From a virus, in IMG/VR virus record IMGVR_UViG_3300031952_000010, positions 1-64,000 of that record: a stretch of 64,000 bases of DNA; one strand, written 5' to 3'. Position 1 is the stretch's first letter. Each line of letters begins with the position of its first letter. The translations under genes and the position numbers were made by a program. The notes beneath the pieces are model-generated. The model was not told the DNA's origin and did no database searches. It saw only the letters and a list, made by a program, of their open reading frames with translations. This document shows positions 1 to 64,000 of this stretch, one piece after another.

Positions 1-802
1 CCCGATAGGGACATTTATTTGTAAAAATAGGGGTTTTCTTAAATAATTAACCCGATAGGGTATATTCCCCCCATATACATGTGGACCCCCGATTACTAAG
101 GGACATTTATCTGAGGGACATATAGTATACTCTTTATTGTGTTCATCTCTAAGGGATGTTCATTTACAATGAACAGGTAAATTAAATGAACATTCATAGA
201 GTATAAGTTTTTCCTATGGTAACTTATCATTCATATCAGTCTTGTGAGGTTTAACCTGACTACAGTGATACAAAACATAAGTTCCACTTATTCCCACTAT
301 AGTATGTCGTTATGGTATGTCAGACTTAGGGGGTGTTATATATCCCCTAACGGGTCGTTGAAGTAATAATCCTAACACATCTAATGGTAATAGGGGGTTA
401 GTTTCTAACACACTACGTGTTTCACCGCTCTATGGACCATAACGTACATTATTTGCTGGGATATATGTATACCTAAAAAACTGGTTCTGTAGGGGTCTAC
501 AGAGGGGAAAAAGTGGTCATTAGTATAGCGTAGTGACCATAAGTGGTGGTAAATTGTGGGGGAATGTGTATAGTATAATGTGGTAGAAAGTGGGTGAGGG
601 GATTATCCCCATCGACAAACGTAACTGACATTCTGACAATTCCTAATTTTTTAACACTTATTTTTCAAAAAAAGTTATCAACAATCCCCCCTGACATAGT
701 GTCATGACCAATGTTAATAACTTTTAGTTAATAAAGTTATCAACAATTAACTGTACCATTTTGTACCATGTATTATATTTATAAACAAAGAGTGTTAATA
801 AA

Positions 803-1105
803 ATGTATTTAGAAAAGTTTTCAACAAAGATATCCCTAACAGAACATGGGTATGATGTAATCTATAGTGAAGGAGAATTCACAGGTACGGTAAGTTACGT
901 AAGGTATGTGAGTGAAGTGGGTAGGGTGATGAAGGGGAAACCTGTATACCTTATGACCAACTCAGACATGGGGGACATTATAGAATGTGTGCATCAGAAA
1001 TCCCCACTATCAAGTGAGGACTTCACGACAATGAACATGGAGATTAGAACTCACTCAAGAACTCTCATCGATGAGGTTATTTCTCAAACGGGTCCTCAGA
1101 AATAA
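803..1105 (+). CDS. hypothetical protein
   Basis: 100-aa ORF with TATTTATA upstream. Confidence 0.6.
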   Translation: MYLEKFSTKISLTEHGYDVIYSEGEFTGTVSYVRYVSEVGRVMKGKPVYLMTNSDMGDIIECVHQKSPLSSEDFTTMNMEIRTHSRTLIDEVISQTGPQK

Positions 1106-1233
1106 TATGTCGTCTCCAAAATTTTAGGAACTTACTGTCCTCCTTAAGATGGGGGACAACTAAGAACTCCATAACATACACGGTCCCAAGGAATGACAGA
1201 CCAACAACAACGGTAATCAAATAATATTTCATA

Positions 1234-1665
1234 CTAACAATATTTACGTAACTCAGATAATAATCTACGGTTATGAATTATTTCATTCGCTCTAGCCTCA
1301 ATCTCAAAAGGGTGTTTGTCGTAACCATACTTGTCCAACATCTTACCGTACTTAGTACGACATGGTTGTAAGTAGTGTGTATACTCATGAACAAATACTC
1401 GGGTGAAATCCCCCAAGGTCTTAAGGTTGTCATAGTATAAACTAATCTGATTATCCACAGGACAGTAAAGACCATAGTACTTTTCCTCGAAGGGGTTCTC
1501 TTCAACAACAACACTTAACTTATACTTCTTACGGTTGTTCACCCCAAGGTTATGTACACAGTATTCCTTACACCCTTTAATGATGTGCTTCAACTCCTTC
1601 TTGTTAAACATGTGTAAAGGGGTTGACGAGTATAAACCTAATAATGAATATAGAGACTTTATCAT
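1234..1665 (-). CDS. zincin-like metallopeptidase domain protein
   Basis: HEYTH...PFEIEA motif; start moved to the Met just downstream of TATCTTTG (minus strand 1672-1679). Confidence 0.6.
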   Translation of the reverse strand: MIKSLYSLLGLYSSTPLHMFNKKELKHIIKGCKEYCVHNLGVNNRKKYKLSVVVEENPFEEKYYGLYCPVDNQISLYYDNLKTLGDFTRVFVHEYTHYLQPCRTKYGKMLDKYGYDKHPFEIEARANEIIHNRRLLSELRKYC

Positions 1666-2259
1666 AGAATACAAAGATACAAAATATTCCCCATTCCACC
1701 AAATAATATTGGGGTAAAATAAATACATATTCTTTTGGCAGTGTCAATTCTTTTCCGTACCTTTGTATTGTCGGTGGTTAAGTCCGAGACGGGTTCGAAG
1801 GGTACGGTCTTCGCAGAGGGTAGACTCCAGCTCGCCTTATACTTTCCCCCATGTCAAACTATAAAGCATCATGCTAAGTTACGGATAAATTCTGACACTG
1901 CCAAATTTCCCCCCACTTATTTATCAACATGACAGACTGACTGTTCATAACTTTATTTGTATATGTCATTGTTTTTACATCACCCCATTAGAGACCCTCT
2001 AAGACAAGGGGGACCGTAGGGGTCAAAACTAAAGGACTCCCCCCTGATAATACCCCCTAGACCCCCTCCATACGGGGGGTACCCCTCCCCTCCCCCGTAT
2101 CCCCCCTCCGTATATGACATAATGACAGGTCAAAAGGGGGGATAATCCCTTAAATAAAGTATTTGTTAAAAAAAATGTTTATAGAAAATTTTCCGTAAAT
2201 CTCTAAAAAAATTTTTGGAAAAAAATTCCCCATATGGAACGTGGGTATATTTATTCTAT

Positions 2260-2526
2260 ATGAAAGTTATTATCGGAGAAAATAGAATGTTTGAGGTAAT
2301 GGACTCTATTTTAAAATTATCTTATAATCCTAAGACAAGAGAGTTTTATAGTAGTGGGGTTATTGATGGGGTTATTGGTTACAAACATAAAGATGGGTTT
2401 ACATATGGGGGATATGATGTTGATTATTTGGTATCTAATATATTCGGTAAAAACTCTGATGAGTTGTTACTAATTCATTTAAAAGAAAAGTTTCCTAACC
2501 TAACCATCAACAAAATCAACAATTAA
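2260..2526 (+). CDS. hypothetical protein with MKVIIGE leader
   Basis: ATG 5 nt after TATTTAT. Confidence 0.65.
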   Translation: MKVIIGENRMFEVMDSILKLSYNPKTREFYSSGVIDGVIGYKHKDGFTYGGYDVDYLVSNIFGKNSDELLLIHLKEKFPNLTINKINN

Positions 2527-2573
2527 TCCCCTCCCAATAGAGGGGTTTTTTGTTTATCAATGTATTTATTCAT

Positions 2574-3104
2574 ATGTCAGAATCTCACATTATACCGCAT
2601 CTTACCAAGTTATTAAAGAGTTTAATCTTCAAGGATTTTGATTTGGACTTTAACATTACATCTAAGGAAGATTACTATGGGGAGAGTTATGTCTTAACTA
2701 TTACTCTTGACCCTGAGGTTATGTGTATGTCTGGGGATAAGTATAATCCTGAGTCTACTCCATTTTTATATGATTTAGAGGATAGTATTCATAGAGTATT
2801 ACCTTATGTTGGTTTGGATGAGTCAAATCTTATTGTAAAGTTTCAGTATATAAATGAACGGGAGTTCTCTGATAAACTTGTTGGTATGGTTAATGTAGTT
2901 CTTCCCAAGTTATACGATAGGATTGAGGGTTTACCCAAGTTGGTTAATATGCAGAAAGGTCAGCGTGGGGATGCGGCCGAGTTTAGGATTGGGTTTCAAT
3001 TTGCTGAGGTTCCAAGGATGGGTCAAATAAGTAAGTTGTATGATAACATTCACGATTTGATTCCAACGTTTGATGATGTGTATATGGACTTCGGTCTATT
3101 CTAA
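2574..3104 (+). CDS. hypothetical protein
   Basis: ORF with TATTTAT just upstream. Confidence 0.7.
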   Translation: MSESHIIPHLTKLLKSLIFKDFDLDFNITSKEDYYGESYVLTITLDPEVMCMSGDKYNPESTPFLYDLEDSIHRVLPYVGLDESNLIVKFQYINEREFSDKLVGMVNVVLPKLYDRIEGLPKLVNMQKGQRGDAAEFRIGFQFAEVPRMGQISKLYDNIHDLIPTFDDVYMDFGLF

Positions 3105-3276
3105 TATGTCCCCGACATCAATGTCGGAGACATCCACTTTACATATTAGTAGACTTTCACTTTACATATTAGGACAAAAACCTGTAAAGGGGAAAATATA
3201 CTCAAATACTGAAAAAAAATTTCCAGAAAAATTTTGACAAATTAAGACTATTGTTTATCTTTATAAAAAAGTTAAG

Positions 3277-3663
3277 GTGAGTGATGAACTATGGTGTGAG
3301 TACAGTGGAATGCCTTCCCCCATGGCATATATGGATTGTGAAAAGTGTAAGGAATTAGTTAATAATTGTACGTGTATGATAAACGAGGAAATTGACAACT
3401 CCTACGAGGAGAGTAAAATACAGGAGTTAGAGGGTAAGATTTTTGAAATGGAATCTACTCTCAAAGACCATAGGGATAAGGAGAGAATTTATCAGGAGAT
3501 ACTATCTGATATTAACAGTTCCATTATAGACTTATTCAAGAGAGAACAAGAGAATATCCGATTCAACTTGGGGGAAGAAACTGATTACCGTCAGTGTATG
3601 ATTGGAATGAAAGAATACATGGATAACATTAAATCGGTGTATAAAGGAAAAATTAAATTTTAA
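3277..3663 (+). CDS. hypothetical coiled-coil protein
   Basis: ORF track. Confidence 0.6.
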   Translation: MSDELWCEYSGMPSPMAYMDCEKCKELVNNCTCMINEEIDNSYEESKIQELEGKIFEMESTLKDHRDKERIYQEILSDINSSIIDLFKREQENIRFNLGEETDYRQCMIGMKEYMDNIKSVYKGKIKF

Positions 3664-3666
3664 GGT

Positions 3667-3993
3667 ATGAAAAACATTAGAGAAGAAGTTAAGATTAAAG
3701 GTAGTGGGGGTGTTTACGATTTGTTTGATAATGTAATCAAAGGTTCGTTCAATATCACCGATGAGGAGTACGACTATATTGCGGGGGAGGCCTCGGATGA
3801 GGACTTGAGTATTTTTGTAGACGGGATTGGTGGATTTAATACCCCTTCAACGTTTGGGGACAAACGTAGAGCGTTAGAAGTACGTGATAAGTACTTGAAG
3901 ATGTTCCGTGACAGTAATGTCGTTGTGTACACACCTACCTTATGTGCTTGTCACCCCGATAATGGTGGAGATGGTACTTGTCAGTGTGATTAA
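3667..3993 (+). CDS. hypothetical protein with Cys-rich C-terminus
   Basis: ORF track; CACHP...CQC. Confidence 0.65.
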   Translation: MKNIREEVKIKGSGGVYDLFDNVIKGSFNITDEEYDYIAGEASDEDLSIFVDGIGGFNTPSTFGDKRRALEVRDKYLKMFRDSNVVVYTPTLCACHPDNGGDGTCQCD

Positions 3994-4028
3994 TAACTTG
4001 TATAATTAACCAAAACAAAATATATATT

Positions 4029-4136
4029 ATGAATGAAGTAATGATGGAACAACCTATGGAAGCCGTTAACAAATACGTTGAATCTCCTTATGAGGAATCT
4101 AAACGTTGGAGAGAAATCTTTGAAAACCAAGACTAA
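4029..4136 (+). CDS. small hypothetical protein (35 aa)
   Basis: MNEVMMEQPMEAVNKYVESPYEESKRWREIFENQD followed by a terminator hairpin. Confidence 0.45.
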   Translation: MNEVMMEQPMEAVNKYVESPYEESKRWREIFENQD

Positions 4137-4377
4137 ACTAATTTCCCCCTTCTTATGTTGGGGGATTTTTGTTTTAAGATAATAAATTCATACTTTTGAA
4201 GGGGCAGTATAAACCGAACCCGACTTCGTCGGTGTTTTTTTCGTCCCGCCGTCCCCGACCCTTCGGGATTTTATGGTTTACAGTAAACTGTCTACTGTAA
4301 ACAACTTAGTGACTCTCCTAAAAAAAGACCCCACCCCGCCGCGATTTTAATTGTGTGTGGTATTTATAAATAAAAAT

Positions 4378-4677
4378 ATGACAATGAATAAAACAATTAA
4401 AATGAACGAGTCTGATTTAATTAGATTGGTTAAACGAGTTATAAAAGAAGAAGGCGAACCAAGTACTGATAGGTATATGTTCTTTTCTAATTTAGAACAA
4501 ATGAAAAGACAGTGTGAATTACTATTAAAAATGGACCACCAAGAAATTGAATCTATTTTGGACAATGGTCATGATTGGGCTCAAGACCATATCTCTGAAG
4601 CTAAAAATAACATGGACCAAGTTTTCGACTTTATAATGAACGAGACGGAAAATTATGACGGTGAAGAAGAAATGTAA
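4378..4677 (+). CDS. leader-motif protein (IKMNESDLIRLVKRVIKEE)
   Basis: N-terminus shared with 6804 and 10399. Confidence 0.75.
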   Translation: MTMNKTIKMNESDLIRLVKRVIKEEGEPSTDRYMFFSNLEQMKRQCELLLKMDHQEIESILDNGHDWAQDHISEAKNNMDQVFDFIMNETENYDGEEEM

Positions 4678-4731
4678 TTTAAATAGTTTATTTGATACAA
4701 CCTTTAACCTATATTTAAAATAAAAAAACCT

Positions 4732-5418
4732 ATGAAAAAACTATTATTATTATTTATTACGGCAACTATGTTATTTAGTTGTAACACGAGTACAAAAACT
4801 GAAACAGTAGAAGATTTTAAATCTGACACAATTGTAAAAATACACCAAGGGTCTTTCGCATTTTGTGGAGCATCGGCGGCCTTACCTACAGGAAGAAAGA
4901 TTGTGGTACAAGGGGTTGAATACTACGAAGGTTGTGCAATCTGTCCTGTATTAGAAGGTCCATCTCTTTCCAATTTAGCAATGGAAGGTGTAAGTGAAAC
5001 TTACGGAAAGTTCAATATGAATAAAAACTTCCAAACTCCTGATGGAACAAGTAATACGGTATGGTCATTATTTTGGTATTACGATTCAACTACTACTATT
5101 CCTCAGTTTAACCCTTCAACTAAAGAATGGGAAATGATGTCACCTGTGAATAGAACGTTTGTAATTAATTTAGACTCTCCAAGTACAAGTGAGAGTAATA
5201 TGTTTGCAATGCCAGGTATTGTTTTCGATACTACATCTACAGGTATTGTACTTGCTAAAGTATACGGACCACTTAATGAAGCGGCACTTCCTTTACGTAA
5301 AGCAGTTCCAGTTAAAAACGGACAGACTTCGGTAACGGCAGCTAAATTAGGATTCCCTTATCCTGTTGGAACACCAATTCCTTTTTCAGAATACAGTAAA
5401 GAACTACAGAAAAAATAA
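4732..5418 (+). CDS. putative lipoprotein
   Basis: MKK + hydrophobic stretch + LFSC lipobox. Confidence 0.7.
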   Translation: MKKLLLLFITATMLFSCNTSTKTETVEDFKSDTIVKIHQGSFAFCGASAALPTGRKIVVQGVEYYEGCAICPVLEGPSLSNLAMEGVSETYGKFNMNKNFQTPDGTSNTVWSLFWYYDSTTTIPQFNPSTKEWEMMSPVNRTFVINLDSPSTSESNMFAMPGIVFDTTSTGIVLAKVYGPLNEAALPLRKAVPVKNGQTSVTAAKLGFPYPVGTPIPFSEYSKELQKK

Positions 5419-5490
5419 AAACAAAACTAAAACCTGTTAAACCCCCTTCGTTATGTTGGGGGTTTTTTTTTGTTTAACATATTTATTACT

Positions 5491-5772
5491 ATGGAAGATT
5501 ATATTAAAAGGATTGTTAAATATGTCATCGATGAGAAATATCCTGAGTTCGAAGGCGTTGAGGTTTCTAGTGAAAGGAATCCTCAGAGTTTTTATATGGA
5601 TAAAACACGTAATATTGTGTATAATGTTTTTTTAACAATTGATAGTAATAAATTTCTTAAGAACGGTGGTGAGTATTGGGCTGGTATTAAATCTTTAATT
5701 AGGAACACAATGAAATCAATTGGTGTTGAAAACACAATTAATGTTTATATTAATTTCTCTGACGAAAAATAA
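5491..5772 (+). CDS. hypothetical protein
   Basis: ATG 4 nt after TATTTAT. Confidence 0.65.
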   Translation: MEDYIKRIVKYVIDEKYPEFEGVEVSSERNPQSFYMDKTRNIVYNVFLTIDSNKFLKNGGEYWAGIKSLIRNTMKSIGVENTINVYINFSDEK

Positions 5773-5834
5773 ATTTTAATTAGTCGGGGTTTTTTTATTC
5801 ATTTATTTTCCGTATGTTTATATAAAAAAAGTAT

Positions 5835-5939
5835 ATGAGTGATACTGAAGAAATGTTAATTGGTATTGGAGTACTTATGATGGTAGTTTTTATACCACTT
5901 ATAATTGCATTTACAACTGATTTTAGAAAGAAAAAATAA
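5835..5939 (+). CDS. small membrane protein (34 aa)
   Basis: single hydrophobic helix and basic C-terminus. Confidence 0.45.
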   Translation: MSDTEEMLIGIGVLMMVVFIPLIIAFTTDFRKKK

Positions 5940-5942
5940 ATT

Positions 5943-6203
5943 ATGGAATATACTGTGTGTATTACCGTTGCAGATAGAGAAGACGGAAGAACTAATGTAA
6001 ATCTATCAACCCCACCTAAACAACCAACACTAACAATTAGTGAAATGGCTAAGATATTGTCAGGAGGAATCTCGTTATGCGTTGGATTGTGTGAAAAAGA
6101 AGGTCTTGTGAAGGACTATGAGTTGATGCAAGAGATAATTGACTACTTAAACAACGAATTTATATCTCTCGATTCGTTCAAGGATGCCAATATTTTAAAA
6201 TAA
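5943..6203 (+). CDS. hypothetical protein
   Basis: ORF track. Confidence 0.6.
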   Translation: MEYTVCITVADREDGRTNVNLSTPPKQPTLTISEMAKILSGGISLCVGLCEKEGLVKDYELMQEIIDYLNNEFISLDSFKDANILK

Positions 6204-6207
6204 TAGA

Positions 6208-6720
6208 TTATTTTTTTGAGATTAGAATATCGTCAGTATCATATTTCTGACTTAATTCTCTTGTAAACTCTATAAATCCTCTATCACTCATGTCAGTATC
6301 AACTTTTACCATAGGATACATTAATCTTTCTGACCATTCTATATCAGAATCATACCCCATGTTCTTAATCTCATCTAATAATGGTTGGTAAACATCCCTA
6401 TTACTGTGTTTATAATGTTTGTGATTAAAAGCTAATCTATCATGTGTAACATATTGAGCTAAACTATCTAATTCTTCTTCAATATCCCCATCATCTATCT
6501 TACTCATAACAAAATGGTAATAATCATTATCAAACTGTGGGGATTCTGACCAATATTTGGCTTGGTCTATAATAAAATACACATTGATATAAATTGAGTT
6601 ACCCTCCATATCAAATTTGTGTTTTGTTATTTCAATAGTAAAATCAACTATACCCTTAATATATAATGAATTATATATTTTGGTTAAACCTTTAGTTAGT
6701 ATTGAATTGTCCTCAGTCAT
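6208..6720 (-). CDS. hypothetical protein
   Basis: TATTTAT 4 nt upstream on the minus strand. Confidence 0.7.
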   Translation of the reverse strand: MTEDNSILTKGLTKIYNSLYIKGIVDFTIEITKHKFDMEGNSIYINVYFIIDQAKYWSESPQFDNDYYHFVMSKIDDGDIEEELDSLAQYVTHDRLAFNHKHYKHSNRDVYQPLLDEIKNMGYDSDIEWSERLMYPMVKVDTDMSDRGFIEFTRELSQKYDTDDILISKK

Positions 6721-6803
6721 AGTTATAAATATAGTAAAATAAAAAAGGACTCCAATACCTATAGTTTTTTTATCCCCCTAAGATATTTATTTATAAAACT
6801 AAT

Positions 6804-7430
6804 ATGAAGAAGATTATAAAATTAACGGAATCTGATTTATCCCGTATTGTTAAACGAGTTATTTCTGAACAGAATAGTAATGAATTAGATGAAGGTATTT
6901 TTGATTCAATACTTAAAGCCTTTAGAGGTGGTGGTAAAAAAGTAGTAAGTGCGGCATCTAAAATGTCAACAACACCTTTATTCAGTCAAATTTCTCACGA
7001 TATACGACAATTAATTACTAAAATACCTCAAAAAGTTAAAGTTGGTGCTAAATTAGAAGGTGTTTTTAAGAAAACATCATATGATATTAAAAGTTTAGAG
7101 GGTAGTATTGCTAGATATGAACGAGATATGAATGGATTTGGTATTGCTGAAATATATAGTAGAAAATTATCTAATGCGGTACGACAACCAAAAGGGTCTA
7201 TCGTTAATTTAAAAGAAGTTTATACCGACGCTCATCTATTAAAAAAAGAATTAGAAAATATTAAACACGAATTACCAAGACCAAAAGAAGGTGGAATTTT
7301 AAATAAAAATAAAAATTACCAATCCGAACTTAATAAATATCATAACTTCTTATGGAGTGAATTGGGTTCTGTCAATAAGTTCATTAGTGAAATAGATAAT
7401 TTACTTAAAGAAGTAAAAATTAAAAAATAA
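6804..7430 (+). CDS. leader-motif protein (MKKIIKLTESDLSRIVKRVISEQ)
   Basis: shared N-terminal motif; terminator follows. Confidence 0.8.
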   Translation: MKKIIKLTESDLSRIVKRVISEQNSNELDEGIFDSILKAFRGGGKKVVSAASKMSTTPLFSQISHDIRQLITKIPQKVKVGAKLEGVFKKTSYDIKSLEGSIARYERDMNGFGIAEIYSRKLSNAVRQPKGSIVNLKEVYTDAHLLKKELENIKHELPRPKEGGILNKNKNYQSELNKYHNFLWSELGSVNKFISEIDNLLKEVKIKK

Positions 7431-7498
7431 CTAATTAATAATTAAAAAACCCCATCTATTACAGGTGGGGTTTTTTGTTTTATATACTATTTATCATT

Positions 7499-7852
7499 AT
7501 GAAATTCATCATCACAGAATCTAAGGTTACAGATGTTATCACCAATTACTTGGATAATAACATTCATCCTGACTATAATTGGGGTCCTGATTTATTTGAT
7601 TTCTATGAACAAGATGTTAAAGAATATGGATTTCATGTTTTCTATATTAACGATACTCCCGCATACGAATATCTTGGAGAATACGATGGGTATGATTTCC
7701 TTTACCGATTGGTAATTATGGATTTTGTTTCAGATAAACTAACTTCTTTATTTGGTGACCTATGGATTCCCGTTTTTAAAAAGTGGTTCGAGAAAAACTC
7801 AAACCTTGATGTTCGTGAAATGGAATTTGACGGTGAAATTATAAGATTATGA
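7499..7852 (+). CDS. leader-motif protein (MKFIITES)
   Basis: C-terminal LFG..W...FKKWF resembles 9362, 12294 and 14251. Confidence 0.75.
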   Translation: MKFIITESKVTDVITNYLDNNIHPDYNWGPDLFDFYEQDVKEYGFHVFYINDTPAYEYLGEYDGYDFLYRLVIMDFVSDKLTSLFGDLWIPVFKKWFEKNSNLDVREMEFDGEIIRL

Positions 7853-8163
7853 AAGTAGAAATTAACGATAAACAATTAGAGAAAATTCATAGTATAATTC
7901 AGGGATTAATTGACTCTGAATTAAACTCATTACGTGAAGAATCTGAGGAATGGGGTCTTGGTGAAATGGATGAAGTCCATGAGATTAATTCAATCAATAA
8001 AATAGTTATCGATAGAATATCACCGTTTCAAGGAATTAGTGTTTATATCGATATTTATACTAATACAGGTAGAGAAGATTATGATAATGTTAGAGGAGAA
8101 ATCCAATATCGAATATTAGAATGGTTCCCGAACATAAAACTATTTATTAACGAAATTATTTAA
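7849..8163 (+). CDS. hypothetical protein
   Basis: ORF overlapping neighbours by 4 and 1 nt. Confidence 0.7.
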   Translation: MKVEINDKQLEKIHSIIQGLIDSELNSLREESEEWGLGEMDEVHEINSINKIVIDRISPFQGISVYIDIYTNTGREDYDNVRGEIQYRILEWFPNIKLFINEII

Positions 8164-8543
8164 TGAACGTATTAATAACTGAAAATAAACTAAAATCATT
8201 CATCAGTAAGAGATTAGGTATTGACCTATCTAACAAAATTCAGATAATAACAAGTTATAATGAATTACCTGATAAATTTAAAATTTTTCTTAGAAGAGTA
8301 GATATTAATGAATATTTGAATAGTGGTGGACCTATGTTTTTATTTAGTACTAAAAATGATAAGTATTTATATCAAAATTATAAATACGGTAGTCTGTTAA
8401 TTGATTATCGTGGTACTGAGATTAACGACTCAAAATTGTTAGAACTCTTGGGTGTTGACATGTTAGGTATTAACATTGAGGAATTGATTAAATTATATTT
8501 TGAAGAAAAAAATGAAAAAGATATTAAAAATAACCGAATCTGA
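8163..8543 (+). CDS. leader-motif protein (MNVLITEN)
   Basis: ORF track; motif. Confidence 0.7.
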   Translation: MNVLITENKLKSFISKRLGIDLSNKIQIITSYNELPDKFKIFLRRVDINEYLNSGGPMFLFSTKNDKYLYQNYKYGSLLIDYRGTEINDSKLLELLGVDMLGINIEELIKLYFEEKNEKDIKNNRI

Positions 8544-9360
8544 ATTAAAAAACCTCATCCCAATTTTATTGGAGGAGTTTGATATTAATGACTATTCTGA
8601 TGAGGATTTTGTTGAGGTATTTGTTAAGTATTACAGAAATTGGGTTAAGAAAAAACACGGTGATGAAATTGGTGGATACCCCATGTCTTATTTGGTTAAA
8701 AAATATGAAGAGGAATTTTTAATTGATGTTGGTCTTAAAGAAGACCGTCATTATTATTATGGTTCAGGGGCTACTAAATTCTCAAAAATTGGTAGAGATA
8801 TTATTCTAAAACAACTTGAGACTTTACCCTCATTATCCCCAAATAAAAAGTTTACGGAAAAATATAAAAAACAGTTAGACCACCTCATCAAATATTTAGA
8901 TATACCTGATTATGTTAAACTTAATATTGAAGAGGTGAGACCAAACAATGTTAATGTTGAATTTGAAATTGATTATCCAAGTATGTTAATTAGTGATGAT
9001 GATTTTAAGGCAACAAGTTCTTTTAGTGATTTAAAAAAATATTTGGAGAAATTCATGGGTATTGAGTACGGAAGTCCATCACATGGATTACTTAAACTTG
9101 ATTATCATGTTCGAACTATAGGTAGCGATGAATTTGTTAGAAAAATATTTAATAAACAAATTAAACCTGAACTTAAAAAGTTACCATCATCTAGTGCGAT
9201 ACACTCAATGAAAATTACCACAGACTCAAATAAGTTAACAATTACTCTAATCTATCGTCAATCTTCTTATTACGGAACTAGAAACTCAATTAAAGCAGAA
9301 ATCAAACGATATTTCGAAGCAAATGGGTTTAGTCCTAAAAAAATCGTAGTGACTGATTAA
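8512..9360 (+). CDS. leader-motif protein (MKKILKITESEL)
   Basis: ORF track; motif. Confidence 0.75.
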   Translation: MKKILKITESELKNLIPILLEEFDINDYSDEDFVEVFVKYYRNWVKKKHGDEIGGYPMSYLVKKYEEEFLIDVGLKEDRHYYYGSGATKFSKIGRDIILKQLETLPSLSPNKKFTEKYKKQLDHLIKYLDIPDYVKLNIEEVRPNNVNVEFEIDYPSMLISDDDFKATSSFSDLKKYLEKFMGIEYGSPSHGLLKLDYHVRTIGSDEFVRKIFNKQIKPELKKLPSSSAIHSMKITTDSNKLTITLIYRQSSYYGTRNSIKAEIKRYFEANGFSPKKIVVTD

Positions 9361-9361
9361 T

Positions 9362-9709
9362 ATGAAACTAATTATAACAGAAAATAGGTTATACCAAGTA
9401 ATTGATTCTTACTTAACAAAAACCATTAAAGGTTTAGAACAGACTACCAGCAAACATGGCGGTCATGGTAGAACTGATTTTAAAGATAAAGAGGGTTATT
9501 CAAAAGTGATTATCTTCTTTAACCGACATTCTCAAGGAATGGATGTCATGATGGAAGACAGTTTGTACGGTGAAATCTATAATATGTTCTCACTGAACGG
9601 GTTTGATGACATCCAACAACATTTAATCCAATGGTTTCAAGAAAATTTTGACGGGTTAGGTGATATCGGGGAGATTTCTACTTTTGATAATGAAGAATAC
9701 GTTTATTAA
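9362..9709 (+). CDS. leader-motif protein (MKLIITEN)
   Basis: ORF track; motif. Confidence 0.75.
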   Translation: MKLIITENRLYQVIDSYLTKTIKGLEQTTSKHGGHGRTDFKDKEGYSKVIIFFNRHSQGMDVMMEDSLYGEIYNMFSLNGFDDIQQHLIQWFQENFDGLGDIGEISTFDNEEYVY

Positions 9710-10308
9710 AGTTTCCACACACCAATACTCTTAATTGAGTAATGGTCATTTCTTTCCTCTATATTGTCCCAATATTGGTAAGGTTCTCCTAATAAGAACG
9801 GTTCTGATAGTAAATTAATTGGTCTCCAATGACCTGATTTGATGTCAATATTGTAAAAATCACTAAATGTTGTTGAAATTAAGTACTTTACACTTGAATT
9901 ACGTATATTTCCTATAGTTTTTAACGCGTCTTCATAGGATAAATGAAATAATACATCCTTACATATAATCAAATCCGATGTAGGAATTTCATCCTCTATC
10001 ACTGATAAACACTGAAAAGAGACCTTATTTGACCCATATTTTTCATTATTTGATTCAATTAATGGTAAAACTATATCAATTCCCGTATAAAAATCAACTT
10101 TTTCAAAGTCAAACAACCTCATCCAATTAAAATCACCACATCCACAGTCCGTAATTGTTTTAATGTCATGTGACACTACAAACTCATCTAATAATTTTAA
10201 TAATTTTTTATTTGATGACACTCTTGACCCTGGCCCCGATTTAGATTCAGACGACCCCCATGAGTTGTTAAGATAAATTTCGGTGAATACTTGTTGGTTT
10301 TGTTTCAT
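9706..10308 (-). CDS. class I SAM-dependent methyltransferase
   Basis: SGPGS, ITDCGCGDFNW, YTGIDIV, DLIICKDVLFHL. Confidence 0.8.
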   Translation of the reverse strand: MKQNQQVFTEIYLNNSWGSSESKSGPGSRVSSNKKLLKLLDEFVVSHDIKTITDCGCGDFNWMRLFDFEKVDFYTGIDIVLPLIESNNEKYGSNKVSFQCLSVIEDEIPTSDLIICKDVLFHLSYEDALKTIGNIRNSSVKYLISTTFSDFYNIDIKSGHWRPINLLSEPFLLGEPYQYWDNIEERNDHYSIKSIGVWKL

Positions 10309-10398
10309 AAAAATAAATATAGTTTAAATGAATTTAGTCTTGTAGGACTAATTACATTTTTTACAACGTCTTGATATTTATAATAAAGAAAATTAATT

Positions 10399-10770
10399 AT
10401 GAAAAAAGTTATAAAGTTAAATGAATCTGATTTAATGAGAATTGTTAAACGTGTTTTATCAGAACAAAGCCAACCTGAAGAATATTATATTGGTCGAGCA
10501 ACTGCAATATTATCTAAAGGACCACAACCTACCGAACCAGGTGCAAAATATTGTTTTACTAAAAAACATTTGGTGAATGATATTAAACAGGAGGGTGAAA
10601 GAAATATTCGTCTATATAAAATTAAAGAAGGTGACACTTTAGGTAAAGTACTTGATATGACAATGCAAGATGATGCGTTATATCTTATGAATCCTGGTTG
10701 TAATTTAAAAGACAAAAACGGATTTAAAATAAATGATGTTATCATGTACAGTTTATTACCTGATATGTAA
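10399..10770 (+). CDS. leader-motif protein with LysM-like C-terminal domain
   Basis: MKKVIKLNESDLMRIVKRVLSEQ; YKIKEGDTLGKV...MNP. Confidence 0.6.
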   Translation: MKKVIKLNESDLMRIVKRVLSEQSQPEEYYIGRATAILSKGPQPTEPGAKYCFTKKHLVNDIKQEGERNIRLYKIKEGDTLGKVLDMTMQDDALYLMNPGCNLKDKNGFKINDVIMYSLLPDM

Positions 10771-10861
10771 AATATGAAATACAACTTTAACCCCATCTCT
10801 AACAGGTGGGGTTTTTTATTTTATTGAGTATTTATAGTAATAAAAACAAACAATAGAAAAC

Positions 10862-11611
10862 ATGTTAACAATAATTGAAAATCAAGACTTTAGTGCTAAT
10901 GTATTATCTGATAGTAGCTATGTCGTATTAACTATGGTATTAGTTAATAATAATACAAATGAATTAATATTTAAAACAGAATTTAGAGGGGTATTATCCA
11001 ATTTTACAAGTAAATACGGAGATTTAATACCGTCTATGACTAATGTTGAGGTTTTTTTAGATTTGTACGTTGAGGTAGAAGGTACAAAGTATCATTTTGT
11101 TACAGTATCAAGTGAAAATGAATTGTCATTACAGTTTGAAAAGTTAACTAGAAATCGTTACCCTTATTTATATGAATTAGAAAGTAATATGTTAGAAATA
11201 TCATTAATTGAAGAATCAATTATGAAAGGGATTATTTCATCAACTTGGGAAACTTACACACTTCCATATGAAGAAATTCAGATTAAAATAAATCAGTTAG
11301 ATGCGTTAATTAATTTAAATACCCAAAAATTAAAGTCTTTTAAGTCGATTGCCTCTGATTTAGTTATTAGAGGAACAAATATAAAAGATGACGAATCTAC
11401 CCTAATTAATAAAGGCACATTTTTGGAATCTATGAGTATTATTTATCAAATTATGTTAACTTATGATATATTGTCGGAAAAGATGACATTATCAACAAAT
11501 GAATTTAAAAAATATAACGCAATTAAATCTATGTATAAAAGTGGTAACCTTTATTATAAACTTATGACAGGTAATGATTTACCTGTAAAAAATGGGGATA
11601 AAGAACTTTAA
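10862..11611 (+). CDS. hypothetical protein
   Basis: ORF track. Confidence 0.7.
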   Translation: MLTIIENQDFSANVLSDSSYVVLTMVLVNNNTNELIFKTEFRGVLSNFTSKYGDLIPSMTNVEVFLDLYVEVEGTKYHFVTVSSENELSLQFEKLTRNRYPYLYELESNMLEISLIEESIMKGIISSTWETYTLPYEEIQIKINQLDALINLNTQKLKSFKSIASDLVIRGTNIKDDESTLINKGTFLESMSIIYQIMLTYDILSEKMTLSTNEFKKYNAIKSMYKSGNLYYKLMTGNDLPVKNGDKEL

Positions 11612-11896
11612 ATGGATAAAATTGAATTATTAAAGAAAGTATTATTCAAATTTCATCCTGAAGTTAATTTTATTGTTAGATTTACCAAAAAAGGTTTTTA
11701 CAATATCATTATCAAAGGGGTTAGAGGTATTGAGTACGATGAGGTTCTAATGGAACGAGTTTTTGTCTTTATCCATGCAAACCCAATACAAATTAATTCT
11801 TTTTTAGATAGTATATCGTCTTTTCATCCTGAGGTTAACCGAGGGAATACAATTGTAAAATATTTAATGAACAACGGAAAAGTTGTTACTCTGTAA
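11612..11896 (+). CDS. hypothetical protein
   Basis: N-terminus (KIELLKKVLFKFHPE) resembles 11918. Confidence 0.6.
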   Translation: MDKIELLKKVLFKFHPEVNFIVRFTKKGFYNIIIKGVRGIEYDEVLMERVFVFIHANPIQINSFLDSISSFHPEVNRGNTIVKYLMNNGKVVTL

Positions 11897-11917
11897 TTTT
11901 TTTCATATCTTTACGAT

Positions 11918-12265
11918 GTGAAAGAAATAAAATTAATAGAAACTTTATTAAAAACATTTTACCCAAAATTGGAGTATCATATTCACACGCAATTTAAAAA
12001 TCACGATGATATGAATTATCCTGACAAGTGGGAATATCACATAGAATTTTTAAATATTACCTCAGTTATTTATAACCCAATATACTTTACCCCCATTTAT
12101 AAATTATCCAATGGTGAAAGTTATGATTTAGAAGGTTTGTACACAAAGGTTTATCAATTCTTTCCTAACTTATATAATAAGGTAAATTTTTTATGGGTCG
12201 CGGATAATGGTAATATTAATGGTTTACATAGAACTCGTTTTGAAGAGATGGTTGATATGGTGTGA
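11918..12265 (+). CDS. hypothetical protein
   Basis: GTG 4 nt after TATCTTTA. Confidence 0.6.
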   Translation: MKEIKLIETLLKTFYPKLEYHIHTQFKNHDDMNYPDKWEYHIEFLNITSVIYNPIYFTPIYKLSNGESYDLEGLYTKVYQFFPNLYNKVNFLWVADNGNINGLHRTRFEEMVDMV

Positions 12266-12293
12266 AAACTATACTTACCCACTATTTATTTAA

Positions 12294-12671
12294 ATGGACC
12301 TAATAATTAAACCTCAACAACTTTATGATGCTTTCACATCTATGATGAAGGAGTATTCTGATTTAGAACATTACGAAAGAAGTTATGATTACTATGTTCA
12401 GGATAAAGGTGGGTATGTTGATTTAGATGTTGTTAATTACTGTGTGAGTGTTGACGATGATTATGAGGACGATAATTGGATTTTACAATATCAAGTAGAC
12501 CCTGGTGACCACGGTAAAAATTTTAAATTACCAATATTGAGATATTCGGATTATGAATATCGATTATTAATATCACTGTTAGGTGAAAGTATGTTTGAGG
12601 AATTATTGGGGAAATGGTTTACTAAAACTTATGGATGGCCAGTTAATTCAGTGACACCCGAACAAGACTAA
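12294..12671 (+). CDS. hypothetical protein of the 7499/14251 paralog family
   Basis: LLG...KWF C-terminal pattern. Confidence 0.7.
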   Translation: MDLIIKPQQLYDAFTSMMKEYSDLEHYERSYDYYVQDKGGYVDLDVVNYCVSVDDDYEDDNWILQYQVDPGDHGKNFKLPILRYSDYEYRLLISLLGESMFEELLGKWFTKTYGWPVNSVTPEQD

Positions 12672-12708
12672 TACTTTATTATTAAAATACATTACTTAAA
12701 TTTATATT

Positions 12709-12894
12709 ATGAACGAAACACAGAAAGCAGAATTTTACGGTCAATTATTAAATGACCACACAAGACTACATAATCAAATTCAAGAGATTAAAGGTCAGAA
12801 TTTAGAATTAAACCAAGAACAGATTGGTAAAGTTAGACAGTTAGAGGAAGGTCAGAGAAAAATTATGGCGGCTCTTAATAAATTAATGAGTTAA
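12709..12894 (+). CDS. small coiled-coil protein
   Basis: ORF track. Confidence 0.6.
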   Translation: MNETQKAEFYGQLLNDHTRLHNQIQEIKGQNLELNQEQIGKVRQLEEGQRKIMAALNKLMS

Positions 12895-13223
12895 TCGACT
12901 TTACGATAACCAATAATTTCAGTATTAACATTTGATGGGAACCCAAATACAGGTAACCATGAATTCAAATCAGATTGAATCATTTTTTGAGTCGGTTGAT
13001 TTTCCCATTTAATCATAACTTTAGAGTTAACATTAAATAAAATATCAATAAACACGTGATACATACCACTAGGGTAAAGTTGATGTGATTTTGGTATTGT
13101 CTGTAATTCGTTTAACCCAAACATTATATCTTCAGAATATTTGTGAGCAATTTTTAAACCACCTTCTGATGATAAAAATTTCTCAAACATTTTTAAGGAA
13201 GTTTCTGTACCTATAATATCCAT
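12891..13223 (-). CDS. hypothetical protein
   Basis: ATG 4 nt after TATTTAT (minus strand). Confidence 0.6.
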   Translation of the reverse strand: MDIIGTETSLKMFEKFLSSEGGLKIAHKYSEDIMFGLNELQTIPKSHQLYPSGMYHVFIDILFNVNSKVMIKWENQPTQKMIQSDLNSWLPVFGFPSNVNTEIIGYRKVD

Positions 13224-13288
13224 ATAGATAAATAGTTGTATATTTATGTTTATGGTGTGATATAACAAAATTACCAGTATTTATTAGT

Positions 13289-14248
13289 ATGGAAGTTATT
13301 ATAACAAAAAAACAATTTGATGAGCTATGTGTCTCTGAGGTGTGTATCTCTGAGTTGAAGACTCTATTGAATAATGTTGGTACTAAAAACACTTTCCGTA
13401 AACCTATTGATTTGATGTTAGACAGACATAAAATACCATTGGACAAAGGTTCAAAACAATTCAAAAAAGATAGAACTATCTTAAAACAATACTTTAATTT
13501 TTCTGGTGAAGAAATTGATAAATTAATGGATATTAAAATGATTTATGATGCTAACGGTAAATGGACGCCAATTAACAAATTAAACACCAATTACAGTGAT
13601 TTATCGGTCCTTGTGACTGATATGTTAGTTGGGGAGGGAAAATGTATCTGTAAGATAGTTGAGGACCTTAAAAAGAAGGATAATACCGTTATTTTAGATT
13701 TGGCAAATAGAATGACAAAAGAACCTGAACATTTTTACCAAACTTATCTTAAAGGTAATTTTGACAAATATATTGAGAACAACAGGAGAAACACATTGAA
13801 GGGTAATGAAACTGAATTGTTTGTTGTTGATGAATTAGTTAAGTTAGGTTATAAAATCATTTTCATTGCTGATGAAGGTAGCCCAATCGATACCAAGTTA
13901 AGTGTTGATATTATTATGGAAAAAGATGGGAAGGCGTTTAAGTTCCAAGTTAAATCTATTGGTAGTATTACTGAAATAAATGAAACTCCTTGTGACATTT
14001 CAAATCCTGGTATAAAAGAACCAGGTGGATTTAAAGTCTTCAAAAAAAATAGAATTAATTTTAATGATTTATATATTGATTATTTAGTATTTGTTGCCCC
14101 AAAAAATAAAATGTTGGTGATGAAAAGATACCAACCTATTACTATCGACAGTATTAAACCATTGGTTTGTTCTGCAAAACCAATTAATGAATTCCCAAAA
14201 AATAATACCTATATTGACCCTGAATCTGTGGTTTATCAAAATTTTTAA
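13289..14248 (+). CDS. putative PD-(D/E)XK nuclease-fold protein
   Basis: GNETE...VDIIMEKDG...FQVKS pattern. Confidence 0.5.
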   Translation: MEVIITKKQFDELCVSEVCISELKTLLNNVGTKNTFRKPIDLMLDRHKIPLDKGSKQFKKDRTILKQYFNFSGEEIDKLMDIKMIYDANGKWTPINKLNTNYSDLSVLVTDMLVGEGKCICKIVEDLKKKDNTVILDLANRMTKEPEHFYQTYLKGNFDKYIENNRRNTLKGNETELFVVDELVKLGYKIIFIADEGSPIDTKLSVDIIMEKDGKAFKFQVKSIGSITEINETPCDISNPGIKEPGGFKVFKKNRINFNDLYIDYLVFVAPKNKMLVMKRYQPITIDSIKPLVCSAKPINEFPKNNTYIDPESVVYQNF

Positions 14249-14250
14249 TA

Positions 14251-14625
14251 ATGGAAATTAAGATACAAGAAACTAGATTGAACGATATTATTAATAAACA
14301 ATTTGACAGTATGTTTGATGTTTATAATCTCCATTGGACGATGGTAGAGGATGATTATGGTAATGAAACTGATGATGCTGCAGTATTTTACTTAGGTGAT
14401 TACGGTGATGACGAAGTTTTATTTAGGTGGTATGGTGAAAATTATTGGATTACGGATAAAATGAGGAATGTTAATCATGTTTTATTGGCAAAATCACCAA
14501 TTTTAGAATTTGAGGATTTACAAAAAAAAGAACTGTTAGATAACATGTTTGGGGATAGATGGGAAAAACCATTTAAAATTTGGTTTGATAAACATTTTGA
14601 TATTAAGATTAAAACAATAGAATAA
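14251..14625 (+). CDS. leader-motif protein of the 7499 family
   Basis: MEIKIQE; MFGDRWEKPFKIWF. Confidence 0.7.
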   Translation: MEIKIQETRLNDIINKQFDSMFDVYNLHWTMVEDDYGNETDDAAVFYLGDYGDDEVLFRWYGENYWITDKMRNVNHVLLAKSPILEFEDLQKKELLDNMFGDRWEKPFKIWFDKHFDIKIKTIE

Positions 14626-14626
14626 T

Positions 14627-15124
14627 ATGTCACAGGCAAAAAGAGATAATAATTTTACTGAAAAACAACTTAGAGGTCTTGACATGGTTATGAATAAACT
14701 TATGAAAAAATACTCATTTATTAAAGGTTGGAAAACATCGCCAGTATATAAAAACTATGCGGTTACTTTATATATGGATTTATATGTTGATTTTTTTGAA
14801 CTTGCCAACAAACATGGTTATGGTGTTTTAAACTATTGGAAAAATGATTTATTACAAGAGCCTGAAAAAAATGCCGTTGGTGCTATATCAGCATATATAG
14901 GTAATAAAGATGGAACTTCACTTAGTTGGGATACACCCGAAAGAGAAGAATCGTTTAACACATACTATGAACTTGGTAAAGAAATTAGAGAATATGTTAA
15001 TAATTTATACATCCATTTACCTGAAGAATATATTATAAATTGGGAGTCAAGTTTTTCATCCCTTGTAGGTGATAATTTAATACCAGTTTCGATTTCCTTT
15101 GATAATTATATACAAAAGAATTAA
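14627..15124 (+). CDS. hypothetical protein
   Basis: ORF track. Confidence 0.7.
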   Translation: MSQAKRDNNFTEKQLRGLDMVMNKLMKKYSFIKGWKTSPVYKNYAVTLYMDLYVDFFELANKHGYGVLNYWKNDLLQEPEKNAVGAISAYIGNKDGTSLSWDTPEREESFNTYYELGKEIREYVNNLYIHLPEEYIINWESSFSSLVGDNLIPVSISFDNYIQKN

Positions 15125-15126
15125 CT

Positions 15127-15573
15127 ATGAATAGAAGTTTTACAAAACAAAGAAAAATACAAGAAGCCAATATGTTATTGGAAAATAGATTCTTGATTAA
15201 AGAACGTAGAGAAGAAAGAGATAAAGACTCAAATAACTGGTATACCGCTCAAGACCCAACATCTAAAAAGTGGAAGATATTCGTACAAACATTTAGTCCT
15301 AAACAAGATAAAGACCCTTCTAAAACACCAAATGACCCATTATTTAAGGATTATACTAAATATTGGGTTGAATATAGTACGGAAGCAAACGCGGACGCGG
15401 CCTTGGTTAATTTAATGTCTGACATGAAATCAGGTAAAAAATCAGAATCTAATGTAACTACGACAACCACCACATCTTCTTCGGTAACCACAAATACGAC
15501 TACGGTAGCCCCTCAATCGGATAGTTCAAACGAAGTTAATTCTTACCTTACAAATATTTTAGGGTTAAATTAA
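15127..15573 (+). CDS. hypothetical protein with Thr/Ser-rich tail
   Basis: IQEANMLLENR N-terminus; TTTTTTSSS. Confidence 0.7.
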   Translation: MNRSFTKQRKIQEANMLLENRFLIKERREERDKDSNNWYTAQDPTSKKWKIFVQTFSPKQDKDPSKTPNDPLFKDYTKYWVEYSTEANADAALVNLMSDMKSGKKSESNVTTTTTTSSSVTTNTTTVAPQSDSSNEVNSYLTNILGLN

Positions 15574-15618
15574 TTGGTTTTATCTAAGAATATTCGTATC
15601 TTATAAAAAAATTGATAT

Positions 15619-15885
15619 ATGAAGAAAATATTTTATTTATTACCCGTATTGTTTTTAACAAATTGTATTACAAAACCAAAGATTAATAAATACGATTTGG
15701 TTAAAAAATGTACCGTTGATAGTGTGGTTCGGAAACCTCAAATTTCAACTTTGGATTTTGAACCAAGTTATTACGTTTACACCAGTTGTGGGGACAAATA
15801 CACAACTAAACGTAGTGGTATTCACAAAATAGGTGACACAATAACTTGTGTTTATAAAGGTTATTATCTTAAAAATAAAGATTAA
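15619..15885 (+). CDS. putative lipoprotein
   Basis: MKK-hydrophobic-LTNC. Confidence 0.55.
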   Translation: MKKIFYLLPVLFLTNCITKPKINKYDLVKKCTVDSVVRKPQISTLDFEPSYYVYTSCGDKYTTKRSGIHKIGDTITCVYKGYYLKNKD

Positions 15886-15917
15886 AAAAAAACACCTAAT
15901 TAATAGGTGTTTTTTTG

Positions 15918-16589
15918 TTACTTCTTACTGATAACAACCTCATCAATAATACCGTACTTCAAAGCTTCCCCACTACTCAACCACAAATCTCGAGACGCGT
16001 CTTTCATAACCTGAGCAGGTTTCTTACCACAGTATTGTCCAAGTAAGTCAAATAATGTTTGGTTAATTTTTTTCCATTCAACCATATCAATTTCTGCATC
16101 TTGAATGTTACCTCTAAAACCTCCTGAGGATTGGTGTAACATTGTTCTTGAGAAACGTAATGATGAACGTTTACCTTTGGTACCTGCACCTAATAAGATT
16201 GAACCCATCGATGCTGCCATTCCTGTGTTTACAGTTCTAATATCACATTTGATATAGTCCATAACATCAACCATTGATAATCCTGACTTAACTGAACCAC
16301 CTGGTGAATCAATGTGCATTGTAATGTCAACCTTATCAACAGAATCCAAATACATTAATTGAGCTTGAACCACTGTTGACATATTATCATTAACTTCTCC
16401 AGCCACCCATAGTAATCTATCTCTCATTAATCGAGAAAAGATATCCATTTGGGTTACTCTCATCTCTCTTTCCTCCAAAATATAGGGGGTCATCGAGGAT
16501 TCTATTTGTTTCTCAACATAATGTAAATTCATTGATGAAACACCATGGTCACTCAACGCATACTTTTTAAAATCTTTTCCTAAATCCAT
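15918..16589 (-). CDS. clpP: ATP-dependent Clp protease proteolytic subunit
   Basis: DIFSRL, IDSPGGSV, GMAASMG, HQ, RDLWLS...YGIID. Confidence 0.95.
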   Translation of the reverse strand: MDLGKDFKKYALSDHGVSSMNLHYVEKQIESSMTPYILEEREMRVTQMDIFSRLMRDRLLWVAGEVNDNMSTVVQAQLMYLDSVDKVDITMHIDSPGGSVKSGLSMVDVMDYIKCDIRTVNTGMAASMGSILLGAGTKGKRSSLRFSRTMLHQSSGGFRGNIQDAEIDMVEWKKINQTLFDLLGQYCGKKPAQVMKDASRDLWLSSGEALKYGIIDEVVISKK

Positions 16590-16673
16590 TCTTTAATTAG
16601 TTTTTTTAAATGATAAACAATTTTAGTTATAAATTCAAATAAAAAAGTCGGACTTTCACCCGACTTTAATATT

Positions 16674-16907
16674 TTAGAGACCGTATTCTAATTGGTATTT
16701 CTCACCAAGTAATTCTTTGGCCTTAGCAACTGCTAATTCTTTAGTCTTTAACCCTTTTTCCTTTAATTTTTTTGCGTGATATAAACAATAATCTGTTGAT
16801 GTAACAGTTTGTTTAGTGTTTACAGTTTTCACTGTGTCTTTTGCATAAACATCGTAAAATCCAACTTTACAAATGTAACGCCCACGTAATCCTCCTTTTG
16901 TTGCCAT
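16674..16907 (-). CDS. small basic hypothetical protein
   Basis: ORF track. Confidence 0.65.
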   Translation of the reverse strand: MATKGGLRGRYICKVGFYDVYAKDTVKTVNTKQTVTSTDYCLYHAKKLKEKGLKTKELAVAKAKELLGEKYQLEYGL

Positions 16908-17167
16908 TTTTTTTTCTTTTATTTTGGTTTAACTTATTTTTAACTCTACAAACTTACGTCAAAAAATCTAATTAAACAACTTTTTTTCTAAAAATTTTAA
17001 ATAATTTTATCTTACGTTTCTTTTTATTTACGTTTGGTTTTTTTTGTTCAGGGGCAACCTCAACTCTATTATTAATAGTTAGTATCGGTTCTTTCTCACA
17101 CGAACTTATTAATAATGTAAATAATAAAACTAAAACGATACTACGACTTCCCACTTTAACCACCCGA

Positions 17168-17698
17168 TTATAAATTCTTAAATTGTTTAAATCTATAGTT
17201 AAGAACACCATTAAACCCAAATCCTGGATTAATTGCGTAATTGTAATTTGCCGTTAATCTAAATTGTAGATTACCACTTTTAGACAATTTAATTTTCTTA
17301 TAATAAAAAGATAATGACATTTGTGGAATAAATTCTGTTTTTGGGTAATACCCCATAAAACCAATAGGTGATATCACCATGTCAAATTTTTTAAATCTAC
17401 GACCGAAATCAAGTTGTGATGTTAGTATTGAATTAGGAGTTTGCATTACCATATCTTGACCTTGTCGTGACATAACTAAAGAATAAGAACCGTTGAAATG
17501 AATTATTAATGGGTATTTGTTATCGGTGATTTCTATCTCACCCGACATCCCTATAATGGGACTACGTAGAAAACTGTTTACTCCGCCTATACCTGACAAC
17601 CAAACTTTACGGTGTGTTGTATCTATTGGAGTGGGTTGACCACTTATTGGTAATATACTAATAAGGAATATTGTAAGTAAAAGAATTGATTGTTTCAT
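17168..17698 (-). CDS. secreted or outer-membrane beta-rich protein
   Basis: signal peptide MKQSILLL...; alternating beta pattern ending LNYRF. Confidence 0.5.
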   Translation of the reverse strand: MKQSILLLTIFLISILPISGQPTPIDTTHRKVWLSGIGGVNSFLRSPIIGMSGEIEITDNKYPLIIHFNGSYSLVMSRQGQDMVMQTPNSILTSQLDFGRRFKKFDMVISPIGFMGYYPKTEFIPQMSLSFYYKKIKLSKSGNLQFRLTANYNYAINPGFGFNGVLNYRFKQFKNL

Positions 17699-17788
17699 CA
17701 ACATATATATTAACAATTGGGTTATTTAAGTATACAATAAAATTTAATTTTTTATTGATTAAACCATAAAAATCTTCTAAATTTGGTT

Positions 17789-18025
17789 ATGAAACGTGAT
17801 ATGTTTGAAAAAATGATTACCAAACTGTTTCCCGACCAAAAAATCGAGGTAGTTAGTTATGAAGTTTTATTAAAAAATAAATTGGATGAGAATGGTGAAT
17901 GGGTTTTAGATACTCCTGCAGTTTTTGTTGATATCAGATGTGAAGATTTTGACAATAAAGGTTTGTATTTAACCGACTATTTCACTAATTTTACAGGACA
18001 CGAATTTGCAATAAATAAAGTATAG
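17789..18025 (+). CDS. hypothetical protein
   Basis: ATG after TAAATTTG. Confidence 0.6.
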   Translation: MKRDMFEKMITKLFPDQKIEVVSYEVLLKNKLDENGEWVLDTPAVFVDIRCEDFDNKGLYLTDYFTNFTGHEFAINKV

Positions 18026-18027
18026 GT

Positions 18028-18213
18028 ATGAAATGGTTTTTTGAAACGTCAGGATTGGTAAAAATTAATGGTATGATATGGATTATACCATGTGTTAGTA
18101 TTTGGTATGACAGTCAAAGATTTCTTGAGACTGGTGTGTACACTAAATCATTTGGTATACAAGTATCATTTTTAAGATGGGCTTGGGGAGCTTACGCACA
18201 ACAAGGTTATTAG
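18028..18213 (+). CDS. small Trp-rich protein
   Basis: ORF track; operonic spacing. Confidence 0.55.
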   Translation: MKWFFETSGLVKINGMIWIIPCVSIWYDSQRFLETGVYTKSFGIQVSFLRWAWGAYAQQGY

Positions 18214-18214
18214 T

Positions 18215-18610
18215 ATGAAGAAAAACCCCGATTTAATTGTTTGGTCAGAAGAAAATGGGTATGATGCTAAGTTTAAAGAATACCCAACAAATATTGGTGC
18301 CCCATCATTCCAATTACCAAACGTATCTTTAATTAGAACTCAGGCATCTAAAAAAATGATGGACGTGTTTGAAAGGGAGAAGTTAGAACTGATTGAAAGA
18401 GCGGAAAAACTCACCAACGAATTTAACGATTCTTTAATGGTGTGGGAATCTAAAATATCGTTTGACCCTATCGTAGGAAAAACCTATTATTTATACGACT
18501 TTGGTGGTGTAAAGACATTAAGTCTCATTTCACCCCAAGAATGGAGTAAAAATGACTGTTTTATAGGTAGTTTTACGTTAAATTCGGATAATAAATGGTT
18601 AAGAAATTAA
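18215..18610 (+). CDS. DUF2452-like protein
   Basis: YPTNIGAPSF...FDPIVGKTYYLY...LSLISPQEW. Confidence 0.65.
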   Translation: MKKNPDLIVWSEENGYDAKFKEYPTNIGAPSFQLPNVSLIRTQASKKMMDVFEREKLELIERAEKLTNEFNDSLMVWESKISFDPIVGKTYYLYDFGGVKTLSLISPQEWSKNDCFIGSFTLNSDNKWLRN

Positions 18611-18614
18611 AAAT

Positions 18615-19802
18615 ATGAACAATATAGATAAAAAATACCAAGAGTTACTTCAAGACATTTTAGGTAACGGTATAAAGAAAAAAGACAGAACGGGTACAGG
18701 TACCATTTCAGTATTTGGTAGACAAATCCGTCATAAAATGAGTGAAGGGTTTCCATTACTTACAACTAAAAAAATGCCATTCAAAACAATCACAACAGAA
18801 TTGTTATGGTTCCTTCAAGGCAACACAAACATCAAATATCTTGTTGATAACAATTGTCATATTTGGGATGGTGATGCGTATAAGAATTATCTACATAAAG
18901 TTATTCGTGATAAAGACATTCTACATTATCTAAAATCATATTCAGTAGACGCCAATGGTGTGCCAACTATTGAACCTTATTCTCAAGAAGAATTCATCAA
19001 CAAAATTAAAACAGATGATAAGTTTGCTAAGAAGTGGGGTGAGTTAGGTCCAATTTATGGTAAGCAATGGAGAAGTTGGGGTAGAAAAAATGTAGTAAAT
19101 TATGATTTAGAAAATGTAAAAAGTTCTGACCAAGTTAAGGTTATGGACTTAATTCGTAATGATGGTGATTATAGTAAATATGATGTTAAAGTAACGTACC
19201 AAAATAATTCAATAGACCAAATCGCAAATCTAATCAACGAACTTAAAACAAATCCAGACTCAAGACGATTAATGGTTAATGCTTGGAATGTGGGTGATTT
19301 GGATAAAATGACTTTACCACCTTGTCATTATGGATTTCAAGTTTATACAAGAGAATTAAAGAAGTTAGAACGAATAAACATTGCTATTGAAAGAAAACTA
19401 ACACATGAAACGGCTCATTTAACCAAAGACTTTGATTACCAAAAATGGTGTGATGAACAAAATATCCCAACCAGAGCAATCTCTTTAATGTTTAATATGA
19501 GAAGTACCGACGTAGGATTGGGGTTGAGTTTCAATTTATCATCATACGGATTATTATTGATGATGATTGCTAAACAAGTTAATATGGTTCCTGACGAATT
19601 GATTTACAATGGCGGAGACGTTCATTTATATCTTAATCACATTGAACCGATTAAAGAACAATTAATAAGAGAACCATATGAATTACCTATTCTAAAATTA
19701 TCCGATAGAGTCGTTAATGATATTTCGGAATATACTTTGGATGATATTAAACTTGAAGGTTACCAGTCACATCCGACAATAAAATTACCACTTTCTAATT
19801 GA
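18615..19802 (+). CDS. thyA: thymidylate synthase with insertions
   Basis: DRTGTGT, FPLLTTKK, ELLWFL, LPPCH, RSTD, GDVHLYLNH. Confidence 0.95.
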   Translation: MNNIDKKYQELLQDILGNGIKKKDRTGTGTISVFGRQIRHKMSEGFPLLTTKKMPFKTITTELLWFLQGNTNIKYLVDNNCHIWDGDAYKNYLHKVIRDKDILHYLKSYSVDANGVPTIEPYSQEEFINKIKTDDKFAKKWGELGPIYGKQWRSWGRKNVVNYDLENVKSSDQVKVMDLIRNDGDYSKYDVKVTYQNNSIDQIANLINELKTNPDSRRLMVNAWNVGDLDKMTLPPCHYGFQVYTRELKKLERINIAIERKLTHETAHLTKDFDYQKWCDEQNIPTRAISLMFNMRSTDVGLGLSFNLSSYGLLLMMIAKQVNMVPDELIYNGGDVHLYLNHIEPIKEQLIREPYELPILKLSDRVVNDISEYTLDDIKLEGYQSHPTIKLPLSN

Positions 19803-19808
19803 TTAATT

Positions 19809-20351
19809 ATGAAAAAATTAATTGACGTATTAACAGAGGCAACAGGACAAACATTTGACTATGGTTGTGTTATGTTGTATTTCTCATTTCTTGAGATAAA
19901 TAAAATTCACGATATAATCAATCCTAAAGACATTTACACCGAAGAGGGTGATAGGTCATTTGGATTAGAAGATGAACCCCATACAACCCTCCTATTTGGG
20001 TTACACGAAGGTGTCACAACTCAAGACGTTCAGAGTGTTTTGGATAAATTTAAATATGGTACTTGTACTATCGGTAACGCATCTTTATTTGAGAACAAAG
20101 ATTATGATGTTCTTAAGTTTGACGTGAGGGGTAAAAACCTACATGAAACTAATAAACTGTTGAAGGAGTTCCCATACACAAATAGTTTCCCTGACTACCA
20201 TCCACATTTAACTATCGGGTATTTAATACCAGGTACTGGTAAAAAATATACTAAAGATTTAAGTGGTGTTCAGTTTTCTTTAACTCCTGAATATGCGGTT
20301 TATTCAAAACCTGACGGAGAAAAAGTTAAAATAAAAATTAATGTAGGTTAA
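19809..20351 (+). CDS. 2H phosphoesterase, Acb1/T4 gp57B-like
   Basis: two HxT motifs: EPHTTLL and YHPHLTIGY. Confidence 0.7.
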   Translation: MKKLIDVLTEATGQTFDYGCVMLYFSFLEINKIHDIINPKDIYTEEGDRSFGLEDEPHTTLLFGLHEGVTTQDVQSVLDKFKYGTCTIGNASLFENKDYDVLKFDVRGKNLHETNKLLKEFPYTNSFPDYHPHLTIGYLIPGTGKKYTKDLSGVQFSLTPEYAVYSKPDGEKVKIKINVG

Positions 20352-20606
20352 ATGATAATACATATTTTGGTTGAGGAATTTGAAGAGGAGTTTAAGACTC
20401 CATGGAAAGCGGGATTGATTAACTCACCAGCAATAGATTATGCGACCAATGCAATACACGGATGGTTTGAAGGTAAAGATAGTATTATTTTTAAATTTAA
20501 AGATTATGGATTTATCAATGATAATCGATTTTGTACTTATAACTTATCATCAGGCGCTGCAGGAATAACAATACAAATAATTAAAACAAGAGAAGATGTT
20601 AATTAA
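20352..20606 (+). CDS. hypothetical protein
   Basis: ORF track. Confidence 0.6.
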   Translation: MIIHILVEEFEEEFKTPWKAGLINSPAIDYATNAIHGWFEGKDSIIFKFKDYGFINDNRFCTYNLSSGAAGITIQIIKTREDVN

Positions 20607-21282
20607 AAATAAAACACCATATATTGGTAAACTTAAATTAAAATTTGAAAAATATCCTGAGTATTCGGGGAGAAGTGTTTTAAACAATGTGCACCTTAAT
20701 TTGGGGTTTACTAAGTTGGTATCTCGTATGACACCAAGACAAACTTTGGAAGGAGGTCCAAGTAATATTGACCCAAATAAAATTGAATTGATTGAGAAAT
20801 ACACTGAGGGTGTTATTGGGGTTCATAAGTTTGGACCTGACAATGAGTATGTTTTGGAGAATTCTTTTCTAACTAAAGATGGTGTATACATTGGGGATAT
20901 TAAACGAGCTTGGTGGTATTACAATAAAAATATGAAAGTATGTAATGACTACCCTCACGGTGTTGCTGAAGTATATGAAGGACAAACTTTAATAGGTTAT
21001 TATGGATATACCCATAGAGGTGGCTCTATGTTTAAAATTGGTGATAGATTGTTTGATGAATCATATGTACCAAAGGAAGATGATTATGAAGAATGGGAAT
21101 GGGAAGGTTACAAACAAAAGTTTATGGAATCTTATAAAAAATCAGATGATTTTGACCAAGAGTGGTTGTTTAATGATGGAGTTGCATCGGTTGTACCGTT
21201 CAAAAAAAGAGGATGTAAAATAATTGAGAATTGGTCGGAAGTTAAAGAGGCCGCAATAAATATGTCTAAATACCTCTCTTAA
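20596..21282 (+). CDS. hypothetical phage protein
   Basis: YYGYTHRGG..FKIGD. Confidence 0.7.
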   Translation: MLIKNKTPYIGKLKLKFEKYPEYSGRSVLNNVHLNLGFTKLVSRMTPRQTLEGGPSNIDPNKIELIEKYTEGVIGVHKFGPDNEYVLENSFLTKDGVYIGDIKRAWWYYNKNMKVCNDYPHGVAEVYEGQTLIGYYGYTHRGGSMFKIGDRLFDESYVPKEDDYEEWEWEGYKQKFMESYKKSDDFDQEWLFNDGVASVVPFKKRGCKIIENWSEVKEAAINMSKYLS

Positions 21283-21283
21283 A

Positions 21284-22078
21284 TTACGCTAAATTTAAGT
21301 CACTACTTGTCATGACTGAAGCTACTTTATCTTGATTTAATAATGAAGTGTTTTTCCTATCAGCAATTGCTTGTCTAATTAATTCGTTATCTGATTTACC
21401 TTCCTTAACTTTATCATTTAAACTTTTAGCGAATTTTTGGAAAAACCCTGAACCATTCCAACTAGCGTATGAGAAGTGCATTAATAATCTATCATTAGAT
21501 TCAACACGTTTTTTAAGTTCAGTTGAAAAATAATTTCCTGAATTTCTATCATAACTATGTTTCATTATTTTGGCGGCCAAAGTTTTTAAAGTATTTTCTA
21601 ATTCACCACCTTTATAATTCCATTTCCATTTTTTACAAAATTGGTCCATACCCATGTCAGATTTTTGTTTGTCAATAATCCTAAAAAATTCTTTACCATC
21701 AGAGGTTTTTTCGATGTCACCGTTATATCTATCAAGTCCAAACATAGTTTCTGTTGACTTACCCATACCACTACTTGGGTGCCCGCACTTTGGATTCCAA
21801 TAACCACCTTCAAATTTATCAATAACTTTTTTAGTAACCTTTAACCATTTAGAATCCACAGAACCTGAGGTTTTATCGTTTAAGTATGAATCATCGCCTG
21901 ATGTAGTATCGTCAGTCTCAATTGAGTCGTCTGACGAAGGTGAAGATTTAAGTTTACCCTCAACACCCGCTAACGCGGCTTTAATCATTCTTGTTACAAA
22001 ATTATCCTCTTGTTCAGATAAGTTATATAAAGACCTGATTTCCTTTTTTTCGGATTCGTTAATAATTAATTTCTTCAT
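21284..22078 (-). CDS. leader-motif protein with lysozyme/GH108-like domain
   Basis: MKKLIINESEK; IDKFEGGY...ETMFGLDR. Confidence 0.55.
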   Translation of the reverse strand: MKKLIINESEKKEIRSLYNLSEQEDNFVTRMIKAALAGVEGKLKSSPSSDDSIETDDTTSGDDSYLNDKTSGSVDSKWLKVTKKVIDKFEGGYWNPKCGHPSSGMGKSTETMFGLDRYNGDIEKTSDGKEFFRIIDKQKSDMGMDQFCKKWKWNYKGGELENTLKTLAAKIMKHSYDRNSGNYFSTELKKRVESNDRLLMHFSYASWNGSGFFQKFAKSLNDKVKEGKSDNELIRQAIADRKNTSLLNQDKVASVMTSSDLNLA

Positions 22079-22151
22079 TTGATAAAAATATATCTATAAA
22101 TACTTTGTTATCAAGAATAAGTTATTATCACTTATTGAATATTTATAATCA

Positions 22152-22541
22152 ATGAAAGTAACTATAAAACATATTAATTCTGAGATACCTAAAGACGAGT
22201 ATATATTATTTGATGATTTTATGAAATTTCTACAGAAAGAATTTCCATTAAAGAATAATATAACAGTAATATTTTTAGGTGAACGAAAAGGTGATATGAC
22301 TACAGGTAGTAGAACTAAGGATAACGAATTGAAAATACTTTCTAAAGGTAGAATGAATCGTGATATCTTAAGAACTTTGGCTCATGAATGGATTCATGAA
22401 CACCAAAGAACTATTCTTAAGAGAGGTCAAGGACCTAATATTGGTGGTAGAAACGAAAACGAAGCTAATTCTGGCGCGGGTATCCTGATGAAAAAATTTG
22501 AAAAATCATTTCCTGATACTGAAGAACAAATCTATCAGTAA
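22152..22541 (+). CDS. zincin-like protein
   Basis: RTLAHEWIHEHQ...ENEAN. Confidence 0.65.
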   Translation: MKVTIKHINSEIPKDEYILFDDFMKFLQKEFPLKNNITVIFLGERKGDMTTGSRTKDNELKILSKGRMNRDILRTLAHEWIHEHQRTILKRGQGPNIGGRNENEANSGAGILMKKFEKSFPDTEEQIYQ

Positions 22542-23105
22542 TTAAATTTCAGATAAATAACTCCAATTTTTTTGATAATCTTTGTTGGTCGAACAAAATT
22601 CTGCATAACCATTAATAATTGGTCGACCAGTATTATAACAACCACAGACAATTGCCCAATTTGAATACTTGTTGTGTAATCTACGTAATAACTTCATACT
22701 AATTTCAATATTTAATTCCATGTCGTTACGTAATTTTCTTACAGGAACAGAACTTTTATTAATCAGTTTAGCGGTTGACGGCATAATCTGCATTGGACCT
22801 TCGGCACCTACAGTGGAAGTTTGACTTGGGTTATAGTTCCAATGAAACGGTCCTTGATATCGTGTCTCCAAAAATGCAATGTTATATGCAATATATTTTG
22901 GAATTTCATAAATAACCGAATACTTCTCAATCAATTCATACATTTTAAGGGAAGTGGGTGATGTTTTCACACCACTCGACTTGCCTAATTCAATACGAGA
23001 TTCTAAAATAGAATCAGTTGAGGAATTAAGACTTGATAATGATGATAGAATCACCAAACAAGAAATTGCCGCTATTGAAAATAGTAAGATTGCTCGTAAA
23101 TTCAT
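22542..23105 (-). CDS. lytic transglycosylase (SLT domain) with N-terminal anchor
   Basis: LET, GAEGPMQIMPSTA, NI, YNTG. Confidence 0.85.
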   Translation of the reverse strand: MNLRAILLFSIAAISCLVILSSLSSLNSSTDSILESRIELGKSSGVKTSPTSLKMYELIEKYSVIYEIPKYIAYNIAFLETRYQGPFHWNYNPSQTSTVGAEGPMQIMPSTAKLINKSSVPVRKLRNDMELNIEISMKLLRRLHNKYSNWAIVCGCYNTGRPIINGYAEFCSTNKDYQKNWSYLSEI

Positions 23106-23107
23106 AA

Positions 23108-23446
23108 TTATTGTGTTACCTTAGTTAATGATGTGTGTTGACCCCAAACATTTTTAGCGTACAATTTAAAAATTGTTGTTCCGATTGAGTCCTGATAAAC
23201 AGTGTAGTTACCCGTTTTATTGTCGATAACAATTAGGTTGTTACTTTCATCAATCGCCAAGTTAACGTCAGTTTTTAAAACTTTTGTTACTTGATAGGTT
23301 GGTTTTTCTTTTTTAGTTGTGGATTTATTGTAATAAATACCTACAAAAAAAGACGCCACTGCGGCACATACGATAATCACATAAATAACCGCATTTTTTA
23401 GAACTTTTTTTACTGACTCAACTAATACTTTGATTTTTTCTTTCAT
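23108..23446 (-). CDS. membrane protein
   Basis: one TM helix. Confidence 0.65.
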   Translation of the reverse strand: MKEKIKVLVESVKKVLKNAVIYVIIVCAAVASFFVGIYYNKSTTKKEKPTYQVTKVLKTDVNLAIDESNNLIVIDNKTGNYTVYQDSIGTTIFKLYAKNVWGQHTSLTKVTQ

Positions 23447-23531
23447 AATTTAAAATTTAAAGGTTTCTGTAAATGTTAGGTGTTTTTTAGTTATTAACAA
23501 ACTTATTAACAAAAAAATAGTTAGTACCTCC

Positions 23532-23957
23532 TTAAGAGATACCAACTACTTGTAAGTCAAAAATTAATTTTTTACCTGCCAAAGGGTGGTTAGCATCAAG
23601 AACGACCATGTCTTCCTTAACTTCGGTTACCTTTACATTAACAGGTCCCATAGGCCCCATACCTTGTAACATTTCGCCTTCTTTAACACCTTCAGGTACA
23701 TTTACTCTTGGAACTTCAGTAACCATTTCAGGGTTAACGTCTCCATAAGCATCTGCAGATTCAATCTCGATGGTTTTAGTCTCTCCTTCAGACATGTCGA
23801 TTAATCCAGCCTCAAAACCTTTAATTAGTTGTCCCTGTCCTAATACAGTTTCCAACGGTTCTCGACCTTCTACCAAGGAAGAATCAAATATTGTTCCATC
23901 CTCTAACTTTCCTGTGTAGTGAACTTTTACAGTATCACCATTTTGAATTTTTCTCAT
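23532..23957 (-). CDS. FKBP-type peptidyl-prolyl isomerase (SlyD/SlpA-like)
   Basis: VKVHYTGKLEDGTIFDSS, GFEAGL, DANHPLAGKKL. Confidence 0.92.
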   Translation of the reverse strand: MRKIQNGDTVKVHYTGKLEDGTIFDSSLVEGREPLETVLGQGQLIKGFEAGLIDMSEGETKTIEIESADAYGDVNPEMVTEVPRVNVPEGVKEGEMLQGMGPMGPVNVKVTEVKEDMVVLDANHPLAGKKLIFDLQVVGIS

Positions 23958-24075
23958 AGTTTATCTTATTTTTAATAAATGTAGGACTAACTAGTTGAAT
24001 AATCAAATATTTTTTTGATTTAAAAAAAGTTATAGGTTATACTTATCATTAATAACCCTCTAAAACCCCCTTATT

Positions 24076-24270
24076 ATGTTAAATGAAGAATTTATTGAAG
24101 AAATGTATTGGTCGGCATATAGTTCAAACGTAATTGAAGAATTTAGGTCTTCAGTATCGGAAGAGTCACTTAAAAACCCAAAAACAACAAGATATGATAT
24201 TGTTGAAAAAGTATTTTTTAAGTTTGTTAAGGAAGGTAAGATTGAGTTTATAACTTCAGACCTTATATAA
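24076..24270 (+). CDS. hypothetical protein
   Basis: ORF track. Confidence 0.55.
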   Translation: MLNEEFIEEMYWSAYSSNVIEEFRSSVSEESLKNPKTTRYDIVEKVFFKFVKEGKIEFITSDLI

Positions 24271-24532
24271 TATCAATCGAGGTTACTATTGCGATTTTCT
24301 GACTAATCCCCATAAATTTCCAAGATTCCTCAATTAATAAATTAATTCCTGTTGGATAAACATCTTCGGTTAATTCGATACTGTTAATATATAATTTACA
24401 ATCAACAACAAAAGTTCCGCTATTGGTTGAGTACTTTACGTAATTTACCACAACATAACTGCCCAAACCAAAAAGTAGTTCCAAATCAGATTTGAAAATC
24501 TTATTTAATAGAATTTCGAGACATTTTTTCAT
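24263..24532 (-). CDS. hypothetical protein
   Basis: ORF track. Confidence 0.6.
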   Translation of the reverse strand: MKKCLEILLNKIFKSDLELLFGLGSYVVVNYVKYSTNSGTFVVDCKLYINSIELTEDVYPTGINLLIEESWKFMGISQKIAIVTSIDII

Positions 24533-24616
24533 AACCTAATAATAGGTTATGCGGGTAATAAATCAATTTATGATTTGACATATAATTTCAAATCATATAT
24601 ACTTAAAGAAAAAAAT

Positions 24617-24862
24617 ATGTTTTTAAATGTTATACTAACAATCTTAGTTATCGTCTTAATTGTTATTTCGACGGGAGTTTACTTATGGTGGAAGAGATAC
24701 GGTTCCAACCTATTTAAAATGATGAACACCTTTAAACAAGGAGTTCCTAATATACCAAAAATGTCTGACATGCCAGATATGCCTGTCATGCCTAACCTAA
24801 AAAATTCGATTGAGGAGTTTAGAAAGGCAATGGATATGTTAAATAAAATGAATAAAAAGTAA
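24617..24862 (+). CDS. membrane protein
   Basis: N-terminal TM helix. Confidence 0.6.
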   Translation: MFLNVILTILVIVLIVISTGVYLWWKRYGSNLFKMMNTFKQGVPNIPKMSDMPDMPVMPNLKNSIEEFRKAMDMLNKMNKK

Positions 24863-24903
24863 TTATTAAATTATTTATTATATCTTTACCAAAAAAAAAT
24901 AAT

Positions 24904-25125
24904 ATGGAAGCTTTAAAAATTGAAGGAGAGTACGGTTGGGTTATTAAAGTCCTTGAGTCTTGTGAGACAGTAGACCAAATACGTGTTAGTCAGACTGTAT
25001 TTGAAACTTTTATTAAGAAATGGGATAAAACTCTTTCTTTAGAAAGAAAACTGCGTCTACAGAACAATTTTGATAAGTTGAGGTGGGTCCAAAGTAGAAA
25101 AATTAAAAAAAACTTGATTAAATAG
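24904..25125 (+). CDS. hypothetical protein
   Basis: ORF track. Confidence 0.6.
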   Translation: MEALKIEGEYGWVIKVLESCETVDQIRVSQTVFETFIKKWDKTLSLERKLRLQNNFDKLRWVQSRKIKKNLIK

Positions 25126-25291
25126 GGTTGTACGATTGATTTTTTTTAAAATAATGTGTATTTATTAAACACTATCACTCTCATCACGAGAGCCTCTATA
25201 TATACAAAAGAAGGGTCCCAATGGGACCCTTTTTTATTTCAAATAAGTAATATTTATAAATGACTAATAAACAAATTAATATTTAAATGAA

Positions 25292-25420
25292 ATGGCTAAA
25301 GCGAAAGTATCTACAGGTTCAATTAAACAAACTTTTGGTAAAAAAAAGAGTGGTAAACACAAAAGTAAATTTGGACCTAAAGAGGAAAAACCAAAGTCTT
25401 ACAAAGGACAAGGTCGTTAA
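25292..25420 (+). CDS. small basic protein ending YKGQGR (42 aa)
   Basis: read manually; TATTTATA upstream. Confidence 0.7.
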   Translation: MAKAKVSTGSIKQTFGKKKSGKHKSKFGPKEEKPKSYKGQGR

Positions 25421-25467
25421 TTGTAGGAACAAAACAAAAAATGTAAATATTTATATATAAAAACACT

Positions 25468-25731
25468 ATGAAAAAAATTATTGATTGGATTTCGGGGTTA
25501 TTTAAAGATGAATCAGGTTCACCATCATCAAAGAGATTTGTTGGTATTATAGCTGGATTATCTTTATGTATTACATTATATGTAAATAGCTACTCTCATG
25601 GAGATATTAAACCATCTGACACGTTAGTTAATGCGGTTGCGTTATTAGCATTTGGTTGTCTTGGTTTATCATCTGTAGATAAATTTACTGCACTTAAGAA
25701 GGACATTAAAGAAGCGAATAAAGAAGAGTAA
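25468..25731 (+). CDS. two-TM holin-like membrane protein
   Basis: SGSPSSKR followed by two hydrophobic helices and a charged tail. Confidence 0.55.
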   Translation: MKKIIDWISGLFKDESGSPSSKRFVGIIAGLSLCITLYVNSYSHGDIKPSDTLVNAVALLAFGCLGLSSVDKFTALKKDIKEANKEE

Positions 25732-25772
25732 ATTTGTTTTTAATTTAAAAACCCCCTTTACAGGGGGTTTTT

Positions 25773-26357
25773 TTATTTTAGGTAGGTTAAGATTTTTTCT
25801 TTCATACCTGATTGTTTAATACCTTCATTCCCTTTAGGGGTTAATACGAAGTTTTCTAATCCCCAATCATGAACCCACTTAACTGAGTATGACATTCCTG
25901 TCTTACCCATATCAAGGTCATCAATTGCAACCCATTCAGTTACCTCAGGATGGTCCTGTAGGTATTGTTTAATCTCCAGTGAACGAGTTTGTTCTAAATC
26001 CCACTGACGTACCCAAGGGAAGTCTTCACCGTAGTTATTACACTCACTTAGATTTGGGGTAAATGAAATTGGTTTTTTAACAATTCCCTGAGACTCGTAA
26101 TACTCACCCATTTCCTCAACGTTACACCATCGTTTCCAATCTGAGGAAACTACAACTTCAGCTCCTGTTTCTTCTAAGATTTCATTAAGAACTTTGATTG
26201 CTTTCTTATTGAAATTGTCAAAGCGACAGTCCATAGGGATTTCATTCGTACCCATAGACAGTTTACGTCCTCCCCATTTTTTTTGTTTCGTATAACGACC
26301 ACCCCACTCTGTGGATAAACAGATTACTCCGTCATGGTCTAAAAATATTACTTTCAT
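25773..26357 (-). CDS. HAD domain protein (Swiss Army Knife RNA-repair-like)
   Basis: IFLDHDGV, VVSSDW, WVAIDD. Confidence 0.8.
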   Translation of the reverse strand: MKVIFLDHDGVICLSTEWGGRYTKQKKWGGRKLSMGTNEIPMDCRFDNFNKKAIKVLNEILEETGAEVVVSSDWKRWCNVEEMGEYYESQGIVKKPISFTPNLSECNNYGEDFPWVRQWDLEQTRSLEIKQYLQDHPEVTEWVAIDDLDMGKTGMSYSVKWVHDWGLENFVLTPKGNEGIKQSGMKEKILTYLK

Positions 26358-26869
26358 ATTATTCAATTTCTTTCATTATCATGGAATACCATCTATCTTT
26401 GGGTTTATTTTTTTTAAGTACTTCGTTTACAAATACCTCAGCCTTTTCAAGGTTTTTAAATGTTAAGATTGTTTTATAACACCCACTTTCATAACATTCT
26501 TTGTATTTGATGTACGACCACCACTTAAACCATAGGAATTTCCTAAAACGTTTAATGGTAAAATATACTTTTGTTGATTCACCTCTCTCATTAAAATAAT
26601 CTTCACGATTTATACGATATGCCATAATTAGATTACTGAGTTTAATTTTAACCAATATAGAATTGGTAATAAAACACCTAGTAAACCAATAAGTCTAACA
26701 ACAAACGTTAAGATTATAATTGTTTTAGTAACTTTAATAATTAAAAAAAATGATGAACCGATAAAACATACGATACTCATCAGTAAGATTAATTTTTCCA
26801 TACCACAAAGATAACAAAAAAATCCCGACTTTCAATCGGGATTTCAATTTTTTAAATAAATTTGGTTAT

Positions 26870-28738
26870 TTAGGAACCAACTTCCTCGAATTCAACATCA
26901 GATGCGTCCATCCCACCGTCATTACTTTCTTGATTTACACTTTCATATAAATCTTGACTAATCTTTTGGAACTTCTGTGTTAACTCTTCCATGATTCGTT
27001 TAACTGAATCAATTTCTTTTTTACCGTGAGCTTCTTTTAATTCAGTAATACTTGCGGTAATTTCAGTTTTATCTTCCTCAGATATTTTATCACCTAAATC
27101 TTCTAATGATTTATTCATTTGGAAAATCATGTTGTCAGCTGAATTTAAAGTATCAACATCTTCTTTAATTTTCTTATCAGATTCGGCATTTTGTTCTGCC
27201 TCAAATTTCATCTTCTCTATTTCTTCCTTAGATAGACCTGAAGATGACTCAATTCTGATAGATTGTTTTTTACTTGTAGCTTTATCAACCGCAGATACGT
27301 TAATAATACCATTAGCGTCAATATCAAAGATAACCTCAATTTGAGGAATACCTCTCATTGCTGGTGGTAAACCATCTAAATGGAATCTACCAATAGTTCT
27401 ATTGTCTTTCGCCATTGCGCGTTCACCTTGTAATACATGAATCTCCACAGTTGGTTGGTTGTCTACCGCCGTTGAGAATACCTGTGATTTTTTGGTTGGG
27501 ATGGTTGTATTAGACTCAATTAATTTTGTTAAAATTCCACCCATGGTTTCAATACCTAATGACAATGGTGTTACATCTAATAGTAATACATCCTTAACAT
27601 CTCCCGCCAATACACCACCTTGAATTGCCGCTCCTAAAGCAACAACCTCATCAGGATTAACACCTTTTGATGGTTCTTTACCAAAGAATTCTTTAACCGC
27701 GTTTTGGATTGCTGGAATACGAGTAGTACCACCAACTAAAATAATTTCATCAATTTCACCGATAGTAATATTCGCATTTGACATTGCGGTTATACAAGGT
27801 TTAATTGTTCGTTTAATTAATGAATCTGCCAATTGTTCAAATTTGGCACGAGATAAAGAAGTTACTAAGTGTTTAGGTCCTGTTGAGTCGGCACTTAAAT
27901 ACGGTAAGTTAATTTCTGTTTGAAGTGATGATGATAACTCAACTTTCGCCTTTTCTGCCGCCTCACGTAAACGTTGTAACGCCATTGAGTCTTTAGTAAC
28001 ATCAAGACCGCCTGTTGATTTTTTAAATTCATCAACCATGAAATCAACAATCACTTGGTCAAAGTCATCCCCACCTAAGTGAGTGTCTCCGTCAGTTGAT
28101 AAAACCTCAAATACACCATCCCCTAAGTCAAGAACAGATACATCGTGAGTTCCACCACCACAGTCAAATACAACAATTTTCATATCTTTAGACATTTTGT
28201 CTAAACCATAAGCTAATGCCGCTGCGGTAGGTTCGTTAATAATACGTTTAACAGTTAGACCTGCAATTTCTCCAGCTTCTTTGGTTGCTTGACGTTGTGC
28301 GTCATTAAAATATGCTGGTACAGTAATAACCGCTTCTGTAACACTCTCCCCTAAATAATCTTCAGCGGTTTGTTTCATTTTTTGTAAAACAACTGCGGAA
28401 ATTTCTTGTGGTGAGTAATGTCTATCATCAATACTTACTCTTGGAACGTTCCCATCTCCTTTTACAACTGAGTATGGAACTTTAGACGTTTCGTTTTTAA
28501 CCTCATCATAACTTGCACCCATGAAACGTTTAATTGATGAAATTGTTTTGGTTGGGTTTGTAACCGCTTGTCTTTTTGCTGGGTCACCAATTTTTCTTTC
28601 CCCACCATTAATAAATGCCACGATTGAGGGTGTGGTTCTTTTCCCTTCACTGTTCGTAATGACAACAGGTTCACTTCCTTCCATGACTGCCACACATGAA
28701 TTTGTTGTACCTAAGTCGATACCAATAATTTTTCCCAT
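26870..28738 (-). CDS. dnaK: chaperone DnaK (Hsp70)
   Basis: [35 protein letters not shown]. Confidence 0.97.
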
Positions 28739-28854
28739 AGTTAAATAATATTTTGTGTAATTATATAGAATAAAATTTATGGAGTCAAGCTCCAAAGTAG
28801 AATACTATATAATTGTACCAAAACAAAAAAACTGACAAATTGTCAGTTTTATAA

Positions 28855-29892
28855 CTATTCAGGTGACAAAGTATACAGTCTGGAATAATTTCTTTGTAAT
28901 TTTCTACCCGCCAACCTAATTCTTGGTTGGAATCTGACCATTAGGTCGAGTAAATGTTTTGAATTTGCGATGTATTTTTGTGGTTCATTACCAAAAGATT
29001 TAACACCTGCGTAATAGTCTCGTAAAAACCACTTATATAAACGATTCATTATTGGTACCAAATATTCGGGGTTGTGTTGTTTAATTCTTTCCATTAAAGT
29101 ATCAAATAATTTGTTGGCATCAAAATTTTCCATCATTTTAGCCGATTTCCAATACTTAGTTTCTTTAAATTCGTCAAATGTCATTCTTAAACGTTTACTG
29201 TAGGCTTCTTGAGACATGGCTCTTATCTCATATGGTTCAGAATAATACACAAAATATAAAAAAGTACTCCAAACTTTAAATATTTCTTTAGGTACATTAT
29301 AATTTGTACTACCAGCATAACTTAATGTTGTATCAACTAACCCCGCCTTGTTTAAATTTCTATTATAAAATTCATAAACATGATTAAACTCGTGCATAAT
29401 AGTGTCTCTTAAATCTAAAGACAATTCATTTTTCATATCATATTCAAAGTCCTGATTAATATATCCACTGAAGTCAAATTTAGCAACAATAGTCTTATTT
29501 ACATCGTCTAATAAATATTTTGGTAAACTATCGCTTGGTTTTTTAAGATATGACCCATCATCTTTTTTAAATAAAATTTGTTCTGCGGCACCACCCGAAG
29601 AATATTTAAATTCAAATCTATCTCGTCTAAGTTTATCCATGGTAAAATTAATCCTTATCTCCTCAACAGGAAACTCTAAGAAATCATCAACACTATCTCT
29701 ATAGATGTATTTAATGTCCTTGAATTGTATAACAATATCTTCAGATATTTTTTTATCGTTACCTTTTAAAAATTTATCAACTTTTGGTAATAACACAGAA
29801 TAAACCAAATTAACAAATGGTATTGTTGCTCTTGCAACTCCAAGGTCTTCTGATAATAACGACATTTGATTTTCTGTTAGTATAATTTCCAT
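28855..29892 (-). CDS. leader-motif protein with zincin motif
   Basis: MEIILTENQ; HEFNH...EIRA. Confidence 0.65.
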   Translation of the reverse strand: MEIILTENQMSLLSEDLGVARATIPFVNLVYSVLLPKVDKFLKGNDKKISEDIVIQFKDIKYIYRDSVDDFLEFPVEEIRINFTMDKLRRDRFEFKYSSGGAAEQILFKKDDGSYLKKPSDSLPKYLLDDVNKTIVAKFDFSGYINQDFEYDMKNELSLDLRDTIMHEFNHVYEFYNRNLNKAGLVDTTLSYAGSTNYNVPKEIFKVWSTFLYFVYYSEPYEIRAMSQEAYSKRLRMTFDEFKETKYWKSAKMMENFDANKLFDTLMERIKQHNPEYLVPIMNRLYKWFLRDYYAGVKSFGNEPQKYIANSKHLLDLMVRFQPRIRLAGRKLQRNYSRLYTLSPE

Positions 29893-29959
29893 AAACATAA
29901 ATACGCAAAAAAATAGTAATTATTTGACTTTTACTATTTTAAGAATATATTTATTTCCA

Positions 29960-30040
29960 ATGATACGAAACAGAAAAAAACGAAACTATGAAAACATTAT
30001 AATAAACGGTATTACCGTTAACAATCCCATCATTAATTGA
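29960..30040 (+). CDS. Asn-rich leader peptide (26 aa, 7 Asn)
   Basis: MIRNRKKRNYENIIINGITVNNPIIN; overlaps a terminator upstream of the AsnRS-like gene. Confidence 0.65.
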   Translation: MIRNRKKRNYENIIINGITVNNPIIN

Positions 30041-30053
30041 TGGGATTTTTTTT
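30023..30053 (+). terminator. attenuator terminator
   Basis: AATCCCATCA-ttaat-TGATGGGATT + T-run. Confidence 0.8.
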
Positions 30054-30094
30054 GCCCATACGTTAACAATAAATAAACATAAATAAAACAAAAA

Positions 30095-30922
30095 ATGAAG
30101 AACACAAAAAGTTACAATGAATTAGTACAAAAGATGAGAGGATTTTTCCTTGATAAAGGTTTTATAGAGGTACCAACCCAATCTAGATTATCAATATTAG
30201 CGGCATGTGAGAACCCACATTCAATCGCTACTTTCAACTATAATGGGGAGATTTGGCCTTTACCACAGACAGGTCAGATGTGGTTGGAGTATGAGTTACT
30301 TAAGAACCCTGAATGGGAAGGAGTATTCTGTATTTCAACATCTTATAGACAAGAAAAGAACCCAATCCATGGTAGACATGAATTAATATTCCCAATGTTT
30401 GAATTTGAATCTAAAGGTACGATGAAAGATATGGTGGAACTTGAATCAGAACTTTTGAATCACTTGGGATTTAACAAACCTGTTGAGGTAAAATATGATG
30501 ATGTTTGTGAGGAATATGGAAATGTTTCAATTTTAGAGGACGAGCATGAATCGAGAATGTGGGAAGAAAAAGGTTCGGTGATATCACTTCAAAATTTTCC
30601 ATTAAGAACAAACCCATTTTGGAACATGAAACATAATGAAAATAGTGTCTTTAATAAAGTGGATGTAATTCTTTACGGGCAAGAAACAATTGGAAGTGCG
30701 GAAAGAAGTTGTGACCCTGAAGAGATGAAACATAATTTCTACACGATTGAAGGTGGCGGTTATTCCGCCAAGTTGTTTGAACTATTTGGTAAAGATAGAG
30801 TTGAGAAAGAACTTGAAGAATTCTTATCTTTGGATTTCTTCCCAAGATTTGGTGCGGGTATTGGTTTAACAAGATTGTCAAGGGCTTGGAATTTAAATCA
30901 AGTTGAATTGGAATTTATTTAA
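30095..30922 (+). CDS. class II aaRS catalytic-core protein (Asp/Asn type, no anticodon domain); likely AsnRS-derived asparagine synthetase
   Basis: GFIEVPT motif 1, YRQE...RH..F.MFEFE motif 2, GAGIGLTRL motif 3; 275 aa. Confidence 0.75.
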   Translation: MKNTKSYNELVQKMRGFFLDKGFIEVPTQSRLSILAACENPHSIATFNYNGEIWPLPQTGQMWLEYELLKNPEWEGVFCISTSYRQEKNPIHGRHELIFPMFEFESKGTMKDMVELESELLNHLGFNKPVEVKYDDVCEEYGNVSILEDEHESRMWEEKGSVISLQNFPLRTNPFWNMKHNENSVFNKVDVILYGQETIGSAERSCDPEEMKHNFYTIEGGGYSAKLFELFGKDRVEKELEEFLSLDFFPRFGAGIGLTRLSRAWNLNQVELEFI

Positions 30923-30942
30923 TTTTTTTGTACCTTTGTATT

Positions 30943-31137
30943 ATGAATAAGAAACCAATCAGTAAAAACGACATTGAACCTAAAAAGTGGGAACGTATCT
31001 ACGAAGATGAAGATACGATTAGTATTTGGAAATACAATTCAAAAATAAGTATGATTAACCCTTATGAGGTTGAGATAAAATATAAAAAACAGCCAGTTAC
31101 TGGTGGTGTTAAGAGAACAAAATTAAGTGGGTCGTAA
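30943..31137 (+). CDS. hypothetical protein
   Basis: ATG 4 nt after TACCTTTG. Confidence 0.6.
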   Translation: MNKKPISKNDIEPKKWERIYEDEDTISIWKYNSKISMINPYEVEIKYKKQPVTGGVKRTKLSGS

Positions 31138-31166
31138 AATTACCCACTTTTTTTATATTTATTAAT

Positions 31167-31592
31167 ATGAGATTACTTAACATTCTTAAAGAAAGTATTA
31201 ATAAAAAACTAATGTTAAACTCCTTAAAGGACATGGGGTTTAATAATGAAGACTCTCAATTTGAGTTGCAAAGTTTAGTTAGTTATGTTGAGAATTTACC
31301 TAATCCTGTAAAATTATATAGAATAGTCGTAATTGACGATAAGAACGATATTAACACGACTTACCCTGGTTCCCATTACTCAACAAGCCAAAAAGATTTA
31401 GAATACTCACATTCTTATTTAACAGGATATGGTGACAAATATTTTTTAATGGTAGTAAGTGCCGATAAGAAATTAATTGATGTTAATAGTACGATTCATA
31501 ACAATATTCTTTATCCTAATGAGAATGAAGTAACTTTAAAAAATAGAGGTAAAGGTGTTGAGATATTAAGTATTAAAAAAATAAAATTTTAA
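31167..31592 (+). CDS. leader-motif protein, possible ADP-ribosyltransferase fold
   Basis: LYR...HYSTS...ENEV (R-S-E pattern). Confidence 0.45.
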   Translation: MRLLNILKESINKKLMLNSLKDMGFNNEDSQFELQSLVSYVENLPNPVKLYRIVVIDDKNDINTTYPGSHYSTSQKDLEYSHSYLTGYGDKYFLMVVSADKKLIDVNSTIHNNILYPNENEVTLKNRGKGVEILSIKKIKF

Positions 31593-31617
31593 AATAAACT
31601 AAATTAAATTAAAAAAA

Positions 31618-32439
31618 ATGTTATTAAAAAAAGGGTCTAAAGGTGAAGACGTTAAAAAACTACAATCAAAATTAGGTCTAGTGGCTGACGGTGATTTCGG
31701 TTCTGGAACTGAAACTAAAGTAAAAGAATGGCAATCCTCAAACGGATTAACCGCCGATGGTGTCGTTGGAGACGGTACTTGGGGTAAAATGTTTGGTGGT
31801 GAAGTGATAAAAAAAGATGTGGTTATCCCAACAGGAGGACCATTAAAATTGGAAAAATTAAAAGGTCACGTTCCTGATGCGGTTATCTCACAAATTCCTG
31901 AAACTGCTGCGAAGTTTAATATAACTAACCCATTAAGATTAGCTCACTTCTTGGCACAATGTGGTCATGAAAGTGGTGGATTTAAAGCGGTTAGTGAAAA
32001 TGTTAATTATTCTGCTGATGGTCTTAAAAAGATTTTTGGGAAATACTTTCCTGGTAACTTAAATGAGTCTTACGCTCGTCAACCTGAAAAAATTGCTGCA
32101 AGAGTGTACGCTGACCGTATGGGTAATGGTAATGAAGCGTCAAAAGAAGGGTTTAAATTTCGTGGAAGAGGGTATATCCAATTAACTGGAAAATCAAACT
32201 ACACAAACTTTGCCAAATTTATTGGTGAAGATACGGTAACAAATCCTGATTTAGTTGCTACAAAATATCCATTAGCTTCCGCAGCATTTTTCTTTGATTC
32301 AAACAAACTTTGGTCAATATGTGATAAAGGAGCTGACGTTACCACGGTAACTGCGGTCACAAAAAGAGTTAACGGTGGTACTATCGGATTAGAAGATAGA
32401 ATCAAACACTTTAAAGAATATTATTCATTATTATCATAA
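31618..32439 (+). CDS. endolysin: peptidoglycan-binding domain + GH19
   Basis: LKKGSKGEDVKKLQ...ADG; FLAQCGHESGG, FRGRGYIQLTG, RVNGG. Confidence 0.9.
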   Translation: MLLKKGSKGEDVKKLQSKLGLVADGDFGSGTETKVKEWQSSNGLTADGVVGDGTWGKMFGGEVIKKDVVIPTGGPLKLEKLKGHVPDAVISQIPETAAKFNITNPLRLAHFLAQCGHESGGFKAVSENVNYSADGLKKIFGKYFPGNLNESYARQPEKIAARVYADRMGNGNEASKEGFKFRGRGYIQLTGKSNYTNFAKFIGEDTVTNPDLVATKYPLASAAFFFDSNKLWSICDKGADVTTVTAVTKRVNGGTIGLEDRIKHFKEYYSLLS

Positions 32440-32471
32440 AAATAAAAACCCCCTTAATTGGGGGTTTTTTG

Positions 32472-33161
32472 TTAAAGAAACTTCACCTGATTAGTGATTG
32501 GGTCCCAATCAATATTCCAAGGTAAGTGAGAGTAAAGGTATCTTTCATCTAATACTGCCGCGTTGAAATAATGAGTGTGTCCGTCAAAGTAGTGTCCATA
32601 TCCTGTGTGGATGTGACCACAAATGTGAATCTTCGGTTTGATAGTTTTAATTCTTTCCGCCAATAATTCACAACCTAAATGGTCTCCTCTGCGACCTTCA
32701 ACGTCATCCAAGAATCCCCACGCAGGTCCGTGAGTAACTAAGATGTCAGTGTCCTCAGGAATTGCATTCCATTTTTCTTGTAACTCAGGTCCGTTTTTTT
32801 GTAGGTTGAACGCCCATTGATAAAATTCAGGTTGCCAAGGACTACCATAAACTTTAACCATTTGATTGTCATCCCCAACTTTCGCCCAATCATCTTGCAA
32901 GTAATTAACGGTTTTGTAAGAGTTAACAATTTGCATCGCTTTCTCGGCGTTGTTTTGGAAACCCCAATCGTGATTACCCGCAATGAATATTTTGTGGTCA
33001 TAGTTATCGATTTTATCGAACCATTTAGTGAATTCAGTAATCTCGTGCTCATAACCCATAGAAGATATATCTCCTGCGTGGATTAACAAATCACCACCAG
33101 GTAAATCCTGGGTTATGTGTTTGTGTTTTGTGTGTGTATCTGATATAATTGTGATTTTCAT
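32472..33161 (-). CDS. calcineurin-like metallophosphoesterase
   Basis: SDTH, HAGD, AGNHD, THGP, GHIH. Confidence 0.9.
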   Translation of the reverse strand: MKITIISDTHTKHKHITQDLPGGDLLIHAGDISSMGYEHEITEFTKWFDKIDNYDHKIFIAGNHDWGFQNNAEKAMQIVNSYKTVNYLQDDWAKVGDDNQMVKVYGSPWQPEFYQWAFNLQKNGPELQEKWNAIPEDTDILVTHGPAWGFLDDVEGRRGDHLGCELLAERIKTIKPKIHICGHIHTGYGHYFDGHTHYFNAAVLDERYLYSHLPWNIDWDPITNQVKFL

Positions 33162-33183
33162 AGTACAAATATAATAATAATTT

Positions 33184-33783
33184 TTAATCCCACCAACCTT
33201 TTATTCCAGAACCGTCAAATTGTTCATCCCAATCAACGTCTTTATCAAATTTGGTATAATCTTGACCTTTTAAAATAGTAAAAAGTTCATCCCATTCTTG
33301 TCGTTCAATTTCACGAGCTCTATCAAACACTTTACGATTGTGAATTTTTTCTTCGTCAGTGTCTTTATCAACTAAACGACTGTATCCTGGTTTATCCTCA
33401 ACTGGTTCAAACTCCCAATCGTGATGTACTATTTCGCCAAGTTCTTTTTCCGACATTTCAATGTAGTTATCCTGATTGTAGTTTTTAATTAACTCAATGG
33501 CTCTACGCATTGCGGCCACTTTCTTTAAACGAGGTCCATCAACCTCATTACCATATTTTTCAATAGTGTCAGAAGTATTGGTTAACCCAATTTCAAGAAA
33601 CTTTAAAGTTCCGTGATGGTCAAACCAATAATGGCTCCATAAAGCTTTTCTAAATGTCCAAACATTCTTAAAGAATCTTGGTAAGTCATATCTAAATAAT
33701 TCATATGTTTTATACCACCAAGTTTGGTGTCGTATTAATGTTTTAAGGCTATCCCCAAAACTATCTGCAAATCCTACTTTCAT
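33184..33783 (-). CDS. hypothetical phage protein
   Basis: ORF ending GWWD. Confidence 0.75.
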   Translation of the reverse strand: MKVGFADSFGDSLKTLIRHQTWWYKTYELFRYDLPRFFKNVWTFRKALWSHYWFDHHGTLKFLEIGLTNTSDTIEKYGNEVDGPRLKKVAAMRRAIELIKNYNQDNYIEMSEKELGEIVHHDWEFEPVEDKPGYSRLVDKDTDEEKIHNRKVFDRAREIERQEWDELFTILKGQDYTKFDKDVDWDEQFDGSGIKGWWD

Positions 33784-33902
33784 AACTTTAATTTTTTACA
33801 AAGGTAGGTAATTTTTTCCAAATAAAAAAGGGGATAGTAGCGAACTTCCCCTTTAATTTGTTACCACAACAGTAACGGTCCTAAAAGTCCCCAACTTGGG
33901 GA

Positions 33903-34409
33903 TTATTTTTCTTTAACTAAAACTAAACACCTTTTAAGATATTCTTTAGCTCTAGGTGTTGGGTCAGGATGACCAAGTACTTTCTCAATGTCTTTAACTA
34001 ATTCTTCACCGTGTTCGTTTTCTTTATAAAGTTCAATAACTTTATCCATTGCTTGGATACACCCGTTATTAGTCTCGTCAAAATAATTCTTTTTTCTAAA
34101 ACCATTAATATGATTCATTAAGTTAAATGCCAAATGTTCACCACCATCATTAATTGTTTCAGGGTGTAATCTTAAAGTCCTTAGCATATCTAATGTATCA
34201 ACCATTCCGTTAATACCACCTTCTCTTTTGTAGATTTTATTTGAATAGTTTTGGAAACTTTTAGACGGACCAACAATGTTATCTAAAGGAATTATATTTC
34301 CTGCAACACATCTTGGCTTTTGTTCTTTAGACTCAATTTCAGTTTGTTCTAAAATATGTTGTCTAATTGTCATACGAAGTTTTTTTTCGTCAATTGTAAT
34401 TTTTCCCAT
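33903..34409 (-). CDS. leader-motif protein
   Basis: KITIDEKKLRMTIRQHILEQ. Confidence 0.7.
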   Translation of the reverse strand: MGKITIDEKKLRMTIRQHILEQTEIESKEQKPRCVAGNIIPLDNIVGPSKSFQNYSNKIYKREGGINGMVDTLDMLRTLRLHPETINDGGEHLAFNLMNHINGFRKKNYFDETNNGCIQAMDKVIELYKENEHGEELVKDIEKVLGHPDPTPRAKEYLKRCLVLVKEK

Positions 34410-34518
34410 TTTGTTTTCTTTATACTATAAATATTAGAAGAAATGTAATTATTTGTGAAGTCATATATTTATAGTAAAATAAGTCCGAGAGACATAAATT
34501 TTAAATACAATACTATGG

Positions 34519-34740
34519 ATGATGAGAGTTCCTATAAAAACATGGAGAAAGATATTTTTAGAAAATCTTTCAGTAAAATTTTTAATGTTAGCAATGTTCT
34601 TCAACCCATTTGGGTTCGATGCCATCCAATACTATCTTATTACAGTAACAGGGAGTATCTGGTACGCCAATTTAATTATGTACTTCATCTCGGGATTCTT
34701 CTTTGGTCTATACTTTTATTTTCGAAAATTATCTAAATGA
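34519..34740 (+). CDS. small membrane protein
   Basis: two hydrophobic segments; overlaps the next start. Confidence 0.55.
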   Translation: MMRVPIKTWRKIFLENLSVKFLMLAMFFNPFGFDAIQYYLITVTGSIWYANLIMYFISGFFFGLYFYFRKLSK

Positions 34741-35855
34741 AACTAATTGAATCCCACATATATAGAATAACTAACTTAATGGGGTTTACCCCTAATAATA
34801 TTATTATTGAATCTGAAAATGATAATAAAGACGAATATTATTTAAAAAGAATTGTTAATTTATTACAGTTCAACCGATTATATAATAGTGAAAATAAAAT
34901 AAATTTAAATAAAATTCAACAATTTGCCAAAGAAAATTTAATAGATTTTGGATTATTGGAAAGGGGCATGATTAAATTATTAAAGTTAAAGGGTAATCGA
35001 AAATTAAATTTATCCGAATTTTTTAGTGAATTAATTAAATCTTTAGAAAAAAGACATTCTCATAATTACATCGGTAACCTTGAAACTAACGACGAATTTT
35101 CATTTGAACCACAAGAACCATCAGTCGTACCTAAAAAAGTATATAAAGAAGAGTTATATTATTTACAAATTGAATTATTAAAACTTCAAGAGTGGTTAAA
35201 TAAAACTGGAAAAACAGTAATTATTGTTTTTGAGGGTAGAGATTCTGCGGGTAAAGGGTCAACTATTAAAAAATTTACTGAAAACATGAACCCAAGAAAT
35301 TATAATGTAATTGCTCTTGGAGTACCAACACCTGAAGAAAGAAAAAATTGGTGGGACAGGTACAGAAGTCAAATTCAAAAAGGTAAAATAAATTTATTTG
35401 ATAGAAGTTGGTATAACAGAGGTCTTATTGAGCCAGTTATGGGTTATGGTAATCCTGAAGAATATGAAAATTTTATGAATAATGTTGAGGGGTTTGAGGA
35501 AGATTTGGTTAAAGACGGTAATTTTTTATTTAAATTGTGGTTCTCAATAGAAAAAGAAACTCAACAAAATAGATTTGATATGAGACAAAAATCTCAACTC
35601 AAGTATTGGAAGTATTCCCCTAATGATGAAAAAATGCAAGACCTTTGGGATAGATTTACAGAATTTAAAGAAAAATTATTTGATAAAACATCAACAGTTA
35701 ATAATCCTTGGGTTGTCATTGATTCAAACGATAAAAAAATTTCAGGATTAAATTCAATCAGGTATATACTCCAAAATATACCTTATGAAGATAAAAATAA
35801 AAAAATATTAAATCAATATTATCCTGAAGCTCTTTCAGTTTTAAACCCTAAGTAA
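34737..35855 (+). CDS. ppk2: polyphosphate kinase 2 with N-terminal extension
   Basis: FEGRDSAGKGSTIK, FDRSWYNR, WKYSPND, PWVVIDSNDK. Confidence 0.92.
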   Translation: MKLIESHIYRITNLMGFTPNNIIIESENDNKDEYYLKRIVNLLQFNRLYNSENKINLNKIQQFAKENLIDFGLLERGMIKLLKLKGNRKLNLSEFFSELIKSLEKRHSHNYIGNLETNDEFSFEPQEPSVVPKKVYKEELYYLQIELLKLQEWLNKTGKTVIIVFEGRDSAGKGSTIKKFTENMNPRNYNVIALGVPTPEERKNWWDRYRSQIQKGKINLFDRSWYNRGLIEPVMGYGNPEEYENFMNNVEGFEEDLVKDGNFLFKLWFSIEKETQQNRFDMRQKSQLKYWKYSPNDEKMQDLWDRFTEFKEKLFDKTSTVNNPWVVIDSNDKKISGLNSIRYILQNIPYEDKNKKILNQYYPEALSVLNPK

Positions 35856-36059
35856 TTACTCCACCAATTTATCATCATCTGGCGATTTTGGTAGGATAAG
35901 TTGTAACCAAATATCAAACACTAAAAAGTAAATCCACCAAGTTAAGTCTGATATTGGATGACGGTCAGAATTTAAATTAGTTAGATATAATAAAACAAGT
36001 ATGTTTGTTGCAATATATATTCTGACAACTATAACTAAAAATATTAAAAATTTTTTCAT
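35856..36059 (-). CDS. small membrane protein
   Basis: hydrophobic ORF. Confidence 0.5.
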   Translation of the reverse strand: MKKFLIFLVIVVRIYIATNILVLLYLTNLNSDRHPISDLTWWIYFLVFDIWLQLILPKSPDDDKLVE

Positions 36060-36060
36060 A

Positions 36061-36483
36061 TTATAATTTAATCTCAAAACGGTTTTTCATAATCTCCAAT
36101 TTGTCTTCAGGAACTCCGTGAGTATTGACCCCTCCGTGACGGTTTTCAACAATAACTGTAAAAACGGTATAACCATATTTTTTAGCCAATTTAAAATATT
36201 CGTCCATCTCCCACTCTTGTGTGAATGTATTTGATACGGCGATTTCTCGATAATATTGGTCATTTAATAATGAGTCTTTCATATAAGTTTCCACAGTATC
36301 CTGACAGAATTTATGAGCGTCTTTGATTTTTGAAACATCAAATTTATATTCACCAGTTTCTTTATCAATAAAATATTTGTCGGCTTCACAGACTAAAAAG
36401 TCCTCACCAACTAATTTTTCGGCAAAAGTAGATTTACCCGAACCAGGTAATCCTCTAACAATAAAAAGTATTTTTTTTTCCAT
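36061..36483 (-). CDS. P-loop kinase (AAA_33 / polynucleotide kinase-like)
   Basis: RGLPGSGKSTF, EADKYF, VSNTF, HGVP. Confidence 0.85.
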   Translation of the reverse strand: MEKKILFIVRGLPGSGKSTFAEKLVGEDFLVCEADKYFIDKETGEYKFDVSKIKDAHKFCQDTVETYMKDSLLNDQYYREIAVSNTFTQEWEMDEYFKLAKKYGYTVFTVIVENRHGGVNTHGVPEDKLEIMKNRFEIKL

Positions 36484-36780
36484 ACCACAAAGATAGTGGT
36501 TTTATTATTGAAAACAAGCTGTATTATAGAAATATTTTAGCAAACTCACACACTCTAATTGCGGTGTTAATTGTTTTATAATATAGGTTGTAGAATGTTT
36601 TTTGGTAATTTTTCACAACATTAAATATCATGTTTTTCTTCATTAACTAATATTTCTATTTGTCTTTTAACCATTTCTAATGTTGTGTAAGCGTAAACTT
36701 GAGAATCTTCTAAATTTTCTTCAGGAAATTGGATTTGTTGCAACTCAATCCAATCAATAATTTTCTTACAGTCACACATA

Positions 36781-37197
36781 TTACTCTGTTTCTTTGGGTA
36801 ATGTCAAAACCATCTTTTCAATCTTACATCTTCCTCTCTCACCGATTGGGATTGGGTTACCATACTCACTTATCTGAACAAATCTGATATTAGTTTTAAG
36901 TACAAGAATTTGATTTCCCGTGTAAACGTCATGAGCTCTTGCCTCCATATATAATGTTACTGAAGTATTACCAAGTTTAGAAGGATATCCATAAATTTTA
37001 AGTAATTGGCCTTCCTTCGCTGGCTTTTCAAAATTACACTTATCAATTGACACTGTAACCATTCTTGGCGAGTCACATAATTGCATTGAGTACCCTGCTG
37101 CGGCTGAGTCAATCCATGCTAATAGTTTACCACCGAAAAGATTTCCATGGAACCCTAAATCGGATTTTTTAATCGGGTGAGTGTTCAATAATTCCAT
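36781..37197 (-). CDS. acyl-CoA thioesterase (hotdog fold)
   Basis: HGNLFGGKLLAWID, VTVSID, GNTS. Confidence 0.85.
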   Translation of the reverse strand: MELLNTHPIKKSDLGFHGNLFGGKLLAWIDSAAAGYSMQLCDSPRMVTVSIDKCNFEKPAKEGQLLKIYGYPSKLGNTSVTLYMEARAHDVYTGNQILVLKTNIRFVQISEYGNPIPIGERGRCKIEKMVLTLPKETE

Positions 37198-37250
37198 AGG
37201 TAAATTATAATAAAAAAAACATTAAACGTAAATAAAAGTATTTATATCAT

Positions 37251-38225
37251 ATGTTAAGTAATCAACAAATAGAAAAAATAAATACGACCATTTCCAACAA
37301 GGCATTCAATTACCAAGGGGAGATACTCAATGGTGTTGATACAAAAGTGAATATTGACTTTAAGATTGAGTTTTTAGGGTACAAAGAAATGATTAGTGTT
37401 GGTGAATATTACAATTACTTAAAAGTGGGTATTACTATTGTTGAGTTAAATGACCCATTATCAAAATTAATTTTTTCAGGGGATAAAAATGATAACTTAA
37501 TGGATTGGAAGGTTTTCTTTAAGGCCAGTTTATATTATTTTTATTCTAGTTTAGAATCTTATATTTCTTCAGTTATTAAAATGTTTGATAGTGAAGATAG
37601 TAGAATTACTATTTGGGATATTAAATTAGATTTAGAAAAAGAAAAACCAAAAATGAATGAAGGTAGAATGAGTAGAGTTGCTTTAAAAACAGTAGTTAGA
37701 GATATTATATATAAAGTTAAAGAAGGTAAGAAAGGTTTCTTTTATTTACCTAAAGAAGATGATTCATATGAATTCACCAATTTACCATTTTCTTTTGATG
37801 TGGAGTTAACATTAAAAACTAGTGGTAACATTAAAGATTATCAAATGAATGGTTATTACTCACCTGAGGATGAAGTAGTTGAGATTATTATAATATTTAA
37901 CCCTAAAAGATTTAAAGAATATGCTTATAATTTAATTGGTGAATTAAATGAGGTGTTGGCTCACGAATTGGAACATGGTCATCAGAATTATAGAGGTGAA
38001 TTTGAGAATAGAAACGATGCCGACACTAAAGAGTCTTTAGTTTATTACACCCAAGAACATGAAATACCCGCACAATATGCAGGATTTAAAAGACTTGCTA
38101 AATTAAGGAAAGAACCACTTAGTTCTATTGTTAATGATTGGTTTAGAACTCACAAAGATATTCACGGTTTAACCGATGATGAAGAAAAAATAGTAATAGA
38201 TAAGATTTTAAATTTTAAAAGATAA
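37251..38225 (+). CDS. protein with C-terminal zincin motif
   Basis: AHELEHGHQ...EHEIPA. Confidence 0.65.
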   Translation: MLSNQQIEKINTTISNKAFNYQGEILNGVDTKVNIDFKIEFLGYKEMISVGEYYNYLKVGITIVELNDPLSKLIFSGDKNDNLMDWKVFFKASLYYFYSSLESYISSVIKMFDSEDSRITIWDIKLDLEKEKPKMNEGRMSRVALKTVVRDIIYKVKEGKKGFFYLPKEDDSYEFTNLPFSFDVELTLKTSGNIKDYQMNGYYSPEDEVVEIIIIFNPKRFKEYAYNLIGELNEVLAHELEHGHQNYRGEFENRNDADTKESLVYYTQEHEIPAQYAGFKRLAKLRKEPLSSIVNDWFRTHKDIHGLTDDEEKIVIDKILNFKR

Positions 38226-38231
38226 TTATCT

Positions 38232-38867
38232 TTAGTTTTTTTCCTTAAAAACTCTAATTAATTTAGAGAACAACTCTTTCACAACAATACCTGATACAGT
38301 TAAAACACCAAAAGAGGATAATCTAATTGCGATTTCTTTAGCGTCACCTGTTTTAAATGCCCCTGAAATAACTGCACTATAAACAATAGGTATTAATGGG
38401 ATAATGAATGCGTAACTCATTATATTAGTGACTGAATGTAATGTGATGTTTAACCCATCCATAAAATCAACAAAAGTACTTTTTAATTGATTTGCTTTAT
38501 TTAAACTTGTTTTAAATTCTTCAGACAATCCCTCAGATTTAATTCTCTCTAATATTTTTCGAATCATTTCTTTATTGTTCATATAGAACGTCGCAATAAT
38601 TCCTGTTAATATTAGACTCATTTCCACATCAGAAACATTAGGGAATCTACCAGATATAAACTCATTTAAAGGGCCAATAAACCCCCCGATACTTGCCCCC
38701 CATGTAAATAAGAATTCAAAATTCATACCCATTTGTTGTGACGACATTTTCAAAACGTCTTTAACAAATTTATAGTTTTGTTTAACCATATCACCGAATT
38801 CGTCATTAACGGATTCTCGTAATATAATTCTTTTTTGATTTTCGTTTATTAATAAAGTAGCACTCAT
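38232..38867 (-). CDS. leader-motif membrane protein
   Basis: LLINENQKRIILRES; hydrophobic helices. Confidence 0.7.
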   Translation of the reverse strand: MSATLLINENQKRIILRESVNDEFGDMVKQNYKFVKDVLKMSSQQMGMNFEFLFTWGASIGGFIGPLNEFISGRFPNVSDVEMSLILTGIIATFYMNNKEMIRKILERIKSEGLSEEFKTSLNKANQLKSTFVDFMDGLNITLHSVTNIMSYAFIIPLIPIVYSAVISGAFKTGDAKEIAIRLSSFGVLTVSGIVVKELFSKLIRVFKEKN

Positions 38868-38919
38868 ACAACAATAAATACTTTGATTATATTTATTATT
38901 AAATTGAATTATAAATTTT

Positions 38920-39528
38920 ATGATTAATCCTGAGTTATATGCTGGTGATAGAGTAGTTGTCCTACATATGGATGATGAATTTTCTGCGGTACCTATTGGA
39001 ACTGCTGGAACGGTTAAATCTCATACTAAGGTATTTGGAGGTGACCTATATTATGTGAAATGGGATAATGGTAGTTCTTTAGCTTTGCTTGGTGATGTTG
39101 ATATTTGGGATACTGAAGAAAGTATGATTGCCAAGAGGACAATTAAAAAGAAGGTTGTTGAAGGCGAGTATGAAAGAAATATTAATTTATTAAAAAATAT
39201 TGATGTATTTAAGAACTTTAATATGAAATTCTTACAAAAGTACTTGTTGGCCGTTAGGGAATCCAGTATTGTTAATATGTTTGCGGCATCCGATTACCTA
39301 TGGTTAGGTCGAGAAAGAATTGAACATGAATTCAAATACAAAGACATACACAACGAAGACGCATTTGAACAAGTATTAGAAATGGCCGACAAAGCACAAT
39401 CAGAAATGGTACAAGGTGTTATGAAAATTCTTGAAAACGAAGGTAAGGAAGTTAGTTTAGAAAATGTTAACCGAAATATTAAAAGGTACGCATCTAAAGT
39501 TCTTCAGAATTACATGATGTTATTTTAA
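38920..39528 (+). CDS. DUF4314-like N-terminal domain protein
   Basis: GDRVVVLHMDD...GTAGTV...VKWDNGSSLAL. Confidence 0.6.
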   Translation: MINPELYAGDRVVVLHMDDEFSAVPIGTAGTVKSHTKVFGGDLYYVKWDNGSSLALLGDVDIWDTEESMIAKRTIKKKVVEGEYERNINLLKNIDVFKNFNMKFLQKYLLAVRESSIVNMFAASDYLWLGRERIEHEFKYKDIHNEDAFEQVLEMADKAQSEMVQGVMKILENEGKEVSLENVNRNIKRYASKVLQNYMMLF

Positions 39529-39810
39529 TTCAAATTCCCAAACATCATCTTTCATAACAGGGTTAACAAACAAATCTAAAAAAACTGCGTTTTGTTCACC
39601 AGCGTGTAAACCTATTATATTGTAATCATAAAATTCTTCAGCTTCACCCATAGTCATTAAGTCTCTCTCTTGGAGTATATCTAAGATTATTTGTTTTGAA
39701 TAAAGAATTCTTCTACCGTTACCAAATTCCTCAACAATTCCAATTATTGCACTCTCTAAACCATCTAAAAGGATGGCACCTTCTGCGTATTCGTCTATAT
39801 CTACTATCAT
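39520..39810 (-). CDS. conserved phage hypothetical protein
   Basis: DGLESAIIG...AEEFYDYNIIG. Confidence 0.7.
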   Translation of the reverse strand: MIVDIDEYAEGAILLDGLESAIIGIVEEFGNGRRILYSKQIILDILQERDLMTMGEAEEFYDYNIIGLHAGEQNAVFLDLFVNPVMKDDVWEFELK

Positions 39811-39870
39811 ATTATAATGATACTAAAAATATTTACTCCAATCAATATATTTATAAGGAAAACAATAACT

Positions 39871-40452
39871 ATGAACGCATATTTTTTTAAAATGACAAAC
39901 GAAGAGAAAACTAACATTCTTGACCAACATAAAGAAGTTTATGATGGGTATGTTACAAACTACTCTCAACCAAATACTCAACCTTTATATGTACAAGATT
40001 TTGCTAACGATAAAGAAGGTATAACGGTTAACAATAAAGGCGTTGTTAGTACTTACAAAAACATGGGTATTAATGAACAATCTCATATATCCCCAGGTTC
40101 TGCTTACGAAGGTGAAGATACTTTTGAAAGTGAAGAAGAGGAAGAAGGATACATGGTAAGTGTTGGAGAACAGTTAGATATGATTGGTGACGGAGAAGAT
40201 GATTTATCTCAGGGTACTTTCGATATTGATGATGAAGAGGAAACTCAATTTTTAGTTAGCCCTGAAGATGATATTGAACTTGATGATTATAAAGACAGAA
40301 GTATGTATGACCCATATTATGGTGATGAGGATGAAAGTGATTTTGAAGAAGATTTATTCGGTGAAGACTTTGATGATGAAGAAAAAGGTGACATAGCCTT
40401 TAAGATTCACGAATCATTAGATATGTTTAATAGAATAAAAAAATATAACTAA
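39871..40452 (+). CDS. acidic hypothetical protein
   Basis: Asp/Glu-rich. Confidence 0.7.
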   Translation: MNAYFFKMTNEEKTNILDQHKEVYDGYVTNYSQPNTQPLYVQDFANDKEGITVNNKGVVSTYKNMGINEQSHISPGSAYEGEDTFESEEEEEGYMVSVGEQLDMIGDGEDDLSQGTFDIDDEEETQFLVSPEDDIELDDYKDRSMYDPYYGDEDESDFEEDLFGEDFDDEEKGDIAFKIHESLDMFNRIKKYN

Positions 40453-40513
40453 TTTTGTCTTTTCATAAAAAATAAGATATTTCTTTGTTATAAACTAAAT
40501 TAAACATTAGAAC

Positions 40514-40843
40514 ATGGAAATTAAAGAATTGGTTTCGTTTTTTATAAATGAATCATCGGAAACTTTAGAAATTACTTTTAGGTTGACGATTGACAGTGAA
40601 GACGAGATTAGAACAGACCAAATACAAATAAGTGAGACTCAATCATTTGGGTATAACTTTGAAAAATTTAAAATAAGTCCTTTAAGAGATTTATTCGAAG
40701 AGGATGAAGATGAGGACGGATTTGAAAGTTTATTCGATGACGATGATTTTGAAGACCCATTAGATGAAGATGAGATTATGTCTTTTTTGAATGAATATTA
40801 CTTAATCTACCCAAAGAAATTACCTACCGCAGAATTTTTTTAA
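40514..40843 (+). CDS. acidic hypothetical protein
   Basis: ORF track. Confidence 0.7.
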   Translation: MEIKELVSFFINESSETLEITFRLTIDSEDEIRTDQIQISETQSFGYNFEKFKISPLRDLFEEDEDEDGFESLFDDDDFEDPLDEDEIMSFLNEYYLIYPKKLPTAEFF

Positions 40844-40906
40844 AATAACTACCCCCTTAATTGGGGGTTTTTTGTTTTAGAAGTATTTATAATTAAAATA
40901 AAAATT

Positions 40907-41191
40907 ATGTCGGAAAATACAACTCCAGTTTCAGGATTCGCTGACACATTCTTATCTAAACTAAAAGAACAATCATTTACCATTATAGTTATGGTGGGTA
41001 TTATTTGGTATCAAGGTAAAATGATGGAAGAACGAGTTTCTTATTGGCAAAAATTATATGAAGAAAAAGAAGCATATATAGAACAAACCACAAAGGAGGA
41101 CAGGGAAGATTTATTAGAAAGAATTAAATATCTTCAAGACCAACGAGACAAGTATGTTGAGGACGCAATTAATGAATTAAAAGAAAAATGA
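40907..41191 (+). CDS. single-TM coiled-coil protein (holin-like architecture)
   Basis: TM FTIIVMVGIIWY followed by coiled coil. Confidence 0.55.
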   Translation: MSENTTPVSGFADTFLSKLKEQSFTIIVMVGIIWYQGKMMEERVSYWQKLYEEKEAYIEQTTKEDREDLLERIKYLQDQRDKYVEDAINELKEK

Positions 41192-42297
41192 AAAATCTAC
41201 CTAAAGAAGAGCTACTAAGCAGACTTGAAGCAATTAATAGAAGTAACGCTATTATCTACTTTGACCTTAACGGAATTATATTAGGGGTTAATGATATTTT
41301 TTTAGAAGCAATGGGCTATGGTAAAGGTAACCATGAAGATTTAGTTGGAAAGCACCATAGTATTTTTGTATGTGATGACTATGCAAGAACACTTGAGTAT
41401 GAAAAGTTTTGGGATATCTTAAGAAGCGGTAGGTACTATCAAGGCGAGTTTGAAAGAAGAAAAAAGGATGGTACTCTTATTAATCTTCAAGCAACTTACA
41501 ATCCTATTTTTGATGAAGAGGGTAAGATTACTAAAATAATGAAGATTGCCACTGATATTAGTTTAATTGTTAATAGCCAAAAACAAATAGAGGCAATCAA
41601 TAGAAGTACTGCTCTCATAAGTTTTAACCTTGATGGGTTCATAACAGAAGTTAATTCTATATTTTTAGAAACTATGGGATATACTGCTAATGAAAAATCT
41701 AAAGTCATCGGCAAACATCACAGTGTTTTTGTGAGTTATGAGTATTCAAAGTCTGATGATTATACTAAGTTTTGGGAAAGCTTGAAAAAAGGTAAATACT
41801 TTGATGGGATTTTTGAAAGAAAAAAAGTAGATGGCTCTACTGTTTATCTTCAAGCATCTTACAATCCTGTGTTAGATAGTAAAGGAAATATCACTGATGT
41901 AGTTAAAATTGCAACTGATGTTACTGAGTCTGTAAACAATAAGAAAAAAATAGATGACTTAACAAAGAATTTGACAATTGAGCTAAATAATTCAGAAAAA
42001 CTTAAGAACTCAATAGAGATAGAAAAGAACGCAGCATTGAATGACTTAGACATAGTGATGAAAAAAAGTCAATCTGAGCTAATAAAAACAATTGTAAAGG
42101 TTGCATTGTCCGTTATCATTGGTGTAGGTGTTGTAACAACTATGTTATATTGGATGGCTATGGTTACAGGTAAAGACACACAAATTATAGGTTCTACTTG
42201 GAGTAATATGTTTAGTGTACTACTAACAAACGCGTTTTCAATAGTCGGTACAATTATGGGTATTAAGTATGCAACGCAAGATGGAAAAAAACAATAA
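41188..42297 (+). CDS. tandem PAS/PAC sensor protein with C-terminal TM helices
   Basis: two repeats of AINRS.A...F..DG....N..FL..MGY....GKHHS.FV...FW..L..G....G.F.R..KDG....LQA.YNP.......KIATD. Confidence 0.85.
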   Translation: MKNLPKEELLSRLEAINRSNAIIYFDLNGIILGVNDIFLEAMGYGKGNHEDLVGKHHSIFVCDDYARTLEYEKFWDILRSGRYYQGEFERRKKDGTLINLQATYNPIFDEEGKITKIMKIATDISLIVNSQKQIEAINRSTALISFNLDGFITEVNSIFLETMGYTANEKSKVIGKHHSVFVSYEYSKSDDYTKFWESLKKGKYFDGIFERKKVDGSTVYLQASYNPVLDSKGNITDVVKIATDVTESVNNKKKIDDLTKNLTIELNNSEKLKNSIEIEKNAALNDLDIVMKKSQSELIKTIVKVALSVIIGVGVVTTMLYWMAMVTGKDTQIIGSTWSNMFSVLLTNAFSIVGTIMGIKYATQDGKKQ

Positions 42298-42320
42298 ATG
42301 AATTAAAAGATAAATAAATT

Positions 42321-43265
42321 ATGAAAAAACACGCACACATTAAACACAACGAAACCGCAGAAACACATTCAGATGAAACTTCTGGCGGAGCATCAATTGA
42401 TAACACAACTACTGCATCCGCAGGTGTATCAACGGGAGATGAAAACGCATCAATAGGTATTGAGGCGTCAGTTAAAAGTGGAACCGAGGCATCTGTAGAA
42501 GGAGGATTAGACGGTAATAATGTTTATGTAGAAGCAAACTACTCAGATACAACTGAGGCTCATGTAACAGTAGAAGGTCAAGCCAATGCGGAAGGATTTG
42601 GAGTTAGTGGTACTGTTGACGCTTATGTTAAAACAGGAAATGAAGCGAGTTTAGAAGTAAGAGCTGGTGATGAAGGAGTCGTTGCGAACGGGGAACTATC
42701 TTCAGGAAGTTCAGTTGGTGTAGATGGTGAAGGAACATTAGATTTGAGAGAAGGTTCTGTAACCGCAGGTGCAGGGGTATCAGTTGGAGAACAAGTTGGT
42801 ATCGGTGGTGGTGGTGAAGCTACTTTGGTAGATGGAGTTGCAACCGTAGGAGTTAGTGGTGAAGTGGCGGTTTTACTTGGTGTTGATGTTGATTTAAGTG
42901 TTAGTATTGATACAAACCAAATTGCAGAAGACGCTAAATTAGCCGCGGAACAATCAGAACGTGCGGCGGCAGAAGCTCAAGAATTGGCTGAATTAACACG
43001 AAAAGAAACTGAACGACTTGCGGCAATCGCCCAAGAAGAAACTGAAAGAAAAGCGAAAGAGGCTCAGGAAGAATTTGATAGACAAGCGAAAGCGGCTAAA
43101 GAAGAAAGTGATAGATTGGCGAGAATTGCACAGGAAGAACTTGACAGACAGGCGAGAGCGGCACAGGAAGAACTTGACAGACAAGCGAGAGCGGCACAAG
43201 ACGCACTTAATAACGCGGCAAGAGAAGCTGAAAAATCAAAATGGAATCCTAAAAATTGGTTTTAA
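42321..43265 (+). CDS. Gly/Val-rich beta-repeat protein with coiled-coil repeat tail
   Basis: AGAGVSVG-type repeats; AQEELDRQARA repeats. Confidence 0.75.
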   Translation: MKKHAHIKHNETAETHSDETSGGASIDNTTTASAGVSTGDENASIGIEASVKSGTEASVEGGLDGNNVYVEANYSDTTEAHVTVEGQANAEGFGVSGTVDAYVKTGNEASLEVRAGDEGVVANGELSSGSSVGVDGEGTLDLREGSVTAGAGVSVGEQVGIGGGGEATLVDGVATVGVSGEVAVLLGVDVDLSVSIDTNQIAEDAKLAAEQSERAAAEAQELAELTRKETERLAAIAQEETERKAKEAQEEFDRQAKAAKEESDRLARIAQEELDRQARAAQEELDRQARAAQDALNNAAREAEKSKWNPKNWF

Positions 43266-43271
43266 AAAAAT

Positions 43272-43523
43272 ATGAGAACAGACGTTGATTATATAATTTC
43301 TTTAATGAAAGAATTCACCCCTAATAGTTCTAAGAATGAAATAGGGGAACAGGACGCTGCCCCCGCAGCGGGGGCAACTTCTTCAGGTGGGGGTAATTCA
43401 CCATCCACTTGGTCTGACATTGTTGGGTCAAAACTTACCCGAGGTAAGGCAAATAAGTTAGGTAGGTCAGGTGAAAAATGGGAATCAGGTTTAACCCGAG
43501 GTCCTGCTAATCAATTGAAGTAA
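43272..43523 (+). CDS. hypothetical protein with repeated LTRG.AN
   Basis: LTRGKAN and LTRGPAN. Confidence 0.7.
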   Translation: MRTDVDYIISLMKEFTPNSSKNEIGEQDAAPAAGATSSGGGNSPSTWSDIVGSKLTRGKANKLGRSGEKWESGLTRGPANQLK

Positions 43524-43582
43524 TACTTTATTGTAATAATAAACTATTTATCATTAATAAGATATTTATAGAAAAATAAAAA

Positions 43583-45028
43583 ATGGAAAAATTAGTCTTT
43601 GAAGGGATTTCCCACAACCTACAATATGTTTTTACTAACAGAGGGGTTTCAAGAATTTCGGAACAATTAAACGATTTAAACGGTAAGAATTATGTTTCTT
43701 ATACCCATAACAACTTAAATGTTGCTATAGATATAATGAAAGAGAATACCGAATTTAAATTTAAAACAGGTAAGTTAGACCTTGTAGAATATGCCGCAGC
43801 CCCGAGAAGATTCCTAAATAATATTATTGAAATATTTCAACCTGAGAATTCCATATCTTTAATTAAAGAGTGGGAAACTATTTTTGGTGGTGATTTATTA
43901 TTAATTAACGAATCTGTTGATAGTTTAATAGTTGAATCAAGAATTAACGAATCATGGGAGTCATTCAAGATTCTTTTAGAACAATGGTATAATCCTGCCG
44001 ATTGGGCTAGAGGAATTGCTAAAGGTGCTGAGAACGTTTATAATTACGGTAAAGAAAAAGTACAACAATTTAAAAAATGGGGTGGAGAACAAGTAAAACA
44101 AATACAACAAAAAGGTATTTGGAATTACGCTAAAGAAAAAGGTGCCGCTCTTTGGGACACCGTTAAAAATGCCGTTAAATCCGCATATAAATGTTTATCA
44201 AATAATTTTGTTGAGTGTTTAATGGAGGGTATTAGAGGAGCGGTTATGTCAGCTGGTGGAGTTGCGGTATTAACAGGTATATCTATGATTCCCGCTATTG
44301 GTCAAATACCGACAGTTATTATTTTTGGGGCATTACTTCTTTGGGATTTATATAAAATGATGAGTGGTAAATATGAATCGGGGGAATATCAATGGTCTGT
44401 TATGGATATTGTAATTGACGCTATTTCATTATTATTACCTGCCTTGGGTAAAGTTGTTAAAGCAGCAACCATGGGGATTAAAAGTTTTGCTAGTTTAGGT
44501 AAAGCTGCGGTTTCTAAAGGAGGAGTATTATTAAAAGTATTTAACGCCATTAAAGGTGGAATAGTTAAATTGGGTGGTTATATAACACAAGCAGCTACTT
44601 GGTTAGGTGAGAAATTAGGAATGACCACATTAAAAAGTTGGGGGTCAAGAGCTACCTCTCAATTAAGTAAAATAACTGATGATATGGTTGCAGGTAGTGG
44701 AGGTAAAATCGCCACAAAAGCTTCAACCAAAATTAAACCTGTTAGTGTAGGCCAAAAAGTTAAAAGTGGTTTAAACAAAGCGTATAGACCTGATTTAGGT
44801 AAGGCAATTCCTGCTAAAGGTGTTATTGTTAAATCAGCAGGTAACGCATTTTTAGTTACAACGGCAATTTGTGCGGCGTTAGGATTAAATGGGGCAACAT
44901 GTACCGAAAAAATAGAAAATGGTGAAGTTACACCTGAACAATACGAGGCGGCAAAAAAACAAGCGGATATTGACATGTCTAATGCGATGGCTGCGGATGA
45001 CAGTGGACTTGACTTAATGGCACTTTAA
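43583..45028 (+). CDS. putative virion/ejection protein with hydrophobic helices
   Basis: multiple INE/VE sites; Gly/Ala-rich helices. Confidence 0.6.
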   Translation: MEKLVFEGISHNLQYVFTNRGVSRISEQLNDLNGKNYVSYTHNNLNVAIDIMKENTEFKFKTGKLDLVEYAAAPRRFLNNIIEIFQPENSISLIKEWETIFGGDLLLINESVDSLIVESRINESWESFKILLEQWYNPADWARGIAKGAENVYNYGKEKVQQFKKWGGEQVKQIQQKGIWNYAKEKGAALWDTVKNAVKSAYKCLSNNFVECLMEGIRGAVMSAGGVAVLTGISMIPAIGQIPTVIIFGALLLWDLYKMMSGKYESGEYQWSVMDIVIDAISLLLPALGKVVKAATMGIKSFASLGKAAVSKGGVLLKVFNAIKGGIVKLGGYITQAATWLGEKLGMTTLKSWGSRATSQLSKITDDMVAGSGGKIATKASTKIKPVSVGQKVKSGLNKAYRPDLGKAIPAKGVIVKSAGNAFLVTTAICAALGLNGATCTEKIENGEVTPEQYEAAKKQADIDMSNAMAADDSGLDLMAL

Positions 45029-45042
45029 ATTAAATAAAAAAA

Positions 45043-46443
45043 ATGAAAATTATGAACAAAAATGAACAAATAATTGAATCTTTACATAGAGTTAAATTGT
45101 TAATGGGGTATAAATCCACAATGACGTTAACTGAAAATGTTGAAAACCTAAAAGACTCTTTTATTAATGAGTCAATTATTATCACAGAAGGTGCAGGTAA
45201 ACCTTTACTTACGGCTTTATTTGGTGGTGTGGATGATGCGGTAAGAGCAGCCTCTATTTTGGCAAAAGACGCCAAATACGTTGCGGCAACAAAGTCTATT
45301 GACGATGCAATTGCCGTTACAGGTAAAATAGCTCAAACTGATGGTAGGATACTAACAAAATCAAAGGATATTATCACGGCTATGGAGAAAGGGACTTTAA
45401 GTACTGCTGGGGTTAACCAATTAAAGGCAGGATTTTTAAAAAGTGGTAATCTTGGACCTGAACTTAGAAACACATTAGTTAATCAAGCCTCAGTTGACGC
45501 TAGAAATATTAAAGCTTTCCAAGGGATGACTCAGCAAGAAATAAAAGACGTATTAGTTAAAAAGGGGTTTAACACAGGAATTGCCGATGACATAGCAACA
45601 CAAATACATCCTAAAGTTGGTGGTAAATTACCTGTCAAAGGTAATACAACAACTAAAGGTAAAACAAATGCTAAGGGTAAAAATACTACACCAGCAAGAA
45701 AAACTAGAGTAAAACCTGGCTCAAGAACTTACAAACCAGACCCAAGTAAAGTTACTGTTTGGGAAACTATCAAAGGTAGAATCGTGGGATTGACAAGAGG
45801 AAAAATATTTAAATATTTATTAATCGCTGGTGGTTTATACTTAGTATACAAATGGTGGACAGATGAAGGTTCTGCTCCGTTCCCTGATTGTATTTCAAAA
45901 AACATTCCTCAGGAAGATTTTGAAAAAATGGTTAGTGACGGTTTAGATTATGTCTTAATTACTGACACAGGAAATACAACTATTGACCAAAATGGTGGTG
46001 GTAGATTCTTTGATGATAAAAAATTCACAACAGGTAACGGTAAATATAGTGGAACTTGGAGTGAAAAAGATGGTGGTATAGTAATCTCTGTTAGTGGAAC
46101 TGATTATTCTATATCGTGTGAAGGTATGAGTGATAGTGATGACGATAATGATAATGGTGATGGTGGTGGTGATTCAGTAACTACTTATAGAGTATGTGAC
46201 AGTTTCCCATTAACTAAAGGTTGTAAAGGTGGTAAAGTAAGTGAATTCCAAAAATGTATTGGAGTTAGTGCTGACGGTAAATTTGGACCTAAAACAGAAC
46301 AAGGATTAAAAGATAAAGGACACGACATTATAGTAACTCAAGAGGTATACGATAAGATTCTTAAGAATTGTGGAAAAAGTAATAGTGACATCAATCCAAA
46401 CGCACCTAAACCTGATGCAGGTTCACCTGATGACGATAAATAA
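45043..46443 (+). CDS. putative virion protein with TM and C-terminal PG-binding-like domain
   Basis: IIESLHRVKLLMGY; PLTKGCKGGKVSEFQKCIGVSADGKFGPKT. Confidence 0.6.
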   Translation: MKIMNKNEQIIESLHRVKLLMGYKSTMTLTENVENLKDSFINESIIITEGAGKPLLTALFGGVDDAVRAASILAKDAKYVAATKSIDDAIAVTGKIAQTDGRILTKSKDIITAMEKGTLSTAGVNQLKAGFLKSGNLGPELRNTLVNQASVDARNIKAFQGMTQQEIKDVLVKKGFNTGIADDIATQIHPKVGGKLPVKGNTTTKGKTNAKGKNTTPARKTRVKPGSRTYKPDPSKVTVWETIKGRIVGLTRGKIFKYLLIAGGLYLVYKWWTDEGSAPFPDCISKNIPQEDFEKMVSDGLDYVLITDTGNTTIDQNGGGRFFDDKKFTTGNGKYSGTWSEKDGGIVISVSGTDYSISCEGMSDSDDDNDNGDGGGDSVTTYRVCDSFPLTKGCKGGKVSEFQKCIGVSADGKFGPKTEQGLKDKGHDIIVTQEVYDKILKNCGKSNSDINPNAPKPDAGSPDDDK

Positions 46444-46456
46444 AACAAATACTATA

Positions 46457-48199
46457 ATGAAAAATAAAAATTTAATAAGAGAACAAGTTGAGGTGGCATG
46501 TTTACAAGCTTTCCCAAATAATAAAAATCTATTTACCGCGTGTGCAGCAGGATGTTTTACGGATAAAGCGTCAGGAACATTGTTTGCAAAACAAACAACA
46601 ATTAAAGACGGCCCAAACGCAGGTGTTTACGCATATAAAGAATCGGTACAAAGTCCTGGAACATATTATTTCTATAAAGACAATATTGATATCACAACAG
46701 GTCTTGGTGGAACTAAGTTAAAGGGTAATATGGATAAACAAGAACCTGCTGGTCAATGGCCATGTAGTTTGTTGACCAATATTATGGCGGCAACATTAAG
46801 TCCTAAAATTAAATTGGCGGTTGACGCATTAAAGGCGGCGACTAAATCTGAAATAGTTCCTTATCAAGACGTAACAGGTGCTGACACTATGAGTGGTAAA
46901 TACAAGTTAATGAAATTACAAGATGTACCACAAATTAAAGAAAGAAGTTTAGATTTATCTCCTGACTTGGCGGCAAGACAAGGTGATATCTTTGTATGGG
47001 TTTTACAACAAGGAAAGGTTCAATATCAAGGTAATAGAGCTGAAGAAATTATTTCAGGAATGACAAAAAATGGATGGACTGAAGGTAGATTACCCGCAGA
47101 ACAAGCTGGAACCGAAATTAACTTACAAACATCACCAATTGACACTGCTACAAAAGAACCTAAATACGCAGCAGAATTTAAATCACCATTTTACATGTAT
47201 AAATTATACAGTGAAATGAAACCATCTGAGGTTTTAACTAGTATGAAAACTCAAGTTAAAAAAGCGGGAACAGACTATAGTAAAAGTAGTTGTAGAAAAA
47301 CAATCAACAACTATTATGACATTTATGATAAAGGTGGATTGAACATGTCTCAACAAGAGATTAACATATTCAAACCAATTGTTGCAACATGTATTAATAA
47401 TAACCGTACATCGTTTGGTGGTAATATGACGGATAAAATGAATACTGTTTGGAACGCAACACCTAAGAACGGTTTAACGTTTGAAGTAAAAAGTTCTATC
47501 CAACAAAAAGCTCAAAACGAATCTAACGAAATTAAATTGAAAAATATGATTAGAGAGAATTTAGTTAGTCTTTCTGAATCTAAACAAAAAACATTATTAG
47601 GTGAACAAAATATTATCACAACAAGATTTGGTATTATTAAAGAAAGTGGTAAACCTAAAAATAGAAGTCAAAGACTAAAATTAACAGATGAGTTAATTTC
47701 AGAAACATTTTATTTAAATTCTCAAGGATTTAATAATGAATTAATTAATGAAGAATTTTTAGATGTTATTAAAGGTTTATTTGGTAATGCTGGTGAAGGA
47801 GTATTTAATTATATTAAAGAAAGATTTGCAAGTTTTATTGTTACTAAGTTAACACCGATGGACCCTGATGGATGGGCAGCAAACATACTTATCACTGCAG
47901 TCGGTAACATTCCAATCGGAGATTATATGACAGGTAAAGTATTCAGTTGTGATTACATAAGTGATGTTTTATCTAAGTCTGTCGCTGAAGGAGCATTAAG
48001 AAAAGTACAACACGATAAAGGAATGGGTGGACCATTATATGACATATTAAGAAACGCGATTGTTGAATCGTTAGAAGACACCAAATTTGGTTCGGCTATT
48101 GAAAACGCAATCGGTGATTTGGTTTGTCCTTTATTAGGGGGAATTCAGAGTAAAATGAATTTAGCGGGTGACGCTATGAAAGAGAAAGCACTAAGTTAA
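46457..48199 (+). CDS. large hypothetical (putative virion) protein
   Basis: LIREQ N-terminus; internal MIRENL, LINEE. Confidence 0.7.
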   Translation: MKNKNLIREQVEVACLQAFPNNKNLFTACAAGCFTDKASGTLFAKQTTIKDGPNAGVYAYKESVQSPGTYYFYKDNIDITTGLGGTKLKGNMDKQEPAGQWPCSLLTNIMAATLSPKIKLAVDALKAATKSEIVPYQDVTGADTMSGKYKLMKLQDVPQIKERSLDLSPDLAARQGDIFVWVLQQGKVQYQGNRAEEIISGMTKNGWTEGRLPAEQAGTEINLQTSPIDTATKEPKYAAEFKSPFYMYKLYSEMKPSEVLTSMKTQVKKAGTDYSKSSCRKTINNYYDIYDKGGLNMSQQEINIFKPIVATCINNNRTSFGGNMTDKMNTVWNATPKNGLTFEVKSSIQQKAQNESNEIKLKNMIRENLVSLSESKQKTLLGEQNIITTRFGIIKESGKPKNRSQRLKLTDELISETFYLNSQGFNNELINEEFLDVIKGLFGNAGEGVFNYIKERFASFIVTKLTPMDPDGWAANILITAVGNIPIGDYMTGKVFSCDYISDVLSKSVAEGALRKVQHDKGMGGPLYDILRNAIVESLEDTKFGSAIENAIGDLVCPLLGGIQSKMNLAGDAMKEKALS

Positions 48200-48308
48200 T
48201 TAGTGTTTAACTAACCTTCGGAGTAGAATCCGAAAGGGATAAACCATCTAAAAGAAAGGGGGGTATTCCAAATCTAGCAAAGAGGTGTCGTAAGACACCT
48301 TTTTGTTT

Positions 48309-48800
48309 TTACTTAAATGTCAATTTAAATTCTTCCCAAATACCTGTAATAGAGGGATTAATTACTTCAGAAAATAATGAAGGTTCAAAAGGTCTATAAG
48401 GTAATCTCAAGTTGGCTTCTTCAGGAGTTCTATTACCTTTATGTTTATTACAATTAGAACAACAAGTAACTAAATTAGTCCATAGATTATTACCACCACG
48501 TGATTTTGGTATTACGTGGTCAATAGTTAAATTTTTTTTAACACCACAATATACACACGAATAATTATCTCTCTTAAACAATCTTTGACGATTAATTCTA
48601 AGATTTCTTACCCTGTATTTAACGTAGTTTAATAAACGAATAATTAACGGTCTAACGTGTGTTTCATATCCTGATAGTATTGGTATCTCAGATGACTTTA
48701 AAACCTCTGCCTTACCTTTACTAACGAGTATAAACCCTCGAATAACTGTAGTTACGTTAATCGGGGTATAATCAGAATTTAAAACTAATACTTTATCCAT
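48309..48800 (-). CDS. HNH endonuclease (McrA-like)
   Basis: VLVLN, RDNYSCVYCG, TIDHVIPKSRGG, NLVTCCSNCN. Confidence 0.92.
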   Translation of the reverse strand: MDKVLVLNSDYTPINVTTVIRGFILVSKGKAEVLKSSEIPILSGYETHVRPLIIRLLNYVKYRVRNLRINRQRLFKRDNYSCVYCGVKKNLTIDHVIPKSRGGNNLWTNLVTCCSNCNKHKGNRTPEEANLRLPYRPFEPSLFSEVINPSITGIWEEFKLTFK

Positions 48801-48912
48801 AATAACGTAAGTTTAGTGTATTTTTTCGATAAAACAAAAAAAGGGTACAATTTCTTACACCCTTTTTTATAAGTTTTTATAATTTATGATTTTATTTGTT
48901 ATAAAGAGGTTA

Positions 48913-49737
48913 TTAATCTGAAACCGCCCGACCCTTTAAAGATTTCCAATCTTGTTCAGGTCTAACCTCTAAATTAGTTTTCCAAGTTGCTTCAAGAATA
49001 TTCATTGAGCAACCCACTTCATTTGCCATAGTAATCAATGCGTTAATGTCTTTAGGAAAACAAGTTCCTCCAAACCCTAATTTACCATCAGGGCCTGGAA
49101 CGTGTAAATGAGAATCCCCAATCCTTCCATCGGAAGCAAACCCATATAATGCTTTATCCCAATTAATCCCAATATTGGTCGCCAATCTATAATATTCGTT
49201 CATAAGACCAACTTTAGCCGCAAAAAAAGTGTTGTTCATATATTTTACAAACTCAGCGGTTTTTGAATCCATATGAATGATGTGTCTATTCATAAACCTA
49301 TCATTAAATAATACTTCAACTTTTTTAGTCAATTTTTCATCTCCACCAAAAATAATTCTTGCTTGAGTTAACATATCTAATTTTGCAGTTCTCTCAGTTA
49401 AGAACTCAGGTGAGAATATTATGTTATAACTGTATTTCTCAATTAGTTGGTTTGTTGTTCCTGGTAATACAGTTGACTTAATGATGAAAATAGTATCTTC
49501 TTTTGGAGAAACCGATTCAAAAAAGTTTTCAATGAATGATAAATCTTGAGACCCGTCAGTCGACATTGGGGTTGGTAAACATATAAAAATGAATTCCTGT
49601 TCCATCACTTCATTCAAAGTATTAGTCGTTTTTAATGGGTTGATATCATAGACTTTAACTTCAGATGTTGGACTAAACGCGAATGCAATAGTTTCTCCAA
49701 CAAAACCATTACCTATAACTCCTACTGTTTTTTTCAT
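48913..49737 (-). CDS. UDP-glucose/GDP-mannose dehydrogenase family protein (short form)
   Basis: IGNGFVG, IKSTV, SPEFL, GFGGTCFPKD. Confidence 0.88.
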   Translation of the reverse strand: MKKTVGVIGNGFVGETIAFAFSPTSEVKVYDINPLKTTNTLNEVMEQEFIFICLPTPMSTDGSQDLSFIENFFESVSPKEDTIFIIKSTVLPGTTNQLIEKYSYNIIFSPEFLTERTAKLDMLTQARIIFGGDEKLTKKVEVLFNDRFMNRHIIHMDSKTAEFVKYMNNTFFAAKVGLMNEYYRLATNIGINWDKALYGFASDGRIGDSHLHVPGPDGKLGFGGTCFPKDINALITMANEVGCSMNILEATWKTNLEVRPEQDWKSLKGRAVSD

Positions 49738-49808
49738 ATTTATAATTTAAAAATGATTATATGTATATATAATTATAGTAATAATAGTTAAATGGAAATC
49801 AACATAAA

Positions 49809-50495
49809 TTACGATTCTTTAGACCACTTTTTGTTGTGTTTAACTTTAGTGAATAAAAATTTATTGGAATAAACATTACCAAAACCTTTTATAGTATTAA
49901 TAGGTAATCCTACTTTCCATGATGAGTAAACTTGGGATAACTGGTCCCTACCACTATGATTTTTAATTTCATTCCACCAAACATCATTAAAGTCATTAAC
50001 TATCTTATTATTTTTTCTAAACATAAATCCTGATTGAAATAACCCAAAATTTTCAGGATACCCTTCATTCCTATATTTTAACATTTGGGTATCAACAACC
50101 TCAGGGAGTTCTAAATTTAGTTTAGAAACTTTCGCACCTTCTTTGTAAATACAATTTCTTTCATCATGTTGGTATAACATAAGGTCTTTATCTGTAAACC
50201 CAATTGTTTTAATCATTTCATTAACATCCTTAAATTTATAATCAAAACAATGGTCAATCCATATACTAATATCATGTTTAGGTAATACTTTATGAGGATT
50301 GGTTTTAAGGTACCTGGCTTTAAGTCGAGAATCGAAACTATCGTCAATAAAATCTATATGGTTAACTTCCCATATATCTGATTTGAAATATTTGTTATCT
50401 GTGAATAAAATATATCTTACATTTGGGTCATAATTTTTGGGGTTCTTAAACATATCGTATCCCCCAATATTTACACTATAAATTATTATTTTCAT
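49809..50495 (-). CDS. DUF616-like glycosyltransferase
   Basis: GGYD, FTD, PH, WID, RNCIY.E, RDQLS. Confidence 0.75.
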   Translation of the reverse strand: MKIIIYSVNIGGYDMFKNPKNYDPNVRYILFTDNKYFKSDIWEVNHIDFIDDSFDSRLKARYLKTNPHKVLPKHDISIWIDHCFDYKFKDVNEMIKTIGFTDKDLMLYQHDERNCIYKEGAKVSKLNLELPEVVDTQMLKYRNEGYPENFGLFQSGFMFRKNNKIVNDFNDVWWNEIKNHSGRDQLSQVYSSWKVGLPINTIKGFGNVYSNKFLFTKVKHNKKWSKES

Positions 50496-51265
50496 TTATA
50501 AGAGTCGTTAATTATTTTTATTATGTTTTTAATCGGGTCTGAAAAGGTTGGTTCTATTCTTTTAAAATATTTTGAGTTACTGAATTCATCCCATTGATTT
50601 TTCCAATCGGATAAATCCCACCCTAATTTATCATTTGGGTTCCTATTTAATGAAGTATGAATCCCATGAACTGGCCTATAGGTTAATTCTTCATTAAAAT
50701 TAGGGTATTTTTTACCAATCAATTTATGTAGAAACACCTCATCTAAAGATAAATACCCTTGTTTAATCAAATCAGTAAAATCGGGTATTGGGTAATAGTT
50801 CTCGTAAGGGGTAAAATGTAAACCTGATAATTTTTTTTGATTGGTCTTTTTATCTTTAATTTTTCTCACCATATTTGAATACGGTTGATTATTATTAGAC
50901 ATATTTTGAATATGTATTTCATGAAATTTTGGTTCCATTACTATTATGTCAATATCTGAAATATAAACATATTTTGATTTAACAATTGGTTCCGAATAAA
51001 ATCTAACCGTATTTGGGATGGTTTCATAATATCTACCATCTAAAGTTTTTCCATCAAAATCAACTTCTCTAATTAAAAATCGATTTGGGTACTTTTGTTT
51101 TAACATACAGATAGAAGTTTGTATTGGTTTGTAGTTGACAATGTCAACCCCAATCTCAACAAAACATTCGTCGTTATAGTATAAGTTTGAAAGTATAAAT
51201 AAAGGGATAAAATCTTTATAAATTCCGTTACAACAAGTGAATACATTAACTATTACATTTTCCAT
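50492..51265 (-). CDS. putative GT-A glycosyltransferase
   Basis: YVYISDIDI DxD motif. Confidence 0.55.
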   Translation of the reverse strand: MENVIVNVFTCCNGIYKDFIPLFILSNLYYNDECFVEIGVDIVNYKPIQTSICMLKQKYPNRFLIREVDFDGKTLDGRYYETIPNTVRFYSEPIVKSKYVYISDIDIIVMEPKFHEIHIQNMSNNNQPYSNMVRKIKDKKTNQKKLSGLHFTPYENYYPIPDFTDLIKQGYLSLDEVFLHKLIGKKYPNFNEELTYRPVHGIHTSLNRNPNDKLGWDLSDWKNQWDEFSNSKYFKRIEPTFSDPIKNIIKIINDSYK

Positions 51266-51266
51266 A

Positions 51267-51836
51267 TTATAATAAGTGGGATTTATTATTTTGATTACCA
51301 CCACGATACCAATGTTGTACGTAGATTCCCTTCATTAATCCAACTTTTAATTTCGCATGAATTGCTTTGATATGTATGTCGTTATCTATTGATAACATTT
51401 TATCTTCTTTAAAACCCCCAAGACGTTCCCAAACAGATTTTTTAATTAAAATAATAACACCGCTAAATAATTGTTTATTTGTAATATCCGTAACTTCGGT
51501 ACTATATGTTTCCCACATTTTTTTACCAAATTCTCTGTGGTATGTTTGGTTATCATTTTTTTGGTCAATACCTGGTGCAATTTGATGAGGGCACCCAATC
51601 CTATTTGTTACACAAGTGAAAATAGAATATTGTGGATTTTTTTCAATAACCAACTCAATATATTTACCAAAAAAATGAGTAGTATGTACCGCATCACCAT
51701 CAATAAAACAAACCCAATCATTGGTTCTTACTAATGACATAGTTTCGTTATAAGACTTACCAATATTTTTATTGGAGTTCCAAGGTATGGAATGAAAAAC
51801 TCTTGGTTTTGGTGGTACGAATGTATTTTCTGTCAT
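51267..51836 (-). CDS. GT2-like glycosyltransferase
   Basis: WVCFIDGD, GGFKE, IDND. Confidence 0.7.
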   Translation of the reverse strand: MTENTFVPPKPRVFHSIPWNSNKNIGKSYNETMSLVRTNDWVCFIDGDAVHTTHFFGKYIELVIEKNPQYSIFTCVTNRIGCPHQIAPGIDQKNDNQTYHREFGKKMWETYSTEVTDITNKQLFSGVIILIKKSVWERLGGFKEDKMLSIDNDIHIKAIHAKLKVGLMKGIYVQHWYRGGNQNNKSHLL

Positions 51837-51904
51837 ATTATCTTATATTACTACAAGTAAATTAAACAATCACTTGTATTTATAAATATAGATACCCCCT
51901 GTTT

Positions 51905-52960
51905 ATGAAATTAGTAATCGTATCAACGTTTTGGAATTCCGAAAAATTTGTTTCGGATTGTATTAAATCTTTAAAAAACCAATATTACACAAATTTTGTG
52001 TCATATATGATTGATGATATGTCAACCGACAAATCATACGATGTTGCCAAAAAAGAAATTGGTGATGATGAACGTTTTATTCTTATTAAAAACACTGAAA
52101 AAAAATATAAAACTAAAAACTTTATAGATGTTATTCGTAATAACGTAAATATTGATTGGGATGATGTCATTATTGAATTGGATGGGGATGACCAATTAAA
52201 TGATAATTTTGTGTTAGGTTTAATTAATAAAACTTATACTGACCCTAATATTTGGATTTGTGGTTCTAAATGGAAAGACAAAAAAGGTGGGACTATGAAG
52301 TATGGTCGTGCAAATGCAGATAAACCTAGAAGTACATCTTGGAACTTTTCTCATATGAGAACTTATCGAGCATTTTTATTCAGAATGATAAAAGACGAAC
52401 ATTTAAGGTATAACGGGCAATATTTTAAAGCTGCGGTAGATTTAGGTATTGGGATACCTATGTTAGAAATGTCAGGTAATGAACATTATTATTTCTTAGA
52501 TGAGGTAACCTATCTTTACACATGGCACGACCATCAATCTTATTCTAAAAATAGTTCTTTTGGGGATTCTAAATTACAAGGTCTTACCGCAAAACATATA
52601 TACCAATTACCTGTTTATAAAAAATTGGTTATTGGTGACAGTGATGTTAAAACGAATGTAGTTGTTGAAAATTCTCCGACTTCTATGGACTTAATAAATA
52701 ATATATTAACGGATAAACCGTTTAACCCAAAACCATCATCACTTAATTATGATTTAATTAATCAAATTAAGAATAACAAAAATGTTTATAACCCCAAAGA
52801 AAACATTAAACCTATTAGAGAGAATACCCCGTTAGATAGGAATAAATTAGTTGAAATTAAAAAAGGTTCAATTGCTGACCAAGCAAAAAGGGCCTTCATA
52901 GAAAAACCTAGTAGACTAAATCAGACACCAAATATTTTTGGTGGTAGAAAAAGAATGTAA
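51905..52960 (+). CDS. GT2 family glycosyltransferase
   Basis: IDDMSTDKS, LDGDD. Confidence 0.85.
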   Translation: MKLVIVSTFWNSEKFVSDCIKSLKNQYYTNFVSYMIDDMSTDKSYDVAKKEIGDDERFILIKNTEKKYKTKNFIDVIRNNVNIDWDDVIIELDGDDQLNDNFVLGLINKTYTDPNIWICGSKWKDKKGGTMKYGRANADKPRSTSWNFSHMRTYRAFLFRMIKDEHLRYNGQYFKAAVDLGIGIPMLEMSGNEHYYFLDEVTYLYTWHDHQSYSKNSSFGDSKLQGLTAKHIYQLPVYKKLVIGDSDVKTNVVVENSPTSMDLINNILTDKPFNPKPSSLNYDLINQIKNNKNVYNPKENIKPIRENTPLDRNKLVEIKKGSIADQAKRAFIEKPSRLNQTPNIFGGRKRM

Positions 52961-53016
52961 CCCCACTTTGATTATTTCATAATTTATATTATCTTTGTAT
53001 CATAATTAAAAAAAAT

Positions 53017-53193
53017 ATGTGGGTAATTGTAAAAATGATGAGAAATCTTAATGGGATTATGATACCTGTTATTATTTTAAATGGACAATCTGAAATTTGG
53101 GAATTTAAAACTGAATCCGAGGCAAATGAGATGAAAAATATTTTTTCAAAAAATTCTGACTCAGGTTACGAGTACTTAATTAAGAAGATTTAA
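53017..53193 (+). CDS. small hypothetical protein (58 aa)
   Basis: read manually; downstream of TATCTTTG. Confidence 0.6.
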   Translation: MWVIVKMMRNLNGIMIPVIILNGQSEIWEFKTESEANEMKNIFSKNSDSGYEYLIKKI

Positions 53194-53198
53194 CTTAC

Positions 53199-53272
53199 GG
53201 CTCCGTAGCTCAATTGGACAGAGCAACACACTTCTAATGTGTAGGTTACTGGTTCGAGTCCAGTCGGGGTCA
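53199..53272 (+). tRNA. tRNA-Arg(UCU)
   Basis: cloverleaf; ACACA-ctTCTaa-TGTGT. Confidence 0.93.
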
Positions 53273-53286
53273 CTAAAATTTATAAT

Positions 53287-53538
53287 ATGGGAAGTTATGA
53301 CAATATATTAGAACAAGAACATAATGAGTTTGTTGAAAGCGACTTGTTTTGTTTTTACGTTCGTGAAAAAATAGAAAACTCACATTTTCATAAATACGAT
53401 GGAATTGCCCCTGAGGGATTTATATTAATTCCAGAACAAACCTTAGAAAGATTAAAAGACTTCGAAACTTGGAAGGAATGGAAGAATAATCCATCTATTT
53501 TGAAAGAAATGATGATTTATGACCTAAAAAATGAATAA
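53287..53538 (+). CDS. hypothetical protein
   Basis: ORF track. Confidence 0.65.
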   Translation: MGSYDNILEQEHNEFVESDLFCFYVREKIENSHFHKYDGIAPEGFILIPEQTLERLKDFETWKEWKNNPSILKEMMIYDLKNE

Positions 53539-53577
53539 TTGTTTTGTGGATTAGAATATAATTAGTATATTTGTGGT

Positions 53578-54294
53578 ATGAAATATTCAGCACTTAAAGA
53601 CATCGTTTATATTGGTTTGATGGTTTTAGCTATCGGAGGAACCAACGAGTATTTGGACAAATACGACTACAGTTATGACAAAGTAATGGCGTCTATCGGG
53701 TCTGAAGCAAAAAGACTTGATAAAGTTTACGGTTATGACAAGAACTACTCAAAAGAAGATGTTGTTGAGGTAACTCCTGACGTAGAACAACCATCTTCAA
53801 CTGAAGTTACTTCTGACCAAGTAATCTACATCCACGGTTTTGGTAACTACACTCAAAGTGACCTTTATACAATAAAAGAAGGTGTTGAAAACTTCTACGG
53901 TATCCGTTGTGTAATTTCTGAAAGTGTTGAGTCTGATGATTTCTACTATAACAATAACACTAACGTATTGTTAGCTTACAAAGTATTGTCATTATCTGTT
54001 GGTAAATCAAACATGAATATGTACGTAACTGACGAACCATTATGTGAAGAAAATTCTAATAATTTAATCAGTGGTCACGCAAGAATTAATTGTGATGGTT
54101 CTGTTATCAGTACTAAAGAAATGAGAAATAACAACCACTACAATAATAATAGTTTAGTTCACACTGCGGTACACGAGTTAGGTCATAACTTTGGGTTGTC
54201 TCACTGTAATAACCAATCTTGTATCATGAAATCTCACGGTTTAGATACTAAAGAGTTCTGTGATGAGTGTAAATCAAAAATTAACAAACATTAA
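53578..54294 (+). CDS. archaemetzincin-like zinc metallopeptidase
   Basis: HELGHNFGLSHC...CIM...FCDEC. Confidence 0.8.
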   Translation: MKYSALKDIVYIGLMVLAIGGTNEYLDKYDYSYDKVMASIGSEAKRLDKVYGYDKNYSKEDVVEVTPDVEQPSSTEVTSDQVIYIHGFGNYTQSDLYTIKEGVENFYGIRCVISESVESDDFYYNNNTNVLLAYKVLSLSVGKSNMNMYVTDEPLCEENSNNLISGHARINCDGSVISTKEMRNNNHYNNNSLVHTAVHELGHNFGLSHCNNQSCIMKSHGLDTKEFCDECKSKINKH

Positions 54295-54305
54295 AATAAA
54301 TAGAT

Positions 54306-54569
54306 ATGCCTGATTTTAGTGCAGAAATTGACATCGAACCATATGAATATGTTTCGGCGTGTAGTAAACGTGAAATAGTAGAACTTCTTGAGTCTTTAGT
54401 TGAGGAGGGTTACATTAGTAGAAGTGCAATCTCAGCAATTGATGCTGATAGGGATAAGAACCTTTTAGATGAAGAATGGGATGTGATAACTGATAAGTTG
54501 AATCAAAATCGACTTATGTTATCTAATGAAGAAGAAGAACTAATTAGGAAAATATCAAAAAGATTTTAA
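54306..54569 (+). CDS. hypothetical protein
   Basis: ORF track. Confidence 0.65.
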   Translation: MPDFSAEIDIEPYEYVSACSKREIVELLESLVEEGYISRSAISAIDADRDKNLLDEEWDVITDKLNQNRLMLSNEEEELIRKISKRF

Positions 54570-54574
54570 AAAAG

Positions 54575-54605
54575 TTTGACAATTGCAGAATTTTTCATAA
54601 CTTTG
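54575..54605 (+). promoter_or_regulatory. Bacteroidota-type sigma70 promoter for leader 1 / tRNA array 1
   Basis: TTTG-N19-TAACTTTG. Confidence 0.75.
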
Positions 54606-54651
54606 TAATAATTATAGAAACAGGTAGAAATACCACAACAAAAAAAAAACA

Positions 54652-54771
54652 ATGAAAACTAATAAACAACATATGGTCATTAACGTGAAATCGCAATTTA
54701 GTAATTGCTGGTATCCGCGTATTTCGCATACAAGTTCAGTTAGTTTATTAAGTGATATAATTTTTGAATAA
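54652..54771 (+). CDS. leader peptide 1 (39 aa) of tRNA array 1
   Basis: MKTNKQHMVINVKSQFSNCWYPRISHTSSVSLLSDIIFE; A-rich upstream region. Confidence 0.8.
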   Translation: MKTNKQHMVINVKSQFSNCWYPRISHTSSVSLLSDIIFE

Positions 54772-54796
54772 AAGATTAATCACACAAGATAACACG

Positions 54797-54831
54797 AATC
54801 CTGAACTCAAAAAGTTCAGGATTTTTTTTTT
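54797..54831 (+). terminator. attenuator terminator 1
   Basis: AATCCTGAACT-caaaa-AGTTCAGGATT + T-run. Confidence 0.85.
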
Positions 54832-54840
54832 GTTATAAAG

Positions 54841-54853
54841 TGTTCTTTGACAT
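54841..54853 (+). promoter_or_regulatory. boxA-like antitermination element
   Basis: TGTTCTTTGACAT; core repeated at 56810 and 60772. Confidence 0.65.
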
Positions 54854-54869
54854 ATTGGTAAAAAGTAAA

Positions 54870-54941
54870 CGGGGTGTAGTCTCGAGGAGAGACGCGTGTT
54901 TTGGGAACACGAGGCGGCAGGTTCGACTCCTGTCACCCCGA
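54870..54941 (+). tRNA. tRNA-Pro(UGG)
   Basis: CGTGT-ttTGGga-ACACG. Confidence 0.9.
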
Positions 54942-54947
54942 CTACAT

Positions 54948-55021
54948 TGTCACATAGCTCAGTTGGTTAGAGCGTTCGCCTGATACGCGAAAGGTCGATG
55001 GTTCGAGCCCATCTGTGACAA
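54948..55021 (+). tRNA. tRNA-Ile(GAU)
   Basis: TTCGC-ctGATac-GCGAA. Confidence 0.92.
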
Positions 55022-55027
55022 CTTAAT

Positions 55028-55101
55028 GACTTCGTAGCTCAGTTGGCTAGAGCACCTCACTTTTAATGAGGGAGTCCCGAGTTCGAGTCTCGGCGGGGTC
55101 A
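55028..55101 (+). tRNA. tRNA-Lys(UUU)
   Basis: CCTCA-ctTTTaa-TGAGG. Confidence 0.92.
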
Positions 55102-55107
55102 CAATAA

Positions 55108-55179
55108 GGTCGGTTGGCCGAGTGGTTTAGGCGATAGTCTGCAAAACTATCAACACAGGTTCGACTCCTGTACCGACCT
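55108..55179 (+). tRNA. tRNA-Cys(GCA)
   Basis: ATAGT-ctGCAaa-ACTAT. Confidence 0.92.
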
Positions 55180-55184
55180 CAAAT

Positions 55185-55257
55185 ACGTCTGTAGCTCAGT
55201 TGGTAGAGCATTGGTCTCCAAAACCAAGTGTCGGTGGTTCGAATCCATCCAGGCGTG
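55185..55257 (+). tRNA. tRNA-Trp(CCA)
   Basis: TTGGT-ctCCAaa-ACCAA. Confidence 0.92.
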
Positions 55258-55264
55258 CTAAAAT

Positions 55265-55350
55265 TGACGGGTTCGCGTAGTTGGCCGAACGCACCAGACT
55301 GTTAATCTGGCGAGACTTCTCCACCGTGGGTTCGAATCCCACCCCGTCAG
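55265..55350 (+). tRNA. tRNA-Asn(GUU) with long variable arm
   Basis: CCAGA-ctGTTaa-TCTGG; G73. Confidence 0.85.
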
Positions 55351-55399
55351 CAAACATTTACGAACTTTCTAATATTTATTAATATAAAATGTTAATATT

Positions 55400-55957
55400 A
55401 TGGAAAGGTATTCGGAAAAAATAATTACCTTAAGGAAAGAAGGTAAAACCTATAAAGAAATTAAAAACATTATAGGGTGTGCAATGTCAACAATATCGTA
55501 TCATTGTACATTAAATGGTTTAGGGGATAATAACCAAAAGGTAACTGAGAACGAAATCATCGAACTTCAAAAAATGTATGACGAATTTGGTTCACTTAAA
55601 AAAGTTGCTAAAATAACGGGAAGGGCTTTTGATACCGTTCAAAAATATGTTAAGACAAAACAAAAAGTTAAAACTGTAACATCTTCTGAATCAGTTATTT
55701 TATGGAGAAAAAGGACTAAAATTAAATTGATTGAATATAAAGGAGGTAAATGTGAAATTTGTGGATATGATAAATGTAATAGAGCCTTACAATTTCATCA
55801 TAAAAATCCATTAGAAAAGGATTTTTCAATATCGGGTAGAAGTTTATCATTTGACAGATTAAAAGACGAGGTTGATAAATGTATGTTAGTTTGTTCTAAT
55901 TGTCATTGTGAAATACACGATAATTTAATAACGATAAATAGGTTGATTAGGGAATGA
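55400..55957 (+). CDS. HTH + HNH homing endonuclease
   Basis: N-terminal HTH-like segments; CEICGY...LQFHH...CSNCHCEIH. Confidence 0.85.
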   Translation: MERYSEKIITLRKEGKTYKEIKNIIGCAMSTISYHCTLNGLGDNNQKVTENEIIELQKMYDEFGSLKKVAKITGRAFDTVQKYVKTKQKVKTVTSSESVILWRKRTKIKLIEYKGGKCEICGYDKCNRALQFHHKNPLEKDFSISGRSLSFDRLKDEVDKCMLVCSNCHCEIHDNLITINRLIRE

Positions 55958-56077
55958 TTGAACTGATAGTTCGAGAGTGAATACTGACTAGTACAATCGG
56001 AGTTTGCAGGTATTCACCCGAGTAATGCTAATCGTAAAAACAGATGTCCACTGAACCATCTTCTGTTTTCCTAAATT

Positions 56078-56158
56078 GGGAGTATTGAGCAACGGTTGCT
56101 CAGCGGTCTGTAAAACCGTCGCCATTTGGCATTGCAGGTTCGAATCCCGCTACTCCCA
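56078..56158 (+). tRNA. tRNA-Tyr(GUA)
   Basis: GCGGT-ctGTAaa-ACCGT; long variable arm. Confidence 0.9.
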
Positions 56159-56212
56159 CAATAAAAAAAGGGGAATAACTTCCCCTCTTTTCTTTAATTT
56201 GGTTGTTATTAA

Positions 56213-56377
56213 TTATTTTTTTTTAGAAACAATTGACCACACACCACCTGCAAGTGTAACCGCTGCTCCGATAAGTTCTTGTACTGATGAATCAGTTGCA
56301 AGACCTTTCATAATCAGGATACCACCTACGAAAGTAAGTGTGTGTCTAACGATACCTAGGATTTGTTCTTTAGTCAT
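56213..56377 (-). CDS. small two-TM holin-like protein (54 aa)
   Basis: MTKEQILGIVRHTLTFVGGILIMKG...GGVWSIVSKKK, read manually. Confidence 0.7.
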   Translation of the reverse strand: MTKEQILGIVRHTLTFVGGILIMKGLATDSSVQELIGAAVTLAGGVWSIVSKKK

Positions 56378-56433
56378 TTTAATGTTGATTAAAGGTTTAT
56401 GCCAGTCTATAAGTATCGGAGAAATAGGTAAAC

Positions 56434-56504
56434 TGTCCTTTGGTCTAATGGCAGGACACGTGGTTTTGGTCCACGCGGTGGAGGTTCGAATCCTTCAGGG
56501 ACAA
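56434..56504 (+). tRNA. tRNA-Gln(UUG)
   Basis: CGTGG-ttTTGgt-CCACG. Confidence 0.92.
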
Positions 56505-56557
56505 CAAGGGGTTCGGGGGAAACCCAATAGTGGGTGATGAGCCCACATCCTCCAAAT

Positions 56558-56626
56558 ACCGAATGGTCTGGTGACCGAAAATGGCTCATATCCGTTTTTA
56601 GAGTGGTTCGAAACCATTATTCGGTA
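56558..56626 (+). tRNA. atypical tRNA with CAU anticodon (minimal D-arm)
   Basis: ACCGAAT/ATTCGGT acceptor; AATGG-ctCATat-CCGTT. Confidence 0.6.
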
Positions 56627-56634
56627 CTTTAAAC

Positions 56635-56707
56635 AGTTCCTTAGCTCAGTTGGGAGAGCGCTTGTTTTACATGCAAGATGTCGTAGGTTCGAATCCTACA
56701 GGAACTA
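56635..56707 (+). tRNA. tRNA-Val(UAC)
   Basis: CTTGT-ttTACat-GCAAG. Confidence 0.92.
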
Positions 56708-57069
56708 CAAAAAATGTTTGGAGAATTAAATAATTTGCCGTACATTTGTAATATAGAAGTAAGGGGGGTAGGTAGTTAGTGGGTTGGTGACCTACTCCCC
56801 TGACGAAAGAGTTCTTTGAATAAAATGTTGGTGGATGGTAAGAAACGGTAAACTCGTAAAGTGCATTAACCTGTTGATATGAAATGGTGAAACGAGAGTC
56901 CATATCAGCTACTCATCACAATAAAAATATTGATAATGGTTTTCCCCATTCAACGAAGGTCGACTCTTCAGAATGGAATCGGAATTCATCACCCTTTGCT
57001 GAGGCCTCATTAAAACTCAGGAAGCAATTAAGATTGGAGCGAGACGGGTACTCCATCATTATTATACTT

Positions 57070-57142
57070 GGAACGGTAGCTCAGTTGGTAGAGCACTTGA
57101 TTGAAGCTCAAGGTGTCGGCGGTTCGAACCCGTCTCGTTCCA
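57070..57142 (+). tRNA. tRNA-Phe(GAA)
   Basis: CTTGA-ttGAAgc-TCAAG. Confidence 0.92.
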
Positions 57143-57216
57143 CGGAGTCCTGAAATAACAGGATGCCCCCACTCCCATATGGCAGCCAGTCCATTAAGCT
57201 GGTGAAGGGGGTAAAT

Positions 57217-57321
57217 AGTCAAGTGGACGTAATGCGGGATGGTCCCAAGTCCCCAACTCTAACGAGGTAAGGTAGTCTAATCCGTCTTGAACGGTATTCG
57301 GTTCGAGTCCGACCTTGATTA
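57217..57321 (+). ncRNA. tRNA-like RNA with acceptor and T arms but no canonical anticodon arm
   Basis: AGTCAAG/CTTGATT; TTCGG-TTCGAGT-CCGAC. Confidence 0.55.
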
Positions 57322-57326
57322 CAAAT

Positions 57327-57405
57327 TGCGATAATGGTGTAGGGTCGTTCTCATGAGACGATTTGGTAGATATACCCCTGTGAGGTTCGAGTCCTCAAAT
57401 CGCAA
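57327..57405 (+). tRNA. atypical CAU tRNA-like (degenerate D-arm, long variable arm)
   Basis: TCGTT-ctCATga-GACGA; TGAGG-TTCGAGT-CCTCA. Confidence 0.55.
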
Positions 57406-57415
57406 CAAATTATAT

Positions 57416-57489
57416 GGTGACTATAGCTCAGTTGGCAGAGCAAAGGTTTGTGGTACCTTGTGCCATGGGTTCGATTCCCATTAGTCACC
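57416..57489 (+). tRNA. tRNA-His(GUG)
   Basis: AAGGT-ttGTGgt-ACCTT; G-1/C73. Confidence 0.92.
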
Positions 57490-57589
57490 CAAATAGGTTG
57501 GGGTCCCTTGTAGTAACGGATTGAACTATAGTAAGTAAACTACAAGTATCTAGTAAGAAGTCACAGATGGGTTCGTGACGACCTAAATT

Positions 57590-57674
57590 GGAGGAATGGC
57601 AGAGTGGTCTATCGCACTTGTCTTGAAAACAAGCGTACCGAAAGGTACCGTAGGTTCGAATCCTACTTCCTCCG
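57590..57674 (+). tRNA. tRNA-Ser(UGA)
   Basis: CTTGT-ctTGAaa-ACAAG; long variable arm. Confidence 0.93.
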
Positions 57675-57697
57675 CAAAACAATTAGAAAAAAAACAT

Positions 57698-57901
57698 ATG
57701 ACAGACAAGTTAAAAGAGTTGTTAGAGACATCTCAAATTGGGGAACCTGAAATCGTTGATTTAATTCATTCGTATTATAAATTAGTGACCGCTGAATTAT
57801 TCACACAAGAAGAATTTGATACCGTATTAGAAAGATTAGGTATTACACAAAACGGGAACGTTTTTATTTTCAACGAGAACATAACTTATACTTTTAACTA
57901 A
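57698..57901 (+). CDS. hypothetical protein within the tRNA array
   Basis: [13 protein letters not shown]...; 3' part of the tracked ORF. Confidence 0.6.
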
Positions 57902-57904
57902 AAT

Positions 57905-57976
57905 AGTTCCTTGGTGTAATGGATAGCACTAAACACTACGGATGTTTCAGTGAGGGTTCGAGTCCTTCAGGGACTA
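57905..57976 (+). tRNA. tRNA-Arg(ACG)
   Basis: AAACA-ctACGga-TGTTT. Confidence 0.92.
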
Positions 57977-57981
57977 CTATT

Positions 57982-58066
57982 GGAAGATTGGCAGAGTGGT
58001 AATGCGGCGGTTTGCTAAACCGTAGACCTCGAAAGGGGTCCACAGGTTCGAATCCTGTATCTTCCG
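57982..58066 (+). tRNA. tRNA-Ser(GCU)
   Basis: GCGGT-ttGCTaa-ACCGT; long variable arm. Confidence 0.93.
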
Positions 58067-58111
58067 CTTATTTATAATTTTATACTATTTATTATCGAAT
58101 AATATGATATC

Positions 58112-59506
58112 ATGAGTTACAAAAAATTTTTAATAGCGGAATCCGAGAAAAAGAACATTAGAGAAATGTACGGTTTACTAACCGAACAGTATTTCAAACC
58201 ACCAAACGGTGGTGAAGGTCAAGTGGTAAATAAATATCCTGCGGGTTACTACTCCTTAAGTGGAACTGATAAGGCGGGTAACGTATATGACAATACAATC
58301 AATTTACAAAAAATTATTGACAATGCCAAAGAGTTTTTAACAACCAATAAAGGTTTTATTCCAAGAGTTGTAATAAACGCGGGAGAATCAATTATCCCTA
58401 ACTACGACACTGAAGGGGGTACTGGTGTTAAAAACTCAGGATGGTTATCTGAAAAAAGAAAAAATAAGATTTCTGAATATGTCAAAAATCAATTAAAAGA
58501 TTTAGTTAGTAAAAAATTAATATCAAAAGAACCTGAGGTTATTCTATATTTTGATGAAGCTAAAACATTAACGGTACCGTCAGGTGGTTGGGAGGGTTAT
58601 CGAACATGGAAAAGAAGTTCTGAAGCTGAAAAGGTTAATAACCCTAATAATGCCGAGTACACCAAATTAAAAACAGGATACGATAATGACCAATTCACCA
58701 AAATAAATTTTAAAATTGTTCCTGATTTAGGCCCAAACCAATGTTCATTTAATGTCAAAATTGGTGTGCATTACGATGATTTAGATATTGGTCATAGATG
58801 TAATAAGGCGAGATTCCAAATATTGGCTAATGGTGTTCCGTTAACAACTGGTGCGGGCTCAACCTGTGGAAATGGTTTATCGTATGCGGACATGAATAAC
58901 GGTGGTGGTAGTTTAGATTGTAAATCAGGCGACATTGGTGGTAAAAGAATGAATTACTTCCAACTAAATAGTAAGTCTATTGTGGACAAAATAATGGCGG
59001 CGTCTCCCGACAAAAACTCAATAAAAATATCCATGAAATGTACATCAACAGGATTTGATGATGCTTCAGGTAGATGTCACCAAGATGTACCACATATTAC
59101 GATTCATAACACTGATGGTAAACAAACGGTTAACACCTACCCTAAAGTTAACGATAAAGATTTAATTACAATTGACAAGTGCGGTAATTTAATTACAGGT
59201 GGTGGTGGTGTCGCAACAAAAAGTAAAGATGCTGGTGGTACTGCAACAACTACAGTTACTACAACAAAACCTACAGGTCAAAAATTAAATTTTGCGTCAC
59301 CAGCAACAGGAACGTTAACTTCTGACCAAGCGATTCTTAATAAAATTAGTGATGGCTCAATTAAGAAAAACGCGGATAATACTTATTCAGTATTAAAAAC
59401 ATTTAATTATAATGGTGTGTCTTATAGAATTAATGATACAATTGTTAAAATATTACCTAAAGGTAGTGTAGTAACTACGACAACGACAACTATTAAACCA
59501 AAATAA
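58112..59506 (+). CDS. leader-motif protein (KFLIAESEKKNIREMYGLLTEQ)
   Basis: N-terminus resembles 21284; Thr-rich linkers. Confidence 0.75.
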   Translation: MSYKKFLIAESEKKNIREMYGLLTEQYFKPPNGGEGQVVNKYPAGYYSLSGTDKAGNVYDNTINLQKIIDNAKEFLTTNKGFIPRVVINAGESIIPNYDTEGGTGVKNSGWLSEKRKNKISEYVKNQLKDLVSKKLISKEPEVILYFDEAKTLTVPSGGWEGYRTWKRSSEAEKVNNPNNAEYTKLKTGYDNDQFTKINFKIVPDLGPNQCSFNVKIGVHYDDLDIGHRCNKARFQILANGVPLTTGAGSTCGNGLSYADMNNGGGSLDCKSGDIGGKRMNYFQLNSKSIVDKIMAASPDKNSIKISMKCTSTGFDDASGRCHQDVPHITIHNTDGKQTVNTYPKVNDKDLITIDKCGNLITGGGGVATKSKDAGGTATTTVTTTKPTGQKLNFASPATGTLTSDQAILNKISDGSIKKNADNTYSVLKTFNYNGVSYRINDTIVKILPKGSVVTTTTTTIKPK

Positions 59507-59531
59507 AAATGGGGGTCAGTGACCCCCAATT

Positions 59532-59927
59532 CTATTCGATATTACCGTAGTAGTGGTAAGAATTTTTACCATCATCAACAATAACTGTCATTGATGTGTT
59601 ATCAACACATTGTGATGTGAAATAAGTCACAACACAGGTTTTGTTAGATTTCAATTCCACAGAGTAAAAAGAATTTACCCCAGGATTTGATTCTTTTGTA
59701 CCTGAGAATTTGTATACCATCTCAGTACCTTCACTTTTAATTACTAAAGAATCTTTACCAATTAAAACGGTTGGTGAACTTAACAATACTGAATCAACCC
59801 ATGTTGATGTACTATCAGTGATTGCGTAACCAATCTCTAAAGATTTAACTTTTACTTTATAGATGTCTTGTGATAAACAAACTAATGTTGTTAAAGACAA
59901 TAACGATGTTAGGATTAATTTTTTCAT
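59532..59927 (-). CDS. secreted protein
   Basis: signal peptide MKKLILTSLL...SQ. Confidence 0.7.
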   Translation of the reverse strand: MKKLILTSLLSLTTLVCLSQDIYKVKVKSLEIGYAITDSTSTWVDSVLLSSPTVLIGKDSLVIKSEGTEMVYKFSGTKESNPGVNSFYSVELKSNKTCVVTYFTSQCVDNTSMTVIVDDGKNSYHYYGNIE

Positions 59928-60057
59928 ACAACAAATATAACGCTCTTATTTGACTAAAACAAATTTTTTTATTATTTTCTTTCTAAAAATATTTTTTAAA
60001 AAGTTTTGGCAGTCTCAAAATTTATTGTATCTTTGTATTCACAAAAACGATATAACT

Positions 60058-60507
60058 ATGACAACTACCAACACAATCATCGACGTAACAACAGGAACAT
60101 TAGCAGGTGACGTATTCTACGGAAACTTTAAAACTCGTGTTAAAAATAAAGTAATTAATGTTATGGTTTCAAACCACTTGAAAGACATTAACAAAGAATA
60201 TGAATTCCGTATCGCAGGGAAATGTCAAGCAGGATTCATCAGTATCCACGATACTAAAGGAACCGCTGGTGAAGTTATCCGTGGATACCAAAAAAACTCT
60301 TTGGTTAATATCCAAGCAAAAAATGAGTTCGGTCATTGGATGAATGTTTACACAACTAAAGGTGGTAAATGGTACTCAATCGACAAAGGTTTCTTGGAAA
60401 CTATTACAGTTGGTACTATGAGAGAATCTTTCCCTGATATGTGCGATATGCAAATTTGGGAAAGAATGGGAGCTAAGACTTGGGCTGATAAGGCTTTCAC
60501 AAAATAA
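60058..60507 (+). CDS. hypothetical protein
   Basis: ATG downstream of TATCTTTG. Confidence 0.7.
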   Translation: MTTTNTIIDVTTGTLAGDVFYGNFKTRVKNKVINVMVSNHLKDINKEYEFRIAGKCQAGFISIHDTKGTAGEVIRGYQKNSLVNIQAKNEFGHWMNVYTTKGGKWYSIDKGFLETITVGTMRESFPDMCDMQIWERMGAKTWADKAFTK

Positions 60508-60523
60508 GAAGTTTTTACCAATA

Positions 60524-60554
60524 TTTGACTTTTTATGAAAGTCGTATATATTTA
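60524..60554 (+). promoter_or_regulatory. promoter candidate for leader 2
   Basis: TTTG-N19-TATATTTA. Confidence 0.55.
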
Positions 60555-60577
60555 ATAGAAAATACATAATACTGCAA

Positions 60578-60649
60578 ATGAAAAATTTAAATATCATACT
60601 ATTAGGCGGGACTGAGGCGGATACGTTAACTCGGACGGCGATGGTATGA
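60578..60649 (+). CDS. leader peptide 2 (23 aa) of tRNA array 2
   Basis: MKNLNIILLGGTEADTLTRTAMV with many G/C-ending codons. Confidence 0.8.
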   Translation: MKNLNIILLGGTEADTLTRTAMV

Positions 60650-60671
60650 TGTTTTGTCAACAATAACAATC

Positions 60672-60703
60672 AGAACCCATCTCCAAAAAAGATGGGTTTT
60701 TTT
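60672..60703 (+). terminator. attenuator terminator 2
   Basis: AACCCATCT-ccaaaaa-AGATGGGTT + T-run. Confidence 0.85.
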
Positions 60704-60756
60704 ATGTCTAAAAGTTGGTAATTAAATAAATTGTTGTATCTTTGTGAAACAATAAA

Positions 60757-60784
60757 GGGGATGAAACCCCGAGTTCTTTGACAT
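60757..60784 (+). promoter_or_regulatory. boxB-like hairpin + boxA-like element
   Basis: GGGG-atgaaa-CCCC then GAGTTCTTTGACAT. Confidence 0.65.
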
Positions 60785-60806
60785 GTTGGTTTGAAAAAAA
60801 AATTAA

Positions 60807-60878
60807 GGTCTATTCGTTCATCGGCTAGGATGCTACCCTGTCACGGTAGTGAGGAGGGTTCGATTCCCTCATGGACCG
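60807..60878 (+). tRNA. tRNA-Asp(GUC)
   Basis: CTACC-ctGTCac-GGTAG. Confidence 0.92.
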
Positions 60879-60889
60879 CAAACAATAAG

Positions 60890-60965
60890 GGGGGTGCATG
60901 TACCAAGGCATTGGCGATGTCGATTTGCAATCAACGTGAGGTGGGTTCGATTCCCATCATCTCCA
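60890..60965 (+). tRNA. tRNA-Ala(UGC)
   Basis: ttTGCaa loop; G3:U70 identity pair; atypical D-arm. Confidence 0.8.
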
Positions 60966-60978
60966 CACAAAAATATAT

Positions 60979-61050
60979 CGTGGGATAGAGCAGTGGTAGC
61001 TCGCAAGGCTCATAACCTTGAGGTCGGGGGTTCGAATCCCTCTCCCGCAA
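60979..61050 (+). tRNA. tRNA-Met(CAU), initiator-like
   Basis: C1xA72 mismatch; CAAGG-ctCATaa-CCTTG. Confidence 0.88.
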
Positions 61051-61059
61051 CTAATACAT

Positions 61060-61133
61060 CGTGGGTTAGACTGGAGGTGGTTCCAGCTTGGTCTCATAAG
61101 CCAAAGACGGGGGTTCGAGTCCCTCACCCGCAA
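61060..61133 (+). tRNA. tRNA-Met(CAU), second copy with C1xA72
   Basis: TTGGT-ctCATaa-GCCAA. Confidence 0.8.
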
Positions 61134-61211
61134 CAAATGTGTCTCAATTCCCTGAAGAAATTCAAAGTTGAGGTCTCGGTAGACAGAACGCGTCTGATTC
61201 TACCCAAATAC

Positions 61212-61284
61212 GCGAATATCGTATAGTGGTTTATTACTCCATCCTTCCAAGTTGGAGACGACAGTTCGATTCTGTCTATTCGCT
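61212..61284 (+). tRNA. tRNA-Gly(UCC)
   Basis: ctTCCaa loop; U73. Confidence 0.9.
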
Positions 61285-61291
61285 CAAAAAT

Positions 61292-61372
61292 GCTTAAGTG
61301 GTGGAATGGTATACACGTATGTCTTAGGAACATATGTCTTATGACGTGAGGGTTCGAGTCCCTCCTTAAGTA
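61292..61372 (+). tRNA. tRNA-Leu(UAG)
   Basis: TATGT-ctTAGga-ACATA. Confidence 0.92.
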
Positions 61373-61377
61373 CAAAA

Positions 61378-61937
61378 CCAAGGTAATGTCAGTAGGATGA
61401 GGCCGCAATCGGATTCCTTTGAACAACGCGTGAGGGGCGGCTTTCACGATGTGGCTGATAACCCGAGGTTTTAAGACCCCACGAGTAACGGAGATATCCG
61501 ACCGTTATGGAGTGTGAACCTGACTTGAAGGCTTCAAGGCTATGGGGGAGGCAACACAAACAAACACGGATTCCCCATTATGGATTAAGGGGGTAAGGGG
61601 CTTTAATTAGTCGTAATACAATCCACAAGTTGTAAGAACACTGAACAATCTTACAATACACACTCTGACTTCCGAGTGAGACTCACCACGTAACTTTGGG
61701 GGTAGGGTGAAGATGTTCTGAGGATAACACTGAACGCTGAACAGTAAAAACCATGACGCATTTGATTGGTAGAATAGGTTAAGACGGAGTGTGAAAGTAG
61801 AAACCCCCGATGGATGGTTACTAAGCTCTTTAACTCAAAAGGGATAGTCGGGAGGGATATATAAGCTTAAGGGAAACTATAAGTAAAAACTAGGTCAGTT
61901 CCGATTTAACCCCTATCGGTACGAGTGTCTGACCTTA
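61378..61937 (+). ncRNA. large structured ncRNA candidate (~560 nt)
   Basis: GC-elevated spacer between tRNAs with no tracked + strand ORF and many stems. Confidence 0.65.
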
Positions 61938-61939
61938 AT

Positions 61940-62012
61940 GCCTCCTTAGCTCAGTTGGCAGAGCACTTGTTTTGTAAACAAGATGTCGTTGGTTCGAATC
62001 CGACAGGAGGCT
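61940..62012 (+). tRNA. tRNA-Thr(UGU)
   Basis: CTTGT-ttTGTaa-ACAAG. Confidence 0.92.
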
Positions 62013-62038
62013 CAATGAGTAAGAGATACTCATCAAAT

Positions 62039-62124
62039 GCTCGGGTGGTGTAATTGGTAGCCACGCAAGACTTAAAATCTTGTGGACTGTAAGGTCCGTG
62101 CGGGTTCGATTCCCGCCCCGAGTA
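62039..62124 (+). tRNA. tRNA-Leu(UAA)
   Basis: CAAGA-ctTAAaa-TCTTG. Confidence 0.93.
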
Positions 62125-62126
62125 CT

Positions 62127-62324
62127 AAAACAAATCTTACATAAGACGGATTAGCACCGTTGAAAGGAACCTTGGCTTCACCGCGGAGTAATTACCGTAA
62201 CAGAAGTTCTAAATGCCCCAAGGTACTATGTAATGGACCCTGCTCTGATGTGCACGTCAACAGGTGATGGGGAACAAACCATCGGTCAAATCTAAACCTA
62301 CGGTGAGCGTAGAAGATTTGTTTT
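62127..62324 (+). ncRNA. structured ncRNA candidate (~200 nt)
   Basis: 12-bp closing stem AAAACAAATCTT/AAGATTTGTTTT with internal stems. Confidence 0.6.
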
Positions 62325-62329
62325 TATTT

Positions 62330-62404
62330 GGTCCCATCGTCTAACGGTTAGGACATCAGGTTTTCATCCTGAAAATCGGGGTTCGATTCCCCGTGGGACT
62401 ACCA
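62330..62404 (+). tRNA. tRNA-Glu(UUC)
   Basis: TCAGG-ttTTCat-CCTGA; encoded CCA. Confidence 0.93.
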
Positions 62405-62425
62405 AATATTCTTCATTTATATAAA

Positions 62426-62499
62426 GGACTTGTAGCTCAGTTGGTTAGAGCACCGCACTCATAATGCGTAGGTCCATGGTTCGAGTCCATGCTGGTCCA
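62426..62499 (+). tRNA. tRNA with CAU anticodon, probably Ile2 (lysidine, reads AUA)
   Basis: GG-start, TAGCTCAGTTGGTTAGAGC D-arm, ctCATaa loop; identity inferred. Confidence 0.75.
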
Positions 62500-62551
62500 C
62501 TTTTTTCAAATTATACATTGCCAGTCCAAATTTTTTTTGTATATTTGTTAT

Positions 62552-63052
62552 ATGAAAAATCAACTACCATATTGTAACACATCTGAAGCGATTAAAGGAT
62601 ATGATAATTCTCCTATTGCAAAATCCGAAACAAATGATTGTGTTGTTCGTGCGATAGCATCAGCATTTGACCTTGAATACGATAGAGCTCATAAATTTGT
62701 TGCCGACACATTTGGTCGTAAACCAAGACAAGGTACTTTTGGATTTGGTCCTGGTATGAATAAGATTGCCGAAGAAAGAACTCGTATTGGTAGAAAATGT
62801 GTCAAACCTATGGGTACTAAAGCAGAACACAGTTCTTTCCGTTCACTATCTTACGATGTTAAAGTTAAAGGAGTTAAAACTTCACGACAAATGACTGTGG
62901 GTACTTTCATTTCAAAATACCCTTTAGGTACTTATGTAGTTACAGTTAAACGTCACGCCTTCACTATTAAAGATGGTGTGGTTATCGGTAATCGTGAAGA
63001 TGCTATTCAGAAAAGAAAAATCATGTTATTGGCTTGGAGAGTTGGTTCATAA
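62552..63052 (+). CDS. conserved phage hypothetical protein
   Basis: NDCVVRAIA...HAFTIKDGVVI. Confidence 0.75.
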   Translation: MKNQLPYCNTSEAIKGYDNSPIAKSETNDCVVRAIASAFDLEYDRAHKFVADTFGRKPRQGTFGFGPGMNKIAEERTRIGRKCVKPMGTKAEHSSFRSLSYDVKVKGVKTSRQMTVGTFISKYPLGTYVVTVKRHAFTIKDGVVIGNREDAIQKRKIMLLAWRVGS

Positions 63053-63076
63053 TATATAACCCATATATTTATCAGT

Positions 63077-63664
63077 ATGTCAGATAGTATTATAAATTTC
63101 TTAAAGAAACAGGGAGATATTTTTAGTTCCGCTAAATATTTTGGTGGTATAGATAAATTACGTGAGATTGGTAAGACTAATCCTAAAATTATGGATATGA
63201 TAACTAAATCATCTTATGGTTATCTGGAATTTCAGGCGGGTGATAGGCCAAGACAAACTAAGACCTATAAATTTAATTTCTATGTATTAGATTATGATAT
63301 GGAGGACGATATGGGTGGTGGTGATTACAACCACGCTTATTTAGCAATTGACTTAATTGTTGATTACCCAAATTTAACAGATGAAGAAATTTTAAGAATT
63401 GGTCAATGGGCTGCTGAGTATTGTGAGGATGGTCGTTGTGACTATAACATTTCAAACAAAATCTTTGAAGATTCTTTGATTATGTCAGACGTTAAAAAAA
63501 TTAACGGTAAAGATGTCCCATGGGTATCAGGTTCTTTATTAAACAACCAATCAGATATCGTTCCCGATGAAGAAGTTGAAGAATTAATTAAGAAAAGCGA
63601 GAATGGTGGTACTGTTAAAGAATCCGTTATACGAATAAAAAAATTACTTAAAGTTGATTTATAG
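63077..63664 (+). CDS. hypothetical protein
   Basis: TATTTAT upstream; C-terminal VKESVIRIKKLL. Confidence 0.7.
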   Translation: MSDSIINFLKKQGDIFSSAKYFGGIDKLREIGKTNPKIMDMITKSSYGYLEFQAGDRPRQTKTYKFNFYVLDYDMEDDMGGGDYNHAYLAIDLIVDYPNLTDEEILRIGQWAAEYCEDGRCDYNISNKIFEDSLIMSDVKKINGKDVPWVSGSLLNNQSDIVPDEEVEELIKKSENGGTVKESVIRIKKLLKVDL

Positions 63665-63709
63665 ATTTATTTTTTATTTTATATTGTTTATTTTTATAAA
63701 AAAACAAAT

Positions 63710-64000
63710 ATGGGTAATAAAGTAAATGTTTTTGGGTTAGACAAATTAATTCAAAAACAATCGGCGGTAACTAAAAGTAAGATTTTAAGTCAAACCATTA
63801 TTGATGGTGTTAAAACAAAATTCATTAGACCTGTTCCTCATGAAGATGGGACATTATGTGAGATTGCCAGAGCAGATTGGGATGAAATTACTGACCCTAT
63901 TGTTCATACTCATGTAACAACAACTCAAGTAGGTAGAATTCGTGCTTGGGGATTACATCAAAATAGTACAGATAGATTATTCGTTGTTAAGGGACTTGTT
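63710..64000 (+). CDS. RmlC-like sugar epimerase / cupin (truncated by window end)
   Basis: IDGV...HEDG.LCE...GRIRAWGLHQ..TDRLFVVKG. Confidence 0.7.
   Translation, partial: MGNKVNVFGLDKLIQKQSAVTKSKILSQTIIDGVKTKFIRPVPHEDGTLCEIARADWDEITDPIVHTHVTTTQVGRIRAWGLHQNSTDRLFVVKGLV

Follow-up and report, generated by a model that had tools for sequence, protein, structure and literature searches.

To our knowledge, large and intricate RNAs without an assigned function are rare, with bacteria and phages having OLE, GOLLD, ROOL, HEARO, raiA and few others. Each of these large RNAs that has been solved so far has revealed an unexpected architecture, such as the RNA-only nanocage. GOLLD (RF02032), first found in lake metagenomes, is a phage RNA of ~800 nt that is rich in pseudoknots, typically lies near tRNA genes and combines a conserved core with variable modules. 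ROOL (RF03087) originates from phages and prophages, measures ~500-600 nt, folds with several pseudoknots, often lies by tRNA islands and has no linked protein. Bacterial RNase P RNA (RF00010/RF00011), of ~350-450 nt, has long-range pseudoknots, conserved joining strands and a tie to tRNA precursors, and comparable size, pseudoknots and conserved joining strands are found in large ribozymes. Freshwater-1 RNA (RF02979) is an orphan 62-nt two-hairpin motif of freshwater metagenomes. GOLLD and ROOL, both encoded by phages close to tRNA islands, assemble into nanocages made of RNA only, and their covariation-supported 'tertiary' pairs proved to be intermolecular bridges of the nanocage (bioRxiv 10.1101/2024.12.08.627333).

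The RNA described here shares with GOLLD its large size, its wealth of pseudoknots, its phage origin, its place near tRNA genes and its division into a conserved core and variable modules. Nevertheless, it shows no sequence or model similarity to GOLLD, is shorter (~465 nt vs ~800 nt) and follows a different helix plan. Being phage-borne and near tRNA genes, as GOLLD is, is common to several unrelated RNAs and thus not proof of membership. ROOL resembles the new RNA in size, pseudoknots, origin, surroundings and the lack of a linked protein, but there is no Rfam match between them, and ROOL belongs to the rumen and Lactobacillales whereas the new RNA belongs to freshwater jumbo phages. Freshwater-1 RNA even lies in the same tRNA array here, and also in locus L009, but it is unrelated in sequence and forms a separate element 300 nt downstream of the new RNA. 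Judged from sequence and predicted fold, the new RNA is a class of its own, and in kind it joins the few RNAs of phage tRNA islands that are both large and ornate.

The stretch of DNA analysed here (the window) is 64,000 nt long and corresponds to the initial 64 kb of an IMG/VR virus record that totals 91.5 kb and has a completeness rating of 31%. Because complete-rated relatives span 269-304 kb (four carrier records with a 100% completeness rating), the window is taken to be a fragment of a jumbo phage. The phage encodes a DnaK-like protein with 63% identity to DnaK-like proteins of published huge-phage records. The features of the locus are as follows.

53199-62500, + strand: span of 27 tRNA genes, every one on the + strand (ARAGORN, window)
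55400-55957: HNH homing endonuclease gene, in the same tRNA array as the new RNA
60525-60700: nearest promoter-like site, and a terminator, 5' of the tRNA block containing the spacer
61292-61373, + strand: tRNA-Leu(tag), 5' neighbour of the RNA (ARAGORN; Rfam tRNA, 58 bits)
61374-61939, + strand: spacer between tRNA-Leu and tRNA-Thr, 566 nt
61374-61471, + strand: lineage-specific 5' leader, 97 nt, outside the core
61472-61936, + strand: conserved core, ~465 nt, beginning at AAGACCCCACGA (61472)
61940-62013, + strand: tRNA-Thr(tgt), 3' neighbour of the RNA (ARAGORN; Rfam tRNA, 69.7 bits)
62229-62290: freshwater-1 RNA (Rfam, 84 bits), a separate element of the same tRNA array
73534-73943: GOLLD RNA (Rfam model, 320 bits), same genome, outside the window, 11.6 kb from the spacer

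An initial annotation, made from the sequence alone, had placed a GC-elevated, ornate non-coding RNA between tRNA-Leu and tRNA-Thr. ARAGORN confirms its coordinates and its two tRNA neighbours, and the spacer indeed has a GC content of 41-52%, against roughly 22-39% in the adjoining coding DNA, and no conserved ORF. A promoter scan of the window found no sigma-70-like promoter in the 97-nt leader or directly upstream of the RNA, and a terminator scan found no intrinsic terminator at the window's 3' hairpin, where a T-run is also absent. The neighbouring ORFs contain no informative Pfam or PHROG family; among the farther-off ORFs, PHROGs and Pfam recognise only HNH, glycosyltransferase and metallopeptidase-like proteins. 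According to an HMM search, the new RNA is present in a single copy in the source genome.

Searches with models of known RNA families left the spacer empty. With Rfam 15 at gathering scores, the whole window yielded only tRNAs and one freshwater-1 RNA, and with permissive filters on 61100-62400 the spacer had no match at E<=10 to GOLLD, ROOL, OLE, HEARO or any other family. At the same threshold it matched neither the RNase P models (RF00010, RF00011, RF00373, RF00009) nor those of group I and group II introns (RF00028, RF00029 and relatives). tmRNA (RF00023) and 6S RNA (RF00013) likewise gave no match in the spacer, a lone 8.5-bit tmRNA fragment being located on a tRNA outside it. ROOL (RF03087) was absent from the spacer at E<=10 and, at gathering score, from 10 homologous loci. 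Scanned whole, these 10 loci contained only tRNAs, GOLLD, one tmRNA and freshwater-1, with nothing at the place of the new RNA. For GOLLD (RF02032, model criterion 150 bits), the spacer showed no match on 61100-62400 at E<=10, and an HMM of the new RNA found no match at E<=10 in the rest of the genome, including the GOLLD region. The new RNA is thus neither a half nor a relative of GOLLD. In this respect the initial annotation is borne out, as it had likened the RNA to ROOL and GOLLD in size and tRNA-array setting while declining to assign a family. We found no description of the family in the literature searched; PMC10690425 lists 10,006 candidate RNAs without names, and the family might be one of them.

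Related loci, gathered through a neighbouring protein and the freshwater-1 motif, provided six spacer homologues with a core identity of 83-99%, and these six defined the conserved core. Exact conserved 19-20-mers matched 36 and 39 IMG/VR contigs, and a degenerate 20-of-29 motif matched 66 contigs besides the source record; nhmmer recovers the RNA family. For the structural analysis we used 51 distinct full-length homologues with pairwise identities of 59-100% (median 72%) and core lengths of 400-533 nt (median 457). About 45% of the core columns are invariant or nearly so in the MAFFT alignment of these 51 sequences. Such constancy seems more than a mere scaffold would need, and a ribozyme or a specific binding partner would fit it equally.

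All carriers so far are uncultured freshwater (lake) jumbo phages. The degenerate motif had no match in 185,579 prokaryote species, represented by one genome each, in an exact-pattern scan that divergent copies may escape. The spacer was without a match in 50,697 GenBank phage records (blastn, distant mode), and megablast of 12 kb around it returned tRNA pieces only. When related viral records were collected through other anchors, a single one of 49 had the new RNA, and this one was itself a carrier contig; none of the five related records rated at least 90% complete had it. Since the RNA is patchy even within related jumbo phages, it is an accessory gene. Its position is always inside a tRNA array and on the tRNA strand: wherever tRNAs were detected at carrier loci (up to 28), all of them are co-oriented with the RNA. 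The flanking tRNAs differ between phages, with Ser-tga, Leu-tag, Arg-tct, Glu, Pro or Met upstream and Asp, Phe, Ile, Thr, Glu, Met or Pro downstream, and the RNA gene has therefore moved within the arrays. In several homologues the core begins 0-5 nt past the 3' end of a tRNA or stops 0-5 nt short of the next one. No protein gene is linked to the RNA, and its flanks vary from phage to phage.

Outside the core, the 97-nt leader aligns only in two near-identical contigs, L031 and L032 (blastn/nhmmer). Other homologues have a different conserved leader of 63 nt, or no leader at all, with the core adjoining a tRNA. Folded alone, the leader of the window has a z of -1.66. A stem of the initial annotation, GCCGC/GCGGC, falls in this leader.

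Folding the single sequence provides no thermodynamic signal, with an MFE of -148.5 kcal/mol against -149.3 +/- 7.3 kcal/mol in dinucleotide shuffles (z = 0.11), so the 'many stems' visible in one sequence are no better than chance. Comparison of homologues was used to build the fold. From 38 distinct sequences RNAalifold derived 80 pairs, and compensatory changes were seen at 39 of these. This model was revised by mutual-information (MI/APC) and diagonal scans of the 51 sequences, in which the divergent L126-L128 were of help and which also brought out pairings across the nested helices, and pairs were counted on the plain MAFFT alignment, which was never fitted to a structure. The final model has 19 helices with 98 pairs, and four of the helices are covarying pseudoknots. 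Standard pairs fill 97.5% of 4906 cells, compared with 83.7 +/- 0.3% in shuffles and 37-46% when the partners are slid by 1-3 columns. Double-sided changes occur at 61 pairs, compared with 41 +/- 2 in shuffles and 15-27 in the slid controls, and the covariation score is 0.424 vs 0.176 in shuffled alignments; none of 500 shuffles attained any of the observed values. This fold is under selection. The elements of the model, all on the + strand, are listed below.

61472-61557: 5' domain, with P1, P2, P3, PK3 and an invariant candidate pairing
61477-81/61543-47: P1, one compensatory change, CG to UA, in L126
61486-91/61502-07: P2, double changes at 4 pairs
61519-23/61534-39: P3, double changes at 2 pairs
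61531-33 (P3 loop) with 61550-52: PK3, double changes at 1 of 3 pairs; 61531:61552 is GC, UA, AU or GU
61558-61571: linker of variable length, here 12-15 nt, at which an optional hairpin module is inserted in some homologues
61572-61726: central domain, with P5-P9, PK4 and long invariant joining strands
61572-76/61589-93: P5, central domain
61599-602/61609-12: P6, invariant UUAA loop, double changes at 3 pairs
61629-37/61649-57: P7, double changes at 5 pairs
61661-65/61674-78: P8, central domain
61681-87/61698-703: P9, nearly invariant loop ACGUAACUUU, double changes at 4 pairs
61643-46 (P7 loop) with 61715-18: PK4, double changes at 2 of 4 pairs, GC/AU switches
61727-31/61788-92: P10, closes an optional domain of ~55 nt (61727-61792), double changes at 4 pairs
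within 61793-61860: P11/P12 region, with the invariant strand GGAUGGUUACUA
61797-99/61858-60 and 61804-10/61848-55: P11, encloses P12; P11b with double changes at 6 of 7 pairs and 100% paired
61826-31/61838-43: P12, double changes at 6 of 6 pairs, 100% paired; its loop is the 5' strand of PK1
61833-37 (P12 loop) with 61922-26, inside the P13 3' strand: PK1, double changes at 5 of 5 pairs, 98.8% paired
61861-61891: linker carrying the 5' strand of PK2
61871-74 (alignment column) with 61911-14 (P13 terminal loop): PK2, found by the MI/APC scan, double changes at 4 of 4 pairs, 89% paired
61892-61936: P13, two-part 3' hairpin; outer part 61892-98/61930-36 with double changes at 7 of 7 pairs, inner part 61901-05/61915-19

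Variation in length is confined to two sites, the linker at 61558-61571 and the interior of P10. The linker measures 12-15 nt in 32 sequences, 54 nt in one and 87-91 nt in 18, which reflects an optional hairpin of ~40 nt in one of the 51 homologues and of ~75 nt in 18 of them, and the ~55-nt interior of P10 is swapped for a 7-nt loop in 10 of 51. Indels in discrete optional modules are as in structured RNAs. P13 is tied to the rest of the molecule twice, through its terminal loop to PK2 and through its internal 3' strand (61922-26) to PK1. Variants of PK1 among homologues include GAAUC/GAUUC, ACUC/GAGU and CUCUC/GAGAG, and in the window's own register PK2 pairs AGGG at 61870-73 with CCCU at 61911-14. 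Three further candidate pairings consist of complementary segments that are invariant: GUGU (61512-15) and ACAC (61554-57); the P9-loop segment GUAAC(U) and GGUUAC (61816-21); and the P5-loop segment UGGAUU and AAUCCA (61620-25). A long-range helix proposed by RNAalifold (alignment columns 137-156/370-389) was rejected, as it has no double changes and L126, L127 and L128 show the local hairpin P9 and the 5' P1 instead. Short 'helices' of G-runs and C-runs from the diagonal scan were discarded as G-U-tolerant noise.

The loop of P2 is partly self-complementary, reading GAUAUC, AGUACU, GGUACU or AAGUACUU depending on the homologue. It contains a palindrome of at least 6 nt in 45% of the sequences, compared with 22% after shuffling, while one subfamily has none; 42 of 51 sequences can form a canonical inner pair at 61494:61497, with an AU/GC switch. 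This is a weak hint that the P2 loop might be a symmetric kissing loop or a cue for oligomerisation.

These data also separate the individual stems of the initial annotation. The RNA itself, claimed there to be large, ornate and non-coding, is borne out by 98 pairs with 97.5% pairing, by double changes at 61 pairs and by the presence of its sequence in RNA libraries. Of its eight named stems, three agree with covariation, namely TAACGG/CCGTTA, which is P2, TTGTAAGA/TCTTACAA, which is P7, and AGGTCAG/CTGACCT, which is the outer part of the 3' hairpin P13. Four others are wrong in register or partner or lack support, and the eighth is the stem in the unconserved leader. In place of CTTGAAG/CTTCAAG, covariation favours the register CCUGA/UC-AGG, with the GAAGGCU loop pairing elsewhere. 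For ATGGGG/CCCCAT, the partner of UGGGG is a 5' CCCCA, and the CCCC of UUCCCC has a downstream GGGG as its partner. The covariation model supports neither TTAAGACCCC/GGGGCTTTAA nor the long-range CACACTC/GAGTGTG, as CACUC pairs locally with GAGUG at 61674-61678.

The sequence of the RNA is present in RNA libraries. We found 55-93% of the sampled core 31-mers in each of 19 metatranscriptome runs, which belong to at least 17 studies and cover lake water, freshwater, estuary and sediment. Contigs of four runs from different studies, which carry no information on strand, ends or level, were placed on 59500-63500. Each run has one whole contig confined to the spacer, including part of the lineage-specific leader.

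61429-61925: run X1, contig of 497 nt, 0 differences
61388-61859: run X2, contig of 472 nt, 0 differences
61394-61874: run X3, contig of 481 nt, 1 difference
61395-61875: run X5, contig of 495 nt, 2 differences

The flanking coding DNA (59532-60507 and 62489-63500) is almost uncovered in the four runs, and these uncovered parts were not counted as evidence against carry-over of DNA. Three contigs start at 61388, 61394 and 61395, which hints only weakly, if at all, at a 5' end there. A lack of covariation and of a transcript, the two findings that the initial annotation had named as speaking against an RNA, stand opposed to the strong covariation and to the many RNA libraries that contain the sequence.

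Taken together, the spacer is almost certainly the gene of a real and undescribed family of structured RNA. Its compensatory changes exceed those of the controls and no reading frame is conserved, as expected of a structured non-coding RNA in the generic sense. The RNA is also very probably a stable one that acts in trans. It would be transcribed with the tRNAs or next to them, and in this phage with them. The 5' end of the precursor would result from 3' processing of tRNA-Leu, and its 3' end would be freed by the RNase P cut at the 5' end of tRNA-Thr. Because the core adjoins tRNA ends in many homologues and no promoter-like site is found directly upstream, release by tRNA processing, as the initial annotation had proposed, is plausible, and we favour it with some reserve. 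In 34 of 51 homologues a T-run of at least 5 lies at the 3' strand of P13 or directly past it, and a tRNA frequently follows at once; in these phages the terminator-like arrangement may make the RNA a separate transcription unit. The P13 copy of the window is without a T-run, and tRNA-Thr begins 3 nt further on. Since its loop and its internal strand join PK2 and PK1, P13 would be foremost structural; locked by the two pseudoknots, it would cap the 3' end and shield it against exonucleases.

Long-range Watson-Crick contacts would occupy nearly every loop, and only two peripheral modules vary, from which we infer a compact trans-acting particle. During infection this particle would act much as do GOLLD and ROOL, the two large RNAs so far known from phage tRNA islands; it would be made of RNA only or of RNA and protein, possibly as a homo-oligomer, and be tied to the tRNA and translation programme of the phage. 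Because covariation cannot separate intramolecular from intermolecular pairing, PK1 and PK2 could be bridges between molecules, for which the covariation-supported intermolecular bridge of ROOL is a possible parallel. By this analogy, a self-assembling scaffold like that of GOLLD or ROOL is a tentative possibility, on the unlikely side in our view. Taken as a whole and weighted to the claims of identity, the statement that this is a structured trans-acting RNA, processed with tRNAs and working in the manner of GOLLD and ROOL, is one towards which we lean slightly.

The remaining explanations dispute either that an RNA is the product or what this RNA does. The locus could be a conserved piece of DNA, what is left of a mobile element or an intron, or a gene for a small protein, whichever the strand. 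In favour of this, the position within the array shuffles among phages, an HNH homing endonuclease gene lies in the same array, and stop-free stretches of up to 118 codons occur on the minus strand of some homologues. However, these stretches arise because the + strand is purine-rich, they shift frame among homologues without conserved starts, and 1-nt indels inside the conserved core break them, so that there is no conserved reading frame; in the window, among table-11 ORFs that reach into the spacer but not into a tRNA gene, the longest encodes 56 aa and lies on the minus strand. Terminal repeats, target duplications and matches to group I or II introns are all absent, the sequence is found in RNA libraries, and compensatory changes at 61 pairs are the signature of selection on RNA pairing. 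An origin without functional RNA is thus largely refuted and hardly credible. It is also highly improbable that the RNA acts in cis, as a leader or attenuator of the downstream tRNAs with P13 as a regulated terminator, a reading that extends the co-regulation suggested in the initial annotation. The T-run behind the 3' hairpin in 34 of 51 homologues, the tRNA that follows it and the pseudoknots that contact this hairpin would suit such a role, but neither PK1 nor PK2 pairs with the stem of this hairpin, their partners being an internal strand (PK1) and the loop (PK2). Since neither pseudoknot competes with the stem, no alternative of terminator and antiterminator exists, and P13 is unlikely to be a switchable terminator. 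Moreover, the copy in the window lacks the T-run, the downstream genes vary among phages, RNA libraries yield the element as separate contigs, and a fully conserved fold of 465 nt far exceeds any known attenuator.

A trans-acting RNA might instead be a ribozyme, processing the phage's polycistronic tRNA precursors or its own ends. Its size, several pseudoknots and very conserved joining strands recall RNase P RNA and large ribozymes, and the tRNA arrays in which it lies require many cleavages. In contrast to this likeness, no match at E<=10 was obtained to RNase P RNA (bacterial A/B, archaeal, nuclear), group I, group II or small self-cleaving RNAs, and by reading of the consensus we saw none of the P4-type GAAAGUCC...ACAGAA motifs of RNase P. 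Furthermore, related jumbo phages with similar tRNA arrays do without the RNA, which is therefore not needed for processing of the array, and both flanking tRNAs are complete, hence an intron was rejected. We consider catalysis quite improbable. A protein-binding decoy or sponge that would sequester or redirect a host factor, comparable to 6S RNA, Y RNAs or OLE with its protein partners, appears rather unlikely as well; its target could be the ribosome, RNA polymerase, a ribonuclease, or a tRNA-directed defence such as an anticodon nuclease. Phage tRNA genes are thought in part to counter tRNA-directed host responses. The location of the RNA among such genes, the patchy accessory distribution typical for counter-defence genes, and the invariant single-stranded segments and loops ACGUAACUUU, GGAUGGUUACUA, AAUCCACAAGU and CUAUGGGGGAGG, which suggest selection on sequence and not on pairing alone, would agree with a decoy. 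Yet several of these invariant segments are mutually complementary (GUAAC/GUUAC, UGGAUU/AAUCCA) and may therefore serve as tertiary contacts within the RNA instead of binding sites. The RNA also lacks a linked protein gene, given that its flanks vary and that no informative Pfam or PHROG family is seen in the ORFs nearby, and Rfam shows no match to 6S, Y RNA or OLE.

Returning to the compact trans-acting particle, the most far-reaching form of this reading is that the RNA represents a third class of giant, ornate RNAs in phages, unrelated to the other two, in which PK1, PK2 and perhaps the P2 and P6 UUAA loops would bridge a protein-free homo-oligomer that joins GOLLD and the tRNAs in taking over translation. 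We regard this as doubtful and speculative. Even so, the new family is a well-supported addition to the large ornate RNAs, with modular optional domains, and at ~465 nt it is a tractable target for cryo-EM. Its frequent company with GOLLD and their shared tRNA islands offer a natural setting in which to ask what role such RNAs have for jumbo phages. Of 50 other carrier records, which are mostly fragments, 28 contain GOLLD; of the four complete-rated carrier genomes, two have it and two lack it, so there is no obligate link between the two RNAs. In L009 and L087, where both were found in one scan, GOLLD lies 5-6 kb from the new RNA on the same strand.

Known structured RNAs accompany the new RNA in the phage itself and in other phages carrying a homologue of it (carriers), as follows:

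Window 62229-62290, + strand: freshwater-1 RNA (RF02979), full-length Rfam match, 84.2 bits
Own genome 73534-73943 (locus L138), outside the window, + strand: GOLLD, full-length model match, 320 bits
L009 (a carrier contig) 13561-13958, - strand: phage-borne tmRNA, full-length Rfam match, 98.7 bits, also called by ARAGORN

A spacer of 204 nt separating tRNA-Leu(taa) from tRNA-Glu holds the freshwater-1 RNA. This RNA lies downstream of the new one, at a distance of 300 nt, and is covered by an RNA-library contig (window 62145-62284) from X5, one of the four metatranscriptome runs. GOLLD lies on the same strand as the new RNA, 11.6 kb downstream of it, and was found in 28 of the 50 other records carrying the new RNA. 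On L009, where the freshwater-1 motif recurs at 3348-3409, the new RNA, GOLLD, freshwater-1 and the tmRNA fall within 14.7 kb.

The flanks of the new RNA vary among its carriers. In place of the window's 97-nt leader, an alternative conserved leader of about 63 nt, with the 3' end AGCATACGTCATACTYTA, precedes the core in L009, L066, L074, L081, L083, L087, L088, L091, L095, L100 and L106, and in L081, L088 and L100 it exactly fits the gap between tRNA-Ser(tga) and the core. The leader could belong to the new RNA as an optional 5' module, or it could form a small element of its own. On the other side, a conserved stretch beginning GGTCAGGTGGCGGAATGGTAGACG follows the 3' hairpin, right behind the run of at least five T, in L009, L066, L074, L083, L112 and other carriers. 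ARAGORN calls it intermittently and with odd anticodons, and it may be a tRNA of unusual or interrupted form, or else an element that resembles a tRNA.

In the carrier L101, the core of the new RNA begins only 3 nt after the end of an ARAGORN tRNA with the anticodon CUA (labelled Pyl), which is of the amber-suppressor type. This tRNA hints that TAG could be read as sense in some carrier phages; the genes of the window appear standard under translation table 11.

The first tRNA block contains four additional spacers of 176-360 nt each, and a homing-endonuclease gene is inserted in the array between tRNA-Asn and tRNA-Tyr:

Window 56160-56433, 56709-57069, 57144-57319 and 57676-57904, + strand: tRNA-array spacers
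Window 55400-55957, + strand: HNH homing-endonuclease ORF, 185 aa (PHROG 2255, E 5e-26)

These four spacers contain neither a long ORF nor an Rfam match and may harbor additional small RNAs or leaders. In the carriers L033 and L034 the new RNA directly follows tRNA-Ser(tga), the place held in the window by the last, 228-nt spacer.

Among the proteins encoded elsewhere in the window are:

Window 26870-28795, - strand: phage-encoded DnaK/Hsp70-like protein, 641 aa
Window 18615-19802: thymidylate synthase gene

The DnaK/Hsp70-like protein is 63% identical to ORFs of published huge-phage records (LR745206, LR756501-3; 635-735 kb).
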